NCBI RefSeq assembly: GCF_021028975.2
Contig: NC_059430.1
Span: 91,946,001 to 92,010,000, forward strand
From: Sphaerodactylus townsendi
Lineage: Eukaryota
DNA length: 64,000 bases
Direction: 5' to 3'
The translations under genes were made by a program, and so were the position numbers. Below, piece by piece: positions 1-64,000 of the stretch. Below the pieces are notes generated by a model. It saw nothing but the letters and a program-made list of their open reading frames with translations, did not search any database and was not told the DNA's origin. Each line of letters begins with the position of its first letter. The stretch's first letter is position 1.

Positions 1-89
1 CGGCCAGCATGGTCAATTGGCCATAATGGCAGGGGCTGATGGGAATTGTAGTCCTTAGCATCTGGAGTGCCAAAGGTTCGCCACCACTG
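1..89. mobile_element. End of a hAT-type MITE
   Basis: Terminates in ggttcgccaccactg, a hAT-like TIR similar to that of 29859-30192. Confidence 0.6.
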
Positions 90-128
90 GCCTAAGACAT
101 CTAGAAATAGTAGTTTATGGATGTCATA

Positions 129-410
129 GGGCCTTTCCCCACTTACCTTAAGCCCCGCGCTACTTGAGGAGAGTAGCGCGGGGTCCCCCGGCACTCCACA
201 CGAGAGGGGCGGTGACAGTGCAGCCGCCCCGACGCTGCCGCTGTCGCGCCCCCTCAGCACGAGGCATCCCTGGCGCTCTTGCAAAGGGTGCCTTTTGATG
301 ACCCTGCACAGAGCACGGGGTCGTGGGGCTGCCCGGGCGTGTGCCAAGGATGCCACGCACTGGGAATTGCGTGCAGTGGCGGCGGCCGAAGGAAAAGTAG
401 GGAAAGGCCC
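129..410. mobile_element. PIF/Harbinger-type MITE
   Basis: TIRs gggcctttccccact / agtagggaaaggccc, flanked by ata/tta (near TWA TSD). Subterminal hairpin ccccgcgctact-tgaggag-agtagcgcgggg. Confidence 0.8.
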
Positions 411-1420
411 TTAGTTATCAGCAAACACAACCAACAATTGGGCCACATGGTCTACCGAAAACCTGCATACACTGATAGATATCTACATCAAAACTCCAAT
501 CATCACCCAGGACAAAAAAAAAAGCACAATAAAAACTCTGGTAGATCATGCAAAAAGAATCTGTGAACCCCACCTCCTTCAAGATGAACTGAATCACCTA
601 AACTGGACTCTACAGGCCAACAGTTACTCTACTGCAGACATTAGAAGAGCTTCAAGACCAAGAACAAACCACAGGAATAAACAGCCACCCAGAGGGAAGG
701 TGTTTTTACCATACATCAAGGGAATCACTGATTGAATAGGGAAACTGATAAAGAAACATAACCTGCAAACAATCTTCAGACCCACCAAGAAAATTCAACA
801 AATGCTACGTTCAGCAAAGGATAAAAGGGATCCTCTAACTTCTGCAGGAGTCTACCGCATACCTTACAGCTGCAGACCTGTCTACATAAAGTCCATGAAA
901 CGCAGGGTCCAGACACGAATCAAAGAACATCAGCAGCAACAGAACATGTTATAAACCAAGCTGAACACGAATATTATTTGAAAACACAGAAATTCTGGAC
1001 CACTTGACAACCACTACGTCAGACTACACAGAGAAACCATTGAAATCCACAAGCCCATGGACCATTCTAACAGAAAGGAAGAAACTACGAAAATGAATGA
1101 AATTTGGCTACCAGTACTTAATAACACCAGAATCAAGACAATGGTTAGTGAACACCACCCAGACTCAGGATGTCTCTCTGCAGGAAGAAATAAAATGGAT
1201 TGTAAATGAGTACCTAAATGCACTGCCAAATGCCCTCGCAAACTGATTATTCAACTTCAATATTACATACAAATGCTAAATTGGGGAAATCCCACTTAAC
1301 ATATGCAAATTACACTTGCAATCTGCACCTTTAACACTTTTAACAAATGCAAATGGTTCTTTCTCCCACCCTGGGCATTTCACAGGTATATACACTCCAC
1401 TTGCTTTACTGCCACTAGAT

Positions 1421-1461
1421 CCTCTGAAGATGCCAGTCACAGATTCAGACAAAATGTCAGG
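1421..1461 (+). ncRNA. Degenerate minimal type I hammerhead ribozyme motif (Penelope pLTR)
   Basis: cct-CTGAAGA-t-gccagt-cacagat-tcagac-AAAAtgtc-agg; GAAA box mutated. Confidence 0.6.
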
Positions 1462-1873
1462 AGAAAAAGCACGCACACAAATTGTGTGTCTGTGTGTGTG
1501 TGTGTCCCAGATGCCAAAAAAGGGGTAGCACAGAAATAGAGGTTGAGCAAAACGTTGGCTCAGAACCCTTCATAGCAGGATAATCAGATAAGAACAGAAA
1601 ACCACTGGGAAGCTCCACTGCGAAGCAAGCAGCTACGAAGCAAGTAGAGCCTGTATAATATGCCATTTAATTTTTGAAAGTTAATCTGTATTCCACATTT
1701 TGACCCTAGTTGCCTCCTCCCAGTAGTTCACAACAACATCAATCAGTGTCAAATATTTAAAATGACAAGAAAGTACAGTAGGGAAAGAAGAATATGGTAC
1801 ATTGATGGATCAGTTAAGGTCTTCTGGAACCAGAAATGTTTTCTCTGAAAAGCCCATCGAGACAGTGCTAACA

Positions 1874-1915
1874 TCATCTCTTGTGAAAAGGAGTCCCACA
1901 ATCTATGTAGAGCAC
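1874..1915 (-). CDS. LMNTD1: Tentative LMNTD1 last coding exon (VLYIDCGTPFHKR*)
   Basis: Acceptor cattttcag|, phase 0 compatible, ends in TGA. Short polypyrimidine tract; other acceptors are possible. Confidence 0.3.
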   Translation of the reverse strand: MLYIDCGTPFHKR

Positions 1916-2127
1916 CTGAAAATGCTCCCCACAAGTCACCACCAATTTTATCCCCAACAAGGCAGGCTCGTGCTTGAGGGCTGCATTCGTTATCTCAGGG
2001 CACCTAAATGCACAAGGATTGAATCTCTATGAAAAATAGGTAGTTTTTAATGGAACAGCCCTACACACCACTTATTTTAACTTGAGACCAACTGCATGCC
2101 ACAGTCCCTTCCCCTAGGAATTCTGGT

Positions 2128-2330
2128 TATGAACACATGAATCTTCCTTCCACTGAGTCAGACCATTGGTGTACCAAAATCAGTAATTATGTACTCTGAT
2201 GGGTTGCAGCTCTGCAAGATAGAGGTTTTTCATATCACCAACCACCTGATCATTTTTACTGGAGATGCTGGGGTTGAAACTGGGACATTCTGTATGAAAG
2301 GTGATGTTCTGCCACTGAGCCACAAGCTCC
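2128..2330 (-). mobile_element. tRNA-derived SINE with CR1-like tail
   Basis: Reverse complement has A box tggctcagtgg, B box gtttcaaccc and tail ggtctgactcagtg...atgtgttc. A related copy at ~33352-34010 (+) is split by a hAT MITE. Confidence 0.7.
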
Positions 2331-3052
2331 ACCCCACCTAGTTGTTTGTATCAGGCTTTTTGATTGATGTCTGTGCAGTAAAGGTGATTTACCATCACAT
2401 TTATGATTTTGCTTTTAAATACGTACAACTATATTCACTCCTATCCAATCTTCTTCATTTAAACTTATTTTTTTTAATTTGTCCTTCCCTTTGCTGGTTC
2501 ATTACTATTGCCCCTTCCTCCTCCCTCATCTTAACTTATGGGCTTTCCGCATTGACAGAGTTGTACTGGTTTCTATCTAGGTCCACCTCAGTGTATCCGC
2601 ACTGCAACTGAGCTCAACGTTGTTTTGTCTCAGTTCCCCCACCTCAGAACTGCGACATCTGGAACAAGGTCGATGATCAGCCCGAAGTCTTGGGCCTCAA
2701 AACGACACCTCATCTGTTCAACCAATCAGGATGCGCAGAATGGGAGAGTCGTGGCGGGCATGTAACTGTAAACTGTAAACTGTGAAAACTGTAAAAAAAA
2801 AGAATGCTCCCGTTTCCCATGGTAACACAAGCTCCAATCACGATCGAGGAGCAAAACAGGCACCAAGATGATCCCGCCCACTTAGCTCGGTTCCAGGGGG
2901 CCAAGTAACTTAGATTGTAACTTCCTTGGAAACAGTGACCTGTCTTTTGCTTATTCGTTTATTCCATTTTACTGATCTGTAGAGTCATGTACGCCTGTGG
3001 TGCAAATAATAATAATAATGATGATAGTAATGACAATATCTTCTCTACTCAC

Positions 3053-3141
3053 CCCTGCTGATCGAGTTGACCTCCTTCTTTTCCCATTACAACTTCTTGA
3101 TACCACTTTCTTACCTTGACTCTGCCCTGTACATGGAACAT
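3053..3141 (-). CDS. LMNTD1: Probable LMNTD1 downstream exon (DVPCTGQSQGKKVVSRSCNGKRRRSTRSAG)
   Basis: Acceptor tttgtttccatctatag|, donor GGG|gtgagt. 89 nt, phase 1 to 0, open and in phase with exon 19733-19905. An alternative internal donor CAAG|gtaaga is also present. Confidence 0.65.
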
Positions 3142-4583
3142 CTATAGATGGAAACAAAAATGAATTTCTATGGCTATTTTTTAACAGAAAAAAGAAAGAT
3201 ACTGTGTTCCATGCCCACTCTCTTATTTCTTTACAAATAAATACAATAGGTGTAAAACAATGTGTACTTATTCCTTTCTTTATATTTCACTGCCACCAAG
3301 AATTTAATTCCAAACCACTTTATATTTTCTCCTGAAATAGATTGTTCGAGCTTTAAAGCAGTTTCGAAGGGCCGTGTGGTCCTAAGGAAATTACTAGTGT
3401 GGGATTCCACATTACATTAAACAAAATAAAATCTTATCTATATATGTTCATTGGGTTAAACATTTCAAGAAATAATTTACCATAACAAAAGAAAGTGAAT
3501 CAACAACTTCTGCTGAGGAGACTTTCACTTTAAATCAATCCATTCTCTCACTCCTTTACATCTCTGAGACTAATCCTATAGACTCCATTTCTAGTCTCTC
3601 AGTGTTTCTTCCTATTTCTTTGGCAATTATACACTTCATATAATACCATAGTTTAGCACAGGCAGCATCTCTTTTCTCAGTACAGTTAGCACTGACTTTC
3701 CCCTCAGTTCAGCACAGACTGTCCAAAGTCACTTTCCAGTGTCAATCAATCATCTTGCTCTCTCACCCCCCTTCCTTCTACAACTTTCCTCTCATTTTAA
3801 AAAAAGCACACTCATCACATTTTAAAATGTTACACTGTGAAAAATTCCTCCTTTTCAACTCGTGTTTTAAAACAAAGTTTTAAAAAGAAAATAGTTATCA
3901 AACTGATCACTTAGAACTTACTTAACAATGTGAACTAATTAAGGTGAGAATTTGCTGGACTCTGAGGTCCCACATCACTCAAAGGCATAGTCCTGAACTT
4001 TTGAGCTGAATAAAATTATTCTCCGGTTTCCTGCCAGATCATATTAATCTTTCAACTTTTAAAAGAAACATTCCAAGGAAACACATTTTTATAGTTTCAG
4101 TTAGTAAAATTGTTTGTTGCAGTTCACTCTTCAGTATAGCAGTGTTTTCTTTTTCCAAACTGAAAACATTCCTATTGGTTGAAGAGAGCATATGGGTTAC
4201 ATCATGCATTCCAAACTTCACAAGAATTCAATGTGGCAGAGGGGGTGTGTGTTTCAAAATCATAGCTCCCCTTCCACTGCTAGAGAAACTGCAAAGAAAC
4301 ACTGGGTTCAATAGGTGAGCAAATAGAAGTTTGGAAGGTCTGTATCTTGGGGGTTCTGCCCAGAAATCTCCAGGCAGTAGGACCAGGGAGGCTTTTTATC
4401 TCAGAGTTTTGTCAAAGAACTTAGTCAGTTTCTGCGATTGCAGCGCACTGCAAAGCTAGGCAGATAACTCAGGCTCAGGATAAGGTACCTTCCTGTGTTT
4501 TCATGAAGTTTCTGGTGACAGTGGGAGCATCAAAGAGCTTATTAATTGAAGTGGAAGAATGTGGTTCTTGTAAAGTTTGAGAA

Positions 4584-4745
4584 NNNNNNNNNNNNNNNNN
4601 NNNNNNNNNNNNNNNNNNNNNNNNNNNNNNNNNNNNNNNNNNNNNNNNNNNNNNNNNNNNNNNNNNNNNNNNNNNNNNNNNNNNNNNNNNNNNNNNNNNN
4701 NNNNNNNNNNNNNNNNNNNNNNNNNNNNNNNNNNNNNNNNNNNNN
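4584..4745. other. Assembly gap
   Basis: Run of N. Confidence 1.
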
Positions 4746-5204
4746 TCCCCGGAGGGCTCAGGGTGGTGAACAACATAAAGTCATACAAAAAAACATAAAA
4801 ATCTTAAAACAGGTACATTGTACAATAGGGCCCTTGAGACCCATATACCACCCTCTTCCAAAAATGAGGAGGGGTCCCAATGATGTTAGGGGACCCTACT
4901 AGCAGGGGGGGGAGGGCGGGGCATTATCGGCGGCTGGACTCTCCAAAGGCCCGGTGGAATAATTCGGTTTTACAGGCCCTGCGGAACTCTCTAAGGTCCC
5001 GCAGGGCCCGAATAATGTGTTCCACCAGGCCGGTGCCAGGGCTGTAAAGGCCCTGGTCCGTGTGGAGGCCAGCCGCGTCATCGAGGGGCCAGGGATCTCC
5101 AGTAGATTTGCCTCTGCTGATCGCAGAGGACGAGCCGGGACATATGGGGTAATGCTGTCCTGAAGATACGAGGGTCCCGGGCCGCGTAAGGCCTTAAAGT
5201 TCAA
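4746..5204 (-). mobile_element. L2-clade LINE 3' end
   Basis: FKALRGPGPSYLQDSITPYVPARPLRSA...RAFTALAPAWWNTL; the 3' tail runs into an assembly gap. Confidence 0.85.
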
Positions 5205-5634
5205 GACATTTGCAAACTTTTCTTTGCATTGAACTTTATGAACAACATAGTGATTCCCCCACCAATTTTGATTTAATAAGGAACAATGTAAGAACTGCTT
5301 TGTTGAATTAGATTATTTAGTCTGTTTGACACATCACTTGGTATTAAGAGAAATAGTTCCTCTGAATAGTGCCTCTCGCTCTTTGACTTGCTCAGAAGCA
5401 GCAGCACACACTGTACTCTATGAGACCAGGGAAAAAGACAGTGAGAGAAAGGTGAGTTCTGTTTTTTTGTGGGGGTTATCTTTAAAGCTCAATCTTTATC
5501 TGGTGTGTATGAGGTTTGGAGGGCTTGTGTGTTTGTTTTTTGAGGGCTTGGGGAAGCTTTTGTCTGTGTGAGAGGTTCCTTTGTTGTTGACTGTGTGTTT
5601 GCCTCAGGCGGTTGAGGGGTGGGGCTTCATGTTT

Positions 5635-5853
5635 TGTCGAAGGCTTTCACGGCCAGAATCACTAGGGTGTTGTGTGATTTCTGGGCTGTATGGCCGTATT
5701 CTAGTAGCATTTTCTCTTGATGTTTCACCAGCGTCTGTGGCTGGCATCTTCAGAGGGTCTTCTAAAGATGCCAGCTACAGATGCAGGCAAAATTTCAGGA
5801 GAAAATGCTACTAGAACACTGCTATACAGCCCGGAAACCACACAACACCCCAG
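5635..5853. mobile_element. Head-to-head inverted pair of Penelope pLTR fragments, each with a hammerhead motif (5716-5756 minus; 5761-5799 plus)
   Basis: Minus copy: cct-CTGAAGA-t-gccagc-cacagac-gctggt-GAAAcatc-aag. Plus copy: ctaaaga-t-gccagc-tacagat-gcaggc-aaaatttc-agg. Confidence 0.8.
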
Positions 5854-7097
5854 TGGGGATTCTGTTTAATCACCTAACTGATTTGAATCAACTGCCACTC
5901 GCTGCCACTCACTCTTTGACTTGCTCAGAAGAAGAAGCACACACTGTACTCTGAGACCAGGGAAAAAGACAGTGAAAAAAAAGGTGAGCTGTTTTTTTGC
6001 GGGGGTTATCCTTAAAACTCAATCCTTATCATGTGTGTGTGTGTGTTTTGAGGGCTTGTCTGTTTGTTTTTTGAGGGCCTGGGGAAGCTTTTGTCTGTGT
6101 CTTTGACTTGCTCAGAAACAGCAGCACAGAGCAATAAGGACCCATCTTCCGGGTGATAGCAAAACATAAGGTAGTGACTAGGGGCAAAAGTCTTCAATCC
6201 TTAGGTCATAGTCTGGAGCTCAGTGAATAGGCCTAGGCTATGAAGTAGCAAGGCTAACTTGGATTTTGGACAGTAAAGTGTAGAAGGGGACTTTTGAAAG
6301 GGTGGCCCAGAAATCTGTTCTGCAGAATTTAAGACATCTAAATATGGATCATCAAGGAGTTTCTGCTGTCACTTGTAACAGCTGTGGGATGTTTGTTTTT
6401 CTGCCAGAAGATATGGGTACACCTGCAACAAGTGCAAACTGGTTACTTTGTTAGAAGAGAAGCTTGAAACACAAGTATCTACACTTCAGCACATTAAGAA
6501 CAACGAAACTATCCTGGAAAGAATGGAGCAGACGGTACTGGGTGGAGAATACACCAGGGACATCTCTGAGGAGGATGGCAACTCTCATACAGAGGAAGTG
6601 GGAAACTGGAGAAATGTAACCCATAGGAGCAGAAGGACCAGGGAGCATTCTGTGGATTTGAAACTACAGAATCGTTTTGAGGTCTCTCCCTTCTTGATGA
6701 GGATAAGGAACAGGCACAGGAGGAACGGACTCAGCTCTCAGAGAATGCACAAGTGACAGAAAGTTCAACCCGAGAAATGTCACCTGCAAAACCCCAGAGG
6801 AGATATGTGGTGGTGGTAGGGGACTCCCTGCTAAGGGGGACGGATGCAGCAATTTGCAGGCCTGACAAGATGTATCGAGAGGTGTGCTGTCTCCCTGGAA
6901 CAAAAATCCGTGATGTCACAGAGTGGCTAAGAAGACTTGTCACGCTCACTGACTGTTATCCCTTCCTTTTAATCCATGTCAGAACAAATGACACTGCTAG
7001 ACGACACTTTTGGGACATCAGTGAGGCTCTCGGAAGGAAGCTGAAGGAACTGGATGCACAGGCTGCCATTTCTACTTTCAGTTGAAGGACAAGGGCC

Positions 7098-7938
7098 CAG
7101 GGGCGTAACGAGGCAGCCCTGGGCAAACTGTAGCCCTGGGCAAAACCTGAGTTGGATGCCCCCCCCCATGGGCGGCCACTCCACCACGACCAAATTCTTT
7201 TTGCACCAGGACATTGGTGCCTTCAGGGGGTGCAGTTTTAGACATATGGACCCTCAAAGGGGGTACCCCATCCCACATTCTTTGCTAAGGAGATGGGAGC
7301 TACCCTTTTGAGGGTCCATAACTTTGGACCCCCTGAACCAAACTGCACCAAACCTTGGGGGTGCCATCATGACAATCTCCAGATGATACCCTGAAATTTT
7401 GGTGATGATACGTCCAAGAATGCCCTCCCTGCAAGACCATCCCGAAATTTGCCCAAGAATCTTTGTTCTGCATTGAGTTTTCTGCATTTCTTTCAATGGG
7501 GGTTGCAGGCTGGGGGGCACATTTTTGAAGGCACAGTCTCAAAACTTTCAGGGTCTCATCAGGAGACTGCCCTAATGATTTCCCCCAGGTTTGGTGCAGT
7601 TTGGTTCAGGGGGGCCAAAGTTATGGACCCTCAAAACTGTAGCCCCCATCTCCTATTAGCTCCCATTGGAAACAATGGGGGATAGGGGCACCCCCTTTGG
7701 GAGTCCATAACTTTGGACTCCCTGAACCAAACCTCACCAAACTTGGGGGTTTGCATAAGGACAGTCACCTGATGTTACACTGAAATTTTGGTGCTGCTAG
7801 CCTAAAAAACTGCACCCCCTGCAGGCCAGAAATGGAAAACCACTAAAATACCCAAAAACGAACCCAGCATTTTGATGCCCCCCACAAGGTGATGCCCTGG
7901 GCAGCTGCCCACCTTGCCCAATGGGCATTACGCCAGTG
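7098..7938. mobile_element. Non-autonomous hAT transposon inserted in CR1 ORF1
   Basis: Perfect 8-bp TSD caagggcc; TIRs caggggcgtaa / ttacgccagtg; internal direct and inverted subrepeats. Confidence 0.9.
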
Positions 7939-9479
7939 CAAGGGCCCAGGAGGGAAAGAAGACTAGTGGAGGTGAATAACTGGCTTCGCAGATGATGCCA
8001 CCAGGAATGTTTGGCTTCTTGGACCATGGCCCTCATTTCCCCCCTTTTTGAAGATGGGAATAACATTAGCCCTCCTCCAGTCCAGTGGGACTTCCCCTGT
8101 TCTCCAGGAGTTCTGAGATTACTTCTGCCAGTTCTTTTAATACCCTGGGATGTAGTTCACCAGGCCCCAGAGATTTGAATTCATTTAAACTAGCCAAGTG
8201 TTCCTGCACTACCTCTTTATTTATTCTGTGCTGAATTTCTCCTACTGTATCTACTGTTTCATTTTTTCCTGGATGAGCACCATTTCCTTTTTGAGAAAAG
8301 AGTGAGGCAAAAAAAACTGTTGAGTAGTTCTGCCTTTTCTCCATTCCCTGTTAGCATTTTGCCATCTTCTCCATGCAGTGACTCTATCCTATCCTTTTTC
8401 TTCCTTTTGCTATGGACATAACCAAAAAAGCCTTTGTTGTTGTTTTTAACCTCTCTGGCAAGCCTCAGCTCATTGTGAGCTTTAGCTTTTCTGACTTTCT
8501 CCCTACACATCCTGGTTATTTGTTTGAATTTGTCTTTGCTTTCTTAACATCTAGAATGCATGTATGACTACGCTTAGCATCCCCTTTCCATTATATAACA
8601 AACTCCGGGAGAACATGATCACTCCCACCTAAGGATCCTATCACATCCACTCCACTAATCAGGTCATCATGATAGTTTAGGAGCAGATCTAAAATAACCG
8701 TTCTCCTTGTTACTTCTTCCATTTTCTGCACCATGAAATTGTCTAGCAGACAAGTGAGAAATTTGTTGGACCTGATTGTTGTGGAGGAGTTTGATGCTCA
8801 ACAAATATCAGGATAATTGAAATCTTCCATGACTACTACTTTTTCCCTTTGGTCATCTGTTCCAAGAATGCATCATTCATCTCTTCAGATTGGCACCATG
8901 AGATCAGTGCTGTTTCAAGGGACTTGATGGCCCTTGTGGTCTCTTCCAACCCTATGATTCTATGAATAAGGAGGTCTTATTTAACTTTCTCAAGACCTAT
9001 TTAATTATGGATTTGTTCTTTCTCAAAAAGCCTACCAAGTTAGAGCTGGCCACCTTTTTCTATGGTAGTGCTTTTTCTAGAATGCATAGTATGAAGTACT
9101 TTACTTTGTGTACCTTGAGTCTACTGCCAAATCAGTTTACTGTGGTAAACCTTGCAATATTTGTTTGTCTATTTACTTATAACACTTATTAGCTGCCTTT
9201 CTACCTTGTGGAACTCAAGGTGGCTTCCAATGTAAATAAATGTAATTGTAAATAAAACTGCAAATATAAAAATAAGTTCCTTTCCCCTGGGGCATTCCAG
9301 AGGTGGAGCCAACTTTAGTCAGCTTCCACCAGGGCTTCCCTTTTGGGAAGGCTTCCAGGTGGCTAGGGTTTTTCCCCCTTTCACCTGCCTCCCCATGCCA
9401 CCTGGAAGCCTTCTGTAGGTAGTGTGACAGTGCAGCAGTGGCGCCATCGCCAGTCACCTCAGGATCCGGATTGGGCTGT

Positions 9480-9855
9480 CTGTTGCTGTGGCTTGGAATA
9501 GCTCTACTGAAATTCCATCTGCTCCTGGAGATTTGTTTCTCCCAATCTCTCACAGTGCCGGTTTCACTGTAGATTTTTCTCAATATTATTCTTGGAGGGA
9601 ATCTCTCATCCTTTAATCTCTTCTGTATAGTTCTTCAGCATATTGTTTCTAACTTTTCTATATTTTGCCCTGTTCAGCTAATGTATAATGTATGTTGATC
9701 TTTCAGCATGCCTAACTGTCCTTTAAATTTCCCTTTGATTTTTTGGATCTTGTGAAACAGATCTCTTGTTCTTCCTTTTTTGTTGTTCTCTTCTACTGAA
9801 ATGTTTAATGCTTCCCCACTCAATATTATGAACTACTTTGGAAAATCCTCTTGCA
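9480..9855 (-). mobile_element. RTE-clade LINE ORF2 fragment
   Basis: Minus strand encodes GRNKSPGADGI and a KQYAEE-like pre-RT motif. Confidence 0.6.
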
Positions 9856-10209
9856 GGGAGTGGGGGAGGGGTGATGGGTCATGTGAGGTTTTATTTTTTA
9901 AAACAGTGATGCTTTTAATTATGATTTGTAGGCCCCCTTGAACCACAACAAAAGGCAGGTCATAAATAATTTAATTAATAATAATTTAATACAGGTTTAA
10001 GAAATCCCCAAAGCCTTCATGTTCGGTCAGTGCAATACCACTTAAGATGCTACTATGTCAATAACCTCAAAACCATCTCCCTAATGTGGTTGTGATAGAG
10101 CAAAGTATAGCATTCAACTACAAAGGCAAGACTAACCCTACTTTGGTGAATAAAAAACTTCAGAAGCTTTCATCATCACTATTAGTGAATGCAAAACAAC
10201 AGATAAGTA

Positions 10210-10420
10210 TTTATTATATTTACTTCATTCATCCCACACTTTCCCCCAATAGGGACCCAACACACCTCACATCATTCTCCTCTGTGTTATCCTACAAGGT
10301 GAGCCTGAGAGATGATGGCTGGCCCAAGGTCACCAGCAAACGTTCACGGCAGAGTGGGAATGTGAAGTTGAGTCTCCCAGATCCTAGCCTGGTGTTCTAA
10401 CCACTGTACTGCACTAGCTC
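10210..10420 (-). mobile_element. Old tRNA/CORE-type SINE (similar copies ~38065-38260, ~40930-41090, ~44785-44900)
   Basis: CORE-like ggcccaaggtcacc and tRNA head ctaaccactgtactgcac on the minus strand. Confidence 0.65.
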
Positions 10421-10586
10421 TTAAAAATGAATAACAATTACCGTATCTTGCATTAGTGTAAAGAAACATGAAATGGAGGTAGATTGTATAAGGGAATGTT
10501 TACAGGTAATTTATGACTCAGGAAAACACAGGCTGAGAAGAGGTGATTATTTCCATGGGGGCACAGGTAGCAACTCTGCCTCTGGT

Positions 10587-10753
10587 CCTAACCTGGATAG
10601 CCCCAGGCTAGCCTGACCTTGTCAGATCTCAGAAGCTAAGCAGGGTTGGCCCTGCTAGGATTTGGATGAGAGATCTCCAAGGAATACCAAGGTTATGATG
10701 CAGAGACAGTCAATGGCAAACCACCTCTGATGTCTCTTGCCTTGAAAACCCTA
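10587..10753 (+). mobile_element. 5S rRNA-headed SINE with Sauria/BovB-type tail
   Basis: 5S internal sequence gatctcagaagctaagcaggg...ttggatg followed by caatggcaaaccacctctg...ttgccttgaaaaccct. Confidence 0.75.
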
Positions 10754-11751
10754 CCATTACCATATCTTTGAGTGCTGATATGGACAAGATGGTTTTTTCC
10801 CACCCCTTAAGAGAATATTCTCCTGCAAATACCAGTTTTACAAGTACTCTTTTTAATGCCCACACTTATATTATTATAAAAAATACAACATATAAGCCAA
10901 TCACAAGCAGTTTTCCCCTTTTCATGAGTAATTCCTTCCTATTTAATGCCAAGTTTTAGAATGAAGAGGATATTGATTCTTGAAGATGTTGTATCAGTTC
11001 AGTTTGCTTTCGGTTTATTTTGTACTTCTGCTTTTGTACCGGATACAAAATTATTATTGTAATGACGTATATTAGCCATACAGATGGAATATAAGATAGT
11101 TATTTCTCAGATGGATGTGGAGCTGGAGGTCAGAACTGATATTGATTGACTGTATTTTTTCTTTTTTGTTGTTGTCATTGTTGTTCTTGTATTCTATGAG
11201 ATGTATTTTTATTTAGAATTAATAAAATCTTGAAATCTTAAAAAAAAACACCAAAAGGCCTACCCTTTCTTATACTGTAGCAAAATTCAACTTTATACCC
11301 TCAAAGAAAAAAATTGCTTTGTTGAATAAGCGTCATTTTAATAGCTATGTATTTGATGACATTTGATGTTATGTAACAAAACATTTATTTGGTATTTTCT
11401 TGTGTTGAGTGTTGGGTGTCATTGTATGTATAACCCAGAGTGTACAGCTATATTCGTATTTTTTTTTCCTTTTTGAATGCTGGTCAAAGGCCGTAACAAA
11501 TAAAAGGTAAAGTAAAGCAATTTAATGAAAGTAATATTTGCAAGACTAATGTATAAGCCTTTCACTATTTCCCACAGTACTTGGGGGGAAGGGGAAACGA
11601 GCACTTTAACATTAAACAATCAAGAAGGCAGGGGTTTACATGTGGTAGATTGGATTAAAAGTCATTATCCCATCTTGATACTAAGAGAACAAAAAGCAAC
11701 ATACTCAACTACCTACGTTAATCTTTCTAATGGCCAGGCCTCGGGCATGTC

Positions 11752-11965
11752 TAGGGTTGCCAGCTCTGGGTTTGAAAATTCCTGGAGATTTTGGGGGTGG
11801 AGCTGAGGAAGGGGGGGTTGGGGAGGAGAGAGACATCAATAGGGTTTAATACCATACTGTCCACCTTCCAAGGTGTCCATTTTCTCCAGGTGAACTGATC
11901 TCTGTCACCTGGAGATCAGTTGTAATTCCAGGAGATCTTCAGCCACCACCTGGAGGGTAGCAATA
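11752..11965. mobile_element. Old MITE family with tagggttgcca TIR (other copies ~20502-20725, ~32840-33010, 51812-51978, ~60880-61090)
   Basis: Recurrent ~210-bp sequence containing ...ccttccaag..gccattttctccagg.gaactgatctct... Confidence 0.65.
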
Positions 11966-12948
11966 GGCATACAACAGCCATATCACCACTATTTCTTGCA
12001 CCTAGAACAGAACAGAAATGGGGCAGGGGAGGGGGCTGGAGGTGAGCAAGTGCAGACATACCCTTGGATAAATAATTATTACAGCTGCCTTTGTTCCTGC
12101 ACCTAACTATTGGTCAAATAGCTTATTTGGGTTTGTGTGTCGATTTCAAGTCTTATTATGAATTGAAGCTCCATAGGCTGGTAGCAAGAAATAATAGTCT
12201 TGGTTGGCAGGGAGGGAAAAGGATACCAAAGGCCACTTCAAATATAGCGGGCACAGCGTTCTCCTACAAGAGCATGGGCGCACACAAAGTTGCTACACTG
12301 CTAGCCAGAAGAAGAAGCATATTTTGGCAGGAGATGATATTGGCAGGGTGGCCATGTAGAACAGCTAATGGTGAGCATCAAAAATGGAAAGGCAGAACAT
12401 GGAAGAGCCATTGAGCACAGGGAAAAGAGGTGGGGGTGCTGCCCTCCCACGGCCATATATAGCTCTGACCACCAAGTCCACCAAGTCCACCCCAAGTCCA
12501 CCTTATAGACCCACACCAGCCAGCATTTTCCAGCCTTTCCCCCTGGATGCCATGCGGCTGGCCCATATGGTGGCCTTTCACCTCCCTGCTCCTGCTCCTG
12601 GGGCAGCAGTGGTGGCATGCTGCACTTTCTTTTCTATCATTTGCTGGCTAGAACATTCTAACTAGCACTTTGCAATTCACTGTCTTTTTGAACTCCTTCT
12701 CACCACATATTGGCTGCATGTATTGTGATCCCCCATTGTATTGTATGTATTGTGATCCCCAATTGCCACTGCTCACACAAGAAGCTGGCAAACTTTCTCT
12801 AGCCCCCTCCCATCTAGCAAGGCCTCCTATATGTGTCCTGTATTATTCAAAACCATTTTTTTCATCGCATGTTTATTTGAAAATCATAACTATAAAGTTG
12901 ACAAGTTGTAAAGAGGTGTACATTTTTCTTCTGCATGCTGTTGCTTAC

Positions 12949-13943
12949 TGTAACGAAAGCCACTTATATATATAAGTTCTACTTTCTGCGCTGCCACCAA
13001 TAATATATTTTCCTCTATATAGCCCACTCAATACTGATTTTCCACAAGGTCACCACCCTGACTGGGGAACACAGACACACAGACAAAAATACTAATGACT
13101 GGAAAGGTTTTAAAAGGTGAACAAAACTGAAACGTTTATTTGCTGGCTTTCACAAAGGCTTCTCAAGGTAAACTGGAGAGGTTTAACGCTTGTTGGTTTC
13201 AGAATAAGTTTGTCTTAAGATGTTACTTCAGATTCATATGCACCCCGACACACGCAGGTGTCTCTTAAGGGAAGATTTAGCTTTGAACTAATAAATTCCC
13301 TTACGCACACAGACTACTATTCCTCACTGCCTCCAATACCCACTGATCACACACTCCAAACACACACAGTCCAAGCCCAGGAGATTCTGCGCACACTGGC
13401 CTCCTCTCTCTCCCACCTTAGGTCCTAGCAATATGGCTTCACACTGCCTTCTGGACCGGCTTCTCTCCCAGATCACTGGTGGATTCTGGTGGCCAGGATA
13501 CACCCAGGGGCGGGCAGGCAGACTAGATCAGGTCTGGGCAGTTTTAAAACCGCCAAGCTCCTGAAGGAGACATCGTCAATCTGCACTCCAGTCAGGGCCT
13601 CCTCTCGTCTGTCAAGCATGCACCGGGGCTTTAGACAGGGACTGGACTTCTGTCAGCCAACTCTGCTGAGACAGAATCCTTTTCTTCCAGAGCTAACAGA
13701 CTCCTCTCTGCCAGACTCTGCTCTGCTCTCCCTGACCGACTCCTATCAGCACTCAACTCTCCTCTCAGTGCTGTAAGCCCACTGGCTCCCCCTAGCTCTT
13801 GCCAAACGTTACTGGACCTTTTTCAGCCAATCAGGTCGGTTCTCTCCTTGTGGAGCCTTTTTTTCTTTTTCTGGCTGTTGCTAAGGCCTTCTCCCTTTGG
13901 CCTGCTGTACACCAGCCCTTCAGGGTGGGGCAAGTTCGTTACA
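12949..13943 (-). mobile_element. Solo LTR (995 bp)
   Basis: Termini tgtaacgaa...ttcgttaca (9-bp inverted), perfect 5-bp TSD cttac, AATAAA on the minus strand at 13135-13140. Confidence 0.9.
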
Positions 13944-14620
13944 CTTACCATGAAGTAATGGCCTCAAGGGACACTTTGTCCCAATCCCTACCAGTGCACT
14001 GAAGTATTCTAAATACCTTTACTATTACTCCTGTAACAGCATCATCATGGGCAGTGTCAAAGGACTCAGCAGTGGAACAGCAGTAGAAAAGAAGACCAGG
14101 AGGCACAAAGGCCGACAAGGATCCAGACTCATCTCCACCAGTGCCTAGTCCAGCTTCACCGGGACCTGGTAATGTACTACAACCTTTCCTTAAGAAACAA
14201 CTTCTACTGATCTATCAACCTATCTTTTAATATTTGTAGTGTAGGATTTTCCTAGGCTCTGGCAGACCCCAGCCCACCTGTTCATCAACAGTAAACATAA
14301 CCACCACCACCGGGACAAGACCCAGTTCTTGTAGTTCACAGGGAAATGATACATGGACAAGCTTTTTAGTGAAACACTGCATATTTTGCTTTGTGAAACA
14401 TGTGTAACCTGCTATCCCCCTCTAAACAGTTAAATTTATGGAGCAACTGTTTTTCAGCAAACCATTCAATTTACATAGCAACTTTTCTCTATAACACTTG
14501 CCACCCAGCTGTAAATTGAAGCTCTGGTTGTGAGAAAAACAGTCACTGGCCCTTTCTGCACAATACAAATAAAATGTGTCGCAGATGTTTTAAAAAGAAC
14601 TGCTTGGGCTTTTTTTGTCC

Positions 14621-14760
14621 ACCCCCTTCCGCACATGCAGAATAATGCACTTTCAATCCACTTTCACAATCGTTTGCAGTGGATTTTGCTATTCTGCACA
14701 GCTGCAAAGTGCATTGAAAGTGGATTGAAAGTGCATTATTCTGTATGTGCGGAAAGGGCG
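14621..14760. mobile_element. Small palindromic Harbinger-like MITE
   Basis: ~45-bp inverted arms ttccgcacatgcagaataatgcactttcaatccactttca / tgaaagtggattgaaagtgcattattctgtatgtgcggaa. Confidence 0.8.
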
Positions 14761-14860
14761 AATAAATCAATAAAGTGTTGTCAGGGAAAGTGGTACTTTT
14801 TCCCAAGTCCCCCCCCCCCCCCATCCCCAGCTCTTGTTTCAGTTTCCACTGAGCAGTTTG

Positions 14861-15397
14861 TGTAACCCCTATGTTCAGAATGGGTTGACCCAGAAAGGGG
14901 TAGAGACTCAAAGCAGCAGAAGGCTGCAAAAACTGGTGAAGTTGGAGGAAGCAAGGCTTCCAGGCTGGGACCTTGATTTAATTCTTTATAAGCTCTTAAC
15001 ACCTTGTTTAAGGTAACTGCAAAGTTGTTGGGAACTAGTGGGAAGGGAATTGTTTGTTTTTGCTGTATTGTAAATGTTAGAGGTTATTGTTTCAGGGCTT
15101 GCTATGTATGTAGTTGATGGGGGTTCTTTTGGGGACCTTCATCATCTTGAATCCCGTTCACCAAGCCTCTGAAGTCTTCATAAGCCAACCACCAGCAAAG
15201 AAGAATTTGACTTGGCATTATCAGTAGACTGTAAATATAAGGACTTGAAATGCAACCTAAAAGGACTGTAAATTGTTATGTTAAATGTTAATGTTAAAAG
15301 TGTTATTTGTTAAGAAAGTAAACCATTTTGTTTTAAATTTAGTTCTTTGCAACTCCTTCCAAGTTCTGCCCCACAGAACCCACAGATAGAGGTTACA
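14861..15397 (+). mobile_element. Solo LTR (537 bp)
   Basis: tgtaacccctat...atagaggttaca; 4-bp flanks tttg/cttg; AGTAAA poly(A)-like signal; removing it restores the host palindrome. Confidence 0.8.
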
Positions 15398-16643
15398 CTT
15401 GCACCTGCTATTTTCTGCCCTCCTCATGAGGCTCCATTCTGCTGCCATTTGCAGAATGTTCCCACAGAGTTTCCTCTGTCATTTCAGTGTATAAAGTTCA
15501 TTAATAAAGTTAGTTTTTTCCTGAAAATTCCAGGCATGTGTCATTCCCCCCTCCCCCCTTTGTTTTAAATGAGATATCTTCAGAGCTACAATGTCATAAT
15601 ATGCGAATCGGCTGCGATTTTCATATCGTGATGTCGTAGCTTTGAACATATCTCATTTAAAGCAAAAGGGGGGGGGGGGCACGTGCATGGGATCACCAGG
15701 ACCTTTATACCCTGAAATGAGGCATGGATGAGCTGCAAGCAGAGGAAACTTCATGGGAATGTTCTGCAAATGGTGGCAGCATGGAGCCTCCTGAAGAGGG
15801 CCGAAAATGGCAGATGCTCAGTAGAAGCTGAAACTAAGAGCTGGGGGAGGGGGGGAAATAAAACATCTCCTACTCTCTGCACAGCAAGCCGGAGACGTTT
15901 TCAAAACGGCTTCAGGGAAAAAGATACCCTAGCTAATTTCGCGTTTTCTGAAAAAAAAATGGGTTGAGATGAAATGAAATGTCCTGAAGACATTTTGGGG
16001 GGAAAACCTGTATGCAGTTCCTCCTCAAAATGCTTCTTTCAACATCTTCAAGACTTTTCATTTGTACTGTGCAGAAAGTATCACAGTTATTCATAGACAA
16101 ATCTGAGAAATGCATTTATAAATAGGATCATACCCAGACACTGAATGGTTCCCATGCTCTGTTCATTATATCTGTGGCTCAGAGTGACACCCCACACAGG
16201 AACACTTATTATCAGTAGTTCTGGGAACATTGTCCTGAGTGGCACTACTGTTACCTGGAGTAGGTGTCAGTGACATTTGTTTCGTAGGATGCAGTTGGTC
16301 AGTTGTTTGTTTTGTCTACTTCCCTACTAATAAATCTCCATGTGGTGATAGAGCACTGATGACTGCACCTAGGTTTTCTTTTGGGGGGGGGGGTTAGTTT
16401 CCTGAGACAGTTTTCAAGTAGCTAGCACACATGTGTTAAATGGGAAAGGGTTTGGGGGGGGGCAGGATCTGTACATCAAGGTCAATATACCCTCTAAACA
16501 AGAACCTTGTCTCCCCCCAAAAAATCACTGGAGGTTGTTGCAGTTTGGAGTCTGTGCCAATGCCCTGTTTGAACTGTTTTCTGTCCCCATTGCCCTCATA
16601 ATAGAACAGAATTTATCTAGTGATATTGAGAAGTCATAGTAGG

Positions 16644-17081
16644 TGTGATGAAGTTACTCCATTACAGTATCAGGAAAAGTCACACTAGCCTGACAAAGGC
16701 TTTGATCTCCGAGTGGAGAACCAAAAAGCTGTGGAAATTTACCCAAAAGGAAGCCAGTAACCAAGCAGGCACATACATCAAAGGCTAGGTTACCTCATGG
16801 CAGAAAACAGAGTTTTCCTGGGAACCAAGGAACAAAGACAATTGGATTCTGATCCAGGCTAAGCTCGAGTGAGCATCTCTAAGCTGAGGGAGCTGAGACA
16901 AGCCTGCAGGAAACGTGCTATTTAGCTGAGTAATATCTGTATTTATTGTTTTATTGTTTTCTTTTTTTTCCAATAAAATTGTTGAGAACTCAGCTGGTTT
17001 CAGTGTATCTGGAGAAAAGAACCCAGGATTTATAGAACAGCCATGGCTCTCCCAGGCCTGGTTCTGTGATATGGTGGCAGC
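16644..17081 (+). mobile_element. Possible Gypsy-type 5' LTR plus primer-binding site
   Basis: Starts tgtgatg; AATAAA at 16972; ends gtgata followed by PBS-like tggtggcagc. Confidence 0.4.
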
Positions 17082-17558
17082 CATAGGACAGATTATGGAG
17101 TCTTTAGATTTTTGCTACTCCCTGGCTGTTAATCTTCCATCACACCCACCCACAAACCCGTCCAAAAAAAGCATCCCTCCCACAACTGATGAAACAGAAA
17201 CAGTAGTTCAACTGTGCAATGGGTGTGTAGCCAACCAGAACTACATGCATAATGAGGGGTAACCCTATAACTTGCACAGAGAAACAGCGGTTGCTGCAAT
17301 GCACTTTCCAGGCCCTGAGGGAAGTATACAAATGACACACTCAGCTGTATTTGGAAAACAGGGATTATGATAAAATTGTGGAGTGGGAAGAACATATCAC
17401 ACACAATACATCATTTAAAAAGGCATCAGAACTAGTCCCTTTTTCTTCCTGAGAGGGAGTACAAGGTTGCAGTTCCTGGCCATCCAGAAAGCCTGCTTGA
17501 TCTCCACTTGCAGCAATGTCTCCTGAATGGAAAAGATAACATGAGCACTAGAGAAAAC

Positions 17559-17869
17559 GGGCCTTTCCCCACTCTCCCCTATCCCCCCTATGCCGCGCAA
17601 GATTCCGCTTCCTCAGCGCCGCTGCATCCCTGGCGCTGCTGCCTCTGGTAACCCTCCCACGCACCCCGCTGGCCTTCTGCGCGGGGTCATCAAAAGGTGC
17701 CTCTTTGGGCAAGAGCGCCAGGATGCGCCACGCTGAGGGGAGCGCGACAGCCGTAAAGCGTCAGGGCTATAGTTATGCGCTGTCGCCGCCCCTCTCGTGG
17801 GGAGTGCCGGGGGACCCCGCGCTACTCTCCTCAAGTAGTGCGGGGCTTAAGGTAAGTGGGGAAAGGCCC
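17559..17869. mobile_element. Second copy of the same Harbinger-type MITE, opposite orientation
   Basis: TIRs gggcctttccccact / agtggggaaaggccc; right half is the reverse complement of 129-310. Confidence 0.8.
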
Positions 17870-18262
17870 AGCTACTCTGTGGTGCAGTGTTGGCCAATTT
17901 CCTCTTTACAGAATTAAAGCCTCAGAAAGGCCTGTCCAACACCAAAGGTAGGGGTTGGTTTTCTGGAATGGTGAAACCCAAAGGCTGTAGGGTGCTCTGT
18001 GCAGCTGTGGCAGTTCCCTTTCCCTGATCAGAACTCTCCTTTGTGACAAAGGAAGGCAAGGGCTCTAGGGAACGAAAGGTCAAAAAACGACCCCACAGTA
18101 CAGTTGATTTATTTTTTGTGCGGTGGCAGATCTGGGCATTAGGGTCTGAAGAAGCAGCTTATATTCCAGTTGTTTTCTGCATAGTCAAGTCATACTTGAG
18201 ATTTGGGTCAGATTCAGGAATGTGACTGGCCTCGTTGGTGCTCCCTGAGGAGCAGCTACCAC

Positions 18263-18440
18263 CAGAGGCGGAGCAAGGGGAAATTCTGCCTGAGGCATAT
18301 GTGCGTGCTGTGCCCCTGTTGCTGTGCCGCCCACCCCGCCATGCCCCTGCCTAGCCCCCGCCATGGCCTGGCCACGCCTCCTCCATGGCTCCTCCTGGGG
18401 AATTGCGCCCCACTCCCGCCCTGTTGGCGCTAAGCCTCTG
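18263..18440. mobile_element. hAT MITE
   Basis: Perfect 8-bp TSD gctaccac; TIRs cagaggcggagc / gctaagcctctg. Confidence 0.88.
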
Positions 18441-18545
18441 GCTACCACAACATTAATATTTCTTAGAAATTTAAAGAGATAAAGATAACATGAGGTTGTT
18501 GCCCACCACAGTCATCTCTCAAGTATCAGGAAAATAAATATGCTG

Positions 18546-18789
18546 NNNNNNNNNNNNNNNNNNNNNNNNNNNNNNNNNNNNNNNNNNNNNNNNNNNNNNN
18601 NNNNNNNNNNNNNNNNNNNNNNNNNNNNNNNNNNNNNNNNNNNNNNNNNNNNNNNNNNNNNNNNNNNNNNNNNNNNNNNNNNNNNNNNNNNNNNNNNNNN
18701 NNNNNNNNNNNNNNNNNNNNNNNNNNNNNNNNNNNNNNNNNNNNNNNNNNNNNNNNNNNNNNNNNNNNNNNNNNNNNNNNNNNNNNNNN
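18546..18789. other. Assembly gap
   Basis: Run of N. Confidence 1.
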
Positions 18790-19465
18790 ATTTCTTAATG
18801 TTTCAATATTTTGTCTTACTGCTTCAAAAGCCACTATTGGTAGCAAATACATTTTAGAATTGTGTGATTAAATTCAAGATTGGTTTGAGCACAGTCCCTC
18901 TCAGGTCAATCTAACAAAAGACTCCATGATAAAGGACACTATGCAGTCAATGTTAAGTACCTTTATTCCTTCCTGTGAGAAGCAATGAGACACCACTTAA
19001 AACATGTGCATGCACTTTCATTGACATTTAGGAAATCACAAAGTGATTGCTGTTTCATAGGCTTGCTGAAATACCAGCACCCCATGATTGTCAGTATACA
19101 GCCTCTGAGGTATGTTACCAGAGATAAGCTCAATCAATCTTGTTTCCTTGCTCATATATTCCTTGACCTGGGCTTAAAATAGCTCTGTGGGATGCATTTT
19201 GTTAATTGTAATCTTATTTTATGAAATTTGTCTTTGCAGAAACTTCTTGCTGGCACCCCTTAATGTCCACATGATCCTAGCAATTTCTTCACACTGGTTT
19301 GTTTAGGCATGTACAGCCAACATGATGTTCTCTCCCAATGATTTTTCAGTGTCTTATTTTAGCTTGCCAGCAAAGAGATCATTTGAGTAGTCAATATTAT
19401 GCTGCAACACAAAGCATGTCTTGCCATTAAGTTTTAAGTTAGCACTGAAGCACCCTGATGCATTT

Positions 19466-19640
19466 GGCCCAGGCTAGCTTGATCTTATTAGATCTCAGAA
19501 GCTAAGCAGGGTCAGTCCTGGTTAGTACCTGGATAGGAGACCAGGGTTGTACACAGAGGCAGGCAAGGGCAAAACCACACTTGTTTGTCTCTTGCCTTGA
19601 AAACCCTATGGGGTTGCCATGAGTTGATTGATGTGGACAT
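19466..19640 (+). mobile_element. 5S rRNA-headed SINE, second copy
   Basis: gatctcagaagctaagcagggtcagtcctggttagtacctggataggagacc plus the same tail. Confidence 0.75.
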
Positions 19641-19732
19641 GGGGTGCTCAGAAATCTCCCAGTTTTGTCACTATTACTACATTCCTACATAATGTTAGAT
19701 TCTTTTTTTTAAGGAAATGTTGTTTAACTCAC

Positions 19733-19905
19733 CAGGATGTGGGTCAGGTTCCACTGACTGGGATCTTGTTTGTCCAAATAAACTTCTCCCATAATTGCCC
19801 ATGGCCAAAAGTCTTTCCACTGAATAATGAGGATGTGTAGAAGTGTTTGGACTTCGGCACCAAGGACTTTGAACTGGGTACAAGGGTGGTGGTGTCTTTT
19901 CTCCC
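19733..19905 (-). CDS. LMNTD1: LMNTD1 exon (GEKTPPPLYPVQSPWCRSPNTSTHPHYS...PDPHP)
   Basis: Resembles the LMNTD1 [26 protein letters not shown] segment. Acceptor ctctgcag|, donor CCTG|gtgagt. 173 nt, phase 2 to 1. Confidence 0.92.
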
Positions 19906-20009
19906 CTGCAGAGTAAATACAAAAAGATCTCTTCTGGTTATTTTAAATAGTTGTTTTTGTATACAGACAGAATTATAATTTTTAAAATCAAAGCAAATGA
20001 AAAATCAAA

Positions 20010-20312
20010 GGAGCAGCAGTGGCGTAGTGGTTAAGAGCAGGTGAATTCTAATCTGGAGGATCTGGGTTTGATTCCCCGCTCTGACACTTGAGCTGTGGAG
20101 GCTTATCTGGGGAATTCAGATTAGCCTGTGTACTCCCACACATGCCAGCTGGGTGACCTTGGGCTAGTCACAGTTCTTCGGAGCTCTCTCAGCCCCACCC
20201 ACCTCGCAGGGTGTTTGTTGTGAGGGGGGAAGGGCAAGGAGATTGTAAGCTTCTTTGAGTCTCCTACAGGAGAGAAAGGGGGGATATAAATCCAAACTCG
20301 TCCTCTTCTTTT
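20010..20312 (+). mobile_element. Young tRNA-derived SINE with L2-type tail
   Basis: A box tggcgtagtgg, B-box-like ggtttgattcc; highly similar to 49458-49752 and 62697-63002. Confidence 0.9.
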
Positions 20313-21009
20313 TCAAAAATAATTCTGCAACTATTCTGCAACAGTTCAATTCCAAGTATTTGCATGGTCCTGTTTTGGATTATTTATTTCTGCAATGTTC
20401 ACTGTTTTGTGGGACACAATCTACTTCTCCTCCTGATGGATGCAGCCAAGGAACTGTAAATGGACACCGGAATACTTGCCTGCAAGCACATGACAGCCAT
20501 TAGAGTTTCCCGAGCAGAGGGTTGAGAAATACCTGGGGATTTTAGGGGTATAGCCTTGGGAGGGCAGGTGAGGATTGGGGATAAGAGGGACTTCAGCCCT
20601 AGAGTACATTGCCATAGAGTTCACCTTCCAGAACTGCCATTTTCTCCAGGGGAACTGATTTCTCTTGTCTGGAGATCAGCTAGAGTAACAGGAGATATCC
20701 AGGCCCCACCTGGAAACTGGCAATCTAAGAAAATCCACAGTGGGGTAAAAGGGAAGGATGTTTAACTGCATAGAAGCAGGTTATTGCAATTGTGTTTTCA
20801 TTTTTTGTGATATCTGCGCTCTATCCTGCACAAGCCCACTTACCGGTTGCTGAATTACACATTGCTGCAGGTGCATATGAAGCTCCAAAATGGGGCAATT
20901 AACTCCCCCTGGGGCTGCTGCATCTTGGGAAAAACAGTATGGGAATTCTTCATTTCCAATTTTAGGACTGGAACTCTTATGTTTCTTTACATTAACCAAT
21001 TCATTCAAG

Positions 21010-24000
21010 AAATAAGATGCACCTGAATAACCAGGGGCAGCCATTGCTGCTGGGGTGAGCAGCGCAGCAAAATAAGGGGTTGCAAGGTAGGAATTGCATG
21101 CTGCAGAACCGGGTGCATTGATTGGCCATTCCCCAGCCGCTTTGGTGCGGAGTGAGCCTGGGTATATATAGAGCGCCTCTCAGGGTCAGCGCCCTTCCCG
21201 CCAAGCAGACCCAACAAGGCAGTGGTGGTGTGGTTGAAGCGTCTGGCATAAGGCCTGGAAGGGGAGACTGGTTCACGGCCTCTAAACTTTGCCTTTTTCT
21301 TTCCTTTTTTTCCGACTTTCCCTCACCTTTGCTTGTTCTCACTTTTTATTCCTTCTTTCTCTTGCTGGTTGTTGTGACTGGTTCCTCACGCTCGCTTAGG
21401 TCCCAAAGCGGGCCAAGAAGTGCAAGACAACCAGTTCGTGGCAGAGCTCGAGCCCTTCTTAAATAGGGTTCGGTCCAGACCGCCCGGGGAGTCTCCGAAG
21501 GCGCTGCCCGGTGGTCGAGGCAGATTGGTGCAGCGACGCTTCTGGCGGCTGCGGCTTTGGAGTCTGTCCTCCATTGGCCGGGGCAGGCCAGCTGGCCCAG
21601 TACGGGAGCACCGGGATTCTCCCGGCTGGGAGGCTTTCCCTTGGCCTCTTTACAGAGCCCGGACGGCACGCGTGGCACTGATCCTTTTCCTGGTAATGCG
21701 AACTTAGCAGGACACGCTTGATGCACTCTCCCCGCCAGGCCCCTGGCCGGTGTGGGCCAGCGACATTCCGGTCCCCGCTGGGTGCAATGGAGCGGAGCCC
21801 CCCGTCATCGCCAGCGTAAGTTGCCGCATTTATTCGGCATGGCAGGCCCACCTCGAAGCCCGAGGCGGAGGCCCTCCAGCTCTACGCCGCCAGTCAGCCC
21901 AGCGTCCCACATCAGTGGACGCATCCGTTAGCCCTCCATTCGAGGAAGCAGGTGAGGAGGAAGCCCGGTGGAAGTCGGCGCTCCCGGGTCCTCCAGACGT
22001 CTCCCAGCTCTTTCATCTTCGGGTAGAGTCCCTCCGAGGGCGACTATGCCCAGGTTGTGGGGAATTCTGGTTCCAAGGCGAACACGTGCCCGCTTCCTCC
22101 CATTTTGGATGTCGCAAAATGCAGAAGCTTTGGTAAGTCGCGGGCTGACTCCGCCCCAGCCCGGCTCCAGGACGCATCACAAGGGTAACCTGCTCTCCTT
22201 CCGGAGTCCCACCTCCCCACAGGAAGCTCCGGGAGCAGGTGACCCACTTTCGACGGGTGCTAATGTCGACCCATTCAAGTTCCCGGCGGAGGGCGATATG
22301 GCTTGTCGAGCGGACAGAAGCGGCGGACCCGCTGCTGCAGCCGAAGCGAGATGCACTTTAGAAGCAACTGGCTGCAGGGTTTCAATACTTCGTATTCCTG
22401 GCCTCTGCGTCGGGGCCGCCCCTACCCCCGAGTGGCTACTGGCACCTGCGCTGACCCACATGTCCAGCGTGCTGCGAAGGTTATGCAGCCGGCGCCTTTG
22501 GTCGGGCGCAGCCAGCAGCCATTGCCTACGCATGATGCCATATTATCCGGAAGAACGCCAGCCCCACGTGAGGCGGGTTCCGCTGGGATCTCATCCACTC
22601 GACTCAAAACCTGGATGGTGTCGTGCGTCCAGCCGGGCCGTGAAAGGGGCGATGGGAGCCATCTGCCCCCTCGTGAAAATCCGGGCGGCAAGAGCTTTCC
22701 GGAAGGCTGGAGGGCAAATAGAGGCTTTGTTGGGAGAATTCAGCTGGGGCGCTTGCCAGCGACCAAGTGTAGGTTTGAGCCCCAGGCATTTTTTGCTCCA
22801 ACCTGTTCACCGGCAGTCATGGCAGAGGCGAAGCACCCCAAGTTCAGCTTCCGGCGGGCGCTGCGGCAGGCGGTCTATACGGCGGGCCCACACCTAAAAA
22901 AAAAAAGTTTCCGATTGGTCAGAAACTGGTGCCCTCGCCCCGCAAACATTGACGACACTTCTTCCCAACTGCAGTCGCTTTGGCTCCCCGCACCTGTTAG
23001 CCTTCAGCCTTTGCTGGTGGCTGCAGCTGCTATTCCAGGACAGGCGTGCTGCGTGCAGCTGCGGGGGGCAGGTTTCTCCTCTGATTTTGAATCCCCGTAC
23101 CGAGGCCCTCGCCAGGGCTTACCAGGCGGACAACTTAAAAGTCGGTCCTGAAGAACCCCCTGGCGTGGTGGCTGACAACCTTGCCAAGTGCAAAATCCAG
23201 GGCCCGTCGATGACATGGGCCCTTCCATCACCACGCCCCTCAGCCCCTTCAGGGTCTCACCAATTGGCGCACTGGTGCCCTTACAGCAAAATGTGACATC
23301 CAATCTGCTTTCCGGCTCCCGCCCGATTCCCCTGGATCTTCGCTCGAAAGCTGCTGGGCATCCATTCCCAAAGGCAGCTGGTTTGTGAACAAGGCCATGC
23401 CCATGGGCTGCCTTCTTTTGCCTGCGTGCAGCTTTTGAGACTTTCAGCACGTTTGCAGATATAGGCGTTCAGCAGAGTGCCCTCCCGGCATGGTGACTCA
23501 TTATCTGGGTGATTTTTTAGTTCCTTCGGTGGGCAGTGGGCACCAGGGAATGTTATTTTTGCTTTTGCAGGCTTTCCAGGCCCTGCGGCCCAGGCTGGGG
23601 GTCCCCTTTGCTCCCAGCAAGGCAGAGGGCCCATCACCTGTTCCCAGGTCTCCCACCTGGACTCGGTTCAAGGCATTTCCTCGCTCCCTCTTGAGGATAA
23701 GCTCCTGGCCCTCACCACCCTGCTGCATTCGCGTTGCTCCGGTACACAAAACATGCAGGGTTACCATCCAGGTCCAATCCTTGCTGGGCCATAATTTTCC
23801 TTTCATTTCGGGCTTGCAGGGTGGTGGCGCTTGGCATGCGTTCTGCTCTCGGGCTGGCTAGGTCCTTTGTCGGGCTGCAAGCCCCTGATCACCGCGATCA
23901 GGGTATCCCGGGTCTTGTAGGAGGATCTGCAGGTCTGTGGCTGGTACGCTCTTCGCCCGGGGCTTCAAGCGGCATTTCCCTGTGGCGAGGCACTCTCTCT

Positions 24001-27000
24001 GGAACCCGCTTGCAGGAGTTGCAGGTGCACTCTGGCGCCCTCGGTGCCTTTGGTTTTGGGGTTTATCTTTCAGGGCGGTGGGCTTAAGGTCTTCTGGCCC
24101 CGGCCTGGCAGCATTCACAGGGTATCACCAGGGATCTCACTTTTCTGGAGCTGTTTCCCTTCTTGGTGGCCGGTGCACGCTCTGGCGACCGCACTTTGGC
24201 AAAAGTTCGAAGGGTGCTTTTCTTGGTGTGATAAATCCAGGCTGTGGTTCGTGAGGTGAACAGGCAGTCCTCTCCAGAAGTCGGCACGGGTCATGTAGCT
24301 TGGTTCGCCAAGTAATTTGGTTCTTACCTGCCTCTCTTTTAACATTTCCTTTAAGCTGCTTTCGTTCCAGGTTTTGCAGAATGAGATTGCTGACGCCTTT
24401 ATCCCAGCCAGCAGGTGGATCGCTTTTCGGCCCACCAGGCCGGAGCCTGTTCCTCGGGCGACAGTGCCGGGCGTCCCTCTGGAACCTTTGGCAGTTAAGC
24501 AGTCATCACAGGTGTTTTGAGCTTCGCTGGCACCGCCACATCCAGGAAGCACGACCGAGCCGTCACGGCGGGACTTCGCGTGAGTTTCGCGACGCGATTA
24601 CCGGAGGGATGCCGTCAGCGGCCCACGAGGGTGGACCATCGGCCTCCTCCGCCGAAAGTACCTGTTAACCGCTCCGATGGGCAGAGATGCACCCCGCCAA
24701 TTCATGGGGGGTGCAGCTGGCCGAGCATCGCCTTCTATTGCAGGGTCTCGGGTTTTCCGGGCCGTTACCAAGGCGTTAGTCCTGCTGCGCCCGGCGCTGG
24801 GGAGCTGGTTGGCGCAGGGTGGAAGCCCTGAGCAGAGAGGGATCTCAGGCTTTTTCCAGTCACCAGGAGCAGGTGCTTCGGCAGTCATCGGGGTGCTCAC
24901 GGCAGGTGTGCGCTTCCACGCTTTGAGCCGCTTGCTCTTCACATGTCGCTTAATCCACCTCTGGCAATAACAATTCATGGGGCTTTGCGGCCCGAACTGG
25001 TCGAGTAAGCTTCACTCAGGGATCGCGGCCTTCCAGCACCCGGGCTGCAAAGGGAGCAATCCTAGTCCTGTCTGGGGACATGGTCTATCGCCAAGTGGCT
25101 GGCTCTTTCAAGAAACCGACCAGGAGGAGGGTCGGCCCGGTGCGTGGGTCACCATGCCAGCCCCTACCGGCGACAGCCTGCCCTGCCCCATCCCTCCCAC
25201 TCACCATCGTGGCTCCGGCACAGGCTGCGGAGTCGGGTGGCATGCTCTTAGTGCATGAGGATGGGTCCCCTCACCAGGTTCCAGTTCACCAAATCTGGCG
25301 ATTGTTCGGGCATGCTCCGCCAGACTGGGCTGCCGGCCGCTTAATCTGGCCTGCAATTCCTTCAGGATAGGTGCCGCACGGCAGCTGCACAGTATGTGGG
25401 GCATGACGGGAAGACATTCGCTGCTGGGCAGGTGGTCCGGTCAGGGGCGCTTTCAGTACATATCTACCGCCCACCTGGACTTTGTTAATTCTTTCCACGA
25501 ATTCTCCAGGGCGCCCGCCAGGACCGTTCTATGTCGACAGGTGTGGGTGCGTGGGGCGGCACAACCACCAAAATCCGTGCTGGAAGAATATCGCCTGCAC
25601 TTCGGACTGGGGCCGGCTATCTCGATTTCAGGCGCCGTGAGGATTGTTCGTGGATGGGGGCAGGGCAACATGCTGTAGCATGAGCTGGAGCCCATAATAA
25701 TTCGAATATATTTTCCAGCGTCGTAGCTACACCGGACCTATTGGTCATTCATTTGGGAGGAGGACCTCCCCTGCCAGGTCGGGGCCTTGACCTGGCGGTG
25801 TGCGATGGCCACCACACTTCGAGACTTTGCCAGGCATGCGGCCTGGTATGACCTTTGGTTTGGTCTGGAGATGCTGCAGCTGGTCCACTGGAGGAGCTGT
25901 GGATCCCCACTGCTGTGAACCCAGGGCCTGCAGAAAAGGTCGTCAATCCAGGGCGTCAGCCAAGGTGGTCCCTCTCCTTGGGGGGCCCGGTGGCCCGGAC
26001 CACCTCCGAGATATCGGGACAACAGAGACTTCTTCGAGCCAGATGATGTCCGGGCCCTCATTCGACCTAACAATGGGGTTTGGACATGTGCTTCAGTCCA
26101 TTCGTTAATCCTTACTCTCCTCTGATGGTTGAGATAGGGACAGGTCTCAGGCTTGAGGGAGCTTGGGAATGTGAGCTGCGCAGGAGGGGAGCGGCTACGT
26201 CAGGCGGGTTTGCAAGCGGTGTCGCATTAATCTGGGAGAGAACGAAGCCTTCGGCTAGGGCTCCCGGAGCTTGCGCCCTCTATGAGGGCGGGGGGGGGGG
26301 TGGGAGGCGGGCAGGCTGGCTGGCAGGTCGGCAGGTCGTGGCAGCTGCCCCGACACCTCCCAGGGAGTGGGGTTGGGTTGGGCCGTGAGGCGACCATGGA
26401 AGCTTAGCTGCGCCCGATACCCCAGCAAGCAAGGCAGGAGGGCCCGGGCTGTAAAAGTGCTGACCTTGGGGCTTAATAGCGGTGCCCGGTCTCCTCAGCA
26501 TGGGCCCGAGGAGAAGAGGGTGGAAGCAAGGAGTGTTATCTGGGGGCTTCCTTCCGGCCAGTCCCATATGCGATGGGATGGGATGGGATGTGCGACCCCG
26601 GCTTGCACGCCCAGCCTCTTTTGTATATAGTTATTGGCTTCGTTATGTTTGATATTTCAATAAACAGGCTGCGCCCATTCCTTTTCCAGCCACCTGTCAG
26701 ATAAGTGAATTATTTATTGTGCAAAGTAAGTCTCACCATCTGCAGCAAATAAGATGCACCTGAATAACCACAGGGCAGTTTTCATTGCTGCTGGGGTGAG
26801 CAAGCGCCAGCAAAATAAAGAGCTGTAAGGTGGAAATTGCATGCTGCAGAACCCGGGTGCATTGATTGGCTCCCCAGCAGCTTTGGCGGCTGGAGGAGCC
26901 TAGGTATATATATGAGCGCCTCTCAGGTCCGGCGCCCTTCCCGTGAGACTCCAGCAAGGCGTGACCAGCCCTGCACCCTCCCTGTAACTTCAGCCAAGTT

Positions 27001-27563
27001 GGCGGGGTTTTCTTTTAAGGGCCTTTACTGTCGCCCGAAAGCTCTGGCGGGTTTACAGTAAACGGTAAGTCGCGACATCTGGGAGAGAGAACGAGGCCTT
27101 CCAGCCTGGGGCTCCCAGGCTTCGCTCTATGAGGGCGGGGGGGGGTGGGGGCCGGGCATTGGCTGGGCTGGCAGGCCGGCAGGCGGGTCAGCTGCCCGAC
27201 ACCCGGGGAGTGGGGGTTGGGTTGGGTCGGTAGGCTGCCATGGGCTTAGCCGGTGCCCGAGACCGCAGCAAGCAAGGCAGGAGGACGGCTGTGTGTGGCT
27301 CTTTGGGGCTTAGCCGTTGTCTCCTCTCGTAGCATGGGGCGGGAAGAGGGGTGGAAGCTAAAGGAGGTTATCTCTGGGGGCTTCCCTTCCCGCCAGTCCC
27401 ATATGATGGGATGGGATGTGCGACCCGTTTGCCGCCCAGCTCTTTTGTATATAGTTATTGCTGTTATGTTTGATATTTCAATAAACGGGCTGTGGCCCAT
27501 TCCTTTTCCAGCCTGTCGTCGTGGTGTATTTATTGTGCAAGTAAGTCTCACCATCTGCAGCAA
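21010..27563 (+). mobile_element. Ngaro-type DIRS (tyrosine recombinase) retrotransposon, near full length, ORFs frameshifted
   Basis: Split direct repeats: A1 21010-21220, B1 ~26203-26746, A2 26747-26960, B2 ~27046-27561. RT motifs KAMPMG (~23390) and THYLGDFL (~23495); RNase H NEIADA (~24380); recombinase LVHEDGSP..SFRIGAA..LLGRWS (25245-25470); SGNH-hydrolase-like remnants ~25530-26080. No TSD. Confidence 0.92.
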
Positions 27564-27569
27564 TGGCAC

Positions 27570-27778
27570 CTTATAATGGATTCCGGTTCTTTTTCCTTCT
27601 CTGCAGGACTTTGGGAAGCTATTGTCTGCACTGTGTCATTTGATTTAAGTTGCCACCCATCTCTTGGTTTGTGACTATGCACAGAGCACTGCTTGAAGTT
27701 TTCAAAGTTTCCAACATCCTCTTTTCCGTCCAATGTTTGCTTTTGCTTTTGGTTTATTGGAGTGTACCAAGCAACAGC
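27570..27778 (-). CDS. LMNTD1: LMNTD1 exon (AVAWYTPINQKQ...EPESIIR)
   Basis: AVAWYTPI matches the LMNTD1 A(I/V)AWYTPI motif. Acceptor ttccaatttag|, weak donor AAG|gtgcca. 209 nt, phase 0 to 2. Confidence 0.92.
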
Positions 27779-27818
27779 CTAAATTGGAAAGAAAGAAAAC
27801 AACTAATGTTCAGGCAAA

Positions 27819-27994
27819 TTGGCTGTTGTGAGTTTTCCAGGCTGTGCGGCCATTTCACCATGACATGCCCCTGAAGATGCCAGCCATAGATGTGGGTGAA
27901 ATGTTAGGAGCTAAAACTACCAGACCACAGTCACACAGTCTGGAAAACCCACACCAGTTAGTTGATTTTGGCTGTGAAAGCTTTCAGCAATACA
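27819..27994 (+). mobile_element. Penelope pLTR fragment with hammerhead motif (27868-27908) and short 5' inverted piece
   Basis: ccc-CTGAAGA-t-gccagc-catagat-gtgggt-GAAAtgtt-agg, flanked by direct repeat ttcaggcaaa (27809-27818 / 27995-28004). Confidence 0.75.
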
Positions 27995-28535
27995 TTCAGG
28001 CAAACTGTTTCTAGGGATGCCATATTCATACGCTTGTCAATTCCCCATAAAATGAAAGAGCAATTAAGAGCCAATTCACAGATTACAAAGGACTCTGGAT
28101 CATATATGGACTAGGGTTTCTGTGCTTCTCAGGCATGCATGCTTGCAATCTAGACCAGGATAGTGGCATGCAAAAGGGAGGGGCTTCAGCTTTCCTTCCC
28201 ATGCTGTTTTCCTGATTTGAAATAGCCCTGGGGAAATTTACTTCTAATTATGACTACACAAAAAATTCCCAATAGGACAAACAGCAGTTCCCTAGAACTG
28301 TGAAGGAAGGACAAAGTCCTCCTCTATGCATATCACTTTCCCCCTCTGTGCATACCACTGTCCCCCTCTGCATGCACCTGGGAAGCATGGAACCTCCAGC
28401 ACATATGTGATCCAAAATCTTTGTGGCTGGCAACCATTAGCACCCCGCAACATGTGCATCTGCTCCCAAAAAAGCTTCAGCTTCTCTTGCAGGTTCCCTC
28501 TCAGGTCCTATTTGTAATTTTTGTTCAGTTTCAGC

Positions 28536-28727
28536 CAGTGGTGGAATCCAAAAATTTTAATAACAGGTTCCGATGGTGGTGGGATTCAAACAGTGGCGCC
28601 GCTGCACACACACACCTCCAGTCCCTATTGGGCAGGGAGGTTGCTTTAGTGACCCCTTCTCGGCACTCAGAAAAAATTAGTAACCACTTCTAGAAAAGTG
28701 GTGAGAACTGGTTGGATCCCACCTCTG
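28536..28727. mobile_element. hAT MITE (related end at ~40310-40358)
   Basis: Perfect 8-bp TSD gtttcagc; TIRs cagtggtggaatcc / ggatcccacctctg. Confidence 0.9.
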
Positions 28728-29858
28728 GTTTCAGCCTTCTTGGAACATTTACAGTGTGGCCGTGGCCTCTAGAAGATCTCTGAAGAACTTCTGCAAGGAT
28801 AGCATTAGAATGTAGTTACATCCCTGACACTGCAGACCCTGAAACCTGAAGTAGCATCAGGCCCATAAATTTGAGGCCAGCGAGCAGGCTTCTACCTGCC
28901 AGGGAGGTGTTCACAAAAAGTGCCCTTTGGTAGATTAATTGGCGGGGGGTGGGGTGGGGTGGGGTGGGGCAGGGGAGTGTCCTCAAATTGAGTCCAGTAG
29001 TGGCAAGGAAACTGCTGCATGGCTCTCCGAGTTCCTTGAAAGGTGGCAAAGTACAAATAGGATAATTCTCGTTCATAATTCATTTATCTAATGATGATCA
29101 ACCCTGGTCAGTTCTGCCAAACCCAAATAAAATGTTTTGAGGCAGGAGATAAGACATTTCCTCCATGGAGTTCTGCCACTTTAGACGGAAACATTTTATT
29201 CCCAGCCTCAAAATGTTTTTATTTACGTGCTGTTTCCTAGTGATTTTTTTTCCTGAAAATGTTTTGAAAATGTTCTCATTTGCTGGGCGATTTCTTTAAG
29301 ATGTTTCCCACACCTCCCAGATGTCCTTGCCAGCACCATTTTTTGAGCTTGCACCTGCCCTCGCACTGTATTTCATCAGATTTTTTTTATTTTGTGGGGT
29401 TGGGCCTTTGAAGCTACATAGACACGACCACTAGAGAACTTTAGCATGAGGCTCTGAAACATCAGATCCACGGAGGTTTTGAAACGAACCGAATGACTAC
29501 AAAATGGTGGATAGGAATTGTTCTGAGGGGGTGAGGGCAAACAAATGAGTGGCGTTGACGACGTTTTCAATAATTTGTGGAGAATGGGCCATTAATTGCC
29601 ATTGAGCAAGAAGCTAGATTGCTTTGGTTTCTGACTTGATTGGCATAGATTTAAAAAATGTCCCAAGCTCCATAGTTTGGAACATTTTTTGCAATTGCAG
29701 AAGAAGCAAAGTTCAAAGACATACATGAATATCAATTCTCCATGCAAAGAGGAGATTTCCATCTCATTGCCTGCTCCCCCCCCCCTTTCCAGGTAACTTG
29801 CACAAACTGACTGGAAACTGCAAGTAAGATTGAGAGCAAAAGTTCTCAATAGCTAAGA

Positions 29859-30192
29859 CAGTGGCGAACCTATGGCACACATGCTGGAGGTGGCACTCAG
29901 AGCCCTCTCTGTGGGCACGCACGCACAGAATTCATCATGTAGGGTGGTGGAAAATCACCACCACCCCTACACACATAGGCTGGCCTGGGCCACTGGGCAC
30001 AACTCGTTCAAAGTGTTGCACGGTTGCTTCACCAAGCTTACTCCTGAGTAACGTGCGCCTCAGAGCCAACTGTTTTTTCTAAACTAAAACCACAGTATTC
30101 AGGTTAAATTGCTGTGTTGGCACTTTGCGATAAATAAGTGGGTTTTGGGTTGCAATTTGGGCACTCGGCCTCAAAAAGGTTTGCCATCACTG
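29859..30192. mobile_element. hAT MITE
   Basis: Perfect 8-bp TSD agctaaga; termini cagtggcgaacct / aggtttgccatcactg. Confidence 0.9.
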
Positions 30193-30257
30193 AGCTAAGA
30201 TATTTGAATATATAGCCTACTGCATCACTACTAGGAGGATGGTCCTAGGACACTTAC

Positions 30258-30377
30258 CTGCCCAGAAGGGTTGCAAAGAATGGTGGTACACTCTGGGCTC
30301 ACTATAAACTTGTCCAGATTTTTCCATAGAAAATGTATTGGAGGTTTATGAGTCATTTTAGAACTTGCTGTCCAAAC
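30258..30377 (-). CDS. LMNTD1: LMNTD1 exon, second half of lamin tail domain
   Basis: [40 protein letters not shown]. Acceptor ttgctgcag|, donor CAG|gtaagt. 120 nt, phase 0 to 0. Confidence 0.95.
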
Positions 30378-32282
30378 CTGCAGCAACAAAACAGGAAGCA
30401 GTCAGACTACACAAATATGATAAGGAAAAAAGAAGAAAGAACAAATATATTATCTGAATTTATACTACACAACTATACACCCTACTGGCTGTTGAGATTT
30501 AGTGCTGCAGTGTAATACATGGGACCTTGAAGCATACCAAAAACCTTTGTTATATCTGCTCTGTTTATTCAGTTTTCATACCCTGACACTAGTTGTGTAT
30601 CAAATATGATGTAACTTGGCAACCTCATAAAAATATAGACAAAGTAAACAAATAGACTTTGGCAGCATAACTTGTTCTTGCTATTGGGAGGTACATGCAG
30701 ACTTGTTTGTAATGTTTACCATTACAAATTTCAAATTTAAAAACATGCTTACAGAAATTCAGACCATCTTCACTGATCTTTACTGTTCTTGTTTTACATT
30801 TCTGGATTCTTTACACCTTCAGTGCTGGATGTGGTGAAAGAAACCTCTTATTCAGAAAATTAGTGACCTTTGTAATGTGTGAGCACTTATGAGGTACTCA
30901 AAGTATGCATAGAAGACTCACGTTAAATAAGGGCATAAATAAAGCCACTCAGTCCCAAGTGCAATGCGAGCGTGACACTGTTTAAGAGTTCAAAGTTTCT
31001 CAGTTTTCAAATTTAGTATTACATCACAGAGCTGAGCACTTTTAAAGAAACTCTGCTGACTGAAAGGAGGATGTTTCCTTGATACTAGATTAGATTTTTT
31101 TGGTCGCAGGTAGCTGAAGAAAGGGAAAAAAATCTTTTTCATGGCAAAGTCAGTACAAAACAGAGGACAAACAGGGAATTAAAATAACAATTTTATCAGG
31201 AATACCAGTTGTGCCAGAGAGCTGGCCAGAAGAGCCACAAAGTAGCAGGCTTGAAATCGCCAACTGTAAACTAGAAACAACTGGAAAGAGTGAGGCAATG
31301 AGGCCAGCACCTAAGCAGCTAGTTGAAAAGCAGCCAGGAATGCTGGGATTGGTGCAGAATAGGACAGCAGAGTTTATCAGTTACAGCTACTGGTGCAAAC
31401 CCCAAGACTGGGGAGAGATTTTTTTTAAAAAAATGGCTTAGGAGGAAGGAAGTGTGTTGATCCTGATGTGGGATGAGGCGTGGTGAAGGCAGGACAGTCT
31501 GGGGAGCCCTGCACTCTTCATGGCAGCAAAAAAATGAACAGCCCTGCTTGGCCTGAGGTGGCCTGAGAGTTCCTGCTGTGACAAGAAGGATTTTTGGGGT
31601 CTCTGCCTCAGGAAACAGGCTTTAGGTTCAGGCAATCACTGTATCCTCTGGCAGTTAATCACACTTTGCGTAAAGAAATATGTTCTTTTGTCCCTCCTGA
31701 ATCCACTGCCAATCAGCTGAATTGGATATTCTGTACTGAAAAAAGAGTTTAGGCCTAGGTCAGTTGAGTAGGTGATATTTCGATAGACTTTAGGCCAGAA
31801 CGGACTCTCAGATAGCTGATATGTGTAGAGGCTTGTGGTAATTTACATATTGAGAAATGGCTTGAGCCTTTGCTGTCCAAATGCTTGCCATAATGTGAAA
31901 AGATGGCGAGAAGAAGGGATAGGCTAGGTGAATGAGGAAGGAGGGGTTGATGAAGAACTGCAGAAGACAGTTTTTTTCTGAAGGGCAAAGCTTGTCTGAC
32001 AAACTTTGAACTTGTAGAAGGACACAACAGAAACAGGTGAATTGGATAGCTGGAAGAATTTCCATTTCAAGTACCACATTTGGGGTTTTTTGGACCAAGC
32101 ATGACAGGCTTGCAGTAAGGAAAGGCCCTTTCATGGTCTCGTGAGGTTCCTGACTTGGGTACCTCTCCCCCGCCCCTGAAAGCTTACAAAAATCCCAACC
32201 TCTAAGAGCTGGAGCCTCCAGTTACTCCCCCATATTTAGCTCTGTAGAAGTAGAATCTGTTTTTCTCTTTTATTTCACTTAC

Positions 32283-32469
32283 TTTTATTTCAGAATTCGC
32301 TTTCATTCTGATTCTTGGGGAGAATTTGTAAGTTGATCTTGGGTGCCCATTAAGGTTCTGCTGGAGGATATAGCCTCCAATATCCTCTTCTGTGCAACGA
32401 GAACTATTAATTATCTTCAAAAAACGGCCACTTGGATGAAGTTCAACAATTTTAAGGTTCCCAATAGCA
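32283..32469 (-). CDS. LMNTD1: LMNTD1 exon, first half of lamin tail (LTD, Ig-fold) domain
   Basis: Translates AIGNLKIVELHPSGRFLKIINSSRCTEEDIGGYILQQNLNGHPRSTYKFSPRIRMKANSEIK, a typical LTD sequence. Acceptor tattttag|, donor AAA|gtaagt. 187 nt, phase 2 to 0. Confidence 0.95.
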
Positions 32470-32594
32470 CTAAAATATAATAGAAAAATGTATTAAGTTT
32501 TCACAAGGGGTTTAGAATTATGTGTACAGTCACTCATGGATTATTTTGCAAGGAGTCTGTTTTTCATGAGGGAGCATTTAAATATGCAACATCC

Positions 32595-32824
32595 CAGAGG
32601 CATCTCTAGGGAAAATGTAGCCCAGACCCCCCACTCCCCCCATATGGGCAGCTGCCCTCCCCCACCACAGCCAAACAACTTTTTTTGCACCAGGTCTTGA
32701 AGTCAGTGTATGGACCCAGGGGGAAGGAGGAGGGGTGTGGGGGTGATTTTCTGCCCCATGTGACTGAATGGCCGCAGCCCAGGGACATTTGAATCCATAT
32801 GTCCCCCTGGGTGATACGCCCCTG
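32595..32824. mobile_element. Older hAT MITE
   Basis: Termini cagaggcatc / gatacgcccctg; degenerate TSD caacatcc/caactcgc. Confidence 0.6.
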
Positions 32825-33468
32825 CAACTCGCTCTCATAGGATTACTTGGGAAATTCCTGAAAGTTTGGGGGAATGCCTGGAATGGGCAGATTTGGGGAG
32901 GTGGCTCAGATGGGATTTAATTTCATAGAATTTGCCCTCTGAAGCTGCCTTTTCATTCAGAGGAATTGATCTCTATAGTCTGGAGTTCAACTGAAATTCC
33001 AGGATAGTTGTAATTGCAATGAATTAGCAGAGTAAATAATAGGGCAGAGATGCAAATGAGTCGTTTTGTAAAACTTTACTAGATAACCAATATACTTACA
33101 CTAAACATAGAAACAGCAAACTCTATCTATGCTAGTGCTCAGTCTGGATATCTGTGCAATCTATATGTCCCTGTTTGTCCGTCTTGAATGAATAAAGGAG
33201 AGACGTTTCCATAAGCTCATGCAATTCTACCCATGTGACTTCAACAGTTAACTCAACGGCAAATTTTCAGCTCAATGACAAATTTTCTGTTTCAAGCTCA
33301 GCGGAAGGATATCTTCAGCAGCACCGTAGCTTTACTGGCATAGAGATTTGAAGCAGTGGTCAAACATCTGCTTTGCCTGCAGCAGTTCCCAGGTTTGATC
33401 CCTGGCATCTCCATTTAAAAGGTTCAAGTAGGCGGTAATAAGAAAGGCTTCAGCCTGAGTTCCTAGAG

Positions 33469-33938
33469 CAGGGGTATCAAACATGTGGCTAGAGGGCCTT
33501 GAGAGAGCTTATTAGGCCCATGATCCAGTTGAATTACATTCCCACCCCTGCTCCCAATTGGGATTAAGTCCAGGAATGCCCCTGATCCCAATCTGGCCTG
33601 GTGAGTCCACATCTGCTACGGCACCCCCACTCCTGTGCTGACCACTTCCCCCAGTGCCATTCTGGGCTGAGGAGTCTGCAGTGGCCTTGCCAGCTGCAGC
33701 AGCCATCCCCCCATTGCTGACCACCTCCCCCGGTACCTATCTGGGCTTGCAGAGGCAGCTACCCCCTGCAACGCCAACAACCTCCTGCAGTGCCAACAAC
33801 CTCCCCCAGTGCCAATCTGGTCAGCAAGCCTGCTAGGGACTCGCCAGCCAAGGCAGCCACTCGCCACCCAGAACCTGGCCCAACCAAGTCACATTTATGT
33901 CCTATCTGGCCCTCATAACAATAAATTTGACACGCCTG
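33469..33938. mobile_element. hAT MITE inserted in a tRNA-SINE
   Basis: TIRs caggggtatcaaa / tttgacacgcctg; degenerate TSD tcctagag/ctctagat. Confidence 0.7.
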
Positions 33939-36269
33939 CTCTAGATAGCCACTGCCTGTGAGAGGACACTGACTTGGATGGACCAGGGGTCAGACACTAT
34001 AAGACCAACTCCATCCCAGGAAGATTTTTAAAAAAAAATAGAAATGCATATAAAGAAAGTTGACAACTGAATGACTAGTTTGCGCCTGGTACAACTGGCA
34101 GGGCTAATGAAGTGATCCTGGTGAAAACTGAAAACAATAACACTTTTTACAGAACATGCAGAAAAACAGGAAGGGAGCTTGTCTCTTGGGTCTTGCAGCA
34201 TTTCATTGCACTTTGTGCTTCTACTTATCTGTATAAAATTGCTCTGCTAGAAGTATTCTCAAAGGAGGACACAAAATAAGTAAAATACTGATTGCTTCTT
34301 TGTTGACCATTTGTGTTTTATTTTGGAGAGGTTCTGTATGCTTTTGATTTTAAGTATTTTGCATCTAAGCTGAACAGTGAAGCTGTTTTGTTCCAGGGAA
34401 CAGCACTTGTAACCCAAATCCATCATTATTATTAGCACAGGAAATAGGTCAAGATCCCAGAGATACACATTGTAAACAGCCTATTCAAATAATTTCTCTT
34501 CACTTAACTGGATGATCAGAGGACTGTAAGGGAATAATTTCTCAGGGATGGTCAGTTAGATCTGGTTTCTTCCAGACAACTGACCTATGTGAGACCAGCA
34601 AAACATTATTTCCTCTGGCTGACAGATGAGAGCAAACACTTCCTAAATTTGCAGTCAAAAAATGTCAGTTCATGCAGGTGATAGTCACATGGAGAAGGAA
34701 TGTAATTGTCCTATGAGTCACACTAATCCAGCACTTTAGCTTCTTGGCAGTTATTAGGAACCTGGGTCAACTCTGGTGAGTACACAGAGCAGGCATGAAG
34801 CTGGAGCTGAGTTTGTGATTTGGAGCTGGGAAAGGCAGGCTGGAGGAAAAGGCACTATAAGCGGAGTACAAATTTGACATGGTTCCTGCCAAAAACTAAG
34901 ATGGGACCATTTAAAAAACAACAACATCCAGTGCAAAAGGCAAGGGAAGAGGAATGTAGATGAGATATTAGTTTTCTGTCCCAATCATAACAGCTCTGCA
35001 TGCAAACGTCATTTTGCCTGCAAGCTGCTCCCATTTCTTTGTATTCAAACATTCCACAAGTTACATACCAGCTTGATTAGGCAAGAACTGGATATGATTT
35101 GATGCATGGCAGGGACTGTGCCTTGGAGGGTGGCACACGTTATTTCTAGAATTGTCCTAGATTTGGAGCTGCTTTTCTATAATATTCAGTTATTATGTTT
35201 TCACTTAAAACATACAGTAGTCCCTTCATCAGGGCAGAGCCAAGGGGACAGAGCTGTTAATTCATCGCACCAAACAAGGCACCCTTCTGGATCTGCACTG
35301 CCACCAGCGGATTCAAACTACGCTTGTGTCTGTGCTGAAGGGTATTGGCTTGGATCCAGCTGATGAATGTTTTGGTCCAGGAAGGGACACCTTTGTCCTC
35401 TTATGCTGCAGATGGCCAACAAGTCAAGACCCTGAAGTGCAGCATCACCCTGCAGGTTACGATTCACCTGTATGATCTCCCACCACCACCTGTAGCTACT
35501 CATTGGACTGCTATGACATCACAGATTTTTTTTAAAAAAAATTGTCTGCTAAGCAGGAAGACTCAGTCATGTTGTAAGAAAAGTTGAATTGGTGGCCAGA
35601 GTGGAAAACCTTGCATGGGGTGTATAGAGAGAAAGGGCATGTGTTACACAGAGTCTTTAGGAGGCAAGGCAGCCAAGGTTTGGGTTACATTGGATACAAG
35701 AAGTTCCAAGTGGAGAAAAATCTCGAACACGTTCTAGGGACAGGAAAATGAGAGCTGTAGAGAAGCAAAGAGGTTTAAATGCTATGTGATTCAAAGTAAC
35801 GAAGTAAGAGCCCTTTGGGGATTGGGCGGTATATTAAGTCAAATAAATAATAATAATAATAATAATAATAAGATTGACATACATATTCCTCCTATATTGC
35901 TTGAAGTTCATCACATTACCATATCCCTCAGTCCATAACACTGCCAAATTACAAGTTGTTTTTTGAAATTCCCTTTAATTATGTTTTGCTATGGGAGGAA
36001 GGAGATCTGTTTGAAAAACAGAAATTCAAAGTCCCTCAGGTACAATGAACTAGATGCATGGTTCTTTGGATCCCAGGCTTTGATCGGGACATAATAAACC
36101 GTTTAGATCCAACAGAAATGCCTGGGGGAGTTCCTCAGCAAGACCTGCCTGTGTTGGTCTTCTCCAGCTGTTATTCAGGAATTTCGTGTGCATGGAACCT
36201 TGAGCAGAAATAGATGGAAAAAATTACGTAAGCTTCTGATAGAGTGTTTCCCTCATAGCATAGCCATAC

Positions 36270-36477
36270 CTGCACGCAGAGGAACTGAAGGATTTTGCAG
36301 GAACAGGCTTCTCTTGGGCTTTTCCCGCCATGAGGTCCCACAAGGAGGGGGCTTCCCTGCCCTTTGGAAATAAATCTGGGATGTGATCCTGACCTTGACT
36401 GAGAATATTGCTTTCATGACTGAAAGAACTGGGGCACACATTTTCTTGATTTTGTGGGGTATAGCTGCAACTGGGAC
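36270..36477 (-). CDS. LMNTD1: LMNTD1 exon (GPSCSYTP...SQGQDHIPDLFPKGRE...SSSAC)
   Basis: Acceptor ttttgcttgacag|, donor TGCAG|gtatgg. 208 nt, phase 1 to 2. GQDHIPDLF resembles the GEDYFLSLF motif I recall preceding the tail domain in human LMNTD1. Confidence 0.8.
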
Positions 36478-38431
36478 CTGTCAAGCAAAAGAGTAAAACA
36501 GAGGAGAGATGTAAGAAATTACTTTTCAAAAAACAGGTCTAATATTCAGAACCTTTTATGGAGATGATTTTGCATAACAGAACTTATTTTTGTTTTGTTA
36601 CACTGTTAAATGCAAAATGGTGCTCCCCAAGACAACTACGGCTATAAAATGAGACACAGCTGGCAAAATGAATATTTTGCTAGTGTCATGCAGATTTATT
36701 ACTTTGCTGGAATTACCTTTAGTAGCTAAACCATAATAAATTGGGCCATCAGTGGAATAGCTGTTACTATGAAATTGCTGGATGTGTTGAGAGTGTAGCA
36801 TCAGCCAAGAGCTGGTAACAAATCTATTGCGTCTTTTTTCATCTACAGAATGATTATGCTAATATCCCATAATAAGACTCTCTTCGTTTTTTCTTTCTTT
36901 CACAGTTCTCCCATAATAGGAGACTGCCTCTGGACCTTAGAGAGCGGGGACGTGTGTTTTGGCCAGAAAAAGTTTTGTTGTTGTTGTTGGAGACAACAAT
37001 CTGACTAGAACCACAGAGAACTGGTTGAGTCAGCAGTTTCCAGCCAGTTTCGTTTTCAGAATCAAACTTTGGACCCAGAACTGTGGACCCAGAATTTGGT
37101 TTCCAGAACCAAATTTTGGCCCCATAAGTCTGAATTTACTTTGTATGGTGACTCTGCCAGGGCTAGCCCAAGCCTTTGCATATGGAGAGTACATTCCAGT
37201 CTCTGATCTCTCTACTCCATTGTTCCCTCTAATCCCCTTCTAGATAACTTGCTCTAGTAACTATTAGGACAAATTTAACTTGATTCTTTATTAACATGCA
37301 TATGCAGTATGCAGTGATGAAAACAACAACAACCGTGTAACGTAAGATAGTGCCTCTAGGGACAGGTCTTGCTTTCCAAAATACAGCTGAAGTGTTGGCT
37401 CAGATTAAGTACTGAAGTTTGTTCTTCTAGGAATCACTTCATACACTATGATTTTCTCACAGAGATATTGTTTTACATAGAAAATGTTCATACATATCAT
37501 TTGTAGTTAAAGATCCCAGATAGGACAACTGGTTATATTCATGGTATGTCTTATCAGTAATTTTTAGCATGAAGTTGTCCTTTTTCACAGCTGCTGCATA
37601 CCCACTGGGGCAAAGCAACATACAGGTTGTTTGTACGTGAGAGCACTCAATCAGGTTGTTTCAGATCTGGAAAGGAGCCCAGATCTTAATGAGATCCCTG
37701 GCTGTTTTTCCACTGCGAAATTGTACTGTTGTTAGCACGGGAAATATTCTGGTGCGGTCGAGAGTTTTCCATGGCTCCCGGTGCCGCACCGTGGCAGATA
37801 AGCTCCCAGATCTACCACAGGGCATTTTGACCATGGAAAAAAGGCCCTTTGAGTATCTTCTGCCTAAAATGTTTGGGAACTGCAGACACGAAGTTCCCAG
37901 TGTGTGGTGTAATTTGACTCTCAGAAAAAGACTGAGTAATACCTCTGGTCCTGAATTTATATAGTTGACTATATCTTAATTGTGTCTTAGTTCTTCATCA
38001 TTTTGACCACAGGAGCAAAAATTCAGGGCCTCCTCTTCTCTCCTTCTGTTCTTTTCTTCCACCTGTCATATTTTTATCCCACCCTTACTCTAAAGAGCTC
38101 AGGGGGACATGTTTGGATTTCTCCACCTCCATTTTATTCTAACCCTGTGAAGTACATGAGGCTGAGATGGAGTGATTGGCCCAAGGGCACACAGTGAGCT
38201 TCTTGAGTGGGGATTTGAACCCAGAGCTTCACAATCCAGATACCAAAGCCATTGGCTCCCTGGTAGCTTTTTAATGTTCACTCATGTGACATTTCAGAGC
38301 CCAGTTCTAATAAAATTGTCATTTATTATTTTAATGAAAAGTTTTCTTTTAAGGGAAGTCTTCTAAATGGGTTTCCAGTAGTCTGAAAAAAAGAATGTTT
38401 ATAAAACCTTGTTGAGCTACCTGTAGCTTAC

Positions 38432-38616
38432 CTAAAATTTTATTTAGTGTAGAAAGGGATTTTTCAGAAGATCTGGCATCTCCATGGAACAGATTGGCTA
38501 TTGACTGGGATTCCATGAACCGTGAATAGATTACTTTCTCCGAAGGCTTTGATGAGATGGTTGGTTTGGATTCTGAGTTCTGCTGTAACTGGAATTGACA
38601 TTGTGTTGCCTCCATT
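38432..38616 (-). CDS. LMNTD1: LMNTD1 exon; probable first intact coding exon (MEATQCQFQ...LNKILG), ATG at 38615
   Basis: Acceptor catacag|A ATG, donor TTAG|gtaagc. 185 nt, phase 2 to 1, open, and in phase with the next exon. Confidence 0.7.
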
Positions 38617-40371
38617 CTGTATGGGCTTTAAAAACCACCATTGTAAAATTACATTTACTGACAATTCCAAATAATTAGTTTTCTGGTTGTGGCAATGCAT
38701 TTTGATTTTTTTCTCTTCAGCAACAAAAACATGAATAAAAACCACAGTAACAAATCAGATTCCTTGGCTCCCAGTATCCAGCATCTCTATATACATTTGG
38801 AATTGGGAAAGAGTGAATATGCCCAGTTAGCAAATGTTCATTGTATGGCCAGACAGGCTATTTCTTCTGCTGCTAAGAACCTTACCCCAAGTTGTTGTCC
38901 CAAGCAAGGGACATCGCACACCATTCCCAGCCAAGTCCAAACCAACCCCCTTCACTGGTAGGGTTGCCAGGCAGTGACTGCCAGCCAGCAGAAAGGTGGT
39001 GTGCAGTGTCATGGGAAACTTTGAAAAAAATAAAATAAAATAGGGAGCTTTATGCAGCTTCATATATTTGTGGGATGTGTCAAAGCATAGCTCTGGGGGT
39101 CACCAGAAACCCTAGAGTTTCTGGTAAGTTTAATGACTTGCATTAAAATGAATCCTCACCACCATTCCAAGGAGCAGCAAATAGGACCTGGGGGAAGTCA
39201 AGGAGAGGCTTGGTTTGGGCCTTGCCATGGCTAGCAGATGATGCCAGGCACTGGCTTACCATTCATCCATTCCTCCCAGCACAAAAAAAGGATATCTGTG
39301 AAATGTCTTAAAAAGAAACAAGTGCCACTTTTCACTCTACACAGAATAAGGTGACTAGGGGACATCTTTTAAAAAGGTGGCTAAGATTATCTTCTGTGTG
39401 TCTGCATAGCTATGAAGACTGTTCTTTGGGAAAAAATAGGAAAGCACCCTCCTCACTGTACCATTCCAAAGTTTGACTGGCTTGACCAAAGACCAACTGT
39501 TCCCCATCTCTGTCATTTAGGAATCATGACAACAGTTGGGGGCTGGATATGCTGAAATTGGTGAGGGAGAGGAGAAGGTTTCTATGCAGCAATTCTTAAG
39601 CTTTTTGCTGTCACACCTCCCTTAGGACAGATTTTATGAATCACAACTGCCATGAATCCAGCTTAAACTTTAGGCAAGGTGATTCTGCATTTTTAGGGCA
39701 TCTCTATATACATTTGGAATTGGGAAAGAATGAATCTCTATATACATTTCTGTCTCTCAGATCCATCCTAAAATATATACATTTCTGTCTCTCAGATCCA
39801 TCCATTTCTGTCTCTCAGATCCATCCTAAAAATGCAAATCCAGAGCCTAAAATTCAGACTCTGGGGTAAACTAAAAATGCATATTCACTGAAATGAACAT
39901 AAAAACATGCAATAAAACAGTTTTGTGGAAATAAATTTTAGGAATTTTGTGTATGTAAAATATGGATTAAAAAATTATTGTTGAGAGACAATTCATTCCT
40001 CCCTGGGAGTCTGTCTGTACCTCCCCTGGGGAGGTATACCCCAGAGATTAAGAACCCCAGGGCTAACCAGAGGAAGATTCATTGGAAAGGAGGTGGTGCA
40101 GACCGCACTGGGGGGAAGCCAAATTGTTTCACATTCCTTTTCACTGCTAGGGGATTCAGGGGGTTCTGAAGGTTCTGTAGAACCTGTTGATAAAATTTTC
40201 TTTTTCACTTTTTTAATACTTACAATATTTTAATTAAGTATTAATATTTTAATACTTAAAATTAAAAAGTGATATTAAAATATTTTAAATACTTTTTAGC
40301 AGTCATTATTTGAATCCCACCACCATCAGAACCTGTTAAAATTTGAATCCCACCACTGGAGGTATTCATAC

Positions 40372-40461
40372 GTCTAACCTCCTTGAGACTTGCTGGCTAG
40401 AATGTTGCACTTCTCTGAGACATCCCTGGCTCCTGCCTATGGAGCTGGAAGTTGAGACAGA
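40372..40461 (-). pseudogene. 90-nt symmetric (phase 2-2) pseudo-exon with two in-frame TAG codons
   Basis: Acceptor ttttttttaag|, donor AC|gtatga. Reads LSQLPAP*AGARDVSEKCNILASKSQGG* in the LMNTD1 frame. Confidence 0.45.
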
Positions 40462-41440
40462 CTTAAAAAAAAATAACAACACTTGCAGGTCTCTAAAGTG
40501 TGTTAATTGAAGCTCAGACATTAATCTATTGTGACTGACAATTAATTTTCTGTAATTCATGAAGCGATGCTATTTTTATGGCAAGATGTATGGAGTTGCA
40601 GGTAGGTAGAAGTAGGAAATGCTTTTGACAGGGTGCCTGGCTGTCCTCTGGAATCTTCGGGGTGTGTGTGTGTGTGTGCGGTGGGGGAGGTTGAGATCCA
40701 TGCTTTCCCTCAACATCTATCTGTTTTGTATTATTTAGTGTCTTCAATCTTTTCCTTCCCAACAATCTTTATAAAAAATAAAGTTATTGGAAGTGATATT
40801 TTTTCTAGTGTGGTCTATTATCTACTGGTGTGGTCTGCCCAATAACTGCAAACTTGACTTAATATTCTTTAGTGTAGTAACAATTATCCGTGTGAGAGAG
40901 ACAGAATGGAAACGTTTCAAATAATTACTCCTTCATGCTCACGGGGAACCCAAAATGGCTGACATCAGTCTCCTCTTTTCCGTACCATCCTCACAGTATT
41001 AGGCTGAGAATGTCTGCCCAAGGCCACTCAGTGAAGTTTCCCTGACAGAATAAGGATTCAAACTTCTGTCTCTCAGATCCATGTCTGACAATATTAAATA
41101 AAGAAATGGGAGCTAAAAATGATACTGAGAGAGGAAAACTGATCCCACATCAGATCCCACATTAAAATTCTGGGCTTTGGATATAGCATGTGAAAAAGCA
41201 GGCACACTGGGGCAGGCTGAAGGTCAGGAAGATAGAGGTGCCCAGTGTGAGGTTCCCAGACCACCATGCAGCTTTGATGTGGTGTGGTGGGGCTTATTTA
41301 ACAACAGGGGTGTGTCCATTCTTGGCAGGGTTTGGACCTGATGAATAATGAGAGGGATAGACAGCTTTATTTGTTTAGGATATCTGTGACAATGTGCCCT
41401 TTATTTTACAATACCAGTTTTTTTAACATGCCTGTTCTCA

Positions 41441-41603
41441 GGTATAGCCCAATCTCATCCTACTGTGGAAGCTAAGCATGGGTAGTACTTGGGGGGGGGG
41501 GGGTGGTGATGACCATCAAGGATCACTCTGCAGAGAAAAGCAATGGCAAACCACAGCTATTTCTTACTTGCTTTGAGAGCCCATAAGTTGCCTGTCACTT
41601 GAC
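41441..41603 (+). mobile_element. 5S rRNA-headed SINE, degraded third copy
   Basis: gaagctaagcatgggtagtacttgg ... gcaatggcaaaccac. Confidence 0.55.
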
Positions 41604-41861
41604 TGTACTTTAAGCAGACAGCATGCTTTGGAAGGAGAGCCTCTAAGACAATCATGACTATACTGACTTGCTGCTTATTGCAAAGTACCTTTTCTCCTAG
41701 AGTTACCAAATTTAAAACACTACCGCAGTTATTCTGAGGAATTTTGTGCAAGGGCAAGCACGCATTTGAAACCCTACAGGGAAACAAATCACTGGGGGAA
41801 AGAATCTGGAGCAGAAAAATGGCAAATGATTATCCTGCCCCATGCTATTGAGGTACTCCAA

Positions 41862-42047
41862 ATTGTCGAAGGCTTTCAAGGCTGGATTCAACTGGTTGTG
41901 GTGGGTTTTCAGGGCTGTGTGGCCGTGGTTTGGTAGGTTTTGTTCCTAAAGTTTCACCTGCATCTGTGGTTGGCATCTTCAGAGGTGTGTCTGTTACAGT
42001 GTGTTACACAGTGTATAACAGACTTCCCTCTGTGATACACCTCTGAA
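41862..42047 (-). mobile_element. Penelope pLTR fragment with hammerhead motif (41945-41985 minus) plus a truncated inverted piece
   Basis: Reverse complement reads cct-CTGAAGA-t-gccaac-cacagat-gcaggt-GAAActtt-agg. Plus-strand piece aacagacttccctctgtgatacacctctgaa at 42017-42047. Confidence 0.75.
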
Positions 42048-42314
42048 AACGTGCTTGGGGGAATGTTTTGGGAAGAGCAGGTTGCAAAGGTTCAGCAGAG
42101 TTGCAAACTGACATGATGTCAGGCAGGGAGATCGGGGGCAGGCGGCGGGGCAGGGACATCAGGCAGTTGGGCGGGAAAAATAAACTGCTCCTGCAGTGTT
42201 TGCACAGTAGCGAATTCAGTGTGGGATTTTTGAAAAGAACCATCAATTGCGAAAGTACAAAAGACAGCCTCAAAAGAAGCATGTAAGGAAACATCCTATA
42301 GATTATTCACTTAC

Positions 42315-42430
42315 CCATTTATATATCCACATGTGCGTATCAGGGAAGTAATTTCTTGTTGCAGGTTAGCATTTTTTTCCTGAATAGCATCTACAGCTTT
42401 TATCTTGGTTTGAAGGTGATCATATACTTC
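42315..42430 (-). CDS. Open exon encoding an IF/lamin coil-2B-like segment (EVYDHLQTKIKAVDAIQEKNANLQQEITSLIRTCGYING), upstream part of the LMNTD1 locus
   Basis: Strong acceptor tttcttttttaaaag|, donor GG|gtaagt. 116 nt, phase 0 to 2, in phase with exon 38616. Heptad pattern; LQQEITSL resembles lamin LDMEIHAY. Confidence 0.65.
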
Positions 42431-43021
42431 CTTTTAAAAAAGAAATTAAAAGATGAAGAAGGAAACTGAGTAGCTGAATGTCTGTGATTGGAATTTTATA
42501 CATTCATACATGGGGTTAATACATAGTGTGGATTGAATTAATTTGTAGAAGATATTGGCCTGTCCAGAGTTACTTAGAATTGTGAGCCCTCTCCCCCCCC
42601 CCCAAAAATATTTCTTTTTATTTTCCTGGACTAATTTATATTTTTTTCTTACTGCGCAGAAAGTTTTAAGTTGGTCCGCGGAGGGCAGGTCTACCGAACG
42701 CTTTTCAGTTGGAGAAAGATGGGTCTTCTAAATGGATAACATTCTCATATTTGTGTCTGTGTAGCTATGGGTGATAACTATATGTTGCTGGAATCGGAAG
42801 GACCAGTCTTGTAGATCTCATATTTGTATATCTTTGCAAGCCTGAACGTAGAGATGTGCAAGTTATATTTTGGCCAAGATGGCGACTGGATGGATAAAGA
42901 ACCATAAGGGGGTTGCAATTCCTGTTAGTCGCACATTCAAGTTGTGCCTGAAACCACTTAGATTTTTGTATTTTCCATTTTTTATATACTTTTTCCTCAT
43001 TCCCATTTTATAGCAGCTTAC

Positions 43022-43157
43022 TGAGCCATCTGGTTGAAATGAGCAGATTGCTGTTGGAACATCTCATCATCTGCCTTTACTTTGCTCAATAAAACTGTAT
43101 CTGATGTGATTATTCCTCCTGATGCTTCCCAGGCATGCTTGCTGCATTATTTTTTTT
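43022..43157 (-). pseudogene. Decayed rod-like exon (..LLSKVKADDEMFQQQSAHFNQMAQ)
   Basis: Donor CA|gtaagc. Coiled-coil-like translation in register with lamin coil 2B when joined to exon 42430. Frameshift and stop in the 5' part. Confidence 0.5.
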
Positions 43158-43957
43158 CTTATAGAACCCTTGGTTACAATTGACCATATGTTTAAATATG
43201 CACAAGGCAAAATTCTTCTGTGCACAGAACCTCAAATCAGAGTAAGAGTCTTGCGACATGCCAAACAATCTGCAGCTCTACTTATTTATGTAAAGCTTTA
43301 GTTAGCAATACGGATCTAAAAAATACCTCTTATGGAAACATGCTCTCCACTTAAGGATACATCATACAAAACCCTCATATTCATGCCAAGATGGTTCTCT
43401 GTTGGTTAAAAGGACAAGAAACAGGGGAGAGGTAAATTGCTCTTAATCATCTCCCATCTCAGTGATGGCTGTCACAAGTTACTTCAGGTTTGGCCATGCA
43501 AATACTTCTATTGTAGCCAGCAGAGGACAATTGGCCATCTCACACTTTGACAGGAAATGTGACACCTTGAGAGGGTAGAGATGTAGGGGTGCCAAATGCT
43601 ACATTATATATCTTCCTGAGAATAACAGGAAGAGAAGGATTCACCCTAAGGTAGGGGTCAAACAGAAGAGATAAGTTCCCACAATACTAGGGGTATGAGG
43701 TCCATTTCAGCTGGCTCCATCCAGAGATAATTTGAAGGAAGGAGATCCTCCATCTTGATGGTCCTATTACAACATGAAGCTAAAAAAGGCAGCCATCCTG
43801 GACAAAGGCTGATAGAATGCTATAACTTTCAGAGTAACGAACCTACCCTAGAATAACACCAGACAGGGTATGTTTAGAGGAGGGACAGAAGTCTTATGTA
43901 CTTTGCATCAACCTGTTGCTGTACAGAGTATATGTGTAATCATTTTCTTTATAATAA

Positions 43958-44340
43958 ACTAGCGGGCCCGGCAATGCATTGCTGTGGCTCAGTCTGGTGA
44001 AGTGGAAAAGAAAGAAAAGGGGAAATGAACAGTTCGAACATGTGTCATTGCACAATGCTTGTAAGGGAGGGGAGGGGCAAGGGGCCCCTCCCTCCCCTCC
44101 CTCGCTCCCATTCCCTTGCACGGCACCCCGCCCCATCCCTCCCTAACGTTCCCCTTCCTCTGCTAGGGTGGGTGGGCCATGTCCAGGTGGCGGACCCTGT
44201 CCATTTCACTCCCTTCCCTTGCAGGCAAATTACCTAGCTTAAAACACGCTGGGAGGCATGAGCTACATTGTGTTCAAATTTCAGAGCGTTTGGTCCAGCA
44301 AACCCCCAGACCCTCCCTCATTTTTATTACGTTGTATGTT
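43958..44340 (-). mobile_element. Possible non-autonomous Helitron-like element
   Basis: Minus-strand end is palindrome gcaatgcattgc followed by ...cccgCTAGt; no TIR or TSD seen. Confidence 0.5.
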
Positions 44341-45187
44341 GGAAGTTTGTTCTCCATAACCATGTTAAGCCCCACTTGAACATTTTAATAAAAAGGCACT
44401 GGGGGAGGAGAGGAGGTTGGTCAATAGATTGCGAGCTCTGTGGAGTATGCAAGTGCGGTAAGCTCTATCTGCAGTTATTAACTGGAGTGAGTAGGAGACA
44501 TGGGCACTAGGCACAGCCTATAAACAGCAACACAGACAGCAACCACAACTCCGAGTGCTAGGAGTATTGGCCTTCGTATTGAGAGATATTTTGAATGATC
44601 AGTTAGTGGCAGCATACATAACCAGAAAGAAGTGAAGAATCACACTTGGAGTTGGGTGGGCTGGGAGAGTGGTGCAGCATAGGGAAGAGACCTGGGATGG
44701 CCACTGAGTGTCTTGACCTCCAAGAGGACCCAAAGCCAAATAGTGATTGTGGGTCAGTTGGGCCATTCTCCAATATCAGTCATTACTGATGTAGTGGTTG
44801 CAGTGTTGGACTAGAAGCTGACAGACCCAGGTTCAAATCCCCACTCTGACATGAAACTTTAGATTCCCACTGGGGAGAAAAGAGGTATATAAACAAAATA
44901 AAAAATTATTTTTGTTTCCCAAAGAGAAGCTTGTATATGCATAGTATCAGATAACAAAGTGGTTGTTTTCTGGACATCTGAAAAAACAGTTTCTTCCCCC
45001 AATGTCTTCTTGTGTAAGATGTTGATGGGCCCTCTAGCCTTTTGAAAAGAGGATTTTTGAGTGAAAGAAGCTTTGTTTGCATTTCACTGTTGTACTAGCC
45101 ATATTGTAGCATCAACACCATTGATAAAGTCATTGGTATTGCAAGCTCAATACAGTCATTCATCAATATGTGTACACATGCACATAC

Positions 45188-45293
45188 TTTTTTTTGTGAA
45201 AGATGGCTTTCTTGGTCAATTTTAGAAATTGGCATTCATGGAAGTGAAGCATCTCTCTTCCATACACATGTCTCAAGATGTTGAAATAAATAT
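45188..45293 (-). pseudogene. Decayed exon (YLFQHLETCVWKRDASLP*MPISKIDQESHLSQKK)
   Basis: Acceptor ctattttcag|, donor AAA|gtatgt. 106 nt, phase 2 to 0, one TGA (possibly from CGA). Confidence 0.45.
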
Positions 45294-45673
45294 CTGAAAA
45301 TAGTGTCATTTCTATTTGGACTGGTAATTCTGTATTTGGACTGTACCATTCTGTACAGATAGTAGATCTCATGATAAAAGTACTCATTCAGGTGAAAGGA
45401 GGCATGTTTGAATGTTCAATTGTGTGTGCACACACACTCCACTGAACACAGAAAACAAGTATGTCAGGGAGAAGGCTAGAATCCTTCTCCCTGACATCTA
45501 GTTAATTGTATGTAGAAAATATTTTACAAAATATAACAGGCCATTTAACCATGTTATGTGGGCCACCCCACATATGTTGGCTACTAACACACTTGTACAA
45601 TGTTTAATCAGATTAAGGCTACATTATGAATATAAGGAGGGTTTTCATATATCTGATCCAGAGAAAACCTCAC

Positions 45674-45776
45674 ATCATCCCAAATTTTTCTTCACAAAAA
45701 TCCATTGCAGTAAGTCAGTGATGTGCTGTTCATATCACCACATGTGTTACTATATTTACTCATAAGGAAGATGATT
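45674..45776 (-). pseudogene. Decayed rod-like exon (YEQHITDLLQ)
   Basis: Acceptor ttttttatgttcag|, donor AT|gtgagg. YEQHITDLLQ resembles lamin FESRLADALQ. Stops in every frame. Confidence 0.4.
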
Positions 45777-45933
45777 CTGAACATAAAAAATCGCCCTCCA
45801 ATGTTATACACAAAAAAGTTTTTTAGTATTGGAAATAACTGGAACTTGTATGCAAATTTACAATGATTCCCTTTTTATTTTGATGGCATATCTGGAAAAA
45901 TCCTAGTCTTGCATTTGAATGAATACTCTATAC

Positions 45934-46217
45934 CAGGGGTAGGGAACCTTTAACACTCAGAGCCATTTGGACCCATTTTCCGTGGGAAAAGAAAACACTT
46001 GGAGCCACAAATAATTTTTGACATTTAAAATAAAGATAACACTGTATATATTGGGTTTTTTTCCTTTTACTCCGCTCATTCTGAGAAGCGCATGGATGCG
46101 TCTGCCCTGCTGCCTGCAGGGCGGGCAAGGACGGGGCCAGCGGCTCGGCTCGTGGAGCCACAGTGCAAGGGCAGAAGAGCCGCATGCGGCTCTTGAGCCG
46201 CAGGTTCCCTACCCCTG
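45934..46217. mobile_element. Young hAT MITE
   Basis: Perfect 16-bp TIR caggggtagggaacct and perfect 8-bp TSD ctctatac. Confidence 0.93.
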
Positions 46218-46796
46218 CTCTATACGAAAAAAACCCATATTATATATAAATCTAACAGTAGGCGAGAAATCTACTAGAATATCACACTTTGGGGCAAAAC
46301 TGAGGGAAAGCACTTAGTTAACCACGCAAACCTGGCAGCTGGATGTGGGGGTTTGTTTCCAGGGTGTACTTTTCATTGCAGTTCTTGGCATGTAAAATGA
46401 TTTTGTTCCTCTGTGAGGGTGGTAAGTGATGTTCTTGTTTGGACTACAATTTGTATAGATGTCAGAAAATCTGTGCCTCTGAGAACATGCTCTTTAACCT
46501 ACTGAGCAGAGAAATATGAATGAAAGCAGGAACAATCCTTTCTATATGATTTCAATTGTCAGGGAGATGAGGCTTGTTCTAGGTCAGAGAGAGAGGAGCT
46601 ATTTGTTTGAGTTGGTGACGCAGAATAGCACAGATGATCATAGGGCTATTTGTGTGTATGTGTGCCATCACGTCACAGCTGACTTTGGGCGACCCCGTGG
46701 AGCATGTCAGCATACATGATGACGTATGAAGATACAGAACAAAACACAGAAGATCAATGCAACACACAGGATATCAATATTAAAATAGAAAGGTAA

Positions 46797-47130
46797 ACTG
46801 GGGTGCTGTGTGGTTTCCAGGCTGTATGGCCGTGTTCTAGCAGCATTCTCTCCTGACATTTTGCTTTGCATCTGTGGCTGGCATCTTCAGAGAATCTGAT
46901 AGTAGGAAAGCAAGTGGAGTATATATACCTGTTGGAGTATCCAGAATGGGGGAAAGAACCATTGTCTGTTAACAAGTAAAAGGTGCAATTAGCAAGCTAG
47001 ATTTACATGTGTTGTGTGGGATCCACCCATTAGCATGTGAGTTAACAATGAAGATAGCAAGGTCAATAGGTGAGGTCATCTGAATAGAAGTAGCCTGGCC
47101 TTTGTTCCCTTTGATTGTTTACTGATTCAG
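46797..47130 (-). mobile_element. Penelope 3' fragment with degenerate hammerhead motif (~46852-46893)
   Basis: Reverse complement is similar to 1310-1465 and 5761-5853. Confidence 0.75.
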
Positions 47131-48574
47131 GGAAACTTCACACATTACTGATTTCCTACACAGAAATAAAACTGCAAGGTTATGACCCTGGTGTGTATTC
47201 TGAGGTATGGCCTGCCAGAATCAGGGTTCCCAATGTATTGCTTGAGGTAGGAATGGTTGGGTTTTGTCCTTACTCTAGTGCAAAGGCAGGGCAATGGCTG
47301 ATTCTGCACAGCACAAATAAGACATCCTGAGGATGGGGAAAACAGGCATTTCGGGGAGGAACTCTGCAGGTTCCCCCCCCCCCCCCAAGACATCCTCAGG
47401 GCACTTTATCTCCCCTTGAGCCATCTTTTTTGAAGTCGCTAAATTGTGGACTTTTTTCCCTGATGTTGTCTGCAAGTCACCTCCTGCTTACTGTGTGGAG
47501 CTCAGGAGCTGAGAAAATGTCTTACGTTTCCCACCCATTAAAACTGTCTGATCAGTTTCCTCTCCAACTGACAACTGACATTTTATGGAGCTGCGGGGGT
47601 TTCTCACCCCTGCAGCTTTTTGTATAAGGTTTTCCTGGGATGTTTGCTTTGCAGGCTTCCCTGCTGGGCACCTTCATCCTGCCTATTCCAGCAATATATA
47701 GTTTTCATGATGTGATGGCAGTGGTGTAGGTAGGGTGTGTGGAGTGGCTGAAACCCTGGGTGCCACTTCCTAAGCCCCCCTCTCAACTGCACCCCGGTCC
47801 TGAATTTCTATTCAGGGCAGGGGCACAGTTGAACGCTGGTGAGTGGGGCTGACCCTGCCCCTGTTCTCCATGGGGAGGTCAGGAGCAGCAAGGGCCCATT
47901 TGAGTTTGGCCTCAGCCAGATATGGGTCAAGATTTTATCTGCAGGCTTCCAGACTCAGTAGGGAGGTTGTCGAACTTCTTACTTTTTAGTGTTGGTTCTA
48001 CCACCCAAGCGCCTCCTCTAGTCAATGTCAAGGGGTTGTGGAGCAAACAGTAAAAAATAGAAGCTCTCCAGTCCCCGTTCTCAGTCTGAGCCAGTCCTCA
48101 GTCTGGCTCAAATGAGCCCTCACTGCTTCTGACCTCCATGTGGAGATTGGGGGCCTGATCACTGACACTCAACTGCACCCCCTCCCTGCAACTCCCCAAG
48201 TCAAGGAGTTTGCAGCCGGAACGTGTGTGGGTGCCCCTGGGGGATGGGACATGTGTGTGTGGGTGCCCCTGGGGATGGGACACGCAAGACACACTCATAT
48301 GCTTCCCAGTGCACAGTAGGAACAGCTGCAGTGTAAGTGTGTTGAAGGAAAAAAGAATGCCTGGCTTCTCTCAGCCTCTGATCAGAGTCTTGTATTCACT
48401 TTCAAGCACAGGAAGAAGCCGGGAGGGGGGGCAGGGGGGAGGAAGACTCCTGTTCTCCTCTGCTTCTTCCCAAGGCCATGGCAGATGACAGGCTTTGCTG
48501 CAGCTGCCTGTTGGCTGTGCCTTCCAGGCCCAGTTCCTCCTCAAACCTTAAAAACACTAGACATTAATTCAGTA

Positions 48575-50605
48575 ATTCCTTTATAATTTGATTTCCAGGG
48601 CACCCTTCCTTTTTACAGGCTCAGGGTGGCGTACAACAATAAGCCGCCAGATTAAAATATGTGACAATACATTATAAAATGCTCCATAAAATCAATTTCT
48701 CACAAACTATGTGCAACAAATTAAAGAAGAGGGGGAGGAGGTAGAATAAAAGTAGACAGGAGAAGAAGGAGAGAGAGAGAAAGGGAGGCCATCTAAGATG
48801 GGATGTCGTTGCTCCCCTCGACTGAAGGCTTGGCATAACAGTCAGTTATCCAGGTGGATAACAAGTTGTTATCCATAGAGGGAAGTATTCTCTTGGGCAT
48901 GTACTTGGAGAGATAGTCTCACAAGTATGAAAGTCTCAGACCTCTCATGGCATTCAAAGTTAGCACCAAAACCTTGAACTTGCTATTCCACTAGTAACCA
49001 ATGCAGGTGGCGGAGCACTGGAGGATGTGCTCCTGCCATGGTGTCGTGGTAAGGAGCCATGCAGCTGCATTCTGAATCTGAATCAGCTGGAGTTTCCAAT
49101 TCAGCCTCAAGGGCAATCCAACATACAGTGAGTAACAATAACCTAATCTAGAGGTGACCATTGCATGGATCACTATAGCTAGGCCAAGGTGCTACAAGTA
49201 GGGGGTGAGTAATCTAGTCTGGCATAGATGATAAAACACCAGCCCTGTCACATTTGTGACTTGAACCTCCATAGATAAGGAATCATCAAGTATCACCCAA
49301 GCTCTTGATCGTTAGTGAAGATGTTAGCTGCACTCAGTCAAGAGCTGGAAGACAACCAGTCCCTGCTAAGTCTCCCTGACCCAGCCACAGGACTAGATTT
49401 AGTTTCAGCCAGCTCTGTTTCAAGAGCAGTGAAGAGCCAAGAGCAGTTGAAGAACCAAGAGCAGTGGCTAAGAGCAGGTGCACTCTGATCTGGAGGAACT
49501 GGGTTTGATTCCCTGCTCTGCCACTTGAGCTGTGGAGGCTTACCTGGGGAATTCAGATTAGCCTGTACACTCCCACACACGCCAGCTGGGTGACCTTGGG
49601 CTAGTCACAGCTCTACGGAGCTCTCTCAGCCCCACTCACCCCACAAGGTGTTTGTTGTGAGGGGGGAAGGGCAAGGAGATTGTAAGCCCCTTTGAGTCTC
49701 CTACAGGAGAGAAAGGGGGGATATAAATCCAAACTCTTCTTCTTCTTCTTCTTAACCATGGTCTCCAGAAAATTGGCCAAAATATTCAGCGCAGAGTTTG
49801 GCCAACCACCCCTCAAGAGGTAAAGCCAGGTGTCATCAGTGTACTGGTCACATCCCAGTCCAAAGCACCAAACCAACTGGGCAAGAGGGCTCATATAGAT
49901 GTTAAGCAGCATTAGATAGAGGATAGCCCCTGGTAGGATGCCACATCTTAATGAATATCATGGTAATGTCCTCTCCCATACTGTTCCTCTTTGTCTCCAG
50001 CCCCAAAGAAATTAGATCAGCCACTGTAAGGCAGTCACATGTATTCCATCACCCGCAAAACTGTAAGCCAATAGATCATAATTAATTGTGTTGAATGCTG
50101 CTGTCAAATCAAGCAACAACAGCAGCCCAACCCTCAACATGACCAGAGCTATCTCTGTCCTGTGGCCAGAATCAAAGCCAGATTGAAGTGGGTCCACCAG
50201 CCCCAATTGTTCTCCAGAAAGTCCTGAAGTTGTTCTGCAGCTGCTTTCTCAATTACATTACCCAAGAATAAAAGACACTGTGTGATAGTTGGATGGATGA
50301 AGAGGCTCCAAAGATGATTTCTTCAGTAGCAGCCTTATCATTGTTCCTTTCAACCCTTCTGTAAAGACCCCTGAAGACAGAGACAGATTGATTAGTATGT
50401 CTCTCGGGGGCCTGCATGCCATATCCACTGGCTTTCACCAGCCAAGATAGGCATAGATCAAGGGGCAAGTAGTAGGTCTCACAGCTGCCAGGATCCTGTC
50501 AACATCAGACTGGGAGAGACAGCTGAACTGGTCCAAAGTCAGAGCCGAAGATGGCCAAGGAACCTCTAGTTCACTAACTGAATCAAAATTGGTGGGGAGG
50601 TTTTG
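48575..50605 (-). mobile_element. L2-clade LINE, degraded RT region and 3' end
   Basis: LVDPLQSGF..HRTEIAL, LLLLDLTAAFNTI, QYTDDT, VTSRLGYCYSLYVGLP..QNAAA. Confidence 0.88.
49458..49752 (+). mobile_element. Same young SINE, inserted into an L2; (ctt)n tail
   Basis: Highly similar to 20010-20312. Confidence 0.9.
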
Positions 50606-52225
50606 ATGGAGGAACAAGACTTTAGCTACAAAAAAGCTTGCAAATGCCTCACACTAATAGCCAAATTTCTAATATTTGAGGAATTTCTAATATTTGAGAA
50701 AAATACATTCAGTATTTTCTCTTTTTTTTCCTGGACAGTCTATGAAAATACTAGACTGTTTGGGACAATATCATACATTTGGCAACCGTAGGCCTAATTC
50801 TTCACTTGTTTCCATTTTTACATATTCTAAAGAAATGTGTACCAGGTCACAGCCTGAAATCCAAGGAGAAATCAGGGAACAGGACTGGCATGCCAATACT
50901 AACATCATTTCTGATAAAAATTGAAAGTGACATTTTTAGTGTTCTAATGGTGGTGGACAAGTCACAGCTGACTTATGCCAAAGAACAGAGATGCTGGGTG
51001 GTCTATAACAGAAGTGCTGGCATCACTAACCAAACAGTATATACAGTGGTATGCAATACTAAGTACTGAAAGCATGTACCTATTTCTATGTATGCAGGTT
51101 TTCCACATACAAAGGGCTCAAGGTGCCACACAAATTCAAAACCCTCAGCAGGAAAACAAACATTCAGGTCTTCCTAAAAGGACAAAATTGTCTTTTAACT
51201 AACTGGGGCAGTTTTCGTTGGGCCACTGGCAGCTTTGACAGGAGCGCTTAGCTTGGACTTTGGAAATGATGATAATGAATGTAGGCTTATGTGTTGGGCC
51301 TACGCCTAGTGTTATCATTGTTGCTGCAACCTAGGTTGAAGTCCCCGTGGTGCTGGAAGCAATTTGGCTCTGCTTTCATTTTGGTCTGTTTTATGGTCCC
51401 AACCTGCCCCTGGGGCTGAAAAATCTCCTCTAGGATACTGGTTGTGGTGCTTTAGCAGGAAAGGTCTCTCTTCTTATCATCTAGTTTTCTTGATTGTGAG
51501 GACTGGGCTCTTTTAAGAGGTGGACTGGAAGAAATGACTAGCTTGTGTTAGGGAGGAATGTGACCAAACTGAGGAACTGCAAGAGTGTGTGTGTGTGTGT
51601 AGGGGGGGGGGGGGTTCTGTGAAATTGAGTCCTCCTGGAAAGAAACCAGGGCAAAATGTTTGTTGGTAGGCAGCAGCTTACTGTATAATTCACAAAGCAG
51701 AGAACAACACACAGAAGGCCAGGGACAAGGAGGTGAGTTTTCTGGAGAGGTCTCAGTGTACCCCCTGCAGATGTCCACAAAATGTTCTAGCCCACAGAAG
51801 ATATTACTAGGTAGGGTTGCTAACCTCCAGGTGTCACCCAGAGATCTCTCAGCATTACAGCTGATCTCTAGACTATGGCAATATACCCCTTAGAGGACCA
51901 TCTTGACCCCAAACTCTGTCCTCCACATAATCTACTCCCTAATCTGCAGGAAATTCCCAACCAGGAACTGGCAACCCCATTACTAGCCCATATTCCTGCG
52001 ATAGTCATTTGTGATCCACCAATGCCCTAAATTGCTAGCTGTCTTTAGCCTGGAAAAGCTTTCTTGCTTGGGTGCCCCAAGGTGAGTCTCATTTGATGTC
52101 AGGCCAAGTGGTTGTTGATGAAGCTGCTTTAGCATCAGACCAGAATGAATGAAAACACCTCCCACCTAGAAGACTAAAAGGAGGCAATTTGCACAGTTAC
52201 CAGGAAGTCAGTCAATGGAACTTAC

Positions 52226-52450
52226 ACCTAAGTAAATATGCTGAATGGAGTGAAAATTCCATACAGCTTTAGTTCTGATATCAACACAGCAGGCTCTCCA
52301 TTATTATCTTCGAAAAGTCTACTTCAGATTCCCTGGAAGCAATTAGATAGTTACTATCATCTTCTTCTGAAGCTTCTGAAGTCTGCTTGGGTGTTGTTAG
52401 GTGTGTATTATTTGCACCCATTCATTAATTTGCTAAATGAGTTTACCTCC
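52226..52450 (-). pseudogene. Decayed exon resembling lamin exon 1 (coil 1A/1B start)
   Basis: Donor GT|gtaagt. With frameshifts it reads *QINEW-ANNTHL...ASEEDDSNYLIASRESEVDF-RR, compared with lamin QELNDRLAVYID...[26 protein letters not shown]. Confidence 0.4.
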
Positions 52451-54617
52451 CAGGTGGTAACACCAAAAAGAAGGAGGCAGTCAATAAAAACCCTGGGCTC
52501 CGATAGCAGAAGTGGGAGCTGCCTGTCTGGTGGGAGACAAAATGGGTTGCAATGAAATGGCTAATTGCTGCTATCTGAGCCAGGGGCCAAGAAGCAGGGA
52601 GTGCCTGGCAGGAGGCCAGCAACACCAGCCAAAGGTTTGCTGCTGCCTTGGGAGGGGAAAGGAGCTTTTAAGGTAGAAGTGGACTACAGGAGGAACTTCA
52701 GTGATACTCCCTGCTGCGTTCTGTACGTATAGTATTATAAGATGGGTAGGCCTCCCCACACTCCTCCAACATTTGTCAGTAGAAGAAACTCTGGTAATCC
52801 CAAGAAATGTTGAGATATTTTGTCTGAGAAGGAAATGTGTCTGCATCTATTGGCTTTGAATTTCATTTAGATCAAATTCTGGTGGCAACCAGGGCATAAG
52901 CAAATGTCTGAAATGTCTCTAGTTTTATCTACATTCTTCAAATTTCCCTCTGAACTTTCCAATGGTTTTACCTAAGATTGACACCACCCCCACCCCCAGG
53001 CACACTTGGTTCAAGTTTCTCTTTGGGAAAACATTTTGGCAGCAACTCTTAATTCTGGTGAGGAATTATGATGCTCAGCTGGAAGAACTCCAAAGTATTT
53101 TTGCTGCAGACATGAGTGTTAGAACTACTGGAGCAGTAAAGGTCTCATGAAGTTTTTTGTTTATAGTGGCTACACTAAAACAGAATTATAATTTAATAGG
53201 AAATGTAGTTTTCCCCACCTGCTTGCAACTTAAGAGTAGATCTGTTGGCTCAGACCAGCCATCCATCTATCTCAGCATTCAGTTTTCAGCCATGGCCAGT
53301 TGTGGAAGCTCATACATAGTGCTTGCTAGCAATAGTTCTTGCCTGTTGTCCGCTTCATGTCATCCTCCTCTCATCCTGTTTGGCTATCATGTTGATAGCC
53401 TATCCTTCATAAACTTATCCAACTTCCTGGTAAATCCATTGGAGCCATGGACACCACCAGATCATGTGGCAGGGAATTTCACAGGTCAGCTACCATTGTG
53501 TGAATTAGTTGGATATTGGTGGTGGGGTTTGAAATCACAATGGTAATGTCCAATGAAATATTTCATGCTTCTTCTGGCCCTCCTTCACTATTGAGTGCTG
53601 TTGTCCACCATTGCTGTAGTGAGCAGGACTCTTGCATTGTTCTTCAGTGGACAGAGAAAAGGATGGGTCATACTAAGGTTAGGTTGCTTTCAATTTCCTC
53701 AGAAATTTTAAAGGAAGGGGCCACTCTGGATAGCAAATTGCTCCTCACACTGCTCATTCTGACCTTTCCTAGTGATATAAATTGAGCATTTATAGGGTTG
53801 TGTTCTCCTAGCTGCAGCAGGCAGTTTTGATGCCCTCATCCATCTTCAGCTGATTATAATGTAGTGCAATTGTTGTGGCAAACTACACCACTGATTTACA
53901 GAGAGCCTTGCGGCAGATTGTAACATTCCATAGAAGTTAATTATGCTCAATCATAACAGGCCCAAGGACATGTCTGTGGATAGCCACACAAGAGCAGAAG
54001 GCTTTGGGGCCACCAGTCAGAGATGTGTCTGGCAAATCCTCCCCTAATCAATTTGCTAAAGCCAAGTGCAATTAAAATAGTTTCTGACAAAGCATTTTAC
54101 AGAGTACTAAGTAATATTTTTGCTTATACTTGTATTTAGCATCTTTGCAAAAATAAACTGTTTCTCTTTCACTGCTATTAGTGTAAATGCACAGCTAAGC
54201 ATGATGGCTGACACTGTATCATGATGTGAAACATTTAAAGCGTGTAAGTGTGGGTTTATTGTACATCCTGGAGATCCATGTTAGGATACAAACACAGAAC
54301 AAAAATGTATTGTCGAAGGCTTGCTTTAGGTAAGCAAACTCTGTCTCTTACAGCTCCAAATGGTCCAGAATGCAGTCCTGACAGGGACCCCATGGCAGGC
54401 ACACATACAACCTGTGCTCCACCAGCTCCACTGGCTCCAGGAGGATACTGGATCAGATTCAAAGTACTTGTACTGCAAGCCTAAACACTGGGACCCGCAT
54501 ACCTCTCTCCTGGTATGTTCTCCGAACAGCACTTAGATCTGCAATAGTAATTTACTGGTCATCCCTGACATGAAGGAAGGGAAGGAGTAGTCCTGTCAGG
54601 TAAACTTCAGAGATTCT

Positions 54618-54799
54618 CAGAGGCGTAGCTCCAAGGGGACGGGGGGGATGCACCCCTGTAGGAGTGTGGCAAGGGCATTCCAGGGGCATGGTGGGGGCAT
54701 TCTGGGGTGGGGTGGGGGTGAGACGGGGGTGTTCCAGGGCGGGATGGGGTAGAGGATGCACCAGTGCACCGGGCGCTTTCCCTCCTTGCTACACCTCTG
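54618..54799. mobile_element. hAT MITE
   Basis: TIRs cagaggcgtagc / gctacacctctg; TSD gagattct/gagattcc. Confidence 0.85.
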
Positions 54800-55310
54800 G
54801 AGATTCCCCTTCCAACATCTTCCTCCAGCCAAGTCCCCTCCCTCTGCCTAGCATTTTGATTCTCATGACTGAGGCCTGGCTGGCAGGCAATGATGTGTCT
54901 GTGCACCCTGCACATAATCTGAAGCCAATTTAATGGCATATTCTCTGCTCCAGGTGGGAGGCTGCTCTTTCATTTGCTCTTTCTCTCTACCTGACCTTTT
55001 TTGAAGGGCCTCCAATTTTTAAGTATTAACACATATAGATTTCATCCTCAAGGCAATGTGTTTATTAAGAAATATATCTCATAGTATCCAATGTTCTTAG
55101 GATTGCAGTTCTGCCATCTGGTAGGTCAGATTCATAATCCATTTTAAAAATTCTTCCTAGCTGTGCATATGGCCCAATACATCAGAGAGCTAGTGGATAG
55201 GGAGGTAGAGGTCTCTTCTTTGCCATGATCATAATGAAAATCCCCAACTAATAGCAGCCAGAGGGGGTTGGATTGGATGGGAAAGGGTAGAGTTAGGGCC
55301 CTAAAACTGC

Positions 55311-56045
55311 TATGCAAAGGTGATAGTATAGTATTTCAGGTGGGGGTTTTCAGTCCAGGGAGTGATTCACATTTGCATTCCCTGAAGGGTGTGATTCACA
55401 TTTGCATTCAGTCCAGGGAGTGATTCACATTTGCATTCCCTGCAGCAGCAGCAGTATTGGTGAATGCAAATCCTGTGTTGGGTGGAGTCCATTGTTCATG
55501 AATTTAGCATGCCCTTGGCCTTTGAAAAACCCCACCTGCAATACTATACTATCATACCTTTGCATAACAAGTTCCACCCAAACACTTATTGATTGGTTCC
55601 CCACCTGGGGACATGACAATTTATTTATTTATTTATTTATTTATTTTATTGTTTCAATTTTTATACCGCCCGATCCCCGAAGGGCCTCCACTAAAACATT
55701 CCCTTCTCACTGGACACAGTAACAGACTTCCCTCTGTGATACACCTCTGAAGATGCCAGCCACAGATGCAGGTGAAACGTTAGGGACAAGATCCACCAGA
55801 CCACGGCCGCACAGCCTGGAACCCCACCCCCCCACAACCAATTGAATCCAGCCGTGAGAGTCTTCAACAATGCATGCTAAGTTCATGGACAATGGACTCC
55901 ACTCAGACACAGGATTTGCATTCACCAATACTGCTGCTGCTGCAGGGAATGCAAATGTGACTAACAATGTAAATGGACTGATAACCCCACCTGCAATACA
56001 ATGCACTTTTGAATAGCAAGTTCCACCCAAACACTTACTGATTGA
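55311..56045. repeat. Complex inverted/direct repeat patchwork around a Penelope pLTR
   Basis: 55311-55352 inverted vs 55522-55566; 55426-55511 inverted vs 55872-55960; 55528-55594 direct vs 55983-56044; three tandem gtgattcacatttgcattc units. Confidence 0.8.
55744..55784 (+). ncRNA. Minimal type I hammerhead ribozyme motif, best-preserved copy (within pLTR fragment ~55705-55871)
   Basis: Stem I cct/agg; core CTGAAGA and GAAA intact; stem II gccagc/gcaggt; loop-less palindromic stem III ACGT; GUU cleavage triplet. Confidence 0.7.
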
Positions 56046-57452
56046 TTACTATGGAACATGATCTCATCAGACAGAACTACACAAGAGGACCTCCAAGAGT
56101 CGATGAGAAAAATGACCCTGCCAGAGGTGTTATACATTTCAGTTGTCCCTAATGACTTGCTTATGAAAACAGCAGATCTTGAAACAGCCTAGGAAGTCTG
56201 GGTTAAATTAAAGAAGGTGCTAGGAAGGAAGTAATCAAGAATAATAATGTCTCTCCAGCATGTCTCTCCATTTAAACCAAATGCTCAGCTTGGTTGACTA
56301 CCTTAAAACAGCAGGAAAACAGATTGTTAATGAGGACATATTATTATTAATTTCATTTCCCAGGAGTTATGAAAATTTGGTTGCTATAATACAGAGCAGG
56401 GAAAAACTACTTTTGTCAGAAGTTATTGAAGAATTAAAGGAGGAGCACATTAGAAGAGAATTCCTTCAAGGCACAAATAGTCTCAAAGCCTTGAAAACAT
56501 AAGATAAAAAGGAACTAAAGTGTTACGCCTATGGAAGAATGGGTCGCCTTGCAAATGAATGCAGGCAACAAGAGCTATATAATGGTGCTGGCCAGCAAGC
56601 AGTAAACAGCCACAAAACTCAGGGGAGCATCTCCGGTTGTAAACAGCTACACAGGAACCACAGATAAACAATGTCTGTAAAAGAAAACTTTCATATTAAA
56701 ACCAGGACGGATAAAAATCAAACATGTGGATCCATGATAGCAGTTGTACAACTCAATTATGTGGAGATAAAAATTTATTTGACATGTTGGATGAGAATAA
56801 AAGAGAAATTTTGCATGTAGCAGATGATCACTCTAAAGAGGCAGTGAGAATGGGGCAAGTTATCATCAAGTGCTTGTTACCAGGAAGGCCTGTAAGAGAG
56901 ATTATAATTACAAACTGCCTTTTTCTCCCCTCGACTGCAAACAACTTGATTTCAGTGAATGGTTTAACGGATAAAGGGAATGATTACAAAAAACGCTTTA
57001 AAAAGGGGCAGAACTGATTGCACAGGGCACAAGAAATGATGGGCTCTACCATCTAGAAAGAGAATCTTGTTCAGAGATGTACTCATAGACAGTGCATGAA
57101 TTTATGGCATAGACATTATGGACATAGAGGTGTTAATGCAATTAAGCAACTTGAAATCCAGAATGTAACTAAGAATGTGCAAATTGTTAGATGCCCCCTG
57201 GAGCAAAAATGTGAAATGTGCATTAAAGCAAAGGGCGTGAGACCAAGTTTTTCAGTGCTTTGGAGGAAAAGCAGAACTAAGTATCCCCTGGAATTTATAA
57301 TACATAGTGGTGTCTGAGGACCTTTTAGAATGCAAACTCTATCTGGGAACCAATATTTGCTAATCTTTATAGGTGATTTTTCAAGATATACCGTGACCTC
57401 CTTCATTAGACAGAAAAGCCAAGTACTGGAAAACTTAAGGCTTATATTGCCT
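56045..57452 (+). mobile_element. Ty1/copia gag-pol remnant (gag, Zn knuckle, protease, integrase N-terminus); no LTR seen
   Basis: HLNQMLSLVDYLKTAG..LLISFPRSYE; knuckle CYAYGRMGRLANEC; protease WIHDSSCTTQLC; LWHRHYGH..CEMCIKAK; IHSGV*GPF..YLLIFIGDFSRY. The protease-then-integrase order is copia-specific. Confidence 0.9.
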
Positions 57453-58891
57453 TAATTTCCTCCTCCTCCTTGGAAGTGTCTGCTCGTTCTTTCCCTATCT
57501 AGCAAGGTAGATGAAGGCTATCCCCGTCTGTCAGCTTTCCTATCTGAAATGCAGCTCCCTAATAAACATTTAACTTTATCTTTAATCAGTGAGAATGCCG
57601 CTTCTCTGCACAGCTAGCAATATGCCAACAATCTGCCTGAGGCTTGGAAATTATGCGGGGGGGGGGGGGGGGGGAACACACAACAAATTCTCCATGCCAT
57701 GCTCAACTTCCTCAGTATAGCATGGATATCTCTCCCTCCCCTCTTCCTCTGGTTCCCAATTTCACGTGAGCTTGGGAAATGGGAGCTGGGGGAGGGAAAT
57801 GTAAAAAACTTAAAAAGATTAATGTTATTTTGCTTCTTCGGCCCCAGATGTATTTGGCTTTTCGAATACACCTTTTAAAAAAAAATCAGTAAAAAAACAA
57901 AACCATAAAAGCTAATAGGGATTTTTTTTTAGGCTTTTCTGTGATTCAGGTTCACCAAATCATCAAGCTTACACCAAAGTCGCAACACAGAGGCCGGCAA
58001 TGGCCAACCATCTCTGTTCATCTCTTACCTTGAAAACCCTTTGGCATTGTCATAGGTTGGCCACACCTTGACACTTTCTTCCTCCACAGGCTCTTCCTAT
58101 TCTTTATTAATTTACAATGCAACCCTCCCCACATTTCTGGCTTTATGCCCAGATACTTGGAAATAGAACACTCTTGAGTTTTATTACCCCAAGGCAAGAT
58201 TGTCTCCATCAGATGTGTATGAGCTCAAAATACAACTCTCTTAGTCAGTGTGTTTACAATATAGAGGGACAGTAGAAGGAGATTTATGATGTTAATATAA
58301 AATTCCAGCCCTCCTGTGCAAATCCACATGCTGTCAAACTGGGAGGTAGCACAAATGGGGAACGCAACCTGTTTGAGTTGTGAAATGTATCCCAGAAAAT
58401 ACATTCCCTCTTGAGTTTGCTTTTTAAGAAAAGTAATAAATTTCAAGACTCTGTAGATTTGGTAATGAGCATGAATGTGTGCTAGGAATGTATGTCTTAT
58501 TAGCTCAAAAACCAGAGGGGAAATGCCTATCTCCTCTTCAGTCTTGTTCAGGAGGAACACTCCTGCTTTTTCAGCATGACATTCTGTTGATAAAAGATGC
58601 ATAGGAAATGACAAAAGAAGGCAAATTTGCCTGCAGCCATGTGCAGTTCAGCCTCAATAATCTTAGGTACCTAAACTTACATCACATGAGTAAAAGAGCA
58701 TTTCCAGTTGTGCAAGGAGACAGATTTCTGCTGATCCCCTTCCTCACTGCAGCACCCTGTGCTATCCCCAAGACCCCATCCCGCAGGAATTGTTTTTGGG
58801 AGGCTATGGCAAAGGAAAGGTAAACTGGCTGCAAGGTGTGTACACAGAGCTCAGGGTTGAAGCATTCAAAATATGTTCAAGATGTTCACTT

Positions 58892-59500
58892 TGTTACCGC
58901 TGCTGCTCGGGTAACAATAAATGATTTCAGCTCAGCAACATATTGAGGCGTAGGAAGCTGGTGTTCTTAAAAGCAAAGTATTTTATTCGGAGGTGATGGT
59001 CACAGCTCGGGCAGGAGAATTGCGCCCTTGCAACCAAGCGCAATAACTTTTATTCACAAACATCAAAGGGGCAAAGGGGCAGGTAAAGGGGGAGGTAAGG
59101 GGGCAGGTCCCTTACCGAACACCAATAAAGAAACATCAATACAAAAGAAAGATACAGTTACAACTTTTGTGAATGGGATCACGAAATCCCGCTGTCAAGC
59201 ATCCTCCCGTGAGACTTCGCAATGGTGCTGAAAGGAGAGCGGAGAAAGTCCATTCAGAGAATCTGGGTGGGCTCGCTACCACACCCAGTTATCTACGTTA
59301 TCAGATGGCTGTTTCCTTCGGTTATGACCTGAGGCTCCCGCGCCTCAGTTCAGCAACAAAGGAGAGTTCAAACTGTCCAATGGTGATCCCGACACGTCTT
59401 TCAATGGCTGGGACCTCTAGGTGCTGCCATCAGTTTTAATTTGCAAAACCAAAGGGAGTCTTTGTCTTCGCTAAGGAGTTGGCAGGGTGTTGGTCTAAGC
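58892..59500 (-). mobile_element. Probable ERV/LTR-derived sequence; right boundary uncertain
   Basis: Begins tgttacc; minus-strand AATAAA near 58985; CpG-rich. A possible end gttaca at 59162 has matching actt flanks. Confidence 0.45.
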
Positions 59501-62500
59501 TGCATTCCAGGGCTAACTTTTTTGTCCCTTAATATCAGCTTATACAGCCTAATGCTTTTACTAACAAACACAAATATCCAGAATAAAATTTCTAAACTTA
59601 AACATTAGGGAAAAACTTTAAGGAATAAAACACATATACTTATAGGCAAGAATATCCTAAGCTAACAATGACAAAACCTTAAACTGATTGAAAAACCTAG
59701 CTAAAATATAAACCTAGACAAAATTCAGCACAAAAAGGGCTTTCATAATATCCTAAAAAGGGGCAGAGGCAAGAGGGAAACCATATAACATTGGCACAAT
59801 CACATATATACGTTCTTTGTGAGCCTCGTGGAAGCTTCTGAACCACATAAGTCTCTGCATCTTGATATGGAGCCAGTGTAGTCGTGTAACTTGACTCAAG
59901 AAAATATTTTGGCCATTTTCTTGGGCAGTAACAACTTCACAGGGCTGTTGTGAGGATAAAATTGGAGGTGGAAGAATGATGAGCACTACCTTGAATTCCT
60001 TGAAAGTAAGGCAGACTGACAGATGAAAGAAATTTCTTAGGCAGGTTTCACACATCCCTAAATTGAGAAGGTGTTTTTAATTTCTCTATTTAAAAATGGG
60101 TTCAAAAACATTATTTCTCAATTATTGCATTGCTTCAGGAAGTCCCTGACATTGCTGCAGGCACCTCAGCTGAGAAATGGCCAGGAACTGGTCTGAGACA
60201 ACCATTTTTTTTTACAAAAATTGTCCTGCATAAAGCCAAGGGGAGAGAGGGAGGTAAAGTAATAACCAGCCCCAGGCATAGTTCCAATACAGCTATGTCT
60301 GGCAAACTCTTATAGCTCGCAGGAATAACCTTTAAACTATCAAGGCTGCGGTATTCTATGGTCTCTTTACTAATCTATGTCCTGCGTTTCCAGGTTCACT
60401 GGAACTGCTCAGATCCATGGATCACCGTGCTCATGTATGTGCTTCCTATTCCCTCATTCAGATTTGCACACCATCAATGGACAGACATGGATGGAATTAT
60501 CAGGCTACAAGATAATGCTGTCTCTTCTTAGCAGAACCTTTAAAAATATATATGCAGACTCTTACAAAAGAAAATCTCTAATGCAATGCCAGGGATTCTG
60601 GATTGCTTTTCTATTTTTAGATGTCAGGATCTTTTAAAATGCATCTTCACTGCAGATCTCTGAATATACTTTGCTACCAATAATATAGGGCTTTTGTAAA
60701 AGAAAAACTAGCCCTTTTTATTCAATGCTGAAGCTATTTCTTGTTACAAAAAGCCAGTAAACTTTCTCATATTAGAACTGTGATGTAGAACAAGCAATTC
60801 TACACAGCTATGGAAGTCACAACACCCTCCCCCCCCCACACATACACCTTTCTTTGCAACTGGCCTACATATTTCCTATCTAGGGGGCCAAGTAGGATCC
60901 TTCACTTTGGTTATTTGGGCTAAGAAATTCCATAAGATTTGGGGGTGGAGCCAGGGATCATGAGGTTTTCGGGATGAGAAGGACCTCAGAATAGTTTTGT
61001 CCATGGAGTCTACCTTCCAAAAAGCCATTTTCTCCAGATGTAATTGTCTGATATCTTCGTGGTTCACCTGAAGGCTGGTAATCCTATTGTTTACCCCTAC
61101 AAATCTCCATTTGCTTCTGCTGTCCCTTAGCACAAGCTGCTCCATTGGGGATGCCTGATTCTGGCACCATCTGTCTGCCTCCTGACCTGGTCTATGGTGT
61201 AGTCAGGTCTCCAGTGAACAGTATTCAGAGCTAGCAATTGTAGTTAATCTATGAATCTGTAAGGTTCATCTTTGGAGAGATGATGAACATGGGAAATGCA
61301 GAATATAGATCAGACCTGCACAACAGAACCCAACCCCACCAGTGTGGCAGCCCTTCAAAAGATTAATGTGTTTGGCACCTGCCTGGAAAGAAAAGGAGAA
61401 GAAGGGATCTGCTGAAAACAGAGCACACTCTGGGTTAGTGGTTTGTATTTGGTTAGGTGGTTCAATAGTTGTCCAGGTCAGATGCAGGTTACATTGGAAA
61501 GAGCTGATAAGCCAGCAGCTTTGGACCATGATGTTACTGCAGTATAACACAGCTGATCAGGGCACATGTCTATTGCTAACCGGCCAGAATGTTCCAGTAA
61601 GACTTGGAAATCTCCTTCTAATCCCTCTCTTTATCCACTGTTGGCTCATAGTCCAAGATTTCTGGCAGTTGAATGTTTTCCAGTTCACTTTTGGAAGCAT
61701 TCAACTTTGCAAAACAAAGCCAGACCAGATACTCATGCTATGTGAGAAATGTATTATTCCATCAGATGGTGCCAAGTGTGACTTGCCTGTTGTCTCCCTG
61801 GAGTTGGAAATACATGTAACCCTGAAGTTGATTTCAAAGTCTGGATCTGCTTCATTTCAGAGCCAAATACTGCTAATGAACCAAGAACCCAGCTTGAGGG
61901 TGCTTTTGATCTCTCCTTGATAAATACTTCAGGAATGCCAAACACATCAGGGCAGTTGAGAGTTAGCACATACACAGGGGAAGAACAGATAGATAAAGTT
62001 GGACAGAGATGTTGGAAGTCAATAGCAAAACAAATCATTTTTGCCTAACAAGCTTATGATTCAGGGGATGGCATTTATCCTCGGGGGATCACATGTGGAA
62101 AACATAACTATTCTGCTAGATCAGATCAAGAGTCCAGGCAACCACTTCATTAATTGTCTCAACGTAGATCCTTCGCTTATTTTACAAAGCCAAAGCCTGG
62201 CTAACAACAATATAATATAGCTAACACATTATAATTAATTTAAAAGAAACAGCATAATTATGTACAAACTAGCAGTAAAGTCTTTCAGTAACTTTTTCAT
62301 CACACACAATGACTTTTTAGTCACACACATACTATCACACTCCAATGGACTGAGCAAGGAATACAAAAGAAAGGTGTAAACATGCAATTACTCTGCCATT
62401 TGCTCTGTACACACCCTAGCTGATCTTTTTTCAAGGCAGGCTCTTTAAGCTTAGGATATATTTTGTATATCTTGAAGATAAAAAGCATATTGATTTAGAT

Positions 62501-62696
62501 GAGTATTTTAACCATTTTACTATTATATTAATTTATGTTGGTATACTGAATTGTGTATACTGTATGTATGTTGTGAACTGCCCTGATCCTGGGCTTTGGC
62601 TGTGGCAAAGTGGGATAAAAATCAAAATAAAGTACCTTGGTGTCTTTGTTCAGACAGCCTTCATTTTGTCTGTTCCACATAGTAGCAGCCCACATA

Positions 62697-63002
62697 GGAG
62701 CAGCAGTGGCATAGTGGTTAAGAGCAGGTGCATTCTAGTCTGGAGGAACCAAGTTTCATTCCAAGCTCTGCCGCTTGAGCTGTGGAGGCTTATCTGGGGA
62801 ATTCAGATTAGCCTGTGCACTCCCACACACGCCAGCTGGGTGACCTTGGGCTAGTCACAGCTTTTCGGAGCTCTCTCAGCCCCACCTACCTTACAGGGTG
62901 TTTGTTGTGAGGGGGGAAGGGCAAGGAGATTGTAAGCCCCTTTGAGTCTCCTACAGGAGAGAAAAGGGGGATATAAATCCAAACTCTTCATCATCATCAT
63001 CT
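62697..63002 (+). mobile_element. Same young SINE; (cat)n tail
   Basis: Highly similar to 20010-20312. Confidence 0.9.
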
Positions 63003-64000
63003 GGATCTCAGGTGTGAGAGTTCCTTCCCTCAGATGAAATAAGCCAAAATAAACTACCAAAACAGACCTCACTCTCTCCATGCCCAGAGATGTTTATTAT
63101 CTCTGATTGCCCACCCCATATGAATTAAAGAATATTTCCTGAAACCTTTGGGAAGATGAAGTCCAGCCCTTCACATCCCAAGTCTCTGTGTTCCTTCTAG
63201 GTGTCAGATTCCCAGTTAAGGTATGAACTGACCATTTCATTGTTAATGGTCAGAAAAACTATTAGTATTTCCAAAGCTCTGATGGTTGGTACTTGGCAAA
63301 CCCTAAGAACAATAGACTTTCCCCTTCTTGCCTGTCTTCAGCTATGAGACAGAAAAGCATTTAAAATTCATTTGACCATGTCCAAACCTCCTGATAAAAT
63401 ATTATTTCTGAAAAAAAAAATTTACTAAAGAAAGGAAATCTGGGATAAAATTGATGTATCCTTCAAGGTCACGTGAATATCTTAAATGATCTCTTCAACA
63501 TCTGCTGAACCTATTTATGGAGTTACGGGAAGCAGTAGTGACTTAAGCGTCAAAACCAGAACTTTGAGTTGTGCCTAGAACCTAACTGGAAGCCAACTGG
63601 AAATCTTTTGGCACAGGTGGTTTCTGCCAAAACAGGTTTCTAGGGAGATGCATGGAGAATGCATTACCGTCTAACTTGGATGTTACCCAGACATGAATTA
63701 GATCACCTCTCCAGACCTAAATCTACTGGACATATATCAGTCAAAAATCTCATGAGCAACACGATAACTAGGATTACTCTGAATCCAGGATCTGCCTACT
63801 TGCTCTTTCTGGGAATAGTGTACCCTCCAAGACAAGTACCCGTTCCTGAATATACAATGTACATTGGCATTCCTGCCTTCTCAGAACTGAGCTGCAGCTG
63901 TACACATGGATATTAACTGGTCAGCAGAGTCCTCTGGAACTCCAACAAGAAGTACAGCCTAAAGGCAACTACTGTCTCTCACTCTGCTTCCCCTGCATCT

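Follow-up and report, generated by a model that had tools for sequence, protein, structure and literature searches.

Does the DNA upstream of the tail-domain exons of a gecko LMNTD1 gene hold the decayed exons of a lost intermediate filament (IF) rod, or is it intron surrounding a piece of rod that is still in use? The window analysed here, a 64,000-nt stretch of Sphaerodactylus townsendi (NC_059430.1), carries LMNTD1 on its minus strand. A sequence-only reading had proposed that seven splice-bounded segments in this window follow the lamin rod in order, from coil 1A to coil 2B, upstream of an intact tail whose gene begins at an ATG at 38615. We conclude, with a probability of about 0.9, that the region takes in exon 2 of LMNTD1 together with intron 2 and part of intron 1, that a two-exon remnant of coil 2B has been kept, and that six of the seven segments are chance stretches of intron.

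The gene and its exons

The gene is LMNTD1, of the cilin/nematocilin type, and is transcribed from the minus strand. Eight exons of the window match residues 47-478 of the annotated protein (XP_048355381.1/XP_048355382.1, isoforms X1/X2) with 100% identity, and the ranked matches were the LMNTD1 proteins of geckos, other squamates, turtles, birds and amphibians, which places the gene as an orthologue of annotated vertebrate LMNTD1. Database proteins (NCBI models) took the place of a spliced, joined model from the window. The features of the gene are as follows.

42431..64000, minus strand: intron 1, 3' part, between the two coil-2B exons
42315..42430, minus strand: coding exon 2, residues 47-85, the C-terminal end of coil 2B; intact and conserved, with a residue-by-residue match
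38430..38625, minus strand: coding exon 3, residues 85/86-150; exon and flanks conserved in Heteronotia
36272..36475, minus strand: coding exon 4, residues 151-218, the linker before the lamin tail domain (LTD); limits from residue mapping, +/-3 nt
32283..32469, minus strand: coding exon 5, where the LTD begins; splice sites read
30258..30374, minus strand: coding exon 6, residues 283-321, the remainder of the LTD
27569..27778, minus strand: coding exon 7, residues 322-391
19734..19904, minus strand: coding exon 8, residues 392-448
3053..3142, minus strand: coding exon 9, residues 449-478

Several isoforms of the gene are annotated in S. townsendi, and the C-terminal ends of both LMNTD1 isoforms lie outside the window. 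Runs of N occupy 4584-4745 and 18546-18789.

The tail of the protein is readily recognized. Pfam LTD (PF00932) matched the whole protein at residues 219-328 with 48.9 bits, against a gathering cut-off of 34.3, and a single LTD exon taken alone gave no LTD match in Pfam at E<=10. Exon 5 matched the lamin A/C tail among PDB sequences (E 0.004) and had 113 relatives in a representative library.

The start of the gene is not where it had been placed. Exon 3 begins at 38625, directly behind the AG of 38626-38627, and supplies the rest of a split glycine codon begun in exon 2; the protein reads in from exon 2, and the ATG at 38615 is an internal methionine of exon 3. The introns flanking exon 2 are in phase 0 upstream and phase 2 downstream (bases GG, with the C of exon 3). 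As judged from the NCBI gene model and from conservation, exons 1, 2 and 3 would be spliced together, with exon 2 joined in phase to exon 3 (38625-38430).

Exon 2 and the end of coil 2B

The final ~39 residues of coil 2B are those of exon 2. When the window was searched with a rod profile built from 26 orthologues of other species, leaving Sphaerodactylus out, exon 2 was the sole match (iE 2e-19). Furthermore, it shares 70-77% identity with its counterparts in four other geckos and is conserved in squamates, turtles, amphibians and lungfish. It differs from that of Heteronotia at 9.5% of nucleotides, without indels, whereas its flanks differ by 19-21% and also carry indels. Exon 2 is thus half as diverged as its surroundings and free of indels, and no variant was found in it in four DNA read sets; it is real and conserved. 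It is a functional, annotated exon and not a fossil.

The link to the lamin rod is more distant. In the axolotl and lungfish LMNTD1 proteins, Pfam Filament (PF00038) matched residues 18-376 (45.7 bits) and 21-385 (60.2 bits), respectively. In the alignment, exon 2 covers the final ~40 positions of these matches. The gecko protein itself was not matched by Pfam Filament, and exon 2 gave no lamin match among PDB sequences at E<=10. Kinship between exon 2 and the lamin rod is visible only through a profile of the LMNTD1 family. By way of the IF family, lamin A/C coil 2B is distantly homologous to exon 2; the lamin A/C tail is matched directly by the LTD exon. Of the gap-free coil-2B alignment that had been offered, the second half holds, being homologous and in a register that fits the family alignment; its first half (43022-43157) is intronic.

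How tightly the amino acids of exon 2 are constrained is a separate matter. Against Heteronotia, its dN/dS is 2.96, a value resting on ~10 nonsynonymous changes and 1 synonymous change in 39 codons, in which the synonymous changes are too few to inform. Because of this value, purifying selection at the amino-acid level on exon 2 is not demonstrated by the Heteronotia pair, and constraint as tight as that on the LTD exon (dN/dS 0.16 in the same comparison) is unlikely.

Exon 1 and the predicted helix

Residues 1-46, from the middle of coil 2B, left no trace in the window, either as an exact 6-mer or as a tblastn match, and the same was true of the first exons of other geckos. Since they are absent from the window and the annotated range of the gene is 175 kb, exon 1 must lie beyond position 64000. 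The corresponding intron of Heteronotia, between its two coil-2B exons, measures 18 kb. No relic of coil 1A, 1B or 2A is detectable in the window, nor in Heteronotia over the 11.6 kb that lie upstream of its exon 1.

AlphaFold2, run with a 22-sequence alignment, predicted a single helix at residues 4-83 (pLDDT 94-99 at residues 21-80). This predicted helix of ~80 residues is all that is left of the alpha-helical rod N-terminal to the LTD in the gecko. Thus, the idea that only the tail half was retained does not hold: gecko LMNTD1 keeps two coil-2B exons and is not rodless. A homodimer prediction for residues 1-95 scored 0.20 against a mark of 0.32 and was counted as evidence in neither direction. 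Exons 1 and 2 together encode this predicted helix, which corresponds to the C-terminal part of coil 2B; a linker and then the LTD come after it. The product would be a truncated cilin, an LTD protein of ciliated cells and spermatids, in which what is left of the coil-2B helix may still bring about coiled-coil pairing.

The other proposed rod segments

The peptides quoted for the seven segments are indeed encoded at their minus-strand coordinates, and a GT follows every one of the seven segments, but an AG directly precedes only five. It is also correct that all segments but one carry stops or need frame changes, the open one being 42315-42430, which is exon 2. The other six are listed here.

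52226..52450, minus strand: claimed coil 1A; intronic, 5' edge without AG (preceded by ...CTG), frame changes needed, no homology
46370..46500, minus strand: claimed weak candidate (VKEHVLRGTD); intronic, boundary without AG, weak donor GTACAC
45674..45776, minus strand: claimed rod segment with the peptide YEQHITDLLQ; intronic, without homology
45188..45293, minus strand: claimed rod segment; intronic, no homology
43022..43157, minus strand: claimed first half of coil 2B; intronic, not an exon
40372..40461, minus strand: claimed post-rod segment; in intron 2, absent from all five gecko gene models

Similarity to a lamin or IF rod exceeds chance for 42315-42430 alone. Against the 26-orthologue rod profile, these six gave E>3, a level also reached by noise from the plus strand in the set of 3191 six-frame pieces, and they stayed at noise level when stops were read through as X. 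The claimed first half of coil 2B, 43022-43157, scored 2.5 bits (iE 15-18), which is within the noise; its part 43024-43146 found no lamin among PDB sequences, and the best matches, bacterial lectins, were taken as chance. Similarly, Pfam at E<=10 gave no Filament match for the segments, tried as nine open pieces, and tblastn with 27 orthologues gave nothing above noise for any of the six. None has a conserved counterpart at the Heteronotia locus, where exons 2, 3 and 4 align with their flanks. Segments of this kind are also abundant: 243 AG..GT stretches of 90-230 nt satisfy modest splice criteria on the minus strand of the 21.6 kb that lie upstream of exon 2, and 284 do so on the plus strand. 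Comparison of the window with itself places none of the seven in a shared repeat, so a transposon origin is not the explanation for them; 46370-46500 lies ~70 nt past a very high-copy repeat (45900-46299, possibly further). We therefore regard the six as chance AG/GT-bounded stretches of unique intronic DNA, unrelated to the rod.

Alternative explanations

The proposal that the six stop-bearing segments are ancestral rod exons, spanning coil 1A to coil 2B, that decayed in place as the tail half remained functional draws on the fact that the segments exist as unique DNA with mostly splice-like edges, and on the loss of rod exons that this family did undergo in squamates. We nevertheless consider it very improbable. 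The searches above found no residual similarity to rod-keeping orthologues and no conservation in Heteronotia, and equivalent segments occur by chance in their hundreds. Similarity searches alone do not carry the case against pseudo-exons that have decayed beyond recognition; that case is positional. Relics of coils 1A to 2A would belong upstream of exon 1, and the proposed segments instead sit within the intron between two surviving coil-2B exons, so a series running from coil 1A to coil 2B cannot be collinear there. Moreover, the place of the supposed first half of coil 2B is already filled by the intact exon 1.

That LMNTD1 uses one or more of the segments, 40372-40461 and 45674-45776 above all, as unannotated exons of an alternative, non-coding or poison kind with no relation to the rod is somewhat easier to entertain, since they show good splice consensus, with a polypyrimidine tract and AG and a GTRNG-type donor, in a gene with several isoforms. 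Even so, this seems improbable to us: the segments are unconserved in Heteronotia and used in none of five gecko gene models, and inclusion of 40372-40461 in the phase-2 frame set by exon 2 would bring in a stop. The least credible alternative, which we would all but dismiss and for which no support was found, holds that the stops are assembly errors and that the gecko rod is long and intact. The stops are real: at each stop within 40300-46299, contigs from four DNA runs (drawn from three samples and two organisms) read as the window does, and they reproduce it over 42052-44003 and 44819-45916. In addition, the annotated protein and those of four other geckos are all short at the N-terminus. 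Variant density over the segments is intron-like; the variants at 43128, 45682 and 45696 (the latter two in organism B) remove no stop, and an insertion variant at 45187, in the supposed donor of 45188-45293, is present in two runs.

LMNTD1 among its relatives

The broader proposal, that a rod-plus-tail IF gene gave rise to LMNTD1 and that most of the rod was lost in this lineage, stands, and is already known: LMNTD1 is annotated, and both its origin from a rod-bearing, lamin-derived filament protein and its shortening in lizards have been published (Kollmar, 2015, PMC4448529; bioRxiv 10.1101/2025.08.21.671432). The rod-bearing LMNTD1/nematocilin/cilin proteins of axolotl, caecilian, lungfish and turtles (Kollmar, 2015) have the LTD and the end of coil 2B in common with the gecko protein, but they also possess coils 1A, 1B and 2A, which the gecko lacks. 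Human LMNTD1 is an LTD-containing but rodless orthologue, unlike the gecko protein with its predicted helix, and both human and bird LMNTD1 have been described as having lost the helical segment entirely (bioRxiv 10.1101/2025.08.21.671432). Independent N-terminal truncation of this ancestral gene has been reported in mammals and fish, and also in birds. The same preprint describes lizard LMNTD1 as keeping a shortened alpha-helical segment and LMNTD2 as rodless.

The lengths found here differ from that account, in which the lizard segment is about half as long as that of turtle or frog. By alignment of gene models, ~75-85 helical residues are present in geckos, Lacerta, Varanus and Hemicordylus, ~140 in iguanians and ~330 in turtles. 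We offer only as a speculation, and an unlikely one, that squamate LMNTD1 forms a stepwise series of IF truncations (from ~330 residues in turtles through ~140 in iguanians to ~80 in geckos) in which a minimal coil-2B stub and the LTD are maintained, that relics of the lost exons might survive upstream of exon 1, outside the window, and that the Sphaerodactylus stub may be under relaxed amino-acid constraint, given its 10 nonsynonymous changes against 1 synonymous change.

The present results have little significance beyond correcting the record, in that the gecko gene starts elsewhere than at ATG 38615 and retains two coil-2B exons, and the apparent trail of fossils is intron noise. How much coiled coil a cilin needs is a question to which the graded rod lengths of reptiles could be applied.

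Identity of the locus and its exons

The lamin-tail exon at 32283-32469 matches the tail of lamin A/C (PDB sequence search, E 0.004) and has 113 relatives in a representative library. A word search made with the best match named the family as LMNTD1, which has members in geckos, other squamates, turtles, crocodilians, birds, amphibians, lungfish and paddlefish. LMNTD1 of Sphaerodactylus townsendi has two isoforms, X1 (520 aa) and X2 (493 aa). As residues 47-478 match the window residue for residue on the minus strand, the window is the LMNTD1 locus of this gecko.

Coding segments of LMNTD1 in the window, from residue mapping
42430..42314, minus strand, residues 47-85
38624..38430, minus strand, residues 86-150
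36475..36272, minus strand, residues 151-218
32471..32280, minus strand, residues 219-282
30374..30258, minus strand, residues 283-321
27778..27569, minus strand, residues 322-391
19904..19734, minus strand, residues 392-448
3142..3053, minus strand, residues 449-478

The UniRef entry P0201 of the same species (276 aa) begins at an internal methionine of exon 3 (38516) and continues beyond the donor site of exon 7 into intronic sequence (window 27551-27778); this appears to be an incomplete model from a submitter, not an isoform.

One genuine rod exon among the seven proposed segments

The sequence-only reading had proposed seven minus-strand segments upstream of the tail exons as fossil lamin-rod exons. 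One of these, 42315-42430, is real, but it is the annotated, functional and open coding exon 2 of LMNTD1; the other six (52226-52450, 46370-46500, 45674-45776, 45188-45293, 43022-43157 and 40372-40461) are products of chance. The phase-2 intron described at the end of exon 2 is correct: the exon ends in two bases, GG, and exon 3 supplies the third base of the codon with its opening C at 38625, directly behind an AG at 38626-38627. The ATG at 38615 is not where the protein starts, as taken previously, but an internal methionine codon of exon 3.

Exon 2 is conserved, with 70-77% identity to Eublepharis, Euleptes, Paroedura and Heteronotia, and it was found at iE 2e-19 by a rod-region profile built from 26 other species, with Sphaerodactylus left out. 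It differs from Heteronotia at 9.5% of nucleotides with 0 indels; the flanks, where they can be aligned, show 19-21% differences and contain indels, and the remainder of the intron cannot be aligned at all. Furthermore, four DNA runs (three samples, two organisms) contain 0 variants in the exon and scattered variants in the flanking intron. Exon 2 is under constraint at the nucleotide level. The pairwise dN/dS of 2.96, from about 10 nonsynonymous changes and 1 synonymous change, is uninformative on its own. It would fit a partly relaxed amino-acid constraint combined with constraint on synonymous sites, which may be expected in a short exon flanked by very long introns.

The family alignment indicates that exon 2 really is the end of an intermediate filament rod. 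There it falls opposite the final ~40 helical residues of LMNTD1 proteins that have a rod, and the Pfam Filament domain is matched above its gathering score (cut-off 40) in LMNTD1 of axolotl (18-376, 45.7 bits) and lungfish (21-385, 60.2 bits). The exon-2 half of the coil-2B register suggested earlier ('EITSL' opposite lamin 'EIHAY') agrees with this alignment. Direct comparison of exon 2 with lamins gave no significant match, and in Pfam the gecko protein matches the lamin tail domain only. AlphaFold2, with a 22-sequence alignment, predicted one unbroken helix over gecko residues 4-83 (pLDDT 94-99 over 21-80). Our data establish the exon structure, the retained predicted helix and the lamin tail domain. 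From the literature, gecko LMNTD1 may function in ciliated cells and sperm as a truncated cilin; more speculatively, the residual coil-2B helix could still pair as a coiled coil.

The proposal that LMNTD1 descends from a rod-plus-tail gene whose rod was reduced is correct and already in print (PMC4448529; 10.1101/2025.08.21.671432). Kollmar (2015) defined nematocilins as lamin-derived proteins with a rod, an Ig-type domain and a tail (PMC4448529), and the Cilin preprint (10.1101/2025.08.21.671432) equates the human 'nematocilin' with LMNTD1. According to the preprint, the rod is complete in turtle and frog LMNTD1, the lizard protein has a helical segment of 'roughly half the length', this segment is lost in birds and most mammals, and the gene is expressed in spermatids and ciliated cells. 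In our alignment the annotated helical N-terminus has ~330 residues in turtles, ~140 in iguanians and ~75-85 in gecko, Lacerta, Varanus and Hemicordylus; these lengths, which rest on gene models, add only detail to the published account.

The remaining segments

The position of exon 1 bears directly on the other segments. Annotated residues 1-46 correspond in the alignment to the mid-portion of coil 2B in turtles and amphibians, and neither these residues nor the initial exons of four further gecko species are present in the window (exact words, tblastn). Since, in addition, the annotated gene spans 175 kb, of which the window holds 39 kb from exon 2 to exon 9, and 18 kb separate the two coil-2B exons in Heteronotia, exon 1 must lie beyond 64000 and 42431-64000 must be intron 1. 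As this intron separates the last two rod exons, relics of coils 1A, 1B and 2A could only lie upstream of exon 1, and the place assigned to 43022-43157, the first half of coil 2B, is already taken by the intact exon 1. In the LMNTD1 locus sequence of Heteronotia binoei (L001), the rod profile found no coil 1A-2A relic over the 11.6 kb that precede the first coil-2B exon (L001 1-11700); if fossils exist there, they are farther off or too decayed to recognise.

Position, similarity, conservation and variation together lead us to reject the six segments as rod fossils. Open pieces of the segments had no Pfam match at E<=10, and exon 2 was the sole match of the rod profile among 3191 stop-free pieces in six frames, an outcome unchanged when stops were read as X. 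The piece 43021-43146 scored 2.5 bits (iE 15-18), a level that plus-strand pieces also reach. Similarly, tblastn with 27 orthologues gave no match at the six, and blastn against the Heteronotia locus recovered several interspersed repeats and, together with flanking sequence, exons 2, 3 and 4, but none of the six. In organism B, one of the two organisms sequenced, variant density is about equal in the segments (3 in 345 nt) and the surrounding intron (roughly 30 in 3.3 kb). The segment 40372-40461 lies in intron 2, is left out of all gecko gene models and, read in the phase that exon 2 imposes, contains a stop.

The peptides quoted for the segments are all present on the minus strand. The claim of splice-site boundaries holds in part: GT follows all seven and AG directly precedes five, but there is no AG directly before 52450 or 46500. 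Such boundaries are common, as the 21.6 kb preceding exon 2 hold 243 AG..GT segments on the minus strand and 284 on the plus strand (pyrimidine-rich YAG acceptor, GTRNG donor, 90-230 nt). Stops or frame changes do occur in every segment except 42315-42430, and the stops are real: contigs from the four runs agree with the window across the single-copy parts of 40300-46299, and comparison of frames with variant positions showed that the variants at 43128, 45682 and 45696 alter codons and remove no stop. An intact long rod masked by assembly errors is excluded by this agreement.

Repeats and a possible insertion in the locus

Between exon 7 (27569-27778) and exon 8 (19734-19904), a GC-rich block of ~6.5 kb (21012-27557; GC 0.57-0.60, CpG o/e 0.5-0.8) begins about 11 nt past the exon 7 donor. 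As its flanks are contiguous in Heteronotia (L001 82213-82473 and 82468-82529, a 6-nt overlap), either the Sphaerodactylus lineage gained this block or Heteronotia lost it. No Pfam domain was matched by its long open stretches, which occur on both strands; direct repeats ~820-840 nt apart (26278/27125, 26642/27463), with a further pair at 21065/26808, suggest LTR-like ends.

On the minus strand, 49100-50650 contains open stretches that by eye resemble a degraded LINE reverse transcriptase, with no Pfam match at E<=0.01; 49104-49203 and 49868-49921 align to Heteronotia intron 1 (L001 28079-28567). K-mer depth in all four DNA runs is 1,000 to 100,000 times single-copy over 41500-42300, 43900-44500 and 45900-46300, indicating very high-copy genomic repeats, one of which stops some 15-270 nt downstream from exon 2 (depth bins of 200 nt). 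Finally, 62868-63002, 49618-49753 and 20181-20314 are copies, 75-88% alike, of one ~135-nt interspersed repeat; with at least 5 copies in the Heteronotia locus, it belongs to an old gecko SINE-like family.
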